A stretch of 32,000 nt of DNA from Opitutales bacterium (GTDB lineage: Bacteria > Verrucomicrobiota > Verrucomicrobiia > Opitutales > PNEW01), in NCBI GenBank assembly GCA_965219535.1, contig CBDCNV010000001.1, positions 870,001 to 902,000 of the forward strand. Reading direction: 5' to 3'. Within the stretch, counting starts at the first letter, position 1. Every line of letters starts with the position of its first letter. The notes under the pieces were generated by a model. It searched no databases, had not been told where the DNA came from, and saw nothing but the letters and a program-made list of their open reading frames with translations. The position numbers were made by a program, and so were the translations under genes. This document shows positions 1 to 32,000 of the stretch, piece by piece.

Positions 1-69
1 GGTCCTGGGACTTTGTCCATGACCGCACAGACAATGGCTGTCCATTAAAGATGATGACTCTGATCGATG

Positions 70-112
70 TACCGAGGAGCTGAAAGCGACGACACTCAAG
101 CGAAGCGAAGAC
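70..112 (+). repeat. 43-nt micro-insertion (TACCGAG family) replacing one A of the GAA codon in LID-E-YTR
   Basis: The sequence is gatg[TACCGAGGAGCTGAAAGCGACGACACTCAAGCGAAGCGAAGAC]atatacg, against an expected gatgaatatacg. It contains an in-frame TGA. The identical 43-mer lies at 6140-6182 (rc) in IS type B. Confidence 0.8.
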
Positions 113-240
113 ATATACGCGTCAATGCTTGGATATCCGGGTCGCCCGTCAACTCACCTCTACCGATGTCCTCTCTGTGCTTAGCGAGGCCATTGAAGAG
201 GAGGGAACTCCTAGCTATATCCGTAGTGACAACGGCAGTG

Positions 241-272
241 TTCCGAGGAGCGAAGCGACGACATGCGAAGCC
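241..272 (+). repeat. 32-nt micro-insertion (TTCCGAG variant) replacing one A of the GAA codon in DNGS-E-F
   Basis: The sequence is agtg[TTCCGAGGAGCGAAGCGACGACATGCGAAGCC]attcattg, against an expected agtgaattcattg. The identical 32-mer lies at 5980-6011 (rc). Confidence 0.8.
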
Positions 273-798
273 ATTCATTGCTCATCAACTGTAGCAGTGG
301 TTGTCCGACAAAAAGATCAAGGCGATCTATATCGATCCGGGTAGTCCATGGCAAAACGGTTTCATCGAGTCGTTTCACAACCGCTTACCCGATGCGTGTT
401 TGAACCGTGAAGTGTTGCTCAGCGTAGCTGAAGCGCAAGTGGTAATTGAATAATGGCGTCAGACCTATAACCATGAACATCCCCACAGTCGTTTAGGCTT
501 TAAAAGCCCACAAGAGTTTGTCAGATTCCTTTCCGCTCTTGGCCGCGTTCGGGCTACGCCCTCACTGCGCCAAGATCTCTCATATACATCAATCCTAAAA
601 CCATTAACTCTCGATAACTCTCTCACTTAAAAATTGGTACGAAAAACAGGGTCCAATCACAGACAATAACTTTTTGGTTGATCGGAAGTTGAGAAGAAAA
701 CTATCAATGTTGTTGCCTGGCAGAGTTGCGATTTGATCCCACAGTGTCTGACAGATCAAGGCGCAACAAGTACATATAATTTTCACAATAACATATAA

Positions 799-1662
799 TT
801 ATACTCTACTATTTTTATGAGCATTTTCGATTAATTCTTTCAGTAATTCACAATGGGTTTTGATGTCTCCTTCCCGTATCCTAAGATTATATTTTTCCAA
901 CCTTGTTACATATTCAGCATCGAGTTCTGCTTCTTCCAGTTTTTTATTCAAGCTAGAGTTTTCTGGTAAACGTATCTGAAGACTAACCCATTGTTTCTTA
1001 GGCCTGCATGTAATAAAGTTATTTGGAATACCAGCTTTAGCTAAGCCAATATAGAACTTGTTGTATTTAAATTCAATTTGAGCATCTATTGATTTTACTA
1101 TTTCAAGTATTTTATCGGCCATCGCAATTGTTTTCTTAGACCCCCTCTTAATCCAATAATCCCTATCGGTTACTTCATGGCTTTCTTCATCCTCATCAAT
1201 CAACCCCAATGCAAGTTCATCTATTACTTTAGTAAAAGTAAGTCCAATCCCTTCACCGACTTTTATAGCATTCACTTGTATAGCGACCAGTGGAATCATT
1301 CCATTAAATAACGATACAATATTTAGAAATCGACTAGTAATGTCCTCAGCTACTAATACAGCACAATGGTCATATTGAGGATATCTTTTTCTTTCAAGAT
1401 CCCAATACTCAATTGTGCGAACGATATGACTTTCATCAGTGGGCCCAAGTTGCACCTCGACTTCATATCTTTTATTATTATCAGGATCTTGGAGTAGTAG
1501 ATCTAAACGCCCTGCCCTGGGTTGCCTTCGTTCTTTATCTCTGAGTAAAACATCTCCTAGCCCTAAAATTGTCGGATCACTGGCAATAGCTTTCTGAACC
1601 CAAATTTCATTAATTTCAGGATGCTGCTTTATTGAGATAGTTTCTAATTTAATGTGTTGCAT
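799..1662 (-). CDS. Hypothetical protein; tentative N-terminal PD-(D/E)xK (NucS/DUF91-like) nuclease core
   Basis: This is a 287-aa ORF with no competing ORF, in an AT-rich island. The motif GRLDLLLQD..YEVEVQLG resembles a D..(D/E)xK core with Q in place of K. The C-terminal half (KFYIGLAK..) resembles DUF5655-like domains. Both assignments are from memory and were not searched. Confidence 0.55.
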   Translation of the reverse strand: MQHIKLETISIKQHPEINEIWVQKAIASDPTILGLGDVLLRDKERRQPRAGRLDLLLQDPDNNKRYEVEVQLGPTDESHIVRTIEYWDLERKRYPQYDHCAVLVAEDITSRFLNIVSLFNGMIPLVAIQVNAIKVGEGIGLTFTKVIDELALGLIDEDEESHEVTDRDYWIKRGSKKTIAMADKILEIVKSIDAQIEFKYNKFYIGLAKAGIPNNFITCRPKKQWVSLQIRLPENSSLNKKLEEAELDAEYVTRLEKYNLRIREGDIKTHCELLKELIENAHKNSRV

Positions 1663-1789
1663 GATTTCTCATAGTTAAGTCTTAATTGCGTATCAATTTA
1701 ATTCGTTTATCAGGTATCTATCCTAGAACCTATCTACTAACTAAATATATGAGCCAATTGGGGAACTGTAAACGGGAGTCAACACCCGG

Positions 1790-1840
1790 TAACTCTCTCA
1801 CTTAAACTGCTACGAAAAAGGGGTCCGATCAGGATTCAGT
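1790..1840 (+). mobile_element. Solo right-end fragment (~50 bp) of IS type A
   Basis: AACACCCGGTAACTCTCTCACTTAAACTGCTACGAAAAAGGGGTCCGATCA matches the IS-A terminus. No transposase sequence lies upstream of it. Confidence 0.75.
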
Positions 1841-1990
1841 CATTGTGTATAGCAACTCGCGCTCAAGAGACTCAGCCCTTAAGTGACTGTTGAGCTCTCG
1901 GCAAATCCGTTGTGCCAAGGACAGTTATGGTCGATATAAATCGTGCCGATCAGGTGCTCTCGCAGACACTGCTGGATGGCTTTGGGTACC
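1841..1990 (-). pseudogene. C-terminal fragment of a further IS3-like transposase, frameshifted and cut by the IS-A end at 1840
   Basis: The reverse translation is ..IYIDHNCPWHNGFAES then, after a 1-nt frame slip, LRAESLERELLYTMTES. This is the PWxNGxxES DDE-E region. Confidence 0.6.
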
Positions 1991-2252
1991 ACTAAAGAAC
2001 ATAGCAAAGAATTTAGGTATTAGCCATACAACGGTTATGAATTTGCATAATGAATTAGAGGAAAAAAGGGGGGTTAAACTTTCGCAGAGATTATTTACGC
2101 AAGACACATATTAAACACGTTGATAAATAAGGATTAAGTAGGCTTGGGGTGGGTTACTCAAAAGAGAGGAAAGGGTTAATACATATAATATTTAATAAGT
2201 TTCGTGAGAAACGGAAAATCTGACAGAAGATTGGATGTGAGGAGTTCTCCTG

Positions 2253-2930
2253 TTATTGTAACGGTTTATCTTTTACAATCGGTAAGATTATATTCAAACC
2301 ATGGCTCAGGTCTTCCTCATCGATTTCTCCATCCCTGTATCGTTTCCAGAGGGGTAGAACGTCGCTCTTCAAGCTCTCAGGATCATAAACAACGATCCCC
2401 ATCCCAGAGATCATTTTATCCCATATCCATTTCGAAGAATCATACAAAAACCTTTGTCGTTCTTCAATCCAATCACTCCCTAGATAGCCCTCTGAAATTA
2501 CGCCTTGGAAGTGTAATGTTTTTTTACTACATTCTCCATGTATGCGCTTTAATTTAGGGATATCCCAGATGATCCCCTTAGGTCGAGGCTTCGAATCAAG
2601 TTCATCAATTATTTTACTCATCACAGTAAATTTATTATAATATGGAGAGAATTTATCGATCAGTTGGTATAGCGTGGTCGTTGACTTTAAAGCCTTTTTA
2701 TATTCGGTCTGACTGAGTTCTCCTCCGCGAGCCGCTCCGAATAAATTAAACCAAAGATGTTCAATAGCTAAACGTAAGTGAAGCCCGGCATAATGAAGGG
2801 TTTGCGGAGAACTGTTTCTCTTAAAATGGTCTAACCATGAAAGAGAATTAAAAACATGCCAAGCTGGATCCTCTATGTAAGCAGAGGACAAAATTTTATC
2901 AGCAGTATGATTTTTGTAATCTATAGTCAT
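2253..2930 (-). CDS. Hypothetical protein with an Rx4H (HEPN-like) motif
   Basis: This is a 225-aa ORF in the AT-rich island. RLAIEH fits the HEPN Rx4-6H signature. No other family is recognisable. Confidence 0.55.
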   Translation of the reverse strand: MTIDYKNHTADKILSSAYIEDPAWHVFNSLSWLDHFKRNSSPQTLHYAGLHLRLAIEHLWFNLFGAARGGELSQTEYKKALKSTTTLYQLIDKFSPYYNKFTVMSKIIDELDSKPRPKGIIWDIPKLKRIHGECSKKTLHFQGVISEGYLGSDWIEERQRFLYDSSKWIWDKMISGMGIVVYDPESLKSDVLPLWKRYRDGEIDEEDLSHGLNIILPIVKDKPLQ

Positions 2931-2979
2931 TCTTTAATCATATTTTTAACAGCAATTATCCAATTTCAATCATTTAAGT

Positions 2980-3050
2980 AATAACGCCTATAACCATGTC
3001 AAATAACGTCATACCCGCCGCTTAATAGAAGATATATAAAAAGGCTCAGA
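2980..3050. repeat. Copy 1 of a ~75-nt direct repeat in an ORF-free region
   Basis: AATAACGCCTATAACCATGTCAAATAACGTCATACCCGCC..TAAAAAGGC aligns with copy 2 at 3307-3390 at about 80% identity over the first 40 nt, judged by eye. Confidence 0.5.
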
Positions 3051-3306
3051 TAAAAAACTTTTACCTTAGGGGTGAAATAGTTGATACATATTTCAAACTA
3101 TAAGAGGTATTAATATTTGATTGGTAAGTGTTCTTTACCTGCCAACCATAAATAAATATCTATTGTCCTAAGTGTCTAATTGTTTAGATTGTAGAATTGC
3201 TGAAATTTTTAAATTATTTCTTTACTAGGTGTAACAACAGGTGTCATTTATCAGTTTTAAATAAAATATATTGGGTAGCGAATGATTTGCGCAATTCATT
3301 GAGAAT

Positions 3307-3390
3307 AATAACACTTATAACCGTGTCAATTTGCGTAATAGCCGCATCAAATAAACGTTTTAACAGTGGGGGATAGTAAAAAGGCCTTGA
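3307..3390. repeat. Copy 2 of the ~75-nt direct repeat
   Basis: The sequence is AATAACACTTATAACCGTGTCAATTTGCGTAATAGCCGCA..GTAAAAAGGC. It is preceded by the near-palindrome AATGATTTGCGCAATTCATT at 3281-3300. Confidence 0.5.
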
Positions 3391-3870
3391 TCTCGGGGAA
3401 AACGCGGAAATTTTGTGTTATTTTTGACGAATAGATTGTTAGAAATTATTCGTACCTGACCGTTTTGGTTAACATAGTGGGGGTGCTACTGTTCAACTTC
3501 AGCCTGGTAATCTAAAATAACGGTTTACCTAATTTCCCCTGATAATATGCCAGCAGAGGCTATTGGGTTTGATGGAAAGGAATTGAAAACAGGATGATCT
3601 TCAAATCAGGCACTTAAAAAATAGAAATTACTTCTGAAGAATGATCTAAATAAGAAGATAATTAATCTTAGTTTGAGTTATCTTTTTCTGGATTCATCTT
3701 ATTGCGATATTTTTCTGTCACGATGTTGGTCTTGATCAAAGACACAGTCAGATCGATTAATGCCTTCAAATCTTCAATATCTTTACCTTCTCATTTTTTA
3801 GGGTATTGCAGCTTTTATTATAATATACTCGCCTAAAAAGAAGCAGTTAATAACTAAAGAGGTTTATCAT

Positions 3871-4451
3871 ATGACTAATGGTGGAAAAAAGAACGTACTG
3901 TTTATATTTGGTGCAGGAATTTCGTTAGCCTCTCGCCCAAAATTCGGAGAACCCATTTCTACAGATACAATAACTAAGGCAATTTTCACTGATAAATTAC
4001 AGAAGAATAGGGCACAATGGTTTGACCCTGAAAGAGATGGTGAGCCATCACCAATTGTTGATGAAGGCATTCACCCTCTATTAAGGTTAATAAAGTATAA
4101 ATTTATTAATCATCTTAGATATAGAGAATACAAAGTCACCTATGAAGATATATTTTACTTTTTGATTTCTCATGACCGTGAAGGTGGTTATACAAAGAAT
4201 CCTTTATTAAAAAATGCATTTGCACAGTTTGCTGATGAAGCATGCCTTGCTTGGAAGGCTGCTAAAAATTTTGATAGGGACTATGAATTCTGGGCGGAAA
4301 TGCTAATTCTAGCACAAAAGTATATAAAGTCCGTTGTTAAATTTCATTTATGTGATTTATGTGAACCAATAGGTTACGAGTGGTTAAGCGATACTATGCA
4401 GGATGGAAAGTATAAGAGCAATATCGTTACTTTAAATCATGATAGCCTATT
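3871..4451 (+). pseudogene. SIR2-like (SIR2_2-type, defence-associated) gene, 3'-truncated by an IS type A end
   Basis: The ORF runs 3871..4488, with AAGAGG 9 nt upstream of the ATG. NVLFIFGAGIS and IVTLNHDSLFD resemble the GAGxS and TTNYD motifs of SIR2_2 domains. From 4452 the frame runs into TGATCGGACCCCGTTTTTCGTACC (the IS terminal repeat), which supplies RTPFFVPLFK and the stop. Confidence 0.5.
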
Positions 4452-4640
4452 TGATCGGACCCCGTTTTTCGTACCACTTTTTAAGTGAGAGAGTTACCTT
4501 GTATTAATGGTATTAGGATTGATGTATATGAGAGATCTTGGCGAAGTGAGGGCGTAGCCCGAACGCGGCCAAGAGCGGAAAGGAATCTGACAAACTCTTG
4601 TAGGCTTTTAAAGCCTAAACGACTGTGGGTCCGTTCAGGG
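4452..4640 (-). mobile_element. IS type A, 3'-terminal ~190-bp fragment (inverted relative to copy at 1-659)
   Basis: The reverse translation is ..RLGFKSLQEFVRFLSALGRVRATPSLRQDLSYTSIL.., nearly identical to 490-600. The terminal repeat starts at 4452. Confidence 0.85.
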
Positions 4641-4717
4641 GAATCACGCCACCCAATCAGAGACAATCCTTTATTCAATCGGGTTTGATCTATAAATATT
4701 TTTAACGCCGTAATTTT

Positions 4718-5380
4718 TTACCTGCGAGACAGCGCAAAAAGGTAAAGTAGATTTCCCAAGGACGCGATAAAAGCAGCCACATAGGTAAATCCTGCCGCGT
4801 CCAAAGTTTTGCTTACCCCTGGGATTTCTGAAGGATCAACGATTCCCAGATTCGGCAGTTGAGCCTTAGCTCGCCTGCTCGCATCAAATTCTACAGGAAG
4901 CGTTACCAGTTGAAAGACGGTTAATACAAGATAAACAAAAATGCCCAACTTGATTAGGCCCAAGATACCAAAGAAAAAACCGCCAATAATTACAAATGGC
5001 AGCAACCGTGATGCAAAGTTTGTAATTGGAATCAGAGCCATACGAAATTGAAGCGCTTTGTAACCCACTTTGTGCTGAATAGCGTGCCCAGCCTCATGGG
5101 CGGCAACACCCAAAGCCGCTAAACTCGTGCCCCTGTAATTCTCTTCACTCAAAGCAAGGCGTTTATGTACCGGATCATAATGATCGGTCAAATGACCACG
5201 AATGGCTACGATATTAACATCGTCAATGCCCGCGCTTCGCATTACATAAGCTGCAGCTTCCCGTCCGGTAATACGACTGCGGGAATTCACTTGAGAATAT
5301 TTATTATAAGTACTGGACACCTTTGCCTGTGCCCACATAGCGATAATAATAGGGATAATAATAAATAATAGAAAGCTCAT
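4718..5380 (-). CDS. yugP: YugP-like membrane zinc metallopeptidase (Pfam Zn_peptidase_2)
   Basis: This is a 220-aa ORF with HEAGHAIQH (HExxH), GHLTDHYDP and TLPVEFDASRRA motifs. It has an N-terminal and two central hydrophobic segments, as in Bacillus YugP. Confidence 0.85.
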   Translation of the reverse strand: MSFLLFIIIPIIIAMWAQAKVSSTYNKYSQVNSRSRITGREAAAYVMRSAGIDDVNIVAIRGHLTDHYDPVHKRLALSEENYRGTSLAALGVAAHEAGHAIQHKVGYKALQFRMALIPITNFASRLLPFVIIGGFFFGILGLIKLGIFVYLVLTVFQLVTLPVEFDASRRAKAQLPNLGIVDPSEIPGVSKTLDAAGFTYVAAFIASLGNLLYLFALSRR

Positions 5381-5882
5381 TGCTCAATAGATATTTATGC
5401 AGGGGATAAAACAATCTGTTCCCCTATCCCACAAGTCAAGTTAAAGAGCCTCTCGATAGTAAACGTTCAGTTACATCCTCGTATAGCCTCACTCTTTCTG
5501 AAAATTCTGGCAGATCCACTTTCTTCGAATTCAGGGAAGATCCAAGCGCATTTACATTTTGAAGGTAGATCTCTTCTGTTTTCAAATTTACTCATTTTTT
5601 ATCGTATTTTTATACAAACCGACGATTTGGTGGGGTTATTAGTGTTTTCAATCTGGTCGGGTTAGGCAAACTGGTCCACCGGGAGAGTTAGTGTGGAGAG
5701 GTTAATGTTGAAGTTGAGTGGGTAGAGGAAGTCAAGGCTTGGGCGGGCACGGACATGATTGTAAAGCCAGCACCAATCTTCGATCACCACACCTGCTTCG
5801 GTTAAAGTGCATAGCTGTTGACGGTTTAAACACTGCTCGCGAAAACGGGCATGAAACGACTCAACGAAACCATGGAAGATGT

Positions 5883-5906
5883 CGCTAACGCTCGGTACTG
5901 CCAAGG
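5883..5906 (-). repeat. 24-nt micro-insertion in the PWQ-N-GF codon of IS type B
   Basis: On the coding strand the sequence is ccttggcag[TACCGAGCGTTAGCGACATCTTCC]atggtttc, against an expected cagaatggtttc. Confidence 0.75.
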
Positions 5907-5979
5907 GCTTGCTGGTTGGATATAGACGGTTGTGATTTTCATCGCCGCCAGTGAAGCTCGCAATTCGCTTTGAGTAAAT

Positions 5980-6011
5980 GGCTTCGCATGTCGTCGCTTC
6001 GCTCCTCGGAA
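5980..6011 (-). repeat. 32-nt micro-insertion, identical to 241-272, at the DNGS-E-F codon of IS type B
   Basis: The reverse complement reads ggatcgg[TTCCGAGGAGCGAAGCGACGACATGCGAAGCC]atttactc. Confidence 0.8.
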
Positions 6012-6139
6012 CCGATCCATTGTCGCTACTCATATATTGTGGAGGTCCATGCCGGTCGATCAGTTTTTGCATGATACAGCGCAGCGTTTCCGCATTGCTA
6101 TAGCGATCAACATGGATCACCCGACACTCGCGGGGGTAT

Positions 6140-6182
6140 GTCTTCGCTTCGCTTGAGTGTCGTCGCTTTCAGCTCCTCGGTA
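6140..6182 (-). repeat. 43-nt micro-insertion, identical to 70-112, at the VLD-E-Y codon of IS type B
   Basis: The reverse complement reads gctcgatg[TACCGAGGAGCTGAAAGCGACGACACTCAAGCGAAGCGAAGAC]ataccccc. Confidence 0.8.
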
Positions 6183-6612
6183 CATCGAGCACGGGCAGCA
6201 TTTTTAAACTGCCACCGCGAACCGTCTTAGCGTGGATAAAATCCCAACTCCAAACCTGGCCGGGATGTTCGCCCTTCCTCGGCAGCCTGGTGTAGATACC
6301 CCGGCGACGGCCTCTTCGCTTGCACAGGACCGATCGCCACAGGTCCAGTTCACCTCGCAGACCTTGTACGAGCCGTTTACCTACTTGCCAGCCTTCGTGC
6401 TTGAACAACTTCGTGATCTTCGGATAGCCCCAACTGGCGTATTGCCGTGATAACCGCCTTACTGGCCCCTTCAATTTCGTTAGCCAAGCATCCGCATGCC
6501 TTGGCCCGATACGCATAGGGGCAACGGTGCAGCTGAAAGTATCGGCACGCTGCACGCATCGTACACTGGCCCTCAGCCACAAGGCTCTTTGCCCCTTGTG
6601 CCCAGCGCTTAT

Positions 6613-6636
6613 TACCGAGCGTAAGCGACATCTTCC
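6613..6636 (+). repeat. 24-nt micro-insertion in the orfA/orfB junction region of IS type B, opposite orientation to the transposase
   Basis: The sequence is cgcttat[TACCGAGCGTAAGCGACATCTTCC]attttattcgag. Confidence 0.7.
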
Positions 6637-7039
6637 ATTTTATTCGAGGGTCTCCTGCACCATCTCTATCCCCAGCAGCTTGTCTGCGAGCATCCGTTTT
6701 AGCCGCGCGTTCTCCTTCAAAGAGCTCTTTCATCCACTTGGCTTCGTTGACATCAATCATCCCTAACTCACGCTTCCAACGGTGCAAGCTCTGTTCGCTT
6801 ATATTGTTCTCGCGGCATACTTCCAGGATCGTTTTCCCTTTGTCTGCCTAGCGCAGCATCCGTATCTTCTTTTCGGTCGTGTAGCTTTTGCCTTTCTTTG
6901 TCCGAGTCCTTCTTAGGTTACCCACACTATCTTTTCAACTGTCCCTGTTCCCGTGGTCTCGACCAAATTAATATAAATCGTAGATTTACAAGCAATGCCA
7001 GACGGGAGAGTTGAACTCCAAACTAAAGGCTCAGGAATT

Positions 7040-7284
7040 ATTTTTCCAGCTCTTTATATCGCTTCGCATCAGCTAGCTCCAAGTTCCCATACTTTTATGC
7101 CAGCGATAGAATGTCTGTTCGCTTAGGTTGTTGCCACGGCAGACTTCCTCTACCGTCTTGCGGGTATCGGCTTGCTTCAGGATTGTGATGATCTGTTCTG
7201 TTGTGTATCTTTTTCTTTTCATTTAGGTTATCTGTTTATCCCGATAACCTCTCTCTGTAAATGATACGATTTTGGGTTACTCCA
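7040..7284 (-). mobile_element. IS3-family sequence type D: left end plus N-terminal orfA fragment
   Basis: The reverse strand reads TGGAGTAACCCAAAATCGTATCATTTACAGAGAGAGGTTATCGGGATAAAC..ATG, then MKRKRYTTEQIITILKQADTRKTVEEVCRGNNLSEQTFYRWHK.. (IS3/IS911-type HTH), then decay. The same end recurs at 14097. Confidence 0.7.
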
Positions 7285-7478
7285 TTAAATCAACTCGAAA
7301 ATTCTTGGCCGATTCCTGGCCGAATATCAGCAAAAAATATGATTCCTGCCCTTTCCTGCCAAACATTTAAAGGCAAGGTCAGGAAATTAGAGGAAAATAT
7401 TATTATTGGTTCGTTATTTAAGTTTAACTAATTTTTAATAAGCAGCTGATAAGCTATTATTGAGTCCCGTTCACAGTC

Positions 7479-7780
7479 GGTTTCATCGAGTCGTTTCACA
7501 ACCGCTTACGCGATGAGTGTTTGAACCGTGAAGTGTTGCTCAGCTTAGCTGAAGCCATAGGGGTAATTGAACAATGGCGTCAGACCTATAACCATGAACA
7601 TCCCCACAGTCGCTTAGGCTTTAAAAGCCCACAAGAGTTTATCAGATTCCTTTCCGCTCTTGGCCGCGTTCGGGCTACGCCCTCACTTCGCCAAGATCTC
7701 TCATATACATCAATCCTAAAACCATTAACTCTCGATAACTCTCTCACTTAAAAATTGGTACGAAAAACGGGGTCCGATCA
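7479..7780 (+). mobile_element. IS type A, 3'-terminal ~300-bp fragment
   Basis: The translation is GFIESFHNRLRDECLNREVLLSLAEAIGVIEQWRQTYNHEHPHSRLGFKSPQEF.. followed by the terminal repeat ending ..GGGGTCCGATCA at 7780. Confidence 0.85.
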
Positions 7781-7791
7781 CTGCCAGCAAA

Positions 7792-7848
7792 CGTTTTAAC
7801 CGCGCGTTCTCCTTCAAAGAGCTCTTTCATCCGCTTGGCTTGGTTGAC
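7792..7848 (-). mobile_element. Short orfA fragment related to IS type B, abutting the IS-A end
   Basis: CGTTTTAACCGCGCGTTCTCCTTCAAAGAGCTCTTTCATCCGCTTGGCTTGGTTGAC closely matches 6693-6750. Confidence 0.6.
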
Positions 7849-8046
7849 TATTGCGAGATATGGACTCACAGACGGTTCTCGCGCTTCCTGAAGCTGAGAG
7901 GGACAGAGGAGGGGGTGGTTTTTTTGCGGCACCTGAGTCACCGGTGCACGGTCGAGCGGCACTGGCCACAGGGTGATGAAGAGGGGGCTGTTTTTGCCAC
8001 AATTTGTGCTGTCAACTGTTTTATACGTACGAATTATGAGCGTGAA

Positions 8047-8172
8047 CTGTAGACACACTTAAAAAAGGAGCGTGAGGATCGACACGATCCTCTCTTATCG
8101 ATCCGCCCATCAATTAAGGGATGTTTTAGGTTGTCCGCAATGAAGGCCAACCTGTGGACACACTTAAAAAAG
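8047..8172. repeat. Two copies of CTGTRGACACACTTAAAAAAG 105 nt apart, with a perfect 8-bp hairpin between them
   Basis: The copies lie at 8047-8067 and 8152-8172. The hairpin GAGGATCG-aca-CGATCCTC lies at 8074-8092. Confidence 0.5.
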
Positions 8173-8551
8173 CTGACTGGTCGTTCCTAGGTTGCTTGAG
8201 CAGACCGTTATTGGCGGCAGTGTGTGCTGACCAAAAGGGGACGGCATAAAAGGAGATCTTAGAAGGTGACCCGCACAATCTTTATTATGTCCAGTTGATT
8301 TGTAAGTGGTTGATATTCAACGTATTTAATTTATGCCATTAATTCCTAACGGTCTTATAACGTCGCTAATTAAGGAGTAAGCCCCAGTATAACACTCTGA
8401 TTAAGCCGGGTTGATATACTCGTTGCATACTCACCACGACCCGTGATTTAAGGTTGTCACCTTCTTTGGACAAGAGCATGTCTTGAGCAGTCTCCTTCCC
8501 CTGCCATCGCTTTAACCGCGCCCTTAGGAGTAGATCATGTTTCAAGGGGGC

Positions 8552-8561
8552 GGGGGGGGGG
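8552..8561. repeat. G10 homopolymer (preceded by G5-C)
   Basis: The sequence is caaGGGGGcGGGGGGGGGGtgcg. Confidence 0.9.
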
Positions 8562-8577
8562 TGCGATCAAAAGACAA

Positions 8578-8766
8578 GCCGCCGGTCATAATATCGATTT
8601 ACTCACCGGAAAATATATTTACAAAGGGCAAGGTTTGGTAGCAAAACAATTTAAAACGAACACTTTTAAATTGGCTTTTAAATGTACGATCACCCTTAGC
8701 TATGAAACATTCCTTACCTTAAGATGCAAACGCCCTTTCTCGAAGCTCTCAGACCCCTTTAAGGGC
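8578..8766. repeat. Unit A of a duplicated ~190-nt noncoding unit
   Basis: Unit A shares with unit B the blocks TATCGATTTACTCAMCGGAAAATATAYTTACAA and CAAACGCCCTTTCTCGARGCKCTCAGACCCCTT. The middle is collinear but diverged. Confidence 0.6.
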
Positions 8767-9018
8767 AAGTCAAATCAAGCTTCGAAGTTTCAAAAAGTTT
8801 CCCCAACCTTGAAACCAATCAATCGAGCGTACGAAAGCACGCATTATCTTTTAGAACATTCCCTGCGGTAAAATCTGTCTCTTAAAGATATTGTCTGAGT
8901 CTGCTTGGGACAGCTTATTTCTAATATTAAAATGTTCATAGGTAAAAAGCATGCGGGTAATCAAATTAAACTTTGTTTACCTTGAGATTTTTATTCTGAT
9001 TAATTTAATCACCAGATC

Positions 9019-9212
9019 GGTCGGCGGTCTCACTATCGATTTACTCAACGGAAAATATACTTACAATTGCGCAACGCTTGGCGTTGCAAAAATATTTTAA
9101 AAGCCACCCCTTAAATTTGCTTCTGAAGGAACGATCATCCTTCGTTATAACATTTCTTTATGCACTGATATCCAAACGCCCTTTCTCGAGGCGCTCAGAC
9201 CCCTTAAAAGCC
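9019..9212. repeat. Unit B of the duplicated ~190-nt noncoding unit
   Basis: See unit A. Unit B contains the hairpin GCAACGC-ttg-GCGTTGC, which is not conserved in unit A. Confidence 0.6.
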
Positions 9213-9315
9213 TTTGCTTAATGAATTCATGGTCCCCTATCTTTTTATGAAACACTCATTTCATCTATTTGATTTCAAATATTTACCTCTCAGAATAAAA
9301 AGAATAATTTAGCCG

Positions 9316-9594
9316 TCATAAAAATCCCTTAAGATCTATACCACAACATAGCTCTATAATATCGACTTCATAATCGGCCTCCAGAGCCTCGACAATGTCG
9401 TCCATTTCACCACCTTCTCTTAAATAGTCTGCGATCAGTGATAGCCGTATTCTCTTTTCTTTATCTATCGGTTTAAAGTTTTCACAATATTCAACCCAGG
9501 GCTTTTTGATTTCATTAATTGCCAGCACATCAATGAATTTTTTTCGCAGTTGTCGGCTACGACAACCCTTAGTATTAAATCTATCTTTATTCAT
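9316..9594 (-). CDS. Hypothetical protein (92 aa), acidic C-terminal half
   Basis: This ORF has no competitor and is co-oriented with the three upstream genes. No family is recognised. Confidence 0.55.
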   Translation of the reverse strand: MNKDRFNTKGCRSRQLRKKFIDVLAINEIKKPWVEYCENFKPIDKEKRIRLSLIADYLREGGEMDDIVEALEADYEVDIIELCCGIDLKGFL

Positions 9595-9622
9595 ACTATC
9601 TTTATTTGTACATCTCTATTAA

Positions 9623-9663
9623 AGTTGCCCTCAACTTGCCCCTAAGTTGCCCTCAAGTTGCCC
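9623..9663. promoter_or_regulatory. Four direct repeats A(G/C)TTGCCC at exact 11-bp spacing (iteron/operator-like)
   Basis: AGTTGCCC starts at 9623, ACTTGCCC at 9634, AGTTGCCC at 9645 and AGTTGCCC at 9656. They lie in the gap between the 254-aa and 92-aa genes. Confidence 0.6.
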
Positions 9664-9751
9664 GCTTAACATGGATAAAGGATTTCACGAAATTATTGCT
9701 TCTGTTATTTATAGGTTGTCGCTTGGGATTCATTAAAAGGGGATTAAAATT

Positions 9752-10516
9752 CTACCCCATTTTTAATTTCATTATTTTTTTCTTTATTGCCGCATCCTTA
9801 GCCTTGATGGATCTTTTCTTCCTCATTCGGTTTGTTCTCTTTTCGATTACTTTTTTTCTTAACTCATCTTCACTAAGTTTATGAGAATAATAGGTGTATC
9901 GTCGCTGATAAGTAAATCTGCCAAAAAACCCTTTTAAAAAAAGATCTTCGACAGTATTTCGTACTTGCTTCACCGAATAAGGTTTCGGGCGATCTTCAAA
10001 AGTGTCAAAAATCTCTTTTGATCGGCAACCTGTTGCACGGCACTGAATTTCATCACTGGTGATTAGCTTGTAACTACTTTGCCCCAGGCAGGAATAAATA
10101 GCTGAAAGAATAGCAAATTCACGAGGATTGAGCGCACCTCTGTCTCTTACATCAATACACAAAGCTGTCTTGTGTCGAACTAAGGCGTCATTTCTAAATT
10201 TTGACTCAAAATCATCTACAAATGCCTGATATTTTCTTATCTCACTTTCTACAAATGCAATAGGACCAGTATTGATCTCTAACATATTTGCCGCAGCGCA
10301 AAGCAATTGGTGTTCCCCATTGGTGTTATTATGATCCTTAGGTAAATGCTCATTATCCGGTAATTCATAATGTTGCTCAGGATTTTCAGATAAAAAAAGG
10401 CGAGTCCTATGGATCCCAATGTATAGCATGCCATTAATAATGTCGTCCAAACTGCCTGGGTACGCCAATAAGCATAAAGGGGCCTGGATATATTTCTCAG
10501 AAGGATTATCGGTCAT
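9752..10516 (-). CDS. Hypothetical protein (254 aa), basic lysine-rich C-terminus
   Basis: This is a long ORF with a 14-nt gap to the upstream HTH gene. No family is recognised. Confidence 0.7.
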   Translation of the reverse strand: MTDNPSEKYIQAPLCLLAYPGSLDDIINGMLYIGIHRTRLFLSENPEQHYELPDNEHLPKDHNNTNGEHQLLCAAANMLEINTGPIAFVESEIRKYQAFVDDFESKFRNDALVRHKTALCIDVRDRGALNPREFAILSAIYSCLGQSSYKLITSDEIQCRATGCRSKEIFDTFEDRPKPYSVKQVRNTVEDLFLKGFFGRFTYQRRYTYYSHKLSEDELRKKVIEKRTNRMRKKRSIKAKDAAIKKKIMKLKMG

Positions 10517-10530
10517 TTTAAATTATCCCT

Positions 10531-10749
10531 TTAACGGGGCACTACCGTATTTCTCTCCTCTAGGGCCTCCCGTACTTGAGCGGGATTAAATCTTACCAGA
10601 TGCCCTATCTTGATATAGGGGATAGTTCTCCTTCTTTGCTGTTCTCGAAGCCAGCGTAAGCTCGGACGGGACCTTTCATCGAAGAGGATTTCCAGGAGCC
10701 TTGCAGCATCCACCAACTGATCATTATTTAGATATGAACACACCATCAA
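10531..10749 (-). CDS. Excisionase/AlpA-type helix-turn-helix DNA-binding protein (MerR-superfamily HTH_17-like)
   Basis: The 72-aa product has TIPYIKIGHLVRFNPAQVREALEE, matching the ipyikiGrlvRF..eeV pattern of excisionase-family HTH domains. Confidence 0.65.
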   Translation of the reverse strand: MMVCSYLNNDQLVDAARLLEILFDERSRPSLRWLREQQRRRTIPYIKIGHLVRFNPAQVREALEERNTVVPR

Positions 10750-10807
10750 TTTTTAAAAAACTAACGACATGATATTACTTTTTAATAATCAAGGCGACAT
10801 CTTAAAG

Positions 10808-10871
10808 TAAAGTCCCCGCTTTATATTTAAAATATCCAATACATTCTTCTAATGTATCTAAAGTCCCCACT
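10808..10871. promoter_or_regulatory. Two TAAAGTCCCCRCT direct repeats 51 nt apart upstream of the HTH gene
   Basis: The repeats lie at 10808-10820 and 10859-10871, in the 154-nt gap between the 318-aa and 72-aa genes. Confidence 0.35.
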
Positions 10872-10903
10872 AAAGATTCATTTTAGAAATATTGATAGAC
10901 CCA

Positions 10904-11860
10904 TCAGTTAATAGGTAGAATAGGTGAAAAAGGTAGCATATCATAAATCTGATATTTGATAGGTAGATCCCAGAAATTATTGCTTCTCACTTTTATATGT
11001 TCTCGCTGTTTAAGCCACGTTTCTTTACTGCCCGGCAATTTGTCATAGATTATGCTTCTGAATTTTTCCATCAGTTTTTCGTCACCAACATCATAGTATA
11101 AGCGTTCTAATAACATCACACCTAATTGACAGCGCAGATCTGCTTCACCGGGTTGTGTTATATTATTATTTTTATTATTAACAGGGAAACGTTTTTTCAG
11201 TTTACCAACCGTAAGCCAACGCGGGTTAGTAAGCCACGCTTTAAATATCTTGAGTCCTACAGTAGATGAATATTGCTGACCATATGGACCTTGGGCAGGG
11301 GTGGAAGGTTTCGCTTTTATTGATTTTAAATACCTTTCAATCGTTTTAATATTAACAGCAATTGCTTTCGCATATTCACCAGTAGTATGGGGTTCCAACC
11401 ATTTAAAATATGGATCCACAGTAGTCCTTATACGGTTTCGTCGACTTTTATTATATCCATAATCTATTCTTCCATCCCTTATCATCTCTATAAATTTATG
11501 AATACGTTTAGTAAAATATTCATCCTTCCATTCAGGCCAGACATCATCAAGGTCACTTAGCTCTCTTTCTAGAACGAAGCTAATAAGCATTCCATACAAG
11601 AAAGTCCGCCAGATTGTTTGATTTTGTCTCCGCAAATTTTTAACAGTTTTCCAAGTCTGATTTTCGAATCGCTTTATTGGAGTAAGTTCTTCTAGAAGAA
11701 ATTCTAATTCGTCATCACTTAATCCAGTCTGAGCCCAGGGTTTTCTTGAACGGTCTATCTTGTATAATAATATACTTATTTTTCTTTCACTCTCAGAAAA
11801 TCCCCTAGGGACTGCTTCTGATTGAGATTGACGCTTTGCTTTTGACTTACTCTTGGGCAT
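10904..11860 (-). CDS. Hypothetical protein (318 aa) with Lys/Ser-rich N-terminus and a possible internal HTH
   Basis: This is a long ORF. YAKAIAVNIKTIERYLKSI looks HTH-like. No recombinase motifs were seen. Confidence 0.7.
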   Translation of the reverse strand: MPKSKSKAKRQSQSEAVPRGFSESERKISILLYKIDRSRKPWAQTGLSDDELEFLLEELTPIKRFENQTWKTVKNLRRQNQTIWRTFLYGMLISFVLERELSDLDDVWPEWKDEYFTKRIHKFIEMIRDGRIDYGYNKSRRNRIRTTVDPYFKWLEPHTTGEYAKAIAVNIKTIERYLKSIKAKPSTPAQGPYGQQYSSTVGLKIFKAWLTNPRWLTVGKLKKRFPVNNKNNNITQPGEADLRCQLGVMLLERLYYDVGDEKLMEKFRSIIYDKLPGSKETWLKQREHIKVRSNNFWDLPIKYQIYDMLPFSPILPIN

Positions 11861-11877
11861 CGTTATGCTGTGTTTTT

Positions 11878-12208
11878 AAATTACATACGAGATAATCACA
11901 CCGGTGATTTTTAGAGTAAAAAGCCTATTAAGCGAGGGGACAATCGGCCAATCAAAAAGATTATTTGAATTACAGTGACAATACCGTGTCGTTTACAAAG
12001 GTAGACCATCGAGATATGACTTGCTCCCTTTTATTAGCCATGAGGCAGCGGTGTTAGATCCGGTAACTAAAACTAACGCTGAATATAAAGTTAAGCTCGC
12101 TAAAAATTTTCCTTCTTTGTATGCATTTTAGTGCATTTTAAAAAAATTCATAAAATTCTTATAAATAACGACCAGGGAAACCAGTTGAATGCAGATGAAC
12201 GAATCGGA
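11878..12208. repeat. R1: copy 1 of a ~330-bp direct repeat
   Basis: R1 is collinear with 20777-21118 and shares an identical 35-nt core, CGGTAACTAAAACTAACGCTGAATATAAAGTTAAG, at 12061-12095. It ends ..GCAGATGAACGAATCGGAAAGGTTC. Confidence 0.8.
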
Positions 12209-12218
12209 AAGGTTCACA

Positions 12219-12962
12219 TCAACCAGCTAGTGGATACCGATCGTCGTTGAAAAATGCGCTTTCCAGATTGCCATTCTTGCCGGTGACAGCGGGTGTGACC
12301 CAGTGGGTGGCGTAACCTCTTCGCCAGCGATCGGAATGATTGCGGTGCGAACTGTGTAAAGTCTGTCCGTGATGAAAGACCACTCCTCCCTTACCTACCG
12401 GAGCTAGTTCCTCTCTTGATAAATCAACGCGATCTTCAGGAGGTATTAAATTGTAAGGCTCGTTTTCCATGGAAACGTGAGGGATCATTCCCTCTTTGTG
12501 CGATCCGCTGATATAGCGCAGACAGCCGTTGTCTTCACCTACATCGTCGAGTGCGATCCATGCCGTGGTTACATGGTCGACGGGAAAACATTGAAAATGA
12601 AAGTTATCTTGATGGTAGGGTTTGCGACCACCGTGACGGGGCGGCTTCATGAGTATCTGGTCCGCTAACAAAAGGGGTGTGCCCTTGATAAACATTTCAA
12701 TTACTTTACTGAGCCGTTCGTTAAGAACGAATTCCTGAAATGAGGGATGCTTGAAAAATGCATCCATTAATTTACGGGGAATAATTTCTCCGTTTTCCAA
12801 GCGTTCACCCGCCACCTCGGGAATATCAGGATCCTTAATCTCCTTTTCAATGATCGCCGTCGCTATTTCTGCAATACCGTCCACCACGGCAGGGTCAAAT
12901 ACTCCTTCGATGACTACCCATCCCTTTTCCCAGTAGTGATTCAACTGTTCCTGTGTTACCAT
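12219..12962 (-). CDS. Phytanoyl-CoA dioxygenase (PhyH) family Fe(II)/2-oxoglutarate oxygenase
   Basis: The 247-aa product has YHQDNFHF (an HxD iron ligand pair) and a distal H in TLHSSHRN. The N-terminus LNHYWEKGWVVIEGVF is typical of PhyH. Confidence 0.8.
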   Translation of the reverse strand: MVTQEQLNHYWEKGWVVIEGVFDPAVVDGIAEIATAIIEKEIKDPDIPEVAGERLENGEIIPRKLMDAFFKHPSFQEFVLNERLSKVIEMFIKGTPLLLADQILMKPPRHGGRKPYHQDNFHFQCFPVDHVTTAWIALDDVGEDNGCLRYISGSHKEGMIPHVSMENEPYNLIPPEDRVDLSREELAPVGKGGVVFHHGQTLHSSHRNHSDRWRRGYATHWVTPAVTGKNGNLESAFFNDDRYPLAG

Positions 12963-13108
12963 ATATCCTCTATGATTATAGGTTATTCTAATTTATCCAT
13001 TTAATATTATACTTTTAAGTCCAATTTTTCAATCCCTATCACAGGAATCTTGAATCGATTAACCTGAGATAACCTTCTTTTTCGTCATCTTTGCTTTCAC
13101 CTGAATTA

Positions 13109-13909
13109 TTAAATTTTCTCGTTAAATATAACCTCCAACGCAGAGAGATCGTCTTCAATTGCTCGGCTCATTGCAAACTTCCTATGTGCAATTTCTACCT
13201 TTTTACAATAAACTTCCGTTAGTGTTTTAAGCTTATCTAACATCAGTTTGTTATTGAGCTGCCCGTATGACTCAGTGATCTTTTGCAGATCCTTCTGCCC
13301 AGCTCTCTGTTCGTATTTGGAAAAAGGAGAAGAAACTGTATTTCGTCCATTTATCGCATCGTCTAATAAGATTATGCAGCTTCGCAGACTATCCATTAGA
13401 TTATTTGCATAAAATAATTCTGATCGCATTAAACATCTGTACGCTTCATGCGCGTAGGCAATCCCTCTGCTGATTACACGATTGACTTCATCTTTATCTA
13501 TTTCAAAAGACAAGGATGTTGATTGATCAATTGTTTTTTTAATTATACTTTCTGGATCATAAGCAATACGGATGGGTAAAGCGTACCAGGGCGAAGGTTC
13601 AAATTCTGAAACTCCGTAGTAAAATACATCCAACTTAACAAACGGATTAAAATGGGAAACACAGTGATGGGCACGAGGCCACCATTGATTAAAGAGAAGC
13701 GCTCCCCAATTCTTTGGGACTTCTAATCGATTTTCAACAAAGTGGTCCAATTCATTGTCGGTAACGACAACACGCAAATCGATATCGGAGAATGCGTCCG
13801 ACTCGCTCGTAGCTAGTGAACCTGCAATGAAAATACCTTTCGTCGCCCCATACAATTTAAAATAGGCAATCGTTTCTGGAGTGACCCCAAAAATCGGGTA
13901 GTGGTACAA
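13109..13909 (-). CDS. Nucleotidyltransferase-domain protein (Pol-beta superfamily; aminoglycoside/lincosamide NTase-like architecture)
   Basis: AGSLATSESDAFSDIDLRVVV fits the GS-x(9-13)-DxD NTase signature, followed by a helical C-terminal domain. The start is uncertain: the annotated start is TTG and codons 1-12 lie inside an IS-end-like 20-mer. Confidence 0.7.
   Translation of the reverse strand: MYHYPIFGVTPETIAYFKLYGATKGIFIAGSLATSESDAFSDIDLRVVVTDNELDHFVENRLEVPKNWGALLFNQWWPRAHHCVSHFNPFVKLDVFYYGVSEFEPSPWYALPIRIAYDPESIIKKTIDQSTSLSFEIDKDEVNRVISRGIAYAHEAYRCLMRSELFYANNLMDSLRSCIILLDDAINGRNTVSSPFSKYEQRAGQKDLQKITESYGQLNNKLMLDKLKTLTEVYCKKVEIAHRKFAMSRAIEDDLSALEVIFNEKI
13877..13896. mobile_element. 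IS type D-like terminal 20-mer inside the 5' end of the NTase ORF
   Basis: TGGAGTGACCCCAAAAATCG matches TGGAGTGACCCCCAAAAATCG at 14097, then the two sequences diverge. Confidence 0.5.
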
Positions 13910-13925
13910 TTTGAGTTTACACCTT

Positions 13926-14030
13926 GGAGCAGGGAGTAAGGAGCAACGAACCTTTTGTCTAAGTTCACCCCGCGGTCGCGATGACTGGGGATCTCAGAGA
14001 CGCCAGGTTCGCTTACTCCTGCTCCCTGCT
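13926..14030. repeat. Imperfect ~25-bp inverted repeat with ~53-nt spacer (hairpin element)
   Basis: The arms are GGAGCAGGGAGTAAGGAGCAACGAACC and GGTTCGCTTACTCCTGCTCCCTGCT. Confidence 0.65.
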
Positions 14031-14096
14031 AAGGGGTGTAATTTTCCGTTGCCAGGCGGCTTTGAATATATAAACTTGGCTCTGGAAAAGGGGGTA

Positions 14097-14207
14097 TGGA
14101 GTGACCCCCAAAAATCGTATCATTTACAGAGAGAGGTTATCGGGATAAACGGATAACCTCAATGAAAAGAAAACGATACACAACAGAGCAGATAATCGCA
14201 ATACTGC
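14097..14207 (+). mobile_element. IS type D left end with the first ~15 orfA codons, then truncated
   Basis: The sequence is TGGAGTGACCCCCAAAAATCGTATCATTTACAGAGAGAGGTTATCGGGATAAACGGATAACCTCA-ATG, encoding MKRKRYTTEQIIAIL. It is homologous to the reverse complement of 7160-7284. Confidence 0.75.
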
Positions 14208-14393
14208 GGCATTGCACTCTCAGTTACCTATGATCAAGCAAATCTGATCGCGTCAAATTCAAAGTCTTTGAAATGCGCAGATAAGAATTCAAAATGTGTA
14301 CCTATGGGAATATACTCCAAAGAAGAATTGGTTGGCTTTGTGATGTCGGATCGTTGGAGCGATATATGTAATCGTCTTAGCTGGCCTTTCACA

Positions 14394-14430
14394 CCAGATT
14401 AATGGGAGTCTACTTCTCCCATTAATCTGG
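14394..14430. terminator. Perfect 15-bp stem / 7-nt loop hairpin downstream of the PhyH gene
   Basis: The hairpin is CCAGATTAATGGGAG-tctactt-CTCCCATTAATCTGG. No U-tract follows on either strand, so the terminator function is tentative. Confidence 0.35.
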
Positions 14431-14521
14431 AAGCAAATGCAACTGCTATTTTATAATTAAATGCCAGAGATTTTTAAAAATCTGCTTATAGATCGTTGGT
14501 ATAAATGGTCACGACCAGACT

Positions 14522-15439
14522 CTATTCGTCAGCCGGGGTATCTCGAAAGGGATCAGAAAATGCTTTTACGGTTTGTAAGGTCGAATCGTCCGGGATTAGC
14601 GTGCCCTGGGCGATCTCTGTAAATCTCCACTTATGCAGCCAATCTATCCACCGCTGCCGCCTGGGATTCTGCTCAGGATTATCCAGCCATTCAAGCGGGT
14701 ATTCCGGAGACGGAGAATCAAAAGTTGTTTCGGCTGCCGATGTCCTGATTTCATTAGTGATATGCAAATATTCCGTTAGAGCCCTTCCTTCTTCTGCGTT
14801 CTTTGGATTTCCAGAATAAACGATGGAAAACGTGCGCCGATCCGTCGATCCGCCACAACTGGCATGCCATACATGGGAATCAAAGATAAATCCATCACCC
14901 GGTTCTACGTCGCAAATATAGGCTGGACCTTCTTTAATACGTTCTGTTCCAAGGCGGTTCTCTGCATCATCATAACCCGTGAGACCGTCATACTTTGCTA
15001 TTTCTTTATGAAAAGCTTTCTTATGGGATCCGGGAATCACCCTCAAAGCGCCGCTATCCTCATCAACCGGTTGGAGGTAGAAGAGGAATTTTAGATCGTG
15101 CATATGAAAATTATAATCATCGGCATGCCAGGCAGTATCATTGACGTAGCTGATCGAGTTGCAGGATATTCCAACGCAGTCTTCCCCCATTATCTGTTCT
15201 GCGATGCTTACAATGCGCGGGTCTTCGATCAAGGTGGCGAGAAGGGGCGTCTGCGCACCCAGGTTGGTCCAGCTTATAACCTGGGGAGGCGTGTCTTCAG
15301 GTTCTGTGTAGCGCCGGGTGGTTTCCAGCTTAGACTTGAATTCCTCCTTGAAGGTTTCAATTTCACCCGGGCTGAATAATCCTCGCAGGGGAAGGAAACC
15401 GAAAGTATTGAAGTGCGTGAGTTGATGCGCGGTAAGCAT
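14522..15439 (-). CDS. Phytanoyl-CoA dioxygenase (PhyH) family Fe(II)/2-oxoglutarate oxygenase, second paralog
   Basis: The 305-aa product has AWHADD (HxD) and VWHAS motifs. The N-terminus LTAHQLTHFNTFGFLPLRGLF is typical of PhyH. Confidence 0.8.
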   Translation of the reverse strand: MLTAHQLTHFNTFGFLPLRGLFSPGEIETFKEEFKSKLETTRRYTEPEDTPPQVISWTNLGAQTPLLATLIEDPRIVSIAEQIMGEDCVGISCNSISYVNDTAWHADDYNFHMHDLKFLFYLQPVDEDSGALRVIPGSHKKAFHKEIAKYDGLTGYDDAENRLGTERIKEGPAYICDVEPGDGFIFDSHVWHASCGGSTDRRTFSIVYSGNPKNAEEGRALTEYLHITNEIRTSAAETTFDSPSPEYPLEWLDNPEQNPRRQRWIDWLHKWRFTEIAQGTLIPDDSTLQTVKAFSDPFRDTPADE

Positions 15440-15680
15440 TTTTTACTTTAATTCACTGTTAATTATACCATATTTCGCAATTTATAAAGGGAAAGTCTAT
15501 TAATTGATATTCCCCATATCAAAACCATAAGGCTAATAACTCCCAATAATATTGCAACGAATTTTAATTTAAAGCCACACCGGCCAAGACTGATATGCAG
15601 AAAATTCTGGAAGCCCATCGCAAGTCCCAAGAGTCAGAAACTGTCAACCAGGGTGTTCACTGAATTATAATCATGGGGGG

Positions 15681-16643
15681 TCACCTCAGTGGATTTACTA
15701 GATTGCGTGGGGATAAACCTTTCGCTAAGCGATCAATATTCTCCGCGGCGGCTTTAGCGCGTCGATGCCACGTCCCCTGTGTGAATCCAGCGACATGCGG
15801 CGTAGTTAAAACGTTATCTAACTTTAAAAGGGGATGTTCCGGGGCCAAAGGTTCCTCGGCGTATGCGTCGATACCCGCACCTTTAATGCGACCGCTTGTC
15901 AGGGCCTCAATCAGTGCATCATTGTCAACGATTTCTCCTCGCGCAACATTGATCAGGACCGCCTTTTCCTTCATTACGCTGAAAGCGTGCTGGTCAATCA
16001 GGTGTCGCGTTTGCTTGGTTAAAGGAACGTGCACAGAAAGGAAATCAGACTCGACCAGAATTTTTTCAAGATCTTCGGGGTATCCAAGAAAGGCGAGATG
16101 AAATTCGTCGAGTTCATGCTGCGGAATATCTCTATTATCAATGGCTATGATCCGTAATCCCAGGGCCCGGGCCCGTCTTGCCAATTCTTTCGCGCTTGCT
16201 CCGAAGCCGACCAATCCCAAAGTCTTTCCTTCGAGCTCATCGTTCATCACCCGATGCCAGTCTTTGGTGCGATTGTGATTGAGGTTTTTTGCGAAATAGA
16301 GAATCATAAGAAGCGCATGCTCTGCAAGAGGGACAGCGGTTAGGGGCCCCGGAGAGTGGGTGAGGAGCAGACCTTTACCCAAGATATATTCCGTGTCGAC
16401 ATGGTCGAGACCGTTGGTCGTAACCTGCCATAGTTTAACTTCAGCTGCTTTAGCCGCGTCCATCATCTCATGGGTTCCTATGGCCCCTCCCGTATCAATG
16501 ACTACCTCAATCTCCTTAAACTGATCAGCAGCCGGTTTGTTTGGATCGTAAATTACAATGGGATAACGACCGTCAATAAATTCAACCAGATAATGATAAG
16601 AAAAATGTAACCTGTCTGCGTTGCGAAGAAAAAGAACTTTCAT
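15681..16643 (-). CDS. D-isomer-specific 2-hydroxyacid dehydrogenase family, NAD(P)-binding
   Basis: The motifs are GLVGFGASAKELARRARALGLRIIAID (Rossmann fold), HVPLTKQTRHLI, NVARGEIVD and TTPHVAG. Confidence 0.9.
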   Translation of the reverse strand: MKVLFLRNADRLHFSYHYLVEFIDGRYPIVIYDPNKPAADQFKEIEVVIDTGGAIGTHEMMDAAKAAEVKLWQVTTNGLDHVDTEYILGKGLLLTHSPGPLTAVPLAEHALLMILYFAKNLNHNRTKDWHRVMNDELEGKTLGLVGFGASAKELARRARALGLRIIAIDNRDIPQHELDEFHLAFLGYPEDLEKILVESDFLSVHVPLTKQTRHLIDQHAFSVMKEKAVLINVARGEIVDNDALIEALTSGRIKGAGIDAYAEEPLAPEHPLLKLDNVLTTPHVAGFTQGTWHRRAKAAAENIDRLAKGLSPRNLVNPLR

Positions 16644-16825
16644 GGCTGATAAAGAGACTTAATGGTAAAATAGTTATGGAGAAGGTGCAAATTTTTCCTG
16701 GGGATTATTTATCTTCAATGAGAATAAAAACAGGATGAGGGAAAAGCTCATACATAAAACCGCCGCAGCGTAATAGCTGTCAGTGTATTTATGGGAGAGA
16801 CTGAAGACGATTGTCCCAAGTGCAG

Positions 16826-16890
16826 CTAAAACCATTAACACCCGGTAACTCTCTCACTTAATAATTGGTACGAAAAACGGGGTCCAATCA
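16826..16890 (+). mobile_element. Solo right-end fragment (~65 bp) of IS type A
   Basis: The sequence is CTAAAACCATTAACACCCGGTAACTCTCTCACTTAATAATTGGTACGAAAAACGGGGTCCAATCA. Confidence 0.75.
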
Positions 16891-17054
16891 GTAGCCATGA
16901 GACGCTCTCTAGTTGGAGAGGATTGTTTCTCCTTAATCTTGATAACGACAACGGAGTGCTTAATTTCACGAAAGAGTTCATGAATTTCATTCGCCGATAA
17001 AGTTAATGAGCTTAGAGTAATAAAAAATGCTAAGACTGAATATAATTTAAACAT
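16891..17054 (-). pseudogene. N-terminal fragment of a secreted protein gene, truncated by the IS-A end
   Basis: In ORF 16854..17054, MFKLYSVLAFFITLSSLTLSA is signal-peptide-like. The last 11 codons (TPFFVPIIK) and the stop come from the IS repeat. Confidence 0.45.
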
Positions 17055-17280
17055 AATTAGAAAATATGTTTGTAATATTTTTTATTGTAAGTGTTGGAGT
17101 TACATAGCAAGCACGAAATACTTTAATCCAATAGACTTGAATTAAAATAACGCTGATTTGCGCTTTGATAATTTCCCGACTGTCTGTCTCTCCCACCCGA
17201 ACCCCGCCTGCCCTGAGCGAAGTCGAAGGGACACCCTCCTGTCTACCCCGAACCCATCTTACAAAGCATTGTTCACTTGA

Positions 17281-17308
17281 CCCTGAACCCTGTACCCTGA
17301 ACCCTCTA
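17281..17308. repeat. Heptamer tandem repeat CCCTSWA x4
   Basis: The units are CCCTGAA CCCTGTA CCCTGAA CCCTCTA, immediately upstream of the SDR start codon. They are preceded by the REP-like word GCCCTGAGCGAAGTCGAAGGG. Confidence 0.8.
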
Positions 17309-17322
17309 CACCAATACTTCCC

Positions 17323-18159
17323 ATGTATGATCTTAAAGACAAAGTGGCCATCGTCACGGGTGCGGGTGCGGAGCTTGGCATCGGGCGGGCAGTCGCGACG
17401 CGTTTAGCGCGGGAGGGTGCCGATGTCGTTGTCAGTGACATCGTGGAAAACCCCTATCCCGACCTCTCACCGGGCTGGGGTGGACTATCAGCGGTCATTA
17501 GCGAAATCGAGGCACACGGACGGAAGGGGGTATGCGTCCTCGCGGATGTAACCGATGCCAATAGTGTGCAACAGATGGTTGACCAGACGTTGTCAGCGTT
17601 TGGACGGATCGATATACTCGTGAATAATGCCGGTTCGAGTCCCGGTCGTGACCGGGTACCCATCGTTGATTTAGAGGAAGCAGTTTGGGACCGGATCCAG
17701 GAAATTAATGCCAAGGGTACCTTTCTTTGCTGCCGTGCCGTTGCCAGGGTGATGATTGATCAAGGACAGAGGGGAAAAATAATTAATATGTCATCGGTGT
17801 CCGGAAAAACCGGACACGACCGCTTCGGTGCTTACTGTGCGTCCAAGTTCGCGGTGATTGGTCTCACTCAAGTATTGGCGCGTGAATTGGGTGAGCACCG
17901 CATCAATGTCAATGCTATCTGCCCCGGTCATGTTGAAACGAATCGGATGAATCATATGGCCTCCGCACTCGTAGCCGATGATCAGTCGGAAGAGGCGTTC
18001 ACTGAAGAATGGAATAAAAATGTTCTCGCAAATACTCCCCTAAAGCAGATAGCCAAAGGTGAAGACATTGCAAAAATGGCAGCTTTTCTCGCTTCGACCG
18101 AGTCCGATTATCTCACCGGTTTAGCAATTTCTGTCACTGGCGGTGCGTTTATGTTGTAG
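17323..18159 (+). CDS. Short-chain dehydrogenase/reductase (SDR) family oxidoreductase
   Basis: The motifs are TGAGAELGIGRA (TGxxxGxG), NNAG and the YCASK (YxxxK) catalytic motif. Confidence 0.9.
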   Translation: MYDLKDKVAIVTGAGAELGIGRAVATRLAREGADVVVSDIVENPYPDLSPGWGGLSAVISEIEAHGRKGVCVLADVTDANSVQQMVDQTLSAFGRIDILVNNAGSSPGRDRVPIVDLEEAVWDRIQEINAKGTFLCCRAVARVMIDQGQRGKIINMSSVSGKTGHDRFGAYCASKFAVIGLTQVLARELGEHRINVNAICPGHVETNRMNHMASALVADDQSEEAFTEEWNKNVLANTPLKQIAKGEDIAKMAAFLASTESDYLTGLAISVTGGAFML

Positions 18160-18208
18160 TTTAGTGGTAAATCAAATCGACAGGTAAAGATGCGAAGAAA
18201 AAGTTTAT

Positions 18209-19411
18209 ATGAAAATAAAAGAGCTAAAGACTTACGTCGTAGCGAATCCGCCGCCACATAATGGGGGCCCCTATTTTGTCTTCCTCAAGTTAACGACCGA
18301 CAACGGAATCGATGGCGTAGGTGAAGCCTACGGGGCACCGTTTCATCCCAACAAGGTTGCCCAGCTGATTGAAGATGTTGTCGAGCGCTGTGTTATCGGT
18401 TGGGACCCATTCAGAATTGAAAGTTTATGGCGGATTATCTACTCGAGCGGGTATTCTCAGCATCCCGACATGACGTTAATGGCTGTGCTCAGTGCAATTG
18501 AAATGGCCTGCTGGGATATTTTAGGGAAAGCGCTCAACCAGCCAATCTATAACTTACTTGGCGGCCAGGTTCATGAAAAACTTCGCTCTTATACCTACCT
18601 TTATCCGGACCCGAAAAGTGACACCAAAGATGCCTGGTCAATAGCTGATGTCTTCGGTCACCCGGAGCTAACTCCACAAAGAGCTGCCGACTACGTTGAG
18701 CAGGGATTCACCGCCGTAAAATTCGACCCCGTGATGCCGATGACCGCCTTTGATCCGCGGCAGCTTTCACTCGAGGTGTTGGATAATGCCGAGCTGGTGA
18801 TTAAAAACACACGCGAAGCAGTCGGCAGTAAGTGTGATTTACTTATCGGAACACACGGGCAAATGACGACCTCCAGTGCGATCCGCCTTGCGAAAAGAAT
18901 GGAGCCTTTTGACCCCTTGTGGTTTGAAGAGCCGGTGCCGCCAGAAAATATAAATGAAATGGCGCGTGTAGCCCAATCCACCAGCATCCCCATCGCCACC
19001 GGTGAGCGTCTATCAACAAAATATGAGTTTGTAGATTTACTGGAGAAACAGGTTGCGGCAATACTCCAACCTGCTCTCGGACGGGTGGGAGGAATCCTCG
19101 AGGCTAAGAAGATTGCCGGGATGGCGGAAGCGCATTACGCGCATATCGCCCCGCATCTTTACTGTGGTCCGATTGAAGCCTCCGCGAATATACAGATCGC
19201 TACCTGCAGCCCCAATTTTTTAATCCAGGAAAGCATTGAGACTTTTGGCAGTTTTCATGCTGAGGTTCTCAAGAATCCCATTCGTTGGGAGGACGGTTAC
19301 ATTATACCACCGAGCGCACCTGGCCTGGGTGTCGAGTTGAACGAGGAAGTAGTGGCGAACAGACCTTATACTGGACCTGTCTTTCCAGAGTTGGGGGACA
19401 AACCCATCTGA
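18209..19411 (+). CDS. Enolase-superfamily (mandelate racemase/muconate lactonizing enzyme) sugar-acid dehydratase, D-galactonate dehydratase-like
   Basis: The 400-aa product has candidate metal ligands in AVKFDP, LWFEEPV and IATGERL. The N-terminus MKIKELKTYVV is typical of the family. Substrate is not assignable. Confidence 0.85.
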   Translation: MKIKELKTYVVANPPPHNGGPYFVFLKLTTDNGIDGVGEAYGAPFHPNKVAQLIEDVVERCVIGWDPFRIESLWRIIYSSGYSQHPDMTLMAVLSAIEMACWDILGKALNQPIYNLLGGQVHEKLRSYTYLYPDPKSDTKDAWSIADVFGHPELTPQRAADYVEQGFTAVKFDPVMPMTAFDPRQLSLEVLDNAELVIKNTREAVGSKCDLLIGTHGQMTTSSAIRLAKRMEPFDPLWFEEPVPPENINEMARVAQSTSIPIATGERLSTKYEFVDLLEKQVAAILQPALGRVGGILEAKKIAGMAEAHYAHIAPHLYCGPIEASANIQIATCSPNFLIQESIETFGSFHAEVLKNPIRWEDGYIIPPSAPGLGVELNEEVVANRPYTGPVFPELGDKPI

Positions 19412-19697
19412 TTGTCGATTGTGTGGTGTTGATTGGACCCCATAATTACTACCAAGTTAAGTGAGAGTCATTCCGTGGGTTATCTGTTGCTGGTTTAGCA
19501 GGTGCTGGCGGAGGGAAACCATAGGCCGAGTGGAGCCAGCACCTGTTGGATTGAGTTCCTGCCAGAGTTTGGCAAAAGCGTTGGGACAGAGAAAGCCTAA
19601 ACGACAATGAGGGTGATGGGTATTGTATTTTTGCTTCCACGCATGGATGACAACACGCGCTTCGGTAACGCTTAAAAACCACTCCTGGTTTAAGCAT

Positions 19698-19733
19698 GAG
19701 TGCTTCGCTATGTCGTCACTGCGTTCCTCGGTA
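19698..19733 (-). repeat. 36-nt micro-insertion at the HD-E-CLN codon of IS type C
   Basis: On the coding strand the sequence is catgacg[TACCGAGGAACGCAGTGACGACATAGCGAAGCACTC]atgcttaaac, against an expected gacgaatgctta. Confidence 0.75.
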
Positions 19734-19774
19734 CGTCATGCAGTCGATGGTGAAAGGATTCAACATGGCCGTTT

Positions 19775-19817
19775 ATTATTCTCGCTTTCGCTCGTTGAGG
19801 GGTCGCTTCGCTCGGTA
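19775..19817 (-). repeat. 43-nt micro-insertion at the PW-Q-NG codon of IS type C
   Basis: On the coding strand the sequence is ccttggc[TACCGAGCGAAGCGACCCCTCAACGAGCGAAAGCGAGAATAAT]aaacggccat, against an expected tggcaaaacggc. The 3' boundary is ambiguous by a few A/T bases. Confidence 0.65.
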
Positions 19818-20328
19818 GCCAAGGACTGCCAGGGTCGATGTAGATAATGTCGATCTGGCGCTTGAGGAGTGCTTCTGTGACTTTTTGTGCTACGAACTGC
19901 GAACCGTTATCGGAGCGGATGCATGGGGGTTGCACCACGTCTTCGCTTTTGAGCGAATGAGATATCTTTATGGCTAGGCATTGACGGGTATGTTCATCGA
20001 TTAAAGTCATCATCCGCAGTTGTCCCCCGCGATCGGTGTGGTCGGCAACAAAATCCCAACTCCATACATGGTTCGGCTTTACTGCTTTGGTAGGGAGCCC
20101 AGTAGAGTGCCCTCGTCGTCTCTGTCGGCGACGAGAGGGTTTCACTCCAAGCCCTTCAGTTCTTCGCACTTTTTGCACCAATTTACAGTTTACCTTCCAC
20201 CCCTCTTTGTCCATTAGGGCACGAATACGACGATAGCAATAACGTGAATGTACCTTTGAAAGTCTAATGATTCGTCTCACCATGGTCTGATTACAATAAG
20301 ATTCTCGCTTGCACTCGTAGAGATAAGT

Positions 20329-20688
20329 TCAGCGATGGAGCCCAAAAAACCTGCAGGTCCAACGCAGCGAGCAAACCCCCTGGGCTACCACATGCTTGAC
20401 CGCTTCTTTCTTATGCGACGAGCTTACCATTTTTTTATCCACTTCCTCCAATACGCGATTCTTTAACATCTGCTCGGCTAACATCTTTTTCCGTTCCATG
20501 TTCTCGCGTTCAAGTTCCTTTAGCCGCCTCGCATTGCGTAGGTCTATCTGGTCATATCTTTTTCGCCAGCGATGGTAACTTTGAGCACTGATGTTGTGCT
20601 CACGGCAGACTTCCTGGATGCCTCTGGCGCTGTCTACTTCGCGCAGGATTGCTATGATCTGCTCGGTGTTGTGTCTTTTCTGTTTCAT
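20329..20688 (-). CDS. IS3-family transposase OrfA (HTH_Tnp_1 plus leucine zipper) of IS type C
   Basis: The product reads MKQKRHNTEQIIAILREVDSARGIQEVCREHNISAQSYHRWRKRY..LKELERENMERKKMLAEQ. The frame continues through an A7 run into orfB-type sequence and stops at a single TGA that is in frame with the next ORF (19708..20283). Confidence 0.8.
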   Translation of the reverse strand: MKQKRHNTEQIIAILREVDSARGIQEVCREHNISAQSYHRWRKRYDQIDLRNARRLKELERENMERKKMLAEQMLKNRVLEEVDKKMVSSSHKKEAVKHVVAQGVCSLRWTCRFFGLHR

Positions 20689-20776
20689 TCGTCTTTCCGT
20701 TCTTATTTACGGAAAGACTCTCACTGGCAATGGTCCAGTCCCCGGCGGTCACGCCAATCGGGATGCTGAATTTATT

Positions 20777-21118
20777 AATTTAGATACAAGATAATCAAAC
20801 CGGTGACTTTTAGACTAACAACTATTAAACGAGTAAGCAATCGACCAATCAAAAAGATTACAATTTACAAAGGAAAATTATCGAGATATAACCTACTTCC
20901 ATTTACTAGACCTGAACACAGCAGTGTTAGTAACGGTAACTAAAACTAACGCTGAATATAAAGTTAAGATTTTCTAAAAATTTGCTAATTATAATTCATT
21001 TTGCTGCCTTTACCTGCATTTAATAGCATTTTTAAAATTTCATAAAATGCTGATAAATAATGACTAGAGAAACAAGTTGAAAATAGATGCATGCAGATGA
21101 ACGATTCAAATAGGTTCG
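20777..21118. repeat. R2: copy 2 of the ~330-bp direct repeat
   Basis: R2 is collinear with R1, with the identical 35-nt core at 20934-20968. It ends ..GCAGATGAACGATTCAAATAGGTTC and runs straight into the tRNA fragment. Confidence 0.8.
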
Positions 21119-21137
21119 AATCCCTCCCTCTCCGCCA
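21113..21137 (+). other. tRNA 3'-end fragment (T-loop, 3' T-stem, 3' acceptor strand, discriminator G, CCA): att-site-like remnant
   Basis: The sequence is GGTTCGAATCC-CTC-CCTCTCC-G-CCA. No complementary 5' acceptor strand (GGAGAGG) or D/anticodon arms lie upstream, and the 5' T-stem does not pair. Confidence 0.7.
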
Positions 21138-21161
21138 AATAATTTGCACAGCAAATTATTT
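21137..21161. repeat. Perfect 11-bp AT-rich palindrome directly after the tRNA fragment
   Basis: The palindrome is AAATAATTTGC-aca-GCAAATTATTT. Confidence 0.7.
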
Positions 21162-21217
21162 AGGAGGGATGAGAACCCGAGAAGAGGGTTGTGCAAATTG
21201 TCGATTGTGTTTCTTCT

Positions 21218-21388
21218 CTCTTGTCATTGCGAAGGAGGCGTAGCCGACTGCGGCTACCGAGCGCAGCGACATCTTCCATTCCAGGGGAATGCCGGTCACG
21301 TATTGACATCCCCCTGGAATGGAAGATGTCGTCCTGCTGTTGCAGAACTCGGTAGCTTCGTCGCGTTGCTTCTCGCAATGACAATAAG
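21218..21388. mobile_element. Hairpin MITE (~171 bp) with TTGTCATTGCGA termini and a TACCGAG micro-element in each arm
   Basis: The left arm is CTCTTGTCATTGCGAAGG..GCGGC[TACCGAGCGCAGCGACATCTTCC]ATTCCAGGGG. The right arm is CCCCTGGAAT[GGAAGATGTCGTCCTGCTGTTGCAGAACTCGGTA]GCTTCG..TCGCAATGACAA. The micro-elements lie at 21255-21277 (+) and 21321-21354 (-). Confidence 0.75.
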
Positions 21389-21414
21389 AAATCAATCCGA
21401 CATCCGCAATCGAT

Positions 21415-23628
21415 TCACTCAATCGTGAGCTCTTCAACAGACACCTCGATCGCATCTCCATCTTCATTGGCAAAGGTGGCGTCTATGCTCAATGTTGGCT
21501 GAGGGGTTTCATCGGATTTAAAATTATTCTGGGTGATCAGTGTGTCAAACCCGGTCGTTGTCGATCCACTCTCCGCTACCACAATTGATGCACCGTTTGT
21601 CTGCAAGAGGTCACCACCGGTGATCCGCAAACCGGGGTTACTTGCCGGTACTGTGAAGGAACCTTCACCGAACAAGAGATGTGGAACTGCATCGCCATCA
21701 GCAACGATGTCACCTACCGTTAAGCGTACCGCGATCGGTACGCCACGCGCATCGAAGCCGACCTTGCCCGTGCTTCCACTGAACACGGCATTCGATAACT
21801 GCACTCCTCCCATTCCCGTGGAGTTGACTACTTCCACGAGGGCCACATCGGCCTGGGCGTCATAGACCTGTCCTTCGGGGAACAGTGCCTGGTTAAAGGC
21901 GTTGATCCTTCCCACCGTGAAAATGCTGAAGAAGGTATTGGCGTCGGCTCCATCGATGACCACGCTCGGTTTGCCCGTCACGTACTCAACGGCTTGGTTG
22001 TAGCGTGGGGGGACGGCCGGGGGCAGGAAGGTTGCCGGATCGAGGGTTACGGTAAAAGTCCCATTACCTGAAAATTCTACCTGCACGATGTCCTCGGTTT
22101 CATCCATAAAGGAAACGCGGGTGATCTGTCCCGGTTTGGCCTGGAGTTGGACGGATTCTCCGGTGAGTAAAATCTGATCGAAGACATTACCGTTGGCATG
22201 CTGGATGTTTTCGCCTGCGATATCGCCCGAGCCGTCGAGGACGAGGGGAACGGAAGGTGCGGCAACCGTGATGACTGCGGTGTCGCTATCAGCGGTACCA
22301 CCTGCGTTCGTTATCTGTGCCCAGAAGTTCGTACTCGCGGTGAGGGCTCCCGTGTCTAAGGTCCCGGCTGTCGCTCCGGCAACGGGACTGGCGGTGTCAC
22401 CGCTGTTACCGGTAAACCACTGGTAAGTAAGATCATCGCCGCTGGCAGCAACGGACAAGCTTGCCGATGCACCGGATGCGACTTCCTGGCTAGCCGGTTG
22501 GGTGGTGATAGAAGGACCTTCTGCGGGGGGCGGTTCGCTGCCACCTTCAAACCCCGGAGCACCGATTGGGGTAAAACCGAAGTCGTCGATAGTTGTTGAG
22601 CTGAATAATGGATTAACATTTTCATTATCGATTAAAAGGATTTTTGCAATGCCGCCCACAGCTCCCAATTCACTGGCAAGAAATGTATAATGCGGAACTC
22701 CTGATCCCTGCAGGACATTTTGCTGCAGGTCTGTTTCCCTGGCGATTAAATTATCTTCAGTATCAAATACCTCAATAGTACCATCGGATTCACCGCCACT
22801 GCTTGCTGCTAACGTGATGGTTGAGGCAAAAAATTGCACCCGGGCGGCCGGTGTTTCGAATGTGATCGTCCCTGTATCACCATTCATAACTCTCCAGTTA
22901 GCACGTTTCGTGCGGGATTGTTCGTTGAGCGGAGGTGATGTTTCCTCGGATAAATCTGCGCCTGAAAAGGTGGCTGTAATGGGTGATGTACCAAGGGTAA
23001 TATCATCATTCGACTCTGGGAATTCAGAAAAGAAAGTAAATACTGTGTTGTTCCTTGGCCCATCGATGAGGGTATAACCCACATCGTCGACGACTAATGT
23101 ACCCGAAACATTCAGGAATTTTATTTCATTCATACCGTCAATGTAATTGAGATCTGTTTCGTCGAAGAAATTGCCACTGAAAGCCACGATTCTTTGCAGC
23201 GCAGGATTGGAATCAGGATTGATGCTGGTCGGAAAACCCGTAAAAACGCCCTGCTGAGTTAATTCAATTAATTCGACTCCAACAATATCGACTGTAATTT
23301 CTCGAACCTCGATCTTGCCCGCACCCGCAGTTTCAGCCACATAGAATTCGATTTCAGCAATCCCTTTTCTAGTGAAGATTTTTCCCTCCTGGCCGGGGCC
23401 CAGGGTTAATGCTTTCGTTCCCGAGTGCAACAGATTTGGGTCCTCCAGCGTTGTTACTGTAAACCCGATAAATTGGACATCATTAGGTGGATCACCTAGT
23501 AAAAAGTCTCCCGAACCTTCAGCATCTTCAAAATCCAAAAATACTTCCTGGTCCTGCGGAAGCGCTCGGAGAAGAAGTGGAAATAAAAGTGAAATTAACG
23601 ATACGGATACGAGATTTTTTATGCACAT
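21415..23628 (-). CDS. Secreted 737-aa protein with an Ig-like repeat domain; function unknown
   Basis: The N-terminal signal is MCIKNLVSVSLISLLFPLLLRALP. The central segment ITTQPASQEVASGASASLSVAASGDDLTYQWFTG..AQITNAGGTADSDTAVITV is an Ig/I-set-like module. All antisense ORFs are shorter. Confidence 0.8.
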   Translation of the reverse strand: MCIKNLVSVSLISLLFPLLLRALPQDQEVFLDFEDAEGSGDFLLGDPPNDVQFIGFTVTTLEDPNLLHSGTKALTLGPGQEGKIFTRKGIAEIEFYVAETAGAGKIEVREITVDIVGVELIELTQQGVFTGFPTSINPDSNPALQRIVAFSGNFFDETDLNYIDGMNEIKFLNVSGTLVVDDVGYTLIDGPRNNTVFTFFSEFPESNDDITLGTSPITATFSGADLSEETSPPLNEQSRTKRANWRVMNGDTGTITFETPAARVQFFASTITLAASSGGESDGTIEVFDTEDNLIARETDLQQNVLQGSGVPHYTFLASELGAVGGIAKILLIDNENVNPLFSSTTIDDFGFTPIGAPGFEGGSEPPPAEGPSITTQPASQEVASGASASLSVAASGDDLTYQWFTGNSGDTASPVAGATAGTLDTGALTASTNFWAQITNAGGTADSDTAVITVAAPSVPLVLDGSGDIAGENIQHANGNVFDQILLTGESVQLQAKPGQITRVSFMDETEDIVQVEFSGNGTFTVTLDPATFLPPAVPPRYNQAVEYVTGKPSVVIDGADANTFFSIFTVGRINAFNQALFPEGQVYDAQADVALVEVVNSTGMGGVQLSNAVFSGSTGKVGFDARGVPIAVRLTVGDIVADGDAVPHLLFGEGSFTVPASNPGLRITGGDLLQTNGASIVVAESGSTTTGFDTLITQNNFKSDETPQPTLSIDATFANEDGDAIEVSVEELTIE

Positions 23629-23739
23629 TTTGACCCCTTAATATGATTTAAACCCTAGTTCTGAAACAACTGTTTTTAATAATTAAAAGGGTAAGATATA
23701 AATCTCAACAATTAATTGTGATTTCAGTAAATTAATTCA

Positions 23740-23995
23740 GCAACCAGCCATAGCCTTGGCGAAGGTTGGTCCCTAGCGCGATTCTTCAATTGCGACACTC
23801 TCAAACGCGGTAGGGACACCGCGTTCCACCATTGCAAAGACGATTCAATGAATAGAGGTAGCATGTTCTAAATACCCTCTAACCAATTACACGCCTATTG
23901 TCATTGCGCCTGTTCTCCATAGCCTTGTGCGACGGGGGAAGGAGTAGAGCGACTAAGCTACCTAAGGCGAAGCGTTCCATTCTTCCTTAAGGGAC
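23740..23995. repeat. Mosaic of the same short repeat words (CCATAGCCTTG.GCGA.GG x2, TTGTCATTGCG, GGTAG hairpin, degenerate TACC..CGAAGCG..TTCC unit)
   Basis: CCATAGCCTTGGCGAAGG lies near 23748 and CCATAGCCTTGTGCGACGG near 23919. The hairpin AACGCGGT-agggac-ACCGCGTT lies near 23803-23824. ATTGTCATTGCGCC lies near 23897 and TACCTAAGGCGAAGCGTTCCATTCTTCC near 23959. Confidence 0.55.
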
Positions 23996-24015
23996 GAAGA
24001 CGAAAAAAATAATTA

Positions 24016-24846
24016 TCAGAAACGGGACTCCCAATCGGTGGCGATTTTAAAACTTTCTTCGATGACGCTTTCGGTTGTCTCACGAGTGGAAGCCACTTCA
24101 AGAGTCCTTGAACCGGTAAAATTTAGATCCGCTAATCTTCCAATAAACGCATCCCAGTCAATGATCCCTTTCCCTGGCACCCAGTGTTGATCGCCGTTTC
24201 CGTCGGTATCATGCAAATGTAAGGTAAACAATCTGTCCGCCGCCACATTTAATTGCTGCAGCGGGTCGTGTCCTGAGACCTGGGCGTGAGTAGTATCAAG
24301 ACATAAGCCAACATACTCTCTTGGCATATCTGCAATTAACTCGAACAGATCTTCCATTGAATGTAAGGGCCGCGCTGACCCAACATGGCACAGATTCTCC
24401 AAAGCAATCTTTATTCCCGTATCGATGGCGCTTTCAACCAACTCGAGAATAGATTCTTTAGTCTTGGTTACGCTCGCATCTCGATTTTCTTCGCTATACA
24501 TGCTGAACATATCAGGATAGGAGCCATTGGGGTGAACGACCACCGATTCAGCTCCCAGCTCCTTAAAAAAGGTAAACGACCTGGTAACTTCCGCCAGCGA
24601 AACTTTTCTTTTTTCACTATCCAGTGATGCCAAATCGATGCCCCCAATAGGGCTGTGACCAACGCGCATTGAAAGATCAAAGCGATTCATAAGCGAATGA
24701 ATCTCTTCTATCGAATCCATTCCAAGCGAGAAATGAGGAGGTTCCCATAACAACTCAACCTCGGTAAAGCCCGCTTTTTTTATTCTTTCAAGGCCCGATT
24801 CCAATTCTTCAGGTAGAATAACCGTGGTGCTGATTCCGTATCGCAT
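24016..24846 (-). CDS. Sugar-phosphate isomerase/epimerase, xylose-isomerase-like TIM barrel (AP_endonuc_2 family)
   Basis: The 276-aa product has ALENL, a His in VVHP, and TLHLHDTDGNGDQHWVPGKGIIDW, which matches the family motif hlHlkD...H..pGeG.idw. Confidence 0.85.
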   Translation of the reverse strand: MRYGISTTVILPEELESGLERIKKAGFTEVELLWEPPHFSLGMDSIEEIHSLMNRFDLSMRVGHSPIGGIDLASLDSEKRKVSLAEVTRSFTFFKELGAESVVVHPNGSYPDMFSMYSEENRDASVTKTKESILELVESAIDTGIKIALENLCHVGSARPLHSMEDLFELIADMPREYVGLCLDTTHAQVSGHDPLQQLNVAADRLFTLHLHDTDGNGDQHWVPGKGIIDWDAFIGRLADLNFTGSRTLEVASTRETTESVIEESFKIATDWESRF

Positions 24847-25102
24847 TTTAGTCGAAAATCAAAGGTCGTAGGTCAAAAGTCAGAGGATAATTCACATCAG
24901 TCACCATAATCGATTGCGAATTTACAATAGACGATTGCCAATTTGCGATTTTATTTTTAAAAATTAAAAATTACCGCAATAATCAGAAAGAGAACCATGA
25001 GGGGTGCTATTTCTAAGAGACTATTCTGAAGTGTATTAAGCCAACTCGATTAAGAACAGCTTAGATTGTTAATAGCAGATTTTTTTTGAATTAAGATAAT
25101 AC

Positions 25103-27055
25103 CTATTGTTTAATATAAATCTGTTCGTTGTATAGAGAGCGACCCCAGCCCCGGTAGATGTAGGCGTGAGTACTTGTCCAGGGGACATTGCCGAGGCGTA
25201 TGTGCGCGCCCCAGACAAAATAAGCCGAGCCAACAACAATTACCGGAATATTATCGGTGTGCAGATCGCGAACGCGGATCATATACTCACGGACTTTGGC
25301 CGGGTCGGTAGTGGTGAGGACTGATTCGATGTAACGAGTTGCGTCGTGTAACCAATCCGGCCCCTCTTTATGCGCATTACGATGCCAATAGGGTGCGGTC
25401 GGTCCTGTAATTGCCCAATTAGACATTTCGCTGAGAGGATCGGTATGGCCTGATTGTCCCCATTGATGGATATCAAAATCGCCACTAAAAAAACGAGGTA
25501 TAATCAATTCTCTCAGCAGCGGATTAATGTTGGCCTTAATTCCAATTTTTTTCCAATGTGCAGAAACAAGTTCGCAAACATCGACACCAATTTTTTTTGT
25601 AGATGTTACATTGATATTCATCTCAAATCGGGTTCCATCTTTGAATTCACGAAACCCGTCACCATCCGTATCACGATACCCTGACTTTTCCAGTAAGGCG
25701 CGAGATTTTTCTGGATCGTATTCGGAATATTTCATGTGGGCTTCCTTTGAATAGTAAGGATTGGGCGGGCCGAACGAATATCCAGACGGGTCGAATATAC
25801 CGAAATATATGATCTCTTTGATTTCTTCCCGGTTGATAGCATGAGATAAAGCCATGCGCACATTTTTGTTCCGAAATGCTTCCCGCATCGCGGGATTGTG
25901 CGCGTCCCAATTAAGGTAGAAAGCGGGGCCATGAGTAGGGCCAGATACGCGGAGCTTAAACCGCCCTTTTTGTTCTTCCGATTTAAGCGTGGGATACATG
26001 TCCATCTGAAAATATCTTCCGAAAAGATCGAGTTCACCATTGATAAAATTCAGAAGCAGAACTTTAGGGTTCTGAATGATTTCAAAGGTGTACCTGTCAG
26101 CGTAGGGTAGCTGGTTCCCCTCACTATCAATCTTCCAGTAATAGGGGTTTCGCTCATAAACAATGCGTTGACCAGACACCCATTCCACGGGTACCCATGC
26201 GGAGAGCCGGGGCAGACCAGGTCGCATGACAAGCTGCGCGCTGGTCGTGAGATCGCGAAAGTCCTTGTAATTGGCATCTGGATTGTATTTCGGGTGGTGT
26301 TTGGCGAGGATGTGTTTGGGGTAGGCAATATCTTCGTGACTGAGCGCTTTGCGGACACGCCCCAATGGTTTTGGAGAGGAGATCTTCAACGTGTGCGCAT
26401 CGATTTTTTCTAATTTTATCGGTTTACCATCCACTTGCCAATAGGGTGGCGGTATCGTGGGTGTGCTTCGCGCGCTGTCATTAAAGACCATGTCGTAATA
26501 CCAGAAAAGTATGTCGTCGACGGTGAAGGGAACACCATCCGACCACTTTACCCCTTTCCGTATATTAACAATGGCTGTTTTTCCATCGTCGGATAATTCA
26601 AAGTGATCAGCGAGATTGAGCTGAATACTTTTTGGCGGGTAGGGCCGCTCATAGCCCATCAGGTTATCATTGAAGGATTTTACCGGGCCTTGAGTATCGC
26701 CGATATCACTGGTTAGCGCCCGTCGAATCGTTCCCCCGTAATTACCAATTTTTTCTAAGGGAACAACAACGAGCGGGTTATCCGGGAGTCGTTCATTGAC
26801 CGGTGGCAGTTCACCGGCTTTAACTTTCGCAGCCAACATTGGTGCCTCATTAAAGCTGCGATTCGTGAGTATTGCGGAGTCAATTTTTAAGGGGGCACTG
26901 GTTATTATTTCGCGTTGAGCAATAAATTCTTCATTACTGGTTTCGGACAAAGGTTCATGTTCGGGGTCAGGTGCTAAACAACGGCACAGCATAAGCGCGA
27001 GAACCAGAGACAGGATCACGGGTAAAATTGGTCGCTGCATATGATCTATTCTCAT
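25103..27055 (-). CDS. ABC transporter substrate-binding protein, family 5 (SBP_bac_5; peptide/oligosaccharide type), probable lipoprotein
   Basis: The 650-aa product has an N-terminal hydrophobic segment with Cys (LALMLCRC). IVYERNPYYW, KWSDGVPFTVDDILF and FEIIQNPKV are typical of family-5 SBPs. The start may be the second Met (MQRPIL). Confidence 0.85.
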   Translation of the reverse strand: MRIDHMQRPILPVILSLVLALMLCRCLAPDPEHEPLSETSNEEFIAQREIITSAPLKIDSAILTNRSFNEAPMLAAKVKAGELPPVNERLPDNPLVVVPLEKIGNYGGTIRRALTSDIGDTQGPVKSFNDNLMGYERPYPPKSIQLNLADHFELSDDGKTAIVNIRKGVKWSDGVPFTVDDILFWYYDMVFNDSARSTPTIPPPYWQVDGKPIKLEKIDAHTLKISSPKPLGRVRKALSHEDIAYPKHILAKHHPKYNPDANYKDFRDLTTSAQLVMRPGLPRLSAWVPVEWVSGQRIVYERNPYYWKIDSEGNQLPYADRYTFEIIQNPKVLLLNFINGELDLFGRYFQMDMYPTLKSEEQKGRFKLRVSGPTHGPAFYLNWDAHNPAMREAFRNKNVRMALSHAINREEIKEIIYFGIFDPSGYSFGPPNPYYSKEAHMKYSEYDPEKSRALLEKSGYRDTDGDGFREFKDGTRFEMNINVTSTKKIGVDVCELVSAHWKKIGIKANINPLLRELIIPRFFSGDFDIHQWGQSGHTDPLSEMSNWAITGPTAPYWHRNAHKEGPDWLHDATRYIESVLTTTDPAKVREYMIRVRDLHTDNIPVIVVGSAYFVWGAHIRLGNVPWTSTHAYIYRGWGRSLYNEQIYIKQ

Positions 27056-27067
27056 GCCTATTATAGT

Positions 27068-27182
27068 TTATTGTCTTATGTAAATCTGCTCGTAATAATG
27101 TGAGCGACCCCATCACCGGTAAACATAAGCGTTGGTGCTTGTCCTGGACACATTACCCAGGCGGGAGCTGGCACTCCACACT
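27068..27182 (-). pseudogene. 3'-terminal remnant of a tandem paralog of the binding-protein gene
   Basis: The reverse translation is ..NAYVYR*WGRSHYYEQIYIRQ*, compared with ..HAYIYRGWGRSLYNEQIYIKQ* in the intact gene. It has an in-frame TGA. Its stop lies 12 nt from the intact gene's start codon. Confidence 0.75.
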
Positions 27183-27819
27183 ATTCAGAACAGATCAGGC
27201 TATTACTGCTGTACTCTGTGTGTCAATTCAGGGTGAAACCATGGTATTCATCATAACAATACTCACATGCCATCCACAGGATAGTAATCTCGAGCATCAG
27301 TTAGCGATGAGAGCGTTTTGATGCCACTTTCGCTAATGAGGATGGCATTGACATCAGTGTTACAGTGGAAGAGATGGTGATTGAGTGATACGTGATCTAT
27401 CGATCAGTGTTAGCCGCCTTCACTCCGTTATGGCGTGCCAAGGGTGTTAAGTTTTAAGTGTTAAGCTATAAAGCTGCGCGTCCCTCCAATTTCGTAGAAA
27501 TAAAAATAAAAAAATGGAGAGCCATGCGGTGCCTGTCGGCCATAGCCCTTCGGGCGACGGCTGATCATGGCCGCTATGGTTAATGGCAATCCATGAATTA
27601 TACCAGCACGCCGAAAATTAGCTTTCGTTAATACACCGAAAAGTAATATAAATATCCTTTTACCTTTCGGGTTGTAGCTCAGCCTTGTAGACCACTGCTT
27701 TCGGGACGCTGAGTTTCCCCTTTACCTATGCGGGTTTCAAGGGCAGTTGCCGGAAAACAGAATATTTGGCAACTATTGTGAATTTTCAACTACTCGCGAT
27801 AGGTTCTGAGATCAAAATG

Positions 27820-28200
27820 TTAATTTATATTTTTGCTTTGGGAAAGAATTACATTGATTACTTGTTTAACATCATTCGATGATAGAATGGAATGAAGAGT
27901 TCTAATAAATTCTTCTTCATTTTCGACTTTAAATTTTTCATTTGATATTTCGTTAAAAATTTTTAGAGGATAAAGAAAAAGTGGCTGTTCTATACGGAGC
28001 ACGGTTACACTATAGTCGTCTAAATTTTGTGCTAAGATATCAAGTCTGATAGAGATTGTATTTGCAGATATGATGGGCCAAACTTGTCCTCTAAGAGTTC
28101 CATTTGTCTGTGTTCCTAAAATTTCTGCTTGCTTTTTGAGTATTGTAAATGGCGGTGTTATGTCATCACCAGTTGGCAGATCACCCCATAAATTTTCATC
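27820..28200 (-). other. 126-codon open frame without ATG/GTG/TTG until codon 67; possible 5'-damaged gene in an AT-rich patch
   Basis: The stop-to-stop frame reads DENLWGDLPTGDDITPPFTILKKQAEILGTQTNGTLRGQVWPII..VTVLRIEQPLFLYPLKIF..SQSKNIN. The track reports only the 60-aa tail starting at a GTG. Confidence 0.4.
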
Positions 28201-28331
28201 TTAATTCATGATAGCACCATCCTTTCTATCTCAATTTTAAAATCAAGGGGAAAATGGGCATCGCCAATGTCATAATGCGTATGATCGGGAATCAGTTAAA
28301 AAACAGCTATATCTGTAGAGGGTGGCATAAG

Positions 28332-28465
28332 GGGTCAAACGTAGAATTTAAATGTTATCGTAAGATGCCAAATTTCTAATCTTATGAAAATTCATCCATA
28401 CTCCATTGTTCATGATCCAAGGAATACTTGTCAGCTTATCAATGTTTAAATTCTACGTTTGACCC
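28332..28465. mobile_element. MITE-like element with perfect 21-bp terminal inverted repeats and 92-nt AT-rich spacer
   Basis: GGGTCAAACGTAGAATTTAAA lies at 28332-28352 and TTTAAATTCTACGTTTGACCC at 28445-28465. Confidence 0.75.
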
Positions 28466-28481
28466 TTTTACCTATTCTATT

Positions 28482-28597
28482 TCGATTTGCGATGAGGGAT
28501 GTCGGGCTGCGCCCTCGGTAGCCGATTTGCGATGAGGGATGTCCATCCGTCGCACGAGGCTATTGACGACAGGCGGGCTGCGCCCTCGGTAGCCGAT
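28482..28597. repeat. BIME-like mosaic: alternating modules CGATTTGCGATGAGGGATGTC (x2) and GGGCTGCGCCCTCGGTAGCCGATT (x2)
   Basis: The first module lies at 28482-28502 and 28523-28543. The second lies at 28503-28526 and 28574-28597. It contains a GGGC-tgc-GCCC mini-hairpin and the CTCGGTAGC word. Confidence 0.75.
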
Positions 28598-28702
28598 TGT
28601 GCAGGATGCAAGATCCTAAATACAGGATTGCTAGACAGTGAACAGTGATCGGTCGCTGTCGTCCCACAGTGCTGAAATTAAAGCTAATCGTGTTTACTTC
28701 CC

Positions 28703-28938
28703 CTCTTGTCATTGCGAGGAGCAACGCGACGCGGCAATCCAGGCAAATAGTCACATTGCCTACGAATGCCAATCTCCGCTCAGATCTGTCGAATGAGGAT
28801 TCGTCTCTTCAATTAAGGTATTCGACCAGTTGAGAGTAAATCCTAATATCCAGGGACCTACATGATGCAGCAGAAATTCCCCTGGAATGGAAGATGTCGC
28901 TACGCTCGGTAGCCGCGCTTCGCTCGCAATGACAAGAG
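28703..28938. mobile_element. MITE (~236 bp) with perfect 16-bp terminal inverted repeats CTCTTGTCATTGCGAG; micro-element only in the right arm
   Basis: The TIRs lie at 28703-28718 and 28923-28938. The right arm reads CCCCTGGAAT[GGAAGATGTCGCTACGCTCGGTA]GCCGCGCTTCGCTCGCAATGACAAGAG, with the insert at 28889-28911. The left arm has GCGGCAATCCAGG at 28731-28743 with no insert. Confidence 0.8.
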
Positions 28939-28981
28939 TGTGGTTACGAAGATAAGGATTATATTTAGTAACCACCAGGCA

Positions 28982-29000
28982 CAATCGGCAATCGGCAATG
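28982..29000. repeat. Heptamer tandem repeat CAATCGG x2.7
   Basis: The units are CAATCGG CAATCGG CAATG, immediately downstream of the GH172-like gene's stop. Confidence 0.7.
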
Positions 29001-29018
29001 TTCACTCCTCCTCAAAAC

Positions 29019-30002
29019 CTATCGTGCCATATAATAATAAAAACAGCTCACATAGTCGGCACTCAGTTCCACCTTTTTACTATTCGCAACCTTATCATTA
29101 CCACTCATCTTGGCGAACGTCTCATGCGTATAATTTAGGATTCCTACACATCCACCGGTAAATGATATTTTATCCGCTTCCCGACAGCGGAGCATGCCGA
29201 CTCGGGAACCGCCTGACGGCAGGTCGTCCAGCCTGATAATCGCACTGAACCGATCCGACTGCGTTTCGTGGAATCCATAGGAGTAGCCGTAAAAATCCTC
29301 GGTTCCCAGATACTCGACCGACGGTGCGCTTTCCCCGTTCAGGTAAAATTCGTCATTGCCCTCGCAGAGCAGTTCTCCGCGTTTGCAATTCGGATTGTCG
29401 CTGGAAATCTGAAACCAGTGAGCCACTATCGCCCCCGTGCCGGAAATATTGCAGAGCTCAAGCTTCTCGCGGGGGATGTGCAATTGACCCCGTCGATAGT
29501 CGGCAAAAAGATAGCCCGAGGATTCAGGAATTGTCCCTACCTTATCCCACTGGATATCCAGATACCCACGGAGATCGACGACCGATGGATTTTCCAACTC
29601 GATCTTTACATGACGAGAAAAAGGCATCGGTAAACGGAAATTGTGGGATTCCTTTACTCGCGAAAAATAGACCGTATCATAGTAATCACACGATGCTTCA
29701 ATATCGCCGAGGAAGTCCATTAACGGCATGTGAATAGACGGCGTATCTTCGAAGTCATACCACACCTTCATCATGATCACCGATCCGGCCGACTGATTCG
29801 CGGAACCGTTTCGTTCATTGTAGTCTGAGGCGTGGATGCACGTAATAACTCCCGGACCATCGACATCGAGTACCGTCACCGATGTGCCTCCGTAGAGCTC
29901 GGGCATGTCAGGATATTTATCCTTGGACCAGGTTGCGGGAACGACCCGGCTGTCGGCTTCCCCTATTCTTGTTAAACTTTCCCAAGATCTTATAGCATTC
30001 AT
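29019..30002 (-). CDS. DUF2961 / glycoside hydrolase family 172-like protein
   Basis: VTVLDVDGPGVITCIHAS resembles the eieGpGvIthiW motif of DUF2961. The preferred start is ATG at 30002 (MNAIRSWESL), with AGGAGG 7 nt upstream. The longer track ORF, starting at 30041, would overlap the sulfatase gene. Confidence 0.7.
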   Translation of the reverse strand: MNAIRSWESLTRIGEADSRVVPATWSKDKYPDMPELYGGTSVTVLDVDGPGVITCIHASDYNERNGSANQSAGSVIMMKVWYDFEDTPSIHMPLMDFLGDIEASCDYYDTVYFSRVKESHNFRLPMPFSRHVKIELENPSVVDLRGYLDIQWDKVGTIPESSGYLFADYRRGQLHIPREKLELCNISGTGAIVAHWFQISSDNPNCKRGELLCEGNDEFYLNGESAPSVEYLGTEDFYGYSYGFHETQSDRFSAIIRLDDLPSGGSRVGMLRCREADKISFTGGCVGILNYTHETFAKMSGNDKVANSKKVELSADYVSCFYYYMAR

Positions 30003-30012
30003 GGTGGTCCTC

Positions 30013-31392
30013 CTACGACATAAAATTATCAGCTTTGGCACGTAACCGTTTCACATCATCGACGTGGGCTTTATTATCTATCAGATTGTGGTTTTCACTC
30101 GGATCAGCGTCTAAATTAAATAGCTGTTCAGGCCAATCTCTATTCACGAAGCGAAAGTATTTCATGTGATCTTGCTTGACCATCACCGATGGCCCGTAAC
30201 CCGGAACATGTAATTCACTGTAAACTTCATTCGGCCATCCGTCTGATCTACCTTCCATAAGCGGAACGAGGGAGCGTCCATCCAATCCGGTTGGTATTGG
30301 CACCTGGGCTATCTCGCAGAGAGTCGGGAATAAATCGACCAGTGAGACATTTTCCTGAATAATCGCGCTGCCTCGATTAAACTTCTGTGGCCATGAGATG
30401 AAGAATGGCACACGCACCGAAGAGTCAAAGTACAGATCTTTAAACCATAGTCCTTTTTCACCAAGCATCTCACCGTGGTCGGATAGAAAAACTATTACGA
30501 AATCGTCGAGTACATTCAGCGCTTCAAGCTTGGAGATAACACGCCCGAACTGCGTATCCGCCCACTCGATCATTCCGTAATAGGCGGAGGTTGCTCTATG
30601 CGCTTCGCGGTAGGTTACATCTTCCCCAACTTTTATTTTGCTAGTATCGGCGAAGTCAAAATTTTCAGGGAGGTCTTCGACGCGTGGCTTCACACGTTGC
30701 ATGTAATAGGTAAACAGCTCTTCGGGGCATTGGAATGGATAGTGCGGGCAATTCAGGCTGACCGCGAGTAGTAGCGGACCCTCGCCGGGCCTATCGTGAG
30801 TCGCATCGACAAAGAATTCGTCGAGGTACATCAAGGCTCCATCAACGGTGTACTTATCCTGTTTCATCAAAGTACTCATTCCGACACGGGTGTTGGCGAT
30901 TTCCTTGGCTATCCCCCAGACGCCCGTACCATCTTTGTGCAAGGTAATTTCTTCGTGAAAGGTCATTGCCTGGTGAAGGGAGCGATCCACTGGTTCATAG
31001 CCATTGCGCCCTCGGATGTCTCGGCCAATTCTCTCATACCAGCCGTGCATCTGATCGGATCCGTCGGCAAAGTGCATTTTTCCCGCAGCGACGGGGTGGT
31101 ACCCGTAACGTGAGAGGTGCCCAGGAATGGTCACCACCTCGCTTGGCAGAGGGGTTCCCCAATCTCTAGTTCCGCATTTTTTAAGATAGTTTCCGGCAAG
31201 GAAGCATTGCCTTGCCGGCACACATGCCGGTGATGGTGTGTAAGCGTTACGAAAATAGGTGCCTTGGTTGATGAACCTATCGAGCGTCGGAGTTCGAATG
31301 ATAGAATCACCTTCGATGGGCATTACATCCGGTCGATGCTCATCATCTATTAGCAATAAAATATGAGGTTTTTTTTTAGTATTTTCCATCAT
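30013..31392 (-). CDS. Formylglycine-dependent sulfatase (type I), no recognisable signal peptide
   Basis: SPACVPARQCFLAG contains the CxPxR motif. HILLLIDDEHR is the N-terminal metal-binding strand and FLSDHGEMLGEKGLW is the conserved C-terminal core. Confidence 0.9.
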   Translation of the reverse strand: MMENTKKKPHILLLIDDEHRPDVMPIEGDSIIRTPTLDRFINQGTYFRNAYTPSPACVPARQCFLAGNYLKKCGTRDWGTPLPSEVVTIPGHLSRYGYHPVAAGKMHFADGSDQMHGWYERIGRDIRGRNGYEPVDRSLHQAMTFHEEITLHKDGTGVWGIAKEIANTRVGMSTLMKQDKYTVDGALMYLDEFFVDATHDRPGEGPLLLAVSLNCPHYPFQCPEELFTYYMQRVKPRVEDLPENFDFADTSKIKVGEDVTYREAHRATSAYYGMIEWADTQFGRVISKLEALNVLDDFVIVFLSDHGEMLGEKGLWFKDLYFDSSVRVPFFISWPQKFNRGSAIIQENVSLVDLFPTLCEIAQVPIPTGLDGRSLVPLMEGRSDGWPNEVYSELHVPGYGPSVMVKQDHMKYFRFVNRDWPEQLFNLDADPSENHNLIDNKAHVDDVKRLRAKADNFMS

Positions 31393-31524
31393 TTACTCTT
31401 CTCCTCTCAAGTAATAAGAAAGGTATCATGTCAAATTTTTTTCAATAAATTAACTACTATCCTCATGATATACACTATAGTTATTTTAAAAACGTTATTC
31501 CCTTTTATGGTATTCCGTTTCCCC

Positions 31525-32000
31525 CTAAGACATAAAATCATCAGCTTTGGCACGTAACCTTTTCAGATCGTCGGCGTGAGCCGCGTCATTTATCAGATTT
31601 TGATTTTCACCCGGATCAGCGTCTAAATCAAAGAGCTGCTCAGGCCATTCTTTACCCTCGAAACGGAAGTACTTTAAGTGGTCCTGTTTGACCATCACCG
31701 ACGGCCCGTTAAATGGATGGTATAATTCGCTATAAACTTCATTCGGCCAATCGTCAGACTTTCCTTCCATGAGCGAAACGAGGGAGCGTCCATCCAACCC
31801 GTTTGGTATCGGCACCTGGGCTATCTCGCAGAGGGTCGGGAATAAATCGACGAGCGAGACATTTTCCTGAATAATTGCGCTGCCTTGATTAAACTTTTGT
31901 GGCCTCGAGATGAAGAACGGTACACGTACCGAAGCATCAAAGTACTGCTGTTTTTCCCATAGTCCTTTTTCGCCAAGCATCTCACCGTGGTCGGACAGAA
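31525..32000 (-). CDS. Tandem sulfatase paralog, C-terminal part (gene continues beyond the window end)
   Basis: The frame stays open to position 32000 (..SDHGEMLGEKGLWEKQQYFDASVRVPFFISRPQKF..). It is roughly 85% nucleotide identity, by eye, to 30013-30490. Confidence 0.9.
   Translation of the reverse strand, partial: LSDHGEMLGEKGLWEKQQYFDASVRVPFFISRPQKFNQGSAIIQENVSLVDLFPTLCEIAQVPIPNGLDGRSLVSLMEGKSDDWPNEVYSELYHPFNGPSVMVKQDHLKYFRFEGKEWPEQLFDLDADPGENQNLINDAAHADDLKRLRAKADDFMS

What the first reader, a model, noticed from the sequence alone, without database searches (positions are those of the whole stretch)
70..272. Byte-identical 43-nt and 32-nt micro-insertions sit at the same codons of two divergent IS3 transposase genes
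IS type A (1-659, + strand) and IS type B (5654-6956, - strand) are only distantly related at the nucleotide level. The 128 nt between the two insertion points is the same length in both, but by eye only about half the bases match.

Despite this, both carry exactly TACCGAGGAGCTGAAAGCGACGACACTCAAGCGAAGCGAAGAC (70-112; rc of 6140-6182) at the (L/V)(I/L)D-E-Y codon. Both also carry exactly TTCCGAGGAGCGAAGCGACGACATGCGAAGCC (241-272; rc of 5980-6011) at the DNGS-E-F codon, which holds the second catalytic Asp of the DDE triad.

Each insert replaces one A of a GAA codon and destroys the frame: the 43-mer brings a TGA, and the 32-mer shifts the frame. Random MITE insertion does not predict the same variant at the same codon in diverged hosts.

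Possible explanations are a homing-like or templated site-specific process, an ancient insert kept identical by selection or gene conversion, or a host mechanism that disables transposases. I know of no described system that does this in IS3 elements.
Basis: partly seen in the sequence, partly recalled or inferred. Interest (0 to 1): 0.88.

Follow-up and report, generated by a model that had tools for sequence, protein, structure and literature searches.

The report
Tiny mobile inserts riddling transposase genes
Two distantly related jumping-gene (IS3-family) transposase genes in this Opitutales genome carry letter-identical 43- and 32-base inserts at the same codons, and these belong to a widespread family of ultra-short inserts that come and go at fixed spots by a mechanism I could not identify.

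Summary
The 43-mer (X1) and 32-mer (X2) are identical in IS types A and B, while the 128 nt between them is only 47% identical.

They belong to a family of 23-50-nt purine-rich inserts. Each has two variable bases, a conserved core CCGAG(GA)GCGN(N)AGCGAC(GAC)A, and a short variable tail. There are no inverted ends, no target duplication and no Rfam match.

The junction is the same everywhere I could compare filled and empty sites. An A-purine dinucleotide (GAAT, GAGT or similar) is replaced by the insert plus A.

At least five sites in IS407-group transposase genes of Opitutales are hit. Each site carries its own insert type, shared by IS families about 50% identical. Insert-free copies exist, including one identical to a filled copy over about 1,330 nt.

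The inserts show 0-1 changes where flanking synonymous sites show dS 0.14-1.0. The same 21-nt core occurs in hairpin repeats and tRNA-end remnants of other phyla.

Best reading: non-autonomous, trans-mobilised mini-cassettes that knock out transposases and then spread and recombine among IS copies. The enzyme is unknown, and why each insert type keeps to one site is unexplained. I found no description of them.

The parts
1..659 (+). IS type A, 3' part of an IS3-family (IS407-group) element cut by the window edge. Decayed copy with in-frame TAG and TAA.
   Evidence: It is 90-94% identical to the full copies in L025 and L036. The orfB homologues carry PF00665, PF13683 and PF13276.
70..112 (+). 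X1, the 43-nt insert at site 1 (LID-E-Y). In frame but carries a TGA.
   Evidence: The empty allele reads GATGAATAT or GATGAGTAT.
241..272 (+). X2, the 32-nt insert at site 2 (DNGS-E-F, next to the second catalytic Asp). Shifts the frame by +1.
   Evidence: The empty allele reads AGTGAGTTC or AGTGAGTTT in every empty copy counted.
5654..6966 (-). IS type B, a full-length member of the 'type C' IS407-group family. It carries four inserts.
6140..6182 (-). X1 in type B, identical to 70-112.
   Evidence: The type C relatives read CTCGATGAGTAC here, which is the empty form.
5980..6011 (-). X2 in type B, identical to 241-272.
5874..5897 (-). Short insert TACCGAGCGTTAGCGACATCTTCC at site 3 (PWQ-N-GF) of type B.
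   Evidence: Relatives read TGGCAGAACGG here, which is the empty form.
6613..6636 (+). Short insert TACCGAGCGTAAGCGACATCTTCC. It is antisense to type B and lies directly after the A-run of the -1 frameshift site (site 5).
   Evidence: Copies C, C3 and U read AAAAAAAACTGTAAG (empty). Copy C2_L056 is filled at the same spot.
19450..20690 (-). IS type F, a third IS407-group element. Sites 1 and 2 are empty and read GAACAT and CAGTTC. Sites 3 and 4 are filled.
19775..19817 (-). X3-long, a 43-nt insert at site 3 of type F. It is in frame with no stop and translates to LPSEATPQRAKARII.
   Evidence: The same type occurs in D (L062), in A-like copies (L002, L031, L047, L086) and in L103/P0016.
19698..19733 (-). 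X4, a 36-nt insert at site 4 (RLxD-E-CLN, the catalytic Glu) of type F.
   Evidence: The same type occurs at the same codon in A-like copies L002, L012 and L031.
21255..21277 (+). X-like unit TACCGAGCGCAGCGACATCTTCC forming one arm of a composite intergenic palindromic repeat (about 21215-21390).
28889..28911 (-). X-like unit TACCGAGCGTAGCGACATCTTCC in a related intergenic repeat. A related GTCATTGCGAGGAGCAACGCGACGCGGCAAT hairpin lies at about 28708-28738.
7478..7780 (+). A further 3' fragment of IS type A. It does not reach the insert sites.
4452..4640 (-). A further 3' fragment of IS type A.

Best explanation
X1 and X2 are members of a family of ultra-short (23-50 nt), strand-asymmetric, non-coding insertion cassettes.

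Anatomy. Each has two variable bases, then a conserved purine-rich core CCGAG(GA)-GCGN(N)AGC-GAC(GAC)A, then a short variable tail that usually holds a second GCGAAGC-type unit and ends in C. The core is built around a GCGNAGC 'mini-hairpin' word.

Insertion (inferred). They are copied into new sites in trans by machinery not encoded in the cassette. That machinery probably recognises the core on single-stranded DNA.

Junction (shown). Integration replaces an A-purine dinucleotide by cassette + A. There are no inverted ends and no target duplication.

Why the same codons (inferred). Glu-Phe, Glu-Tyr, Glu-Cys and Gln-Asn codons in the most conserved IS407-group transposase motifs spell GA(A/G)T or similar. 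The same codons in divergent IS families are therefore recurrent targets.

Effect (shown from sequence). Each hit introduces a stop or a frameshift, or sometimes a tolerated in-frame loop. Most filled copies are therefore transposase-dead.

Spread afterwards (partly shown). Filled copies are carried along as IS copies multiply. They are shuffled between related copies by homologous recombination, and the shared cassette itself acts as a crossover point.

Shown: anatomy, junction rule, presence/absence polymorphism, recurrence, excess conservation, and recombination at X2.
Inferred: trans mobilisation, the single-stranded intermediate, and the direction of change (gain versus loss).
Not explained: why each site carries its own cassette type.
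For: - Exact identity of the inserts against 47% identity of the flanks.
- The same 21-nt core is found in 96 or more loci. Most are from Opitutales, with others from Woeseiaceae, Campylobacterales, Spirochaetes and further groups.
- Filled and empty pairs exist outside IS elements. A REP-like hairpin reads CACGGACAGGAATGTCCGTG when empty and ...CAGG+X+ATGTCC when filled. tRNA T-loop remnants read GGTTCG+X+ATCC next to intact tRNAs with GGTTCGAATCC. A nested copy reads GCGAG+X+ATAACAAG.
- Empty IS alleles exist. Intact orfB proteins are 91-94% identical to type A, and their DNA shows GAG or GAA at the sites.
- U_L043 is identical to the filled copy C3_L001 across the IS except at the X2 site.
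- All four X1/X2 presence/absence combinations occur in A-like copies.
- Type F lacks inserts exactly where its codons are not GA(A/G)T.
- X2 shows 0-1 changes where synonymous divergence of the flanks is 0.14-1.0.
- Reciprocal A|X2|C and C|X2|A chimeras lie in inverted orientation, which indicates recombination at X2.
- The loop bases of GCGN(N)AGC vary while GCG..AGC is kept. This word is an exceptionally stable DNA hairpin, Tm 76.5 C, against 39 C for RNA (PMC13037366).
- There is no Watson-Crick palindrome and no Rfam family.
Against: - No mobilising gene was found. A tblastn search with IS200, IS608 and RAYT proteins gave nothing in about 0.8 Mb of sampled loci, and nothing suggestive lies beside solitary copies.
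- A pure target-rule model predicts that cassette types would mix across sites. Instead each of five sites has one type, shared by two or three IS families.
- In the C3/U pair a base 4 nt outside the cassette also differs (TTT versus TTC) in otherwise identical copies. This looks like co-transfer of flank, meaning templated copying rather than clean insertion.
- GAAT sites that are empty exist in the same IS elements.
- Multi-copy filled lineages need a source of transposase, which I did not identify.
- My locus sample was chosen by presence of the core, so the frequencies are biased.
Confidence: 0.5

Rival explanations
1. Homing-like templated copying between paralogous transposase genes. A break or nick at the conserved codon is repaired by copying the cassette from another filled IS copy. 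The few bases conserved by the protein motif serve as microhomology. Each site therefore propagates its own cassette type, and no dedicated transposase is needed.
For: - There is a strict one-type-per-site pattern across IS families A, C/B/D/E and F.
- The TTT/TTC change 4 nt outside X2 is the only other difference between C3_L001 and U_L043.
- A-like sublineages are mosaics: 20% divergence between the inserts against 4% downstream, with identical inserts.
- Crossovers occur at X2.
- L097 carries a shorter 21-nt in-frame event at exactly the same position, which looks like an aborted or partial copy.
Against: - Synonymous positions 1-6 nt from the cassette differ between families: GGC AGT G, GGA TCG G and GGT TCC G on the left, and TTC ATT versus TTT ACT on the right. 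Any conversion tract would have to end exactly at the cassette.
- About 50% flank identity is far below what homologous repair needs.
- The model does not explain the same core in hairpins, tRNA remnants and other phyla, nor its 21/21 conservation.
Confidence: 0.25
2. The cassettes are tolerated or functional intervening sequences, and filled genes still make transposase by recoding. For X2, the peptidyl-tRNA-Pro on CCG (243-245, followed by AGG) would hop to the CCA (271-273) that directly precedes the downstream frame. Any cassette of the form NN-CCG-AGG...CC placed after the G of a Glu codon would be skipped in frame, giving ...DNGS-VP-FIAHQ....
For: - The CCG and CCA triplets are in exactly the needed registers for X2. 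The same holds for the GAAGCC variant of X1, seen in 4 copies (reasoning in note 4).
- A Shine-Dalgarno-like GAGGAG overlaps the take-off site.
- AGG is the least used Arg codon here, at 11%.
- dN/dS is 0.13-0.17 downstream of X2 among X2-bearing lineages, while X2 itself is invariant.
- X3-long is simply translated in frame, in P0016 and in type F.
- There is precedent for a mobile element that brings its own bypass signal: T4 gene 60 (bioRxiv 10.1101/2022.08.31.505936).
Against: - The main X1 variant ends in ACA and X4 ends in TCA, so there is no matched landing triplet. X1 and X4 also carry in-frame stops.
- The terminal CC+A is also present in intergenic copies, so it is a property of the element and not evidence of selection for bypass.
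- The most abundant A lineage has an additional premature TAG yet still has at least 9 copies, so copy number does not require function.
- The low dN/dS can date from before the insertions.
- No nascent-peptide signal or 5' stem-loop was examined.
Confidence: 0.08
3. A host or competitor system that deliberately disables IS407-group transposases by writing a cassette into their catalytic motifs.
For: - 8 of 10 cassette copies in the window lie in IS407-group genes.
- Four sense-strand sites are at the most conserved motifs, including the second Asp and the Glu of the DDE triad.
- Every empty copy counted reads GAG at site 2, and the 11 read at site 4 (L098 was not read there) also read GAG. 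The genome overall prefers GAA, at 68%. This fits escape alleles.
Against: - The same cassettes occur in hairpin repeats, tRNA remnants and each other, and in phyla where no IS link is seen.
- The enrichment in IS elements is expected anyway, because hits in essential genes are purged and IS copies multiply.
- No associated genes were found.
Confidence: 0.07
4. A single ancient insertion of X1 and X2 in the common ancestor of types A and B, inherited vertically and kept identical by purifying selection or concerted evolution.
For: - The inserts are far more conserved than synonymous sites.
- The same sites are filled in many lineages.
Against: - Insert-free copies are the closest relatives of the filled ones. 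They are 91-94% identical in protein to type A, and one is 100% identical in DNA to C3 outside the site.
- All four X1/X2 combinations occur in A-like copies.
- Most of the C family lacks X1, while B, D and E have it.
- The empty alleles read GAG. Precise loss of the cassette cannot produce that.
Confidence: 0.03

Closest known systems
Small dispersed repeats (SDR4-6) of heterocyst-forming cyanobacteria (Elhai et al. 2008, Genome Res 18:1484). Cited from memory and from the reference list of PMC3116915; the paper itself was not held.
   Same: Very short (21-27 nt) non-coding repeats. They behave as mobile DNA, are present or absent between relatives, occur inside genes and nest in one another. 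Their mobilising enzyme is unknown.
   Different: The sequence and the phylum differ. The cassettes here have a 21-nt core shared across phyla, a defined 'A-purine replaced' junction, and a one-type-per-site pattern in transposase genes. I could not compare the details.
REP / REPIN elements with RAYT (TnpA-REP) transposases
   Same: Short (20-40 nt), highly repeated and non-autonomous. They are thought to move as single-stranded DNA hairpins. IS elements and REPs are often found inside one another.
   Different: REPs are imperfect Watson-Crick palindromes and are extragenic. These cassettes have no predicted Watson-Crick fold (z >= 0) and sit inside genes. No Y1 or RAYT gene was seen in the sampled loci.
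MITEs that insert in frame into genes, such as Rickettsia palindromic elements (own knowledge)
   Same: Non-autonomous inserts inside coding sequence. Some are translated as extra loops, as X3-long is here.
   Different: MITEs are 100 nt or longer, with terminal inverted repeats and target-site duplications. None of these features is present.
Homing group I/II introns and inteins
   Same: The same insert occurs at the same conserved codon of diverged host genes. The catalytic motifs are the preferred sites. Filled and empty alleles coexist.
   Different: At 23-45 nt there is no ribozyme, no ORF and no Rfam match. Flanking bases are not co-converted.
Translational bypass cassettes: T4 gene 60 and its mobile MobA element (bioRxiv 10.1101/2022.08.31.505936); 'byps' of Magnusiomyces mitochondria (own knowledge)
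   Same: Short (27-55 nt) mobile inserts in coding sequence, with matched triplets at both ends and a stop or hungry codon after take-off. X2 has CCG...CCA in the right registers.
   Different: X1 (main variant) and X4 lack matched triplets. There is no evidence of expression. The terminal CCA is also found in non-coding copies.
GCGNAGC / GCGNNAGC mini-hairpin DNA (PMC13037366)
   Same: The centre of the conserved core and most tails are exactly this word. The loop bases vary while GCG..AGC is kept.
   Different: The mini-hairpin is a structural motif known from phage single-strand origins and N4 promoters. It is not a mobile element, and its presence here is only a clue to a single-stranded DNA stage.

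Membership tests
IS3 family, IS407 group (the host genes, not the inserts) | orfA with a helix-turn-helix domain plus orfB with an rve DDE integrase domain, joined by a -1 frameshift at an A-run | tested here: met
   The orfB homologues carry PF00665, PF13683 and PF13276, and orfA carries PF01527. An A7-8 run lies at the orfA/orfB overlap. The DNGxEF and PWQNG..ES..R..DE motifs are present.
MITE | Terminal inverted repeats | tested here: not met
   The ends are T(A/T)CCGAG... and ...C, which are not complementary. DNA folding gives z-scores from +0.15 to +1.5.
MITE | Target-site duplication | tested here: not met
   Filled versus empty alignments show that an A-purine dinucleotide becomes cassette + A. 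Nothing is duplicated.
REP / REPIN | Imperfect palindrome, extragenic location | tested here: not met
   No Watson-Crick hairpin is predicted. 8 of 10 window copies lie inside genes.
REP / REPIN | Cognate RAYT (Y1 HUH) gene flanked by the repeats | tested here: inconclusive
   tblastn with IS200, IS608 and E. coli RAYT proteins against about 0.8 Mb of loci gave only one weak hit (E = 0.19) in repeat-derived sequence. Whole genomes were not searched.
Group I / group II intron or other known structured RNA | Match to a ribozyme or RNA family model | tested here: not met
   Rfam gathering search of the window gave 0 matches. A permissive search of 1-400 gave only chance hits. The 15 other loci searched gave only neighbouring tRNAs.
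Programmed translational bypass cassette | Matched take-off and landing triplets in the upstream and downstream frames | tested here: inconclusive
   Met for X2 (CCG 243-245 and CCA 271-273) and for the GAAGCC variant of X1. Not met for the main X1 (ACA) or for X4 (TCA).
Programmed translational bypass cassette | Stop or poorly decoded codon right after take-off; production of the joined protein | not testable with these tools
   AGG follows CCG and is the rarest Arg codon here, but still 11% of Arg codons. No expression data are available.
IS200/IS605-type PATE | Subterminal hairpins at both ends, insertion 3' of a fixed tetra- or pentanucleotide with nothing lost, and a TnpA partner | tested here: not met
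   Two bases of the target are replaced. There are no Watson-Crick hairpins and no TnpA hit.
Cyanobacterial SDR elements | Sequence and structure of the SDR4-6 families | not tested
   The paper was not held. The resemblance is in kind only.
Mini-hairpin DNA motif | GCGNAGC or GCGNNAGC word | tested here: met
   The core holds GCGAAGC, with variants GCGTAGC, GCGCAGC, GCGTTAGC, GCGTAAGC and GCGGAAGC. Some copies have GCAAAGC or GCTGAAAGC, which do not fit the word. The motif definition is from PMC13037366.

The most novel reading that the evidence does not exclude
The cassettes are a new kind of mobile DNA. They are 23-50-nt elements with no ORF, no ribozyme, no inverted ends and no target duplication. 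They are written into an A-purine dinucleotide by an unidentified enzyme that reads a 21-nt mini-hairpin core conserved across bacterial phyla. The short variable tail, or the flanks of the donor copy, would direct each type to its own site, so the same type 'homes' to the same codon of transposase genes about 50% identical. A bolder sub-reading is that the NN-CCG-AGG...CCA design lets ribosomes hop over the cassette when it sits after the G of a Glu codon.
Probability: 0.3. Interest if true: 0.85.

Novelty: new variant of a known kind. Interest (0 to 1): 0.72.

Why it matters
If these cassettes are actively mobile, they are among the smallest mobile units known in bacteria. They also have an unusual integration signature, in which two target bases are replaced and nothing is duplicated. 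Their sequence core is shared by distant phyla, which points to an undiscovered and widespread enzyme acting on single-stranded DNA.

They also act as parasites of parasites. They inactivate IS transposases at catalytic codons. They appear to favour GAG over GAA at those codons in the IS copies that survive. They supply portable 30-40-nt homology that lets IS families about 50% identical recombine, and one such inversion was seen. That would make them a hidden driver of IS decay and genome rearrangement in IS-rich marine Opitutales.

The fixed pairing of cassette type and site is unexplained. It could reveal a guide-like or templated targeting principle.

Tried and rejected
- **Rfam.** Searches of the window, of 1-400 with permissive settings, and of 15 other loci found no family covering the inserts.
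- **Literature.** An exact-sequence search gave only an unrelated primer hit. Searches for small dispersed repeats and mini-hairpins gave comparators only. The Elhai 2008 paper was not held. The HUH-endonuclease survey does not mention Verrucomicrobia.
- **Y1 transposase or RAYT partner.** tblastn found none in the sampled loci. ORFs beside solitary copies and unknown ORFs in the window gave nothing relevant.
- **JGI metagenome scan.** The pattern for any cassette at the DNGxEF codon returned 57 loci, all chance matches in unrelated sequence. The phenomenon is absent or rare in that collection, and the scan gave no extra test of the type/site pairing.
- **Plasmid and phage BLAST with X2.** All hits were at chance level. 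A 27/30 match in a Vibrio plasmid looks like ordinary coding sequence.
- **Viral contigs.** There were 3 hits. Two (L171, L172) are the same solitary cassette on two near-identical contigs; L173 carries the core between other flanks.
- **Hairpin-loop targeting.** The flanks pair in about 10 of 54 distinct contexts, including REP hairpins, terminator-like hairpins and MITE apexes. They do not pair at the IS sites, so this is not a general rule.
- **Guide-like complementarity.** I looked by eye for pairing between cassette tails and target flanks and found no consistent pattern.
- **Orthologous-locus comparison.** The IS copies are not at the same place in related genomes, so gain or loss in situ could not be tested.
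- **Simple ribosome hops.** Hops using Asp or Ser codons do not restore the frame. Only the Pro CCG->CCA pair does, and only for X2 and a minor X1 variant.
- **Assembly or adapter artefact.** Rejected. The cassettes occur in both long-read assemblies and an Illumina Tara assembly.
Full report
**1. The observation**

The 43-mer occurs exactly at 70-112(+) and 6140-6182(-). The 32-mer occurs exactly at 241-272(+) and 5980-6011(-). Neither had a single match in 100 shuffles, even with three mismatches allowed.

Both host sequences are IS3-family elements of the IS407 group.
- orfA is a helix-turn-helix protein and orfB is an rve DDE integrase (Pfam hits).
- The two overlap at an A-run frameshift site.

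The inserts lie at the (L/V)(I/L)D-E-Y codon and the DNGS-E-F codon. The 128 nt between them is the same length in both elements and differs at 68 positions (47% identity). The 75 insert bases are identical.

G+43+A makes 15 in-frame codons with a TGA. G+32+A makes 34 nt, a +1 shift.

The window comes from an Opitutales (Verrucomicrobiota) genome. The closest loci are from Opitutales MAGs, and window proteins are found on megabase contigs of that group.

**2. What the inserts are**

I call them X elements. About half of the listed loci are IS copies in a few Opitutales assemblies. Many carry both inserts 171 nt apart.

The same 21-nt core also occurs elsewhere:
- in intergenic units of Coraliomargarita-like genomes, as TT-core-AGACCGG..CCGGACC;
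- in REP-like hairpins;
- next to tRNA genes of Woeseiaceae and Campylobacterales;
- at the apex of a roughly 110-nt palindromic repeat in spirochaetes.

The common anatomy has three parts:
- two variable bases;
- the core CCGAG(GA)-GCGN(N)AGC-GAC(GAC)A;
- a short variable tail that usually holds another GCGAAGC-type word and ends in C.

The elements are purine-rich on one strand and have no Watson-Crick fold better than shuffled sequence. They have no inverted termini and no Rfam match.

GCGNAGC and GCGNNAGC are the 'mini-hairpin DNA' words. They melt at 76.5 C as DNA but at 39 C as RNA (PMC13037366). The loop letters vary between copies while GCG..AGC is kept. This is a hint, no more, that the constraint acts on single-stranded DNA.

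**3. The junction rule**

Wherever a filled site can be set against an empty one, an A-purine dinucleotide is replaced by X plus A.

| Site | Empty | Filled |
|---|---|---|
| REP-like hairpin | CAGGAATGTCC | CAGG-X-ATGTCC |
| tRNA T-loop remnant | GGTTCGAATCC | GGTTCG-X-ATCC |
| Nested copy | GCGAGAATAAC | GCGAG-X-ATAAC |
| IS site 1 | GATGA(A/G)TA | GATG-X1-ATA |
| IS site 2 | xxGGAGTT(C/T) | xxG-X2-ATT(C/T) |
| IS site 4 | GATGAGTGT | GATG-X4-ATGT |
| Antisense site after the slippery A-run | CTTACAGTTTT | CTTAC-X-ATTTT |
| Site 3 (long type) | TGGCAAAAC | TGGC-X3-AAAC |

Nothing is duplicated.

Every empty copy counted reads GAG at site 2, and the 11 read at site 4 also read GAG. The genome as a whole prefers GAA, at 68%. 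Two readings fit. Either the event really removes A-G, or only GAA alleles are susceptible and GAG alleles are the survivors. I cannot tell which.

Type F of the window fits the rule. Its sites 1 and 2 read GAACAT and CAGTTC and are empty. Its sites 3 and 4 are filled.

**4. The inserts come and go**

Intact orfB proteins 91-94% identical to type A exist and have no inserts.

In the CBDANS01 assembly one IS copy (U_L043) is identical to a filled copy (C3_L001) across the IS, about 1,330 nt. The only differences are AGTTT in the first and X2-ATTC in the second.

Among A-like copies all four combinations occur: none, X1 only, X2 only, and both. One lineage (L002) has all four sense-strand sites filled.

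One allele (L097/P0014, 42 member sequences) has a different, 21-nt in-frame event at exactly the X2 position. X3-long is translated in frame in P0016 and in type F.

The window's type B is an 85%-identical relative of the type C family, which mostly lacks X1. Common descent of X1 and X2 from the A/B ancestor is therefore not tenable.

**5. The inserts are far more conserved than their hosts**

Between A sublineages the 128-nt interval differs at 25-26 positions. X1+X2 differ at 0-1.

Among X2-bearing lineages dS is 0.14-1.0 and dN/dS is 0.1-0.17, both upstream and downstream of X2. X2 itself has 0-1 changes.

Either the inserts arrived after the hosts diverged, or they are under strong constraint.

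**6. One type per site**

| Site | Insert type | IS families carrying it |
|---|---|---|
| 1 | X1 | A, B, D, E |
| 2 | X2 | A and the whole C superfamily |
| 2 | A different variant | One unrelated IS (L094) |
| 3 | X3-long | A-like copies, D, F |
| 3 | A short type | B |
| 4 | X4 | A-like copies, F |
| Antisense site | A short type | B, C2 |

I never saw a type at another type's site.

Synonymous positions within 1-6 nt of the inserts differ between families, so ordinary homologous conversion did not carry them across families. A pure target-rule transposon would be expected to mix types. This pairing is the part I cannot explain.

Three options remain:
- type-specific target recognition;
- copying templated by a paralogous filled site with microhomology, which the TTT/TTC co-change in the C3/U pair hints at;
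- survivorship of compatible combinations.

**7. Consequences seen**

Most filled genes are broken.

The shared cassette provides homology between otherwise diverged IS families. In locus L065 an A-up|X2|C-down copy and a C-up|X2|A-down copy lie inverted about 1.9 kb apart. That is the signature of an inversion by crossover at X2.

**8. Most likely mechanism and rivals**

I favour trans-mobilised, non-autonomous mini-cassettes with an A-purine replacement junction that knock out transposases and then ride and recombine with the IS copies (confidence 0.5).

| Rival | Confidence |
|---|---|
| Paralogue-templated homing-like copying | 0.25 |
| Functional recoding | 0.08 |
| Dedicated anti-transposase system | 0.07 |
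| Ancient vertical inheritance | 0.03 |

For the recoding rival, X2 has a Pro CCG followed by AGG in the upstream frame, and a Pro CCA exactly before the downstream frame. A hop would restore the frame whatever the cassette length. The main X1 and X4 lack such a pair, and the terminal CCA is also found in non-coding copies.

No mobilising gene was found.

**9. Comparison with known systems**

The nearest in kind are the very small dispersed repeats of cyanobacteria and the REP/REPIN elements. The nearest in behaviour are homing introns and inteins, and the mobile bypass cassette of T4 gene 60.

The cassettes fail the defining tests for MITEs, REPs, IS200/IS605 derivatives and known ribozymes. 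I found no description of them.

**10. Limits**

- The locus sample was selected by the core, so frequencies are biased.
- The single metagenome scan returned only chance hits.
- No orthologous IS copy could be compared between genomes.
- The direction of each change (gain versus loss) is inferred.
- There are no expression data.

Noticed in passing
L065:3231-5701 (Opitutales chromosome OY829953): Two chimeric IS copies lie in inverted orientation. One is A-like upstream of X2 and C-like downstream, and the other is the reciprocal. This is the pattern expected from an inversion by crossover within the shared 32-nt insert of two otherwise roughly 55%-identical IS elements.
   Followed up: partly
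L014:264-487, L055 (same arrangement) and L070:461-640: Partial 5' copies of tRNA genes (22 or 35 nt, in L014 with 44 nt of upstream sequence) end exactly at a cassette core. They are followed within 40-70 nt by a complete copy of the same tRNA. This differs from the simple replacement junction and is unexplained.
   Followed up: partly
L059:7340-7560 and L007:20-240 (Woeseiaceae): About 100 nt downstream of an intact tRNA gene lies a second copy of only its T-loop-to-CCA end. It resembles an integrase attachment-site remnant, and it carries the cassette in the T-loop.
   Followed up: partly
window 21110-21150: A tRNA 3'-end-like fragment (GGTTCGAATCCCTCCCTCTCCGCCA) with no tRNA called by ARAGORN. 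It lies directly beside the composite palindromic repeat at 21215-21390. Its GAAT is unfilled.
   Followed up: no
window 21215-21390 and 28700-28940: Composite intergenic palindromes. They are built from GTCATTGCGA..TCGCAATGAC arms, X-like TACCGAGCGNAGCGACATCTTCC arms and CCAGGGG/CCCCTGG centres. The GAGGAGC..GCGACG word also appears as the loop of an ATTGC/GCAAT hairpin at about 28708-28738.
   Followed up: no
window 6720-6760(-); L080:5080-5130: Types B and C_L080 have CTCTTTGAAGG where relatives have CTC-GAGAAGG in orfA. This one-base-longer change puts the coiled-coil region in the orfB frame, so orfA and orfB read as one fused ORF without the usual -1 frameshift.
   Followed up: no
L025:5900-5925 and at least 8 identical copies: The most abundant type A lineage carries an in-frame TAG (..CSF*RAC..) in orfB in addition to X1 and X2. 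It is nevertheless present in at least 9 copies. One copy interrupts a Ser/Thr kinase gene and has ATTGCTGG on both sides.
   Followed up: partly
window 9622-9663: Three tandem copies of an 11-nt unit (AAGTTGCCCTC) in an intergenic stretch.
   Followed up: no
L028 and L083 (Campylobacterales); L079 and L072 (Opitutales): Cassette-like modules occur in tandem or nested arrays. Extra purine-rich units are inserted into the GAA loop of another unit's tail hairpin.
   Followed up: no
L171:7800-7950 and L172:12150-12300 (IMG/VR contigs): A Coraliomargarita-type cassette (TT-core-AGACCGGGCGCGGAGCGAACCGGACC) sits in two near-identical putative viral contigs. It appears to lie inside coding sequence.
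   Followed up: no
L170:1500-1530 (Vibrio alginolyticus plasmid NZ_CP054702.1): A 27/30 match to the core-plus-tail of X2 at the start of an unannotated ORF-like stretch (ATGGAGGAGCGCGCGACGACATGCAAAGCCATG). The E-value is about 0.3, so it is probably chance.
   Followed up: partly

Follow-up and report, generated by a model that had tools for sequence, protein, structure and literature searches.

Ultra-short modules occupy fixed sites in the transposase genes of IS3-family elements in Opitutales

Transposase genes of three related types of IS3-family elements in Opitutales are interrupted by modules of 23–44 bp, each of which sits at its own codon position whichever IS type is the host. The modules are too small to encode anything, yet they occupy sites that exist in filled and empty states, follow one junction rule, and recur at the same codons in all three IS types. 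We propose, with a probability of roughly 0.55, that these ultra-short, non-autonomous modules arose from rare primary insertions and subsequently spread through copying from one IS to another, combined with multiplication of the copies that had already been interrupted.

Four modules in one degenerate IS3 copy

The window, by which we mean the whole stretch of 32,000 nucleotides that was analysed, contains a degenerate ISB-type element at 5640–6960 on the minus strand that hosts modules D, A, B, and C. When its OrfB is repaired as described below, the protein scores 163 bits against the NCBIfam model NF033516 (IS3 family transposase), for which the cut-off is 160. HTH_Tnp_1 and rve domains are called on relatives of the element, and the orfA/orfB junction of its intact relatives is an A8 slippery run. 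The host therefore combines the features by which membership of the IS3 family is judged, namely an HTH domain in OrfA, an rve DDE domain in OrfB in the -1 frame, and a slippery A-run. Its sequence is 87% identical to that of an intact reference copy (L006, 9608–10897).

The initial annotation described four inserts within this single copy. All four are present and the coordinates given for three of them are exact; the first 24-nt insert, which had been placed at 5883–5906, lies 9 nt away at 5874–5897. This insert, module C (minus strand; 24 nt, TACCGAGCGTTAGCGACATCTTCC), separates the codons for PWQ from those for NGF(VESF) and shifts the frame through a net gain of 23 nt. Module B (5980–6011, minus strand; 32 nt, TTCCGAGGAGCGAAGCGACGACATGCGAAGCC) lies within SDNGS/EF, where the slash marks the insertion point, and also shifts the frame (net +31 nt). 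Module A (6140–6182, minus strand; 43 nt, TACCGAGGAGCTGAAAGCGACGACACTCAAGCGAAGCGAAGAC) lies within LD/EY, adds a net 42 nt, and brings an in-frame TGA. Module D (6613–6636; 24 nt, TACCGAGCGTAAGCGACATCTTCC) is on the plus strand, antisense to the IS, at the orfA/orfB frameshift (A8) site; it lies directly 3′ of the orfA stop, where intact relatives have the A8 slippery run. The earlier description of the fourth insert as oppositely oriented to the other three and situated at the orfA/orfB junction is thus borne out. The two 24-mers, said to differ at one or two bases, differ at one; with two flanking bases, C and D form a 26-nt inverted pair that is 96% complementary. A 16-nt core pattern of the 24-mers with two mismatches allowed gave 2 matches against 0.01 expected from shuffles, and an over-specific initial pattern, CCGAGSRNNNNNNGCGA, gave zero matches. 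In total, 123 nt of the ~1320 bp of this element is insert, close to the previous estimate of ~120 in ~1300 bp.

Swapping modules A, B, and C each for a single adenine yields one open OrfB frame. The repaired protein contains LDEYPREC, SDNGSEF, and PWQNGFVESFH, which correspond to the canonical motifs LDEY, SDNGSEF, and PWQNG. Identical motifs with nothing inserted are encoded by the intact relatives P0001–P0003 (67% identical) and by loci L006–L009. The restoration of the frame by the module-to-adenine swap, together with the uninserted motifs of these relatives, identifies A, B, and C as true insertions. An assembly artefact was ruled out because the modules recur in independent assemblies: they are found in a second contig (L002), the MAG CBDANS01, chromosome OY829953.1, and JGI metagenomes. 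The frameshifts caused by B and C, and the stop codon introduced by A, knock out the transposase. The window copy is dead for other reasons as well: orfA contains a TAG in addition to a frameshift, the 5′ (N-terminal) portion of orfB is frameshifted too, and ~35 aa near the C-terminus are deleted.

Two other IS3 elements in the window carry modules. An ISX-type element that runs off the window edge, so that only its 3′ part is included (1–659, plus strand), contains module A at 70–112 and module B at 241–272, both on the plus strand. They lie at codons homologous to those in the ISB copy and match 6140–6182 and 5980–6011 at 43 of 43 and 32 of 32 positions, respectively. The flanking and intervening sequence of ISX and ISB is only 68%, 53%, and 56% identical, whereas the two modules are identical at 75 of 75 positions. 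An ISY-type element (19430–20725, minus strand) carries module E (19775–19817, minus strand; 43 nt, TACCGAGCGAAGCGACCCCTCAACGAGCGAAAGCGAGAATAAT) at PW/(Q)NG, which lengthens the gene by a net 42 nt, keeps the frame, and contains no stop, and module F (19698–19733, minus strand; 36 nt, TACCGAGGAACGCAGTGACGACATAGCGAAGCACTC) at HD/EC, which adds a net 35 nt.

The window has 13 modules, eight of which are situated within IS genes, where they occur as singlets. The five intergenic members are contained in composite hairpin repeats at 21255–21354 and 28494–28911. A 23-nt minimal module (21255–21277, plus strand; inverted-repeat pairs I7 and I12) forms the left arm of the first composite repeat, and a 34-nt module with an internal 7-bp hairpin (21321–21354, minus strand; z = -2.2) forms its right arm. 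The second region holds a 27-nt module with ATCGCAAATCG repeats on both sides (28494–28520, minus strand), a member of the same type that has received a nested 31-nt insertion (28534–28591, minus strand), and a 23-nt minimal module that adjoins a TTGTCATTGCGAG-type hairpin repeat (28889–28911, minus strand; inverted-repeat pair I7).

Fixed slots and the junction rule

Alignment of ~90 IS copies to intact references for ISB (L006, 9608–10897) and ISX (L005, 4917–6203) revealed that ISB, ISX, and ISY have five to six fixed slots in common, and that each slot has its own module type irrespective of the host. Slot D corresponds to ISB position 331, the A8 frameshift site, and receives its module in antisense (net +23 nt). 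Slot A (ISB 766, ISX 770) is at LDE/Y (net +42), slot B (ISB 895, ISX 899) at NGSE/F (net +31), and slot E (ISB 976, ISX 980, and ISY) at PW/QNG (net +42). Slot C, which is filled in the window copy only, lies 2–3 nt downstream of E at PWQ/NG (net +23); slot F (ISX 1022, ISY 992) is at DE/C(L)N (net +35). A D-type module is present at position 331 in eleven other ISB copies, and for module B the identical codon is occupied in ISX and in more than 25 copies of ISB; in one genome, almost every ISX copy has B. The combinations observed in individual copies are none, B, AB, BF, BE, E, ABEF, D, DB, DABE, and DABC.

Comparison of filled and empty sites discloses a single rule, in which empty N-A-R-W becomes filled N-(module)-A-W; in other words, AR gives way to the module followed by A. 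At slot A, GATG-AA-TAT in ISX becomes GATG-(module A)-ATAT and GATG-AG-TAC in ISB becomes GATG-(module A)-ATAC. The corresponding changes are GTG-AG-TTC to GTG-(module B)-ATTC, TGGC-AA-AAC to TGGC-(module E)-AAAC, GATG-AG-TGT to GATG-(module F)-ATGT, and, on the other strand, TTAC-AG-TTTT to TTAC-(module D)-ATTTT. The rule is strand-specific and is obeyed by the antisense module D as well. One base is lost at each junction, there is neither target duplication nor a terminal inverted repeat, and the slot comparison found no extended target motif common to the slots. The common architecture of the modules, taken together with this single rule, argues for one insertion mechanism that acts in trans. 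Reuse of each slot by one module type, with no extended target motif, is best explained by a few primary insertions, followed by short-tract copying from one IS to another and by multiplication of interrupted copies.

Several junction models were weighed and rejected. Duplication of TA or of another target does not apply, as the left flank is without the expected bases, and the TACCGAG and GACATCTTCC ends are not inverted copies of one another, which excludes terminal inverted repeats. Helitron-like insertion at A/T, integron G/TT sites, and the dinucleotide cores of serine recombinases were likewise rejected.

In 25 ISB copies with different genomic flanks, B is the sole lesion; swapping B for a single adenine in these copies opens the full 415-aa or 354-aa ORF. 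Traces of the modules are also visible in protein databases. The protein P0021 (63 members) ends in ...SDNGSVPRSEATTCEAIH, which is B read through; P0006 contains B read in another frame, and P0007 and P0047 contain module E in frame as LPSEATPQRAIARIT. The modules account for many of the truncated ORFs that are annotated as "transposase" in metagenomes, of which the proteins ending in ...SDNGSVPRSEATTCEAIH are an example.

Copying between elements and competing explanations

Among 13 ISB copies that are 99.4–100% identical, four are empty and nine contain B. The sole fixed difference between the two groups is B plus the adjacent change of AGTTT to CATTC, such that five flanking bases were co-converted with the module. 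The C at +4 beside B is as in a subfamily of 93% identity, which bears B too. On either side, the B tract is limited by native markers that were retained, at 14 nt upstream and at 12 nt downstream. Other polymorphisms (247–249, 589/650, and 1263) are reshuffled across empty and filled copies, which indicates that the IS copies are mosaics. The backbones of the chimeric copies L033_15659 and L066_9607 switch from ISX to ISB immediately after B, and P0116 is a chimera in which ISB and ISX meet at PWQNG. Around module A, each of ISB and ISX keeps its own sequence to within at most 6 nt of the left boundary and at most 3 nt of the right one; any copying tract at A must therefore have been extremely short. 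For homologous gene conversion such a length is very short, and direct site-specific insertion fits the A flanks equally well. Much of the module density is probably the outcome of copying between ISs and of multiplication of copies that were already interrupted.

In the reading that we favor, primary insertions would be rare and would be made in trans by a putative enzyme, probably one that recognizes single-stranded DNA or hairpins. These insertions may be aimed at (G/C)-A-R-(T/A) sites of the kind present in the hairpin repeats, in which the minimal module mostly resides. Within ISs, short tracts would be copied at codons of conserved motifs, through either gene conversion or template switching. 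Interrupted IS3 copies, which we assume to be mobilized in trans, would multiply, and identical modules could serve as homology patches that give rise to chimeric ISs.

A serious rival holds that trans-acting machinery repeatedly writes each module type de novo into its own slot of empty transposase genes, which would make IS-to-IS copying unneeded. The machinery could belong to an IS hyperparasite or to a host system for silencing ISs, and would be homing-like. This explanation draws on the exact boundaries, on flanks that are native to within 3–6 nt across IS types, on the replacement of AR by module plus A at every slot, on the 25 otherwise intact copies in which the module is the first and only lesion, and on the presence of B in nearly all ISX copies of one genome. 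However, the slots have no common extended target sequence, and a nuclease, recombinase, or guide was not found in the fetched loci by tblastn with an approximate IS608 TnpA query only. Moreover, the co-converted bases at B and the backbone switches at modules point to templated copying, and the IS copies are generally mosaic. On balance, we consider repeated de novo writing possible but unlikely.

It is tempting to speculate, at a similarly tentative level, that the modules specifically disable IS3 transposases. They would then be a hitherto unrecognized class of the smallest mobile DNA (23–44 bp) with an insertion chemistry of its own, in which a single-strand, hairpin-guided reaction replaces AR by the module. 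Such modules might act as a homing-like "parasite of parasites" or as a device exploited by the host, would hit the frameshift site and codons of the catalytic core, and would seed recombination between IS families. If the junction rule reflects a dedicated enzyme, the insertion mechanism would be new; the modules would then provide a natural off-switch for transposases, which bears on the taming of IS-heavy genomes. The conservative reading, in which rare insertions are followed by copying, has consequences of its own: identical modules of 24–43 bp in diverged ISs would provide transferable patches of homology from which chimeric ISs arise, and would turn autonomous ISs into non-autonomous ones.

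The density of inserts in the window copy had previously been attributed either to targeting of IS DNA or to tolerated accumulation in dead elements. Repeated de novo targeting is not borne out by the evidence above, and accumulation is poorly supported given slot reuse and the copies with B only. Under passive accumulation, modules would enter non-essential DNA at more or less any position and would simply be retained by IS copies that were dead beforehand. The window ISB copy is dead for several independent reasons and modules are found in intergenic repeats too, as this view would have it. Nevertheless, the fixed slots, with a constant module type per slot across three IS types, largely refute it, and the 25 copies in which B is the only lesion also count against it. 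Two checks suggested in the initial annotation also weigh against it. Intact IS copies, namely those of L006–L009 and both ISs of L004/L005, contain no modules, and module density is higher in IS3 DNA than in other DNA.

For the latter comparison, GTDB representative genomes were scanned with the intact OrfB P0001, which returned 74 loci, most of them from the Opitutales MAGs CBDANS01 and OY829953.1. With two ENA loci added, the non-redundant total came to 846 kb, drawn from four related Opitutales assemblies. The window itself lies on a 1.35-Mb contig of the ENA metagenome assembly ERZ25072670 and matches one CBDANS01 locus at 99.2% identity across 2.7 kb, so CBDANS01 is essentially the species of the window. 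The family signature T[AT]CCGAG-N4-24-GACA[TC] occurs 130 times in the 846 kb, compared to 6–10 times in Markov simulations. It was counted 93 times in 97 kb of IS3 DNA (ISB/ISX/ISY; 0.96/kb), 22 times in 161 kb of non-ORF DNA (0.136/kb), and 9 times in 555 kb represented by an ORF proxy of at least 120 aa (0.016/kb, near noise), densities that are indicative only because the loci were chosen around IS copies, the IS copies are non-independent, and the ORF proxy is crude. The density in IS3 DNA is ~7 times that in non-ORF DNA, within a sample of loci picked around ISs. We therefore judge passive accumulation to be improbable.

A further explanation supposes that the modules are recoding or intron-like elements (mini-introns or bypass elements) removed at the level of RNA or translation, such that interrupted ISs stay functional. 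Many interrupted copies do have otherwise pristine ORFs; the net length of A is 42 nt, and E is in frame, stop-free, and translated through in P0007. B and C, on the other hand, add 31 and 23 nt net, and their plain removal leaves the gene one base short, for which reason simple RNA-level excision was rejected. Translational bypass was rejected as well: no matching take-off and landing codons were seen at the A junction, net lengths of 23, 31, and 35 nt occur, and the frame needs one base added back. With no Rfam match in the window and no significant fold for modules A–F, removal after transcription appears highly improbable. Finally, the slots and module types common to ISB, ISX, and ISY would be accounted for if each slot had been filled once, long ago, in an IS3 ancestor and all three types had received the modules by descent, without any of them moving again. 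This is hardly credible, as the modules are 100% identical between flanks of 53–68% identity (p ~3e-14 for 75 matching sites at 66% per-site identity), empty and filled copies coexist in a subfamily that is 99.6–100% identical, and empty copies encode canonical motifs common to distant IS3 relatives.

Module architecture, known repeats, and distribution

The modules are built in a constant order: 5′-T(A/T)CCGAG is followed by one or two GCGNAGC/GCGNNAGC mini-hairpin motifs, GAC(GAC)A(T/C), and a tail that varies. At its shortest, a module reads TACCGA-GCG(N)NAGC-GACATCTTCC; sizes range from 23 to 44 bp, and T(A/T)CCGAG is the 5′ end of all members. GCGN(N)AGC is present in 10 of the 11 distinct module sequences of the window; the remaining one, ig2, contains an internal hairpin of 7 bp in its place. 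Mini-hairpins of this type are not captured by ordinary nearest-neighbor folding. The GCGNAGC/GCGNNAGC motif has been described as "extraordinarily stable mini-hairpin DNA" that is rarer than chance in natural DNA and is present at single-strand replication origins (PMC13037366). Nearest-neighbor DNA folding of modules A–F revealed no significant structure relative to shuffles (z from +1.5 to -0.9), and a stem was predicted by DNA folding in some intergenic variants only (z = -2.2). Rfam covariance models applied to the whole window at gathering thresholds gave no matches.

The modules may constitute a new variety of very small mobile repeat, whose closest analogues appear to be the SDRs of cyanobacteria and REP/REPIN sequences. 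SDR4–6 of Nostoc/Anabaena, reportedly characterized by Elhai et al. in 2008, are said to be dispersed elements of 21–27 nt whose mobility was deduced from filled and empty paralogous sites. Copies of them are also said to lie within other repeats and within tandem heptamers. We know of no transposase for SDRs, nor of one for the modules. The modules resemble SDRs in their minimal units of 23–24 nt, their filled and empty sites, and the nested 31-nt insertion at 28534–28591. They differ in being found in Verrucomicrobiota (Opitutales), apparently in sequence family, in reaching 44 nt, and in having a GCGN(N)AGC core. Also unlike SDRs, they replace AR by module plus A and sit in fixed slots of IS3 transposases.

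REP and REPIN sequences are short (~20–40 bp), abundant, and non-autonomous, and are mobilized by RAYT transposases, which are Y1 enzymes similar to those of IS200 (PMC3116915; PMC3733652). The modules are likewise short, very abundant, and non-autonomous, with a conserved 5′ tag followed by a small hairpin. The intergenic pair at 21255–21277 and 21321–21354 resembles a REPIN in forming an inverted doublet around a spacer, although most modules of the window are singlets in IS genes, and insertion into or beside existing repeats is REP-like. In contrast to REPs, the tag is T(A/T)CCGAG rather than GTAG or CGTC, the IS-borne modules A–F are non-palindromic by folding rather than imperfect palindromes of 20–40 bp, and they lie inside genes. 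REP/REPIN sequences have a cognate RAYT gene that they flank. For the modules, tblastn with an approximate IS608 TnpA query found none in the sampled ~0.85 Mb.

With MITEs and other non-autonomous deletion derivatives of DNA transposons, the modules have in common conserved termini around an interior that varies, a high copy number, and reliance on a factor in trans; they differ in being 5–10 times shorter than is typical, in lacking terminal inverted repeats and target-site duplication, and in losing one base. A likeness to the "peel and paste" transposition of IS200/IS605 elements is seen in strand-specific insertion without target duplication, ends that contain a hairpin, and a short target. 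Unlike in those elements, no conserved tetra- or pentanucleotide was seen 5′ of the insertion point and one target base is lost. TnpA was not found by tblastn with the approximate IS608 query, which returned only matches with E > 2 over 1.7 Mb of fetched loci. Rickettsia palindromic elements and the bypass elements of mitochondria and T4 ("byp", gene 60) are short selfish inserts in protein-coding genes that are in frame or bypassed, such that the host protein stays functional. Modules B, C, and F, in contrast, shift the frame, and A has a stop codon.

We found no published description of the module family in the literature searched. Module 14–18-mers were absent from the literature text searched, and the TACCGAG repeat returned irrelevant primer matches only. 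Module A with its flanks had no matches among PLSDB plasmids. IS3 relatives from Puniceicoccaceae, Pelagisphaera, Akkermansiaceae, and Planctomycetes were without modules where examined (L012, L014).

The minimal 23/24-mer (TACCGAGCG-N1-2-AGCGACATCTNCC) was found in 42 stretches of JGI metagenomes with many different flanks. These stretches come from seawater, peat, and forest soils, and their GC contents span 43–67%. That range prompted the idea of a distribution across phyla; the sole contig checked, from soil, belongs to Opitutaceae as judged by its TypA protein, and the claim is accordingly limited to Opitutales, with the family spanning at least that order. In the metagenomes, the 23/24-mer is for the most part inserted at G-A-AT within a single arm of hairpin repeats of the form TGTCATTCCGAGC...GAGGAATC. 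The loss of one base is seen in two of three hairpin-arm comparisons, and the junction rule fits the repeat arms in the soil Opitutaceae contigs.

Structural variation at the ISB copy

The degenerate copy of ISB, an IS3-type element on the minus strand at 5640-6960, recurs, as far as position 6751, on a second contig of the same assembly. This contig (ctg184759_4x_l, low coverage 4x; locus L002) is 99.7% identical to 56-6751 of the window and contains all four short inserts of the copy. Beyond this match, the contig runs into sequence with only 81% likeness to 7781-8805, the ISB-like 5' part. The contig and the window are related as structural variants with a breakpoint within ISB orfA. IS debris is dense at 1-8900 and recurs at 14108-14211 and 16826-16890. 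It includes end fragments of the related element ISX (4452-4640, 7478-7780, and 16826-16890), orfA fragments (7040-7280 and 14108-14211), and the ISB-like 5' part at 7781-8805. An intergenic short tandem array at 9622-9663 contains ~4 copies of the 11-nt unit AAGTTGCCCTC.

Nested insertion and composite repeats

Comparison of the intergenic TACCGAG-family module at 28534-28591 (-) with its neighbor at 28494-28520 revealed a 31-nt nested insertion, CCTGTCGTCAATAGCCTCGTGCGACGGATGG. The nested form is also found at position 5715 of locus L003. This nesting suggests that there is a second family of micro-insertions, with the TACCGAG family as its target. Intergenic, multi-module composite hairpin repeats occupy 21170-21400 and 28480-28950; their parts are TTGTCATTGCGAG...GCAATC arms, TACCGAG modules, a ATTCCAGGGG...CCCCTGGAAT core, and short tandem repeats of the ATCGCAAATCG type. 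The TTGCGAGGAGCAACGCGACG arm at 28706-28742, when compared by eye with the insert at 5980-6011 of the ISB copy, is identical at 17 of 20 positions.

ISB reading frame and a fourth IS3-family element

Several ISB copies (L006 9608-10897, L007, L015, and others) contain a single 415-amino acid ORF in which orfA and orfB are fused across an A8 "slippery" run; some copies would therefore produce OrfAB without frameshifting. Whether the ORF has its 415- or its 354-amino acid form depends on a TTT / -GA polymorphism (positions 247-249). A fourth IS3-family element, which is IS407/IS2-like, is intact apart from a 28-nt presence/absence segment, TTCACGAGGCGCAGCCGAGAAGGCCTGA, at its 5' end (L027 14450-14477; also L022, L033, and L041). 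This segment bears likeness to the TACCGAG family, with a GCGCAGC mini-hairpin motif inside.

Duplicated neighboring genes

The neighboring sulfatase, Ig_7, and SBP_bac_5 genes have paralogous duplicates with 82-84% identity (30008-31819; 21415-23628 versus L003 6717-8135), which points to a locus where polysaccharide-utilization genes have been amplified in tandem.

Follow-up and report, generated by a model that had tools for sequence, protein, structure and literature searches.

The window analysed here, a stretch of 32,000 nt, lies on a contig of 1.35 Mb from the ENA metagenome assembly ERZ25072670 and stems from an uncultured Opitutales bacterium of marine type. It carries genes for a sulfatase, a DUF2961/GH172-type protein, a solute-binding protein and a sugar-phosphate isomerase-like protein, as well as three IS3 copies that are interrupted by short inserts. 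The original prediction had judged the gene content not to be cyanobacterial and had noted the lack of the HIP1 octamer. Both points hold, as the octamer does not occur in the 32,000-nt window and the host belongs to Opitutales, Verrucomicrobiota. The family of repeats described below recurs in MAGs labelled Opitutales, Puniceicoccaceae and Opitutaceae, and the host is therefore a member of Verrucomicrobiota and not a cyanobacterium.

At the centre of the analysis stands one IS3-family element and the two inserts in its transposase gene:

19449-20688, minus strand: IS3-family element of type C, host of both inserts, with OrfA (HTH_Tnp_1) at 20332-20688 and the rve transposase from 20328 to about 19460
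19775-19817, minus strand: variant C insert, 43 nt, TACCGAGCGAAGCGACCCCTCAACGAGCGAAAGCGAGAATAAT, at codon Q of PW-Q-NG of the type C IS3 transposase
19698-19733, minus strand: variant D insert, 36 nt, TACCGAGGAACGCAGTGACGACATAGCGAAGCACTC, at codon E of HD-E-CLN

Both inserts, 43 nt at PW-Q-NG and 36 nt at HD-E-CLN, had been placed exactly by the original prediction. Variant C adds 42 nt net and stays in frame, so that 15 amino acids stand in place of Q. Variant D brings a TAG stop (..DVPRNAVTT followed by the stop). With one A in place of each insert, translation yields a single frame that reads ...IDPGSPWQNGHVESFHHRLHDECLNQEWF..., and the rebuilt OrfB frame also reads ...YIDPGSPWQNGHVESFHHRLHDECLNQEWFLSVTEARVVIHAWKQKYN...; excision of the inserts without adding a base leaves the frame broken. 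Since the transposase has an in-frame stop and an internal deletion besides the inserts, the type C IS is a pseudogene. It is present as a single copy in the source contig.

Relatives of both inserts sit at identical codons elsewhere. A match to variant C (40/43 nt) is found at the same codon in L006, which comes from another genome, and the variant also occurs in the proteins P0015, P0024, P0028, P0053 and P0124; a short-peptide protein search for it in a word index returned 3 candidates, which was uninformative. In L006, two IS copies have a match to variant D at the corresponding codon (34/36 by inspection; 31/32 in blastn over the first 32 nt), and the variant is present in the proteins P0028, P0124 and P0144.

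Of the 13 family members in the window, eight lie within the three IS3 copies, and the other five belong to two clusters of intergenic repeats. IS3 genes make up about 11% of the window. Apart from the two type C inserts, the members are:

70-112, plus strand: variant A, 43 nt, at codon E of LID-E-Y of IS3 copy 1
241-272, plus strand: variant B, 32 nt with two GCGAAGC mini-hairpins, at codon E of SDNGS-E-F of IS3 copy 1
6140-6182, minus strand: variant A in IS3 copy 2, at the codon homologous to that filled in copy 1, matching 70-112 at 43/43 positions
5980-6011, minus strand: variant B in IS3 copy 2, again at the homologous codon, matching 241-272 at 32/32 positions
5874-5897, minus strand: simple 24-nt element, TACCGAGCGTTAGCGACATCTTCC, 3' of the CAG of PWQ-N-G of IS3 copy 2
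6613-6636, plus strand: simple 24-nt element, antisense to IS3 copy 2 in the OrfA/frameshift region
21255-21277, plus strand: 23-nt element in the left arm of the nested palindrome 21222-21390
21321-21354, minus strand: 34-nt element with a 7-bp hairpin, GTTCTGC/GCAGGAC, in the right arm of the palindrome 21222-21390
28889-28911, minus strand: 23-nt element in one arm of a second composite palindrome
28494-28520, minus strand: 27-nt member, TACCGAGGGCGCAGCCCGACATCCCTC, with a 4-bp stem, GGGC/GCCC
28534-28591, minus strand: the 27-nt element TACCGAGGGCGCAGCCCGACATCCCTC, interrupted by an extra 31-nt module

Eleven of the 13 members begin with T(A/T)CCGAG, at 70, 241, 6613 and 21255 on the plus strand and at 28911, 21354, 19817, 19733, 6182, 6011 and 5897 on the minus strand, and at all eleven the left junction is any base followed by T(A/T)CCGAG, as had been claimed for ten instances. 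Two further relatives begin at 28520 and 28591 on the minus strand. While the A and B inserts of copies 1 and 2 are identical, their flanks share only about 65-70% identity. The site of the element at 5874-5897 is empty in copy 1 (345-359), L053, L099 and L101. In L064, an element lies at the place analogous to 6613-6636, directly 3' of A AAA AAT. The opposite arm of the second composite palindrome (around 28727, plus strand) is empty and reads GACGCGGC-AA-TCCAGG.

A common plan was recognised when all T(A/T)CCGAG sites in the loci of the genome scan were considered. An unpaired head, T(A/T)CCGA, comes first, then a variable segment, then the core GACAT, and the element closes with a short tail (CTTCC, CCCTC, CTTAC and the like). 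The variable segment forms a hairpin and preserves its pairing through changes of sequence, e.g., GGAC-GAA-GTCC, GAGC-AAA-GCTC, GCCT-GTAA-AGGC and GTTCCGC-AATA-GCGGAAC. Stems of at least 3 bp anchored at the ends are present in 29 of 87 distinct variable regions, whereas shuffles yield 5.8 on average and 11 at most. In an alignment of 18 sequences of the 11-nt class, 94% of the cells are paired (25-44% in slid controls) and 10 cells show compensatory double changes, against 1.8 in shuffles. The simple elements measure 23-25 nt and the longer forms 32-58 nt. The latter include two-hairpin forms, T(A/T)CCGAGGA-hairpin-GACGACAY-hairpin-tail, to which variants A, B and D belong and which have relatives outside IS genes and in JGI metagenome contigs. 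The inserts had been described as one modular family, and this is supported.

The commonest variable segments are GCGCAGC, GCGAAGC, GCGTAGC and GCGNNAGC. The mini-hairpin motif GCGN(N)AGC is present in 12 of the 13 window members, both type C inserts included; beyond GCGNAGC and GCGNNAGC, many relatives have other stems. DNA mini-hairpins of the GCGNAGC type have an exceptional stability which standard energy models miss (PMC13037366). In keeping with this, ViennaRNA folding of individual IS-borne inserts, among them those at 19775-19817 and 19698-19733, is no better than that of shuffles, as was to be expected. The structure that the original prediction had suggested looking for, supported by compensatory changes, is thus seen family-wide and not in the thermodynamic folding of its two inserts. 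The preference for GNA loops points to hairpins of DNA rather than RNA.

The family is real and well above chance. The pattern TACCGAGN{4,24}GACAY has 9 matches in the window where 0.06 are expected, and none of 100 shuffles reaches 9; TWCCGAG alone has 14 matches against 6.8 expected. A scan of 185,579 species genomes with the pattern TACCGAGN{3,6}GCGACATCTTCC gave at least 96 loci. Among the matches listed, 63 of 96 loci are in MAGs of the order Opitutales, with at least 27 matches in one chromosome of 4.49 Mb, and the remaining listed loci resemble chance matches in coding DNA of unrelated taxa. Samples of 8 kb from Opitutales genomes contain dozens of copies, and most genomic copies lie in non-coding repeats. 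A metagenome scan with CCGAGGAGCN{3,5}GCGACGACAY gave about 20 true elements, none in an IS context, and most of its matches were the ABC-ATPase coding motif AEELCDDI in GC-rich DNA. Relatives of the IS-borne variants were sought by blastn-short. No Rfam family matches the inserts, and a literature search found no paper on this repeat family. When the orientation of the matches in OY829953.1 was compared with their chromosome position, no pattern was visible; the comparison is invalid because most copies sit in palindromes.

The junctions were resolved by 12 independent comparisons of filled with empty sites or of reading frames. Nine of them are combinations of site and lineage within IS3 OrfB, two concern antisense inserts close to the frameshift site of OrfA, and the last is a non-coding context, context C (CAC-AAAA-TTCG versus CAC-(insert)-AAATTCG). 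In all of them the net change is the insert length minus one and no target is duplicated, in agreement with what had been proposed. The need for one extra base was established by translation in copy 2 (three sense inserts), type C (two) and L006 (four), by frame reading for the antisense insert of copy 2 (one), L053 and L064, and also by nucleotide alignment to intact copies. Indeed, replacement by one base restores OrfB of IS copy 2 with its three inserts and of the L006 IS with its four. Nucleotide alignment of filled and empty copies gave clean junctions at four sites. Site 1 changes from GATG-AG-TATACG to GATG-(43 nt)-ATATACG, site 2 from AGTG-AG-TTTATC to AGTG-(32 nt)-ATTTATC, site 3 from TGGC-AAAAC to TGGC-(43 nt)-AAAC and site 4 from GATG-AG-TGTTTG to GATG-(36 nt)-ATGTTTG. 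Target duplications are found neither in these alignments nor at any full-length insert. The sequence 5' of the insertion site is not conserved.

As for the identity of the lost base, the original prediction of a single A replaced in N-A-AT stands in part. One base is lost net at coding sites, but that base is not demonstrably an A. The closest empty sites have G-AG-T at the three Glu sites (1, 2 and 4) in two IS lineages and, in the type C lineage, C-AG-AAC at site 3. AA is found only in context C and, among the IS sites, at site 1 of L227 and site 3 of lineage I. At filled coding sites, the insert is followed by A in every case. Because most empty sites read AG, the element may itself end in A and delete the dinucleotide AR, and this is the reading we favour. 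Alternatively, only AA alleles may be susceptible, the AG alleles being survivors, which we hold to be the weaker of the two. The phase in hexamer arrays, where G-GG-ATC becomes G-(insert)-AATC, fits the deletion of AR, although variants of the arrays weaken this point. In the arms of composite palindromes, which are the most frequent non-coding context, 12 empty arms read GC-AA-TCCAGG, 15 filled ones GC-(23 nt)-A(T/C)TCCAGG and one (L082) GC-AT-TCCAGG; no net base loss is evident among these arms, which are diverged subfamilies and not true allelic pairs. The right junction had been given as AT. This is correct for all window instances then considered except the aaac case, and for the members at 28520 and 28591 too, but it does not extend beyond the window, where A follows the tail in about 90% of true members and is itself followed by T, A or C.

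Intact copies of the interrupted ISs exist. A protein search with the rebuilt L006 transposase returned uninterrupted homologues of 306-307 aa with 89-92% identity, in addition to fragments that read into inserts (..SDNGSVPRSEATTCEAI.., ..PWLPSEATPQRAKARITNG.. and ..DVPRNVVTT followed by a stop). In one sample, five identical intact IS copies lie at five different places, one of them inside a methyltransferase gene, and the empty form is therefore the active IS. Filling is mosaic: L053 is filled at site 2 only, P0144 at site 4 without site 3, and the insert that copy 2 has at site 3 is missing from copy 1. Filled ISs bear additional stops and frameshifts. Nevertheless, an IS with only site 2 filled is present at no fewer than three genomic places in one sample, so disabled copies are still mobilised, presumably in trans. 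Movement of filled ISs multiplies the inserts. An insert breaks the transposase gene or, with variant C, adds 14 codons in frame. Besides IS3 transposase genes, the insertion contexts are larger palindromic repeats and short tandem repeats, all of it dispensable DNA. Because intact, multi-copy ISs that are 89-92% identical to the filled ones exist, the inserts are recent invasions at the DNA level, and ancient inheritance, introns and bypass are excluded as the main explanation.

Taken as a whole, the inserts are probably a family of non-autonomous mobile repeats of 23-58 nt that move at the DNA level, similar to REPs or SDRs, and belong to the Opitutales genome. The small dispersed repeats SDR1-8 of Nostoc punctiforme and its relatives, attributed to Elhai et al. 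in 2008, are reportedly 21-27 nt long, dispersed and of high copy number. They are said to have neither terminal inverted repeats nor target-site duplications and to be nested in larger repeats and short tandem repeats, and their mobility was reportedly inferred from filled and empty sites. To our knowledge, they are the only described case of mobile DNA of about 24 nt, no enzyme is known for them, and the question of their mechanism has had no answer since 2008.

Measured against these features, the simple elements of the present family, with 23-25 nt, are of similar size, dispersed and present in many copies. They are likewise nested in composite palindromes and hexamer arrays, have no terminal inverted repeats or target-site duplications, and their mobility is deduced from filled/empty comparisons, with no enzyme linked to them. 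The resemblance to Nostoc-type SDRs that had been suggested is accordingly found in the size class of 23-25 nt, in the nesting and in the insertion into tandem repeats. In contrast to the SDRs, the host is Opitutales, i.e., another phylum, and the likeness is one of general features. Moreover, the present family includes two-hairpin forms of 32-58 nt, and its members insert recurrently at fixed codons of transposase genes with the loss of one target base. Passages of PMC3116915 and PMC5861425 cite the SDRs of Elhai (2008), and the latter describes them as restricted to Nostocaceae.

A second comparison can be made with the REP superfamily tagged by an unpaired CGTC, often TGTC and also CCTC, at one end of the stem-loop, which has stems of 8-9 bp with A-T first pairs, loops of 4-5 nt and the tail CCA (Di Nocera et al. 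2013; PMC3733652). Common traits are the short stem-loop with conserved unpaired bases at its foot, the heterogeneity of stems and loops within the family, the frequent inverted pairs inside larger palindromes, the copies inside genes and the absence of a known dedicated transposase. On the opposite strand, the elements read ..GA-TGTC- or GTCGTC-hairpin-TCGGTA, a resemblance of four bases only. Unlike in those REPs, the stems are 2-7 bp long and rich in G-C, the loops mostly have 3-4 nt, the tail is CTCGGTA, and most of each element consists of its long conserved head and tail. We know of no REP precedent for insertion junctions that lose a base. The elements work like REPs or SDRs and correspond fully to neither class.

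Other groups are more distant. In Rickettsia, palindromic elements of about 100-150 bp (RPE) have reportedly been described by Ogata et al. in 2000 inside housekeeping genes, where they are said to be translated in frame. Variant C resembles them, as it adds 14 aa in frame and is carried by full-length ORFs; by contrast, most variants of the present family break the frame or carry stops, and their hosts are transposase genes. RPE-4 and RPE-6 have been classed as CGTC REPs (PMC3733652). The MITEs were rejected because TACCGAG... at one end and ...CTTCC(A) at the other do not form inverted repeats and the target is not duplicated.

How such small elements move may be sketched as follows. Movement would proceed via single-stranded DNA, and the hairpin with its conserved unpaired flanks would be recognised by an enzyme acting in trans. 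Candidate enzymes are the Y1 HUH (IS200/RAYT-like) proteins encoded in the same genomes; this route in particular is put forward tentatively. The same chromosome has Y1_Tnp genes that match PF01797 (E-values 4.9e-13 and 1.8e-5); Y1_Tnp proteins are encoded at L040 6650-7630 and L029 7114-7557. These genes lie several kb from any element, and their flanks contain no TACCGAG element (about 0.5 Mb of genomes covered). The family has in common with IS200/IS605 elements the lack of target duplication, the hairpins with conserved unpaired neighbours and the presence of Y1 HUH genes in the genome. However, known HUH single-strand transposition inserts 3' of a fixed target of 4-5 nt and loses no base, whereas the elements described here have a variable 5' flank and lose one base. 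In REPtrons, a Y1 HUH transposase gene is flanked by its cognate REPs (PMC8266576), whereas no flanking RAYT gene was found here within the same 0.5 Mb or so.

The strict association of variants with sites is not explained by simple transposition. Variant A occurs only at LID-E-Y, B only at SDNGS-E-F, C only at PW-Q-NG and D only at (R/H)D-E-CLN. This fidelity spans three IS3 lineages with an OrfB identity of only about 45-56% at the protein level, while the inserts are 93-100% identical. The motif RTGAGTNT has exactly three occurrences in the lineage I IS, namely sites 1, 2 and 4; since lineage II is filled at CGAGT and GGAGT, a simple motif does not account for the choice of site. In addition, each variant and its reverse complement were aligned to cognate and non-cognate flanks, and no cognate-specific signal appeared. 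The guide hypothesis was rejected, as no variant-specific complementarity to the target flanks was found.

The main alternative, to which we give limited credence, is that the inserts spread between ISs by homing-like copying. Primary insertion would be rare at each site, and template switching during replication (copy-choice) or very short-patch conversion, relying on the few conserved bases of the protein motif, would then carry the insert to homologous sites. Such copying concerns the spread between ISs and is compatible with the mobile-repeat reading. It would fit with each site having its own variant in three IS lineages, and stable hairpins stall replication. Furthermore, copies 1 and 2 of the window agree completely (100%) in their A and B sequences, and L006 departs from each by one base. 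At L227 site 2, a chimera of the 5' 17 nt of variant B and a 4-nt target repeat, with the target AG intact, resembles an aborted copy-choice event. Nonetheless, no co-conversion is seen in the adjoining flanks, whose identity is only about 65-70%, and the left flanks of site 2 differ right up to the junction (AGTG, TCGG and TCCG). In the genome CBDANS01, two IS lineages have different B alleles, GCAAAGC and GCGAAGC, and therefore no homogenisation is seen between them. The variant subfamilies also exist outside IS genes.

A homing-type or programmable system, in which each variant would recognise one codon site of IS3-family transposase genes across lineages conserved only at the protein level, replace one or two bases and in effect silence the IS, appears rather improbable. 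If it were true, intact ISs would survive through 'resistant' AG in place of AA at the filled codons. Less probable still is a dedicated system, host-encoded or a hyperparasite of programmable or homing specificity, that writes sequences into transposase genes in order to silence ISs. Such a system would be in line with the 8 of 13 window members that sit in IS3 genes, about 11% of the window, and with the fact that only 3 of the 15 GA(A/G)T sites of the lineage I IS are ever used, the same ones being used in other lineages. The intact copies, moreover, mostly have AG and not AA at the filled codons, as if AA alleles had been eliminated. However, most genomic copies are in non-coding repeats, and ISs should be enriched in any case, since insertions into essential genes do not persist. 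Neither an associated gene nor guide complementarity was found.

That the inserts are old functional parts of the transposase, i.e., mini-introns, bypass elements or regulatory switches that are vertically inherited and selected, is very unlikely. They are, admittedly, over 93% identical between ISs with about 50% identical proteins, and their positions are the most conserved motifs. Variant C preserves the frame and is carried by full-length ORFs (P0015), and P0053 has a compensating frameshift. Against this stand the intact copies with 89-92% identity, which are the multi-copy and evidently active form, the mosaic presence and absence, the extra stops and frameshifts of filled copies, and the frame that remains broken after plain removal of the insert. 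In addition, the family is mostly non-coding and has no Rfam match. The separate versions of this idea were rejected in turn. For translational bypass or frameshifting, the frame is not regained with the take-off and landing codons, and in-frame stops are present in several variants. For introns, the rejection holds at the level of the DNA sequence: removal leaves a frameshift, active multi-copy ISs have no inserts, and Rfam gives no match. Ancient inheritance is contradicted by the intact copies at 89-92% identity. Finally, chance similarity or an assembly or sequencing artefact is refuted: many pattern matches in unrelated taxa are indeed chance matches in coding DNA, but the window has 9 matches against 0.06 expected, and the same inserts recur in independent assemblies from several samples and assemblers (ENA ctg, OY/OZ chromosomes, NODE_ and k141 contigs).

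Mobile DNA of about 24 nt is at the lower limit of what can carry recognition signals. Hosts that are coding sequences provide dozens of clean pairs of filled and empty sites, and their reading frame fixes the junctions to the base. Furthermore, the family supplies a covarying plan of head, hairpin and core as well as active and inactivated versions of one IS in related genomes. The question of how mobile repeats of about 24 nt move thereby becomes testable. Last but not least, a small parasite repeatedly disables larger ones, the IS3 elements, at their catalytic motifs, which bears on the control of the IS load in genomes.

Members of the family, which are 23-58-nt hairpin-bearing mobile repeats with a T(A/T)CCGA(G) head, are also nested in larger repeats. 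The window contains two large palindromes of nested build whose outer arms are CTTGTCATTGCGAGG.../...CCTCGCAATGACAAG, and the composite repeat carrying these arms is widespread in these genomes.

21222-21390: nested palindrome, TACCGAG elements in both arms, in inverted orientation
28700-28960: nested palindrome, one arm filled, the other empty

A family member can itself be interrupted.

28534-28591 (-): 27-nt family member split by the 31-nt module GCCTGTCGTCAATAGCCTCGTGCGACGGATG, which lies between the hairpin and GACAT

Its intact twin is located 14 nt downstream (28494-28520). At about 5636 (+) of locus L043, a TACCGAG head is followed by the module CCTGTCGTCCATAGCC, which is related to the 31-nt module. 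Together, these cases suggest a second kind of nested mini-insert. Pattern scans are confounded by the DNA word GCCGAGGAGCTSTGCGACGACATC, a coding sequence (AEELCDDI) of ABC-type ATPases that is widely conserved in GC-rich bacteria and mimics the core of the two-hairpin element (metagenome scan loci L109, L116, L119 and others).

The window also contains several IS3 sequences.

1-650 (+) and ~5500-6800 (-): two diverged IS3 copies, mutually inverted
7094-7222 (-) and 7467-7700 (+): further IS3 fragments

The stretch between the inverted copies (800-5400) is low in GC (35-42%), most of its ORFs have no Pfam match, and it is possibly a composite-transposon-like island. Elsewhere in the window, a sulfatase gene (30013-31392) is followed by a 151-aa ORF (31525-31980) nearly identical to the C-terminal part of the sulfatase; this ORF is a local partial duplication of the gene. 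IS200-like transposases (Y1_Tnp) of 326 aa with a long C-terminal extension were found at two scanned loci.

L040, 6650-7630 (-): Y1_Tnp gene
L221, 426-1406 (-): Y1_Tnp gene

The L040 gene is flanked on both sides by the inverted repeat GGGGTCAGGCCATGC...GCATGGCCTGACCCC and resembles the TIR-associated Y1 genes of PMC3733652.

As for the IS transposases, a simple 24-nt element lies antisense in the OrfA-OrfB overlap of two different IS3 lineages (L064, ~6300-6345; window, 6613-6636). In L064, it is immediately 3' of the slippery sequence A AAA AAT, a position in which it would disturb programmed -1 frameshifting. At L227, 2049-2110 (protein P0013), an IS that is intact in other respects has a remnant of 21 nt, in frame, at site 2, the codon E of SDNGS-E-F. 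This remnant begins with the 5' 17 nt of variant B, the site 2 insert; AGTG of the target then follows as a direct repeat, and the AG of the target is preserved. It is the product of an insertion that was aborted or of a deletion that restored the frame. The IS copy P0053 contains variants B and C, and a second frameshift downstream of B returns the reading frame; a single ORF therefore spans both inserts. Selection for restored reading is a possible cause, as is chance.

The type C IS (19449-20688, -), host of variants C and D, lacks about 13 codons present in relatives between SEDVV and CIRSDNG and has an in-frame stop (GLHR*TYLY). P0124, 81% identical to it, shares the deletion and both inserts; thus, the filled type C pseudogene lineage persisted and diverged.

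Follow-up and report, generated by a model that had tools for sequence, protein, structure and literature searches.

A very small dispersed repeat likely inserted in one hairpin arm of a gene-less, Ssn-like element of an Opitutales genome

Why should the two arms of a single inverted-repeat element differ by a discrete segment of 23 nucleotides? The question was raised by a 236-bp element at positions 28703-28938 of the window, i.e., the whole 32,000-nucleotide stretch of DNA that was analyzed (C1:870001-902000 of G000, a 4.47-Mb Opitutales assembly in two contigs designated C1 and C2). The element is bounded by a 16-nt inverted repeat, CTCTTGTCATTGCGAG, with 100% identity between its two ends (28703-28718 and 28923-28938), and matches to this sequence with up to two mismatches were found four times in the window compared to 0.02 expected. 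Read inward, the left arm has the sequence CTCTTGTCATTGCGAG-GAGCAACGCGACGCG-GC-AATCCAGG with no insert (termed "empty"), and the reverse complement of the right arm reads CTCTTGTCATTGCGAG-CGAAGCGCG-GC[TACCGAGCGTAGCGACATCTTCC]ATTCCAGGGG with the 23-nt unit present (termed "filled"), continuing in a longer reading past the unit as -GC-[TACCGAGCGTAGCGACATCTTCC]-ATTCCAGG. The unit, GGAAGATGTCGCTACGCTCGGTA on the plus strand (28889-28911), was identified a second time in the window at 21255-21277 with one mismatch, against a chance expectation of 0.00. The triplet following the focal unit is ATT and the empty site has AAT, such that the arm difference at this place comprises 23 nt plus one substitution, and the inner modules that separate the terminus from GC are also unlike (15 vs. 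9 nt). An alignment with MAFFT of the focal arms and four other arms kept the left-arm similarity on both sides of the insert. The perfect 16-bp termini and the internal empty/filled pair, both of which had been put forward in a preliminary description of this DNA, were therefore borne out. The features of the element and of a second family member in the window are collected in Table 1.

Table 1. Coordinates of the focal element, its parts, and a second copy of the family within the window.
Feature	Position	Strand	Remarks
Left terminal inverted repeat CTCTTGTCATTGCGAG	28703..28718	+	16 nt, 100%; family-wide conserved core TTGTCATTGCGAG at 28706-28718
Left arm, empty NTS/SRM-like hairpin T-GTC-ATTGC-[GAGGAGCAACGCGACGCG]-GCAAT-C-CAGG	28705..28743	+	Downstream of the gene remnant; grammar compared with NTS
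Unoccupied insertion point, between C28735 and A28736	28735..28736	+	GGC^AATCCAGG (28733-28743); orthologous empty and filled sites
Decayed GIY-YIG (ssn-like) gene 3' end, LIEETNPHSTDLSGDWHS then stop codon	28760..28816	-	tblastn and translation
23-nt unit; arm orientation TACCGAGCGTAGCGACATCTTCC, plus strand GGAAGATGTCGCTACGCTCGGTA	28889..28911	-	Ends GGAAGATGTC and CTCGGTA; minimal 6-nt core GCTACG
Right arm, filled hairpin T-GTC-ATTGC-[GAGCGAAGCGCG]-GC-[unit]-ATT-C-CAGG	28883..28936	-	Upstream of the gene remnant; basal ATT/AAT pairing lost
Right terminal inverted repeat	28923..28938	-	Partner of the left 16-nt repeat
Second copy of the element family, 170 bp, unit in both arms	21218..21387	+	Left core CGCAGC; right 17-nt hairpin core

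The nature of the host element was indicated by its longest copy in G000 (435 bp, C2:2214190-2214624), in which an intact 97-codon open reading frame (C2:2214275-2214565) lies between two arms. The sole Pfam domain of the encoded protein was GIY-YIG (PF01541, E-value 5.5e-11) and its best PDB match was 1zg2, a UPF0213 minimal GIY-YIG protein, while an NCBIfam search with the 97-aa sequence returned no specific family. Searching G000 by tblastn revealed no further intact copy of the gene; approximately 10 of the long "MITEs" keep its last 12-20 codons. In the focal element, the last 18 codons are retained on the minus strand (28816-28763; LIEETNPHSTDLSGDWHS then stop) with 72% identity to residues 80-97 of the intact copy, and since this GIY-YIG 3' end is kept, the element is best read as an internal-deletion derivative of a hairpin-gene-hairpin unit. 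With respect to the gene orientation, the filled arm is situated upstream and the empty arm downstream of the remnant. The only partner with the same ends in G000 encodes a GIY-YIG nuclease and no transposase, and no direct repeat suggestive of a target-site duplication was visible at the ends of the paired elements in that genome. The preliminary designation as a non-autonomous MITE was thus appropriate with regard to terminal inverted repeats, small size, and many copies, but a transposase-derived origin was not upheld, and judging from the sequence the "MITE" appears instead to be an inverted pair of NTS/SRM-like hairpins around a GIY-YIG remnant. An Rfam scan of the window yielded no family at the gathering threshold, and a permissive scan gave one sub-threshold match, to a neighboring unrelated MITE.

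Single-domain GIY-YIG proteins of ~94 aa, termed Ssn, are site-specific ssDNA nucleases that each bind an oriented hairpin repeat (NTS/SRM, with CGTCATTCCCGCGMAVGCGGGAATCYRG as the Neisseria NTS) and cleave a few nucleotides upstream of the hairpin, where the C after the palindrome is the base of greatest importance for binding; the NTS-ssnA-NTS arrangement has been likened to an insertion sequence (Chenal et al., 2025; PMC11893778). Compared with the available sections of that account, the element described here has in common a host with the NTS-ssnA-NTS architecture and a single-domain GIY-YIG protein of ~94-97 aa, host hairpins with an upstream GTC, a palindrome, and then C-YRG, and hundreds of gene-less hairpins scattered in the genome (PMC11893778). 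It differs in that the arms have TTGC for TTCC and a much longer interior, that they form inverted pairs with conserved outer ends in a MITE-like manner, and that a second small repeat is present inside the hairpin stem, which those sections do not describe. A literature search found no link of GIY-YIG proteins to MITEs or palindromic elements apart from Chenal et al. (2025).

The grammar of the arms can be written as T-GTC-ATTGC...GCAAT-C-CAGG. The strict SRM sequence, HGTCWYN(0-2)YYVSBRHN(0-5)WNVSBRGN(0-2)RNCYNB, was matched by none of the 110 empty arms scored in G000, and a relaxed grammar, HGTC-AT[TC]GC..GC[AG]AT-YYRG, fitted 92 of them and none of the 55 filled arms. Because the grammar is shared but the strict search sequence fails, the element is treated as presumably working like an SRM pair and strict membership of that family is not claimed; the likeness rests on domain, size, and architecture, with ssDNA cleavage as a putative activity of the 97-aa protein. 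The arms themselves are widely distributed. The exact pattern TTGTCATTGCGAG-N(8-26)-GCAATCCAGG was identified in more than 119 genome stretches across many phyla, including Alpha-, Beta-, and Gammaproteobacteria, Patescibacteria, Omnitrophota, Spirochaetota, Planctomycetota, Nitrospina, Acidimicrobiia, and two Opitutales MAGs. In a Thiobacillus MAG and in G001, a genome from the same genus as G000 (OY829953.1), such arms likewise enclose a GIY-YIG gene.

The inserted unit has the form T/GGAAGATGTC-core-CTCGGTA/, with constant ends and a core of 6, 10, or 17 nt that is usually a mini-hairpin, resulting in lengths of 23, 27, or 34 nt. Outside the arms it was identified in at least six other host sequences of G000, including GGGTTCA heptamer arrays (35 copies), IS3 transposase genes (three copies), and four further repeat contexts. 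The bases past CTCGGTA vary with the host (GC, CA, GT, CT, or CG), and the GTAG of the MITE context therefore lies outside the unit. Exact copies of the unit pattern numbered 85 in G000 (near-exact copies, ~162), 67 in G001, 44 in G003 (same family, outgroup genus; CBDANS01), and six in each of two further genomes, with zero copies in the 36 other genomes of the order that were searched and likewise zero for a reversed-pattern control. The pan-bacterial arm pattern was used to fetch 80 loci, of which only those of two Opitutales assemblies contained units, and all fetched arms from non-Opitutales assemblies were empty. The unit is confined to one Opitutales family and the arms occur across many phyla. 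As the arm pattern is pan-bacterial and the units are family-restricted, host element and unit have independent histories, in which the arm is ancient and widespread and the unit a local addition.

In a census of the whole G000 genome with the conserved terminus TTGTCATTGCGAG (up to three mismatches), 53 paired elements were identified, ranging from 73 to 435 bp. Their basic form, ~111-116 bp in length, is a palindrome; the unit is found in one arm at lengths of 134-143 bp and in both arms at 167-170 bp, and elements of 200-435 bp have additional central sequence. Size classes of a repeat family, such as 115, 138, and 170 bp, can thus mirror nested mini-insertions as opposed to separate families, which matters for annotation. 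At least 165 arms are present, comprising 110 empty and 55 filled, and the bond and orientation of the unit were identical in all of the latter. For the 43 pairs scored on both sides, the states (E, empty; F, filled) were 15 E/E, 16 E/F, 4 F/E, and 8 F/F, with the focal copy among the 20 one-armed elements; the unit is accordingly not a constituent of both arms in all copies. Filled arms were included in each of the six inner-module subtypes (filled/empty: A, 18/35; B, 12/18; C, 3/24; D, 10/7; E, 4/11; and F, 4/5) and had ~29 different cores, such as CGCAGC (19 arms), CGTAGC (seven arms), and several 10-nt and 17-nt hairpin cores. Two collinear paralogues of the focal copy (C2:1291710 and C2:388291; ~75% identical) are also E/F, and the former has the GCTACG core of the focal unit. 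For this reason, the focal filled arm may have been inherited from a parent copy that was already one-armed and not have been hit itself.

The target could also be defined. The preliminary description had placed the insertion at C-A-AT. The insertion point was confirmed, and a rule of one replaced A was not: the unit lies between GC and AATCC (GC^AATCC), usually with an A-to-T change (40/55). The insertion is exact, with no base lost, in three of the 55 filled arms, and these include the polarized gain detailed below. The triplet after the unit is ATT in 40 and ACT in eight of the filled arms, and ATT is observed even where the empty form of the arm subtype has GAT. The common ATT could belong to the inserted segment, or else a single event may underlie most filled arms, which then spread with the element or by arm-to-arm conversion. 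The resulting rule is a fixed bond of the 3' half of the hairpin stem, a fixed orientation, no target-site duplication, between zero and two altered target bases, and hosts that are hairpin-forming or tandem repeats.

Orthologous loci of G000 and G001 were compared via flank queries and fetched regions, using G003 as the outgroup. The element at C2:459887-460182 is nearly identical in G000 and G001, and its right arm reads CCTGGATT[GGAAGATGTCGTCCCGCAGTTGCTGGACTCGGTA]GCTTCG in G000, i.e., a 34-nt unit following GGATT (C2:460107-460140), compared to the empty CCTGGATT-A-CTTCG (GGATT-A-CTTCG) in G001. The G003 orthologue has the canonical empty site CCTGGATTGCTTCG, its right arm reading GGATTGCTTCG. 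Because both the congener and the outgroup are empty, the most parsimonious reading is that the lineage of G000 gained the 34-nt unit, without duplication and with all target bases kept. The left arm of this element is filled in all three genomes, with the core GGGCTATAGCCC shared by G000 and G001 and a 17-nt hairpin as the G003 core. At C2:591416-591820, G000 carries a 27-nt unit and reads AT instead of TT, and G001 has the canonical empty site; the polarity is less certain here because a G000 paralogue is also filled. The element at C2:1297724-1297890 is filled in both genomes, although in one arm the core measures 10 nt in G001 vs. 6 nt in G000, and the arms of three more orthologous elements are unchanged, one of which has in its G001 flank a 48-nt insert containing a variant of the unit. 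In total, the unit state differs in three of 12 orthologous arms in this comparison of genomes with flanks of mostly 93-99% identity, and the unit layer is evolving fast.

A bulk comparison of 400 kb of G001 contained 16 paired elements, and since the flanks are themselves repeats only three had both flanks matched in G000, representing two shared elements and one locus that is empty in G000. The locus of the focal copy was found in G001, G002, and G003, each time without the element and with a spacer too diverged for an empty site to be defined. Neither arm of the sole intact-gene copy is filled, and of the two arm states the empty one is ancestral and the filled one derived. As its presence or absence at exactly one place varies among dozens of sister elements and between closely related genomes, the unit is real, very small mobile DNA nested in another selfish element. 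The original proposal of a true insertion nested in a larger element therefore gained support from the 110 empty and 55 filled arms as well as from the orthologous gain.

The explanation that we consider likely is that the focal locus is a gene-less, Ssn-like hairpin element whose upstream hairpin holds a separate, very small mobile repeat at GC^AATCC, the empty state being ancestral. The host would originally be a 97-residue, single-domain GIY-YIG gene between two inverted NTS/SRM-like hairpins, from which the focal copy would have been derived by loss of the gene, and a very small dispersed repeat (23-34 nt), belonging to a separate family, would then have entered the hairpin upstream of the gene remnant. 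Such units would enter a fixed phosphodiester bond of the 3' stem half and always take one orientation relative to the hairpin. Since there is no duplication, the orientation is fixed, and the targets are in hairpin-forming repeats, their movement may be a strand-specific reaction directed by a hairpin or by ssDNA. The insertion might in turn inactivate the hairpin as a recognition site of its nuclease, and filled arms are probably no longer functional nuclease sites because their basal ATT/AAT pairs are split off and the C after the palindrome is displaced. Fold energies of empty and filled arms, a weak prediction, were no better than those of shuffled sequences.

A different account would be that the unit does not transpose and is a modular segment shuffled between hairpin repeats by template switching or gene conversion, whereby replication halted at one hairpin is taken up again on a similar hairpin elsewhere and recombination between copies spreads the filled and empty states. 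Such shuffling would agree with the ATT beside the unit in 40/55 filled arms irrespective of an empty form with AAT or GAT, with arms that are mosaics of interchangeable inner modules, with the TCCCGC..GCGGGA hairpin being found among the arm modules as well as among the unit cores, and with cores that differ between orthologous arms. In addition, the unit opens with 7 nt (TACCGAG) that are similar to the target AATCCAG, to which they were aligned by MAFFT, and the filled arm at C2:591416 has a filled paralogue with identical downstream sequence. Nevertheless, no identical donor arm for the gained 34-nt unit was identified in G000, insertions keep to one site and one orientation with base precision, and the unit is also present in hosts without homology to the arms (heptamer arrays and IS3 genes), each of which needs a non-homologous entry event. 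Shuffling is consequently regarded as an unlikely account of the unit, albeit one that retains a real chance of being correct.

Loss instead of gain, with the unit originally in both arms and precisely deleted from the focal left arm at a later stage, would have to contend with two thirds of all arms being empty with one canonical sequence, the empty gene-bearing master copy and equally empty arms fetched from outside the Opitutales, and the outgroup G003 being empty at the polarized locus, and it would further call for an exact reversion of ATT to AAT. The non-canonical GGATT-A-CTTCG site of G001 is readable as an excision footprint and a loss is conceivable at C2:591416, but secondary deletion is nonetheless very improbable for the focal arm. 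We attach even less credence to the filled arm as a functional variant selected in place, e.g., as an alternative protein- or nuclease-binding module, and not as selfish DNA. The unit does match its consensus at 23/23 positions compared to ~76% for the element, with ends far better conserved than the element center, and its own grammar of GTC, hairpin, and then C recalls the NTS. Against selection in place, it breaks up IS3 transposase genes and simple tandem arrays as well, has no recurring gene or regulatory context, and has a family-restricted, copy-number-like distribution.

To our knowledge, mobile DNA of 20-30 bases has been convincingly described essentially only in heterocystous cyanobacteria, and we know of nobody to whom its mode of movement is known. 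The small dispersed repeats SDR1-8 of Nostoc punctiforme and other heterocystous cyanobacteria, reportedly described by Elhai et al. in 2008, are said to be ~21-27 nt long, in some cases with a hairpin, and to have many dispersed copies, and reportedly they are nested in MITEs and in heptamer tandem repeats, the same pair of hosts as for the unit here. With its 23-34 nt, many dispersed copies, and precise sites in other repeats with matching empty sites, the unit resembles these repeats, which by analogy appear to be the closest known kind, a match that rests on size, nesting, and target use and not on sequence relatedness. The differences are its occurrence in Verrucomicrobiota (Opitutales) as opposed to cyanobacteria, its variable-length core (6, 10, or 17 nt), and its Ssn-related hairpin target. 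SDR5 inserts between the third and fourth base of HIP1 (PMC4390886), and a 2026 source gives the function and mechanism of SDRs as still unexplained, with no known enzyme (PMC13756078).

What is new with respect to both the SDR and the Ssn systems is the phylum, the variable-core unit family, and a target inside an Ssn-type hairpin with a polarized orthologous gain. The unit is an independent case of 20-30-base mobile DNA in another phylum and has the advantages over the cyanobacterial case of a base-precise target, many internal empty/filled controls, and a polarized gain between close relatives, besides a target that seems by analogy to be the type of hairpin recognized by the recently characterized single-strand nucleases. 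Its insertion rule is explicit (fixed bond, fixed orientation, and no duplication) and points to concrete enzymes and substrates. Nested bacterial MITEs, such as the cyanobacterial Nezha and Chunjie and the Correia elements, are similar in being non-autonomous inverted-repeat elements that multiply in intergenic regions with another repeat inside; here, in contrast, the partner gene codes for a nuclease and not a transposase, no target duplication is definable, and the nested part is 23-34 nt.

The unit could itself be a hyperparasite of the Ssn system, i.e., a mini-hairpin element with an NTS-like grammar (GTC, hairpin, and C) that destroys resident GIY-YIG recognition hairpins and is mobilized or admitted at nicks by an Ssn-type nuclease. 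This suggestion is doubtful and is given a small chance; if true, it would offer the first mechanistic handle on the movement of very small mobile repeats and would show two layers of selfish DNA in conflict. The paralogous GIY-YIG genes at C1:399322-399925, a tandem adjoining a tRNA, and at C1:1631211 were considered as the source of the unit's nuclease and rejected, with one unit 270 bp away and no flanking pattern.

The REP/REPIN-RAYT and IS200/IS605 systems likewise have short hairpin repeats and orientation-specific insertion without target duplication, in the MITE context one end of the unit has a GGTAG word, and the genome encodes Y1 transposases. In contrast to those systems, the G of GTAG belongs to the target sequence, other hosts having GGTACA, GGTAGT, and GGTACG, and the repeats flanking the only strong Y1 gene are those of a different REP family. 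A Y1/RAYT mobilizer was rejected on this account, as the best of the four Y1 matches in G000 has no unit within 1.5 kb; a unit was within that distance of one of the four only, as a single variant copy near the weakest match. Also different from REP/RAYT is the mixed strand distribution of the units with no consistent bias, the counts being 35:23 in the MITE context and 10:25 in the heptamer context. Among the one-armed elements, the arm whose unit reads GGAAG... on the plus strand, which is the G-rich strand on both contigs, is preferred by 16:4, a figure that is suggestive only as the copies are not independent.

The 23 specified bases of the element's arm (TTGTCATTGCGAG...GCAATCCAGG) were identical in genomes from at least nine phyla or classes (loci L015-L094, fetched from genome contigs with the arm pattern), where the arms were in most cases 85-100-bp palindromes and, in a Thiobacillus MAG (L091:2980-3367), enclosed a GIY-YIG gene. 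Because DNA-level conservation of such degree spans phyla, the sequence comparison implies that the arms have spread horizontally. In the source genome, a single element copy retained an intact GIY-YIG ORF (table); both of its arms were empty, i.e., the unit was absent, and this copy is likely the family's autonomous or master form.

Further nuclease and transposase genes were identified in the same genome. A Y1 gene had members of a REP family of its own (GCACCCAACGGGTGCA... and CCAGAGGTGTAGCGAAGCGAAATCTCTGG) on either side, and this family has no relation to the unit. A tandem pair of a different GIY-YIG gene adjoined an intact tRNA gene, and a duplicated 3' fragment of a tRNA came after each of the two copies, an arrangement that looks like repeated insertion at the tRNA.

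Coordinates of element copies, nuclease and transposase genes, and unit core differences (G000, source genome with contigs C1 and C2; G001, same genus; G003, outgroup genus of the same family)
Feature	Location	Size or remark
Element copy with intact 97-aa GIY-YIG ORF (master)	G000:C2:2214190-2214624, outside the window	435 bp
Y1 (RAYT-like) transposase gene	G000:C2:935819-936163	
Different GIY-YIG gene, two tandem copies	G000:C1:399322-399925	~38% identity to master
Core difference	L141 (G003) about 1501-1640 vs G000 C2:459887-459960	17-nt hairpin (G003) vs 12-nt palindrome (G000)
Core difference	G001:4367579-4367743 vs G000 C2:1297724-1297890	10 nt vs 6 nt

Orthologous filled arms shared the same unit frame and had different cores in two locus comparisons (G000 against G003 and against G001); on the sequences compared, the unit core is a third layer that changes independently. 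A further orthologous presence/absence difference was located outside the arms, consisting of a 48-nt insert in G001:1144150-1144800 (L134) relative to G000 C1:46649-46700 that sits in the AATCGAC-repeat flank and includes the unit variant TACCGAGAGCAAAGCTCGACATCCCTCA, the remainder of the element being identical.

Among one-armed elements genome-wide, the right-hand arm was filled in 16 and the left-hand arm in 4 (copies not independent), relative to the + strand, which on either contig is the G-rich one, whereas heptamer-array units displayed the reversed bias (10:25). Such bias may reflect a replication-strand effect, the copies again not being independent.

An unrelated MITE neighbors the 28703-28938 element at window positions 28332-28465. 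It matched Rfam Wolbachia sRNA 46 at a sub-threshold 21.3 bits (gathering score 65.3), a match that is probably meaningless. Immediately upstream of the 28703-28938 element, at 28482-28597, the unit variant GGGATGTCGGGCTGCGCCCTCGGTAGCCGATT occurred twice with a spacing of 71 nt, with the same CTCGGTAGC end again present; both copies are embedded in a mosaic of GATT-type modules that may represent a source context of the MITE-arm subtype.
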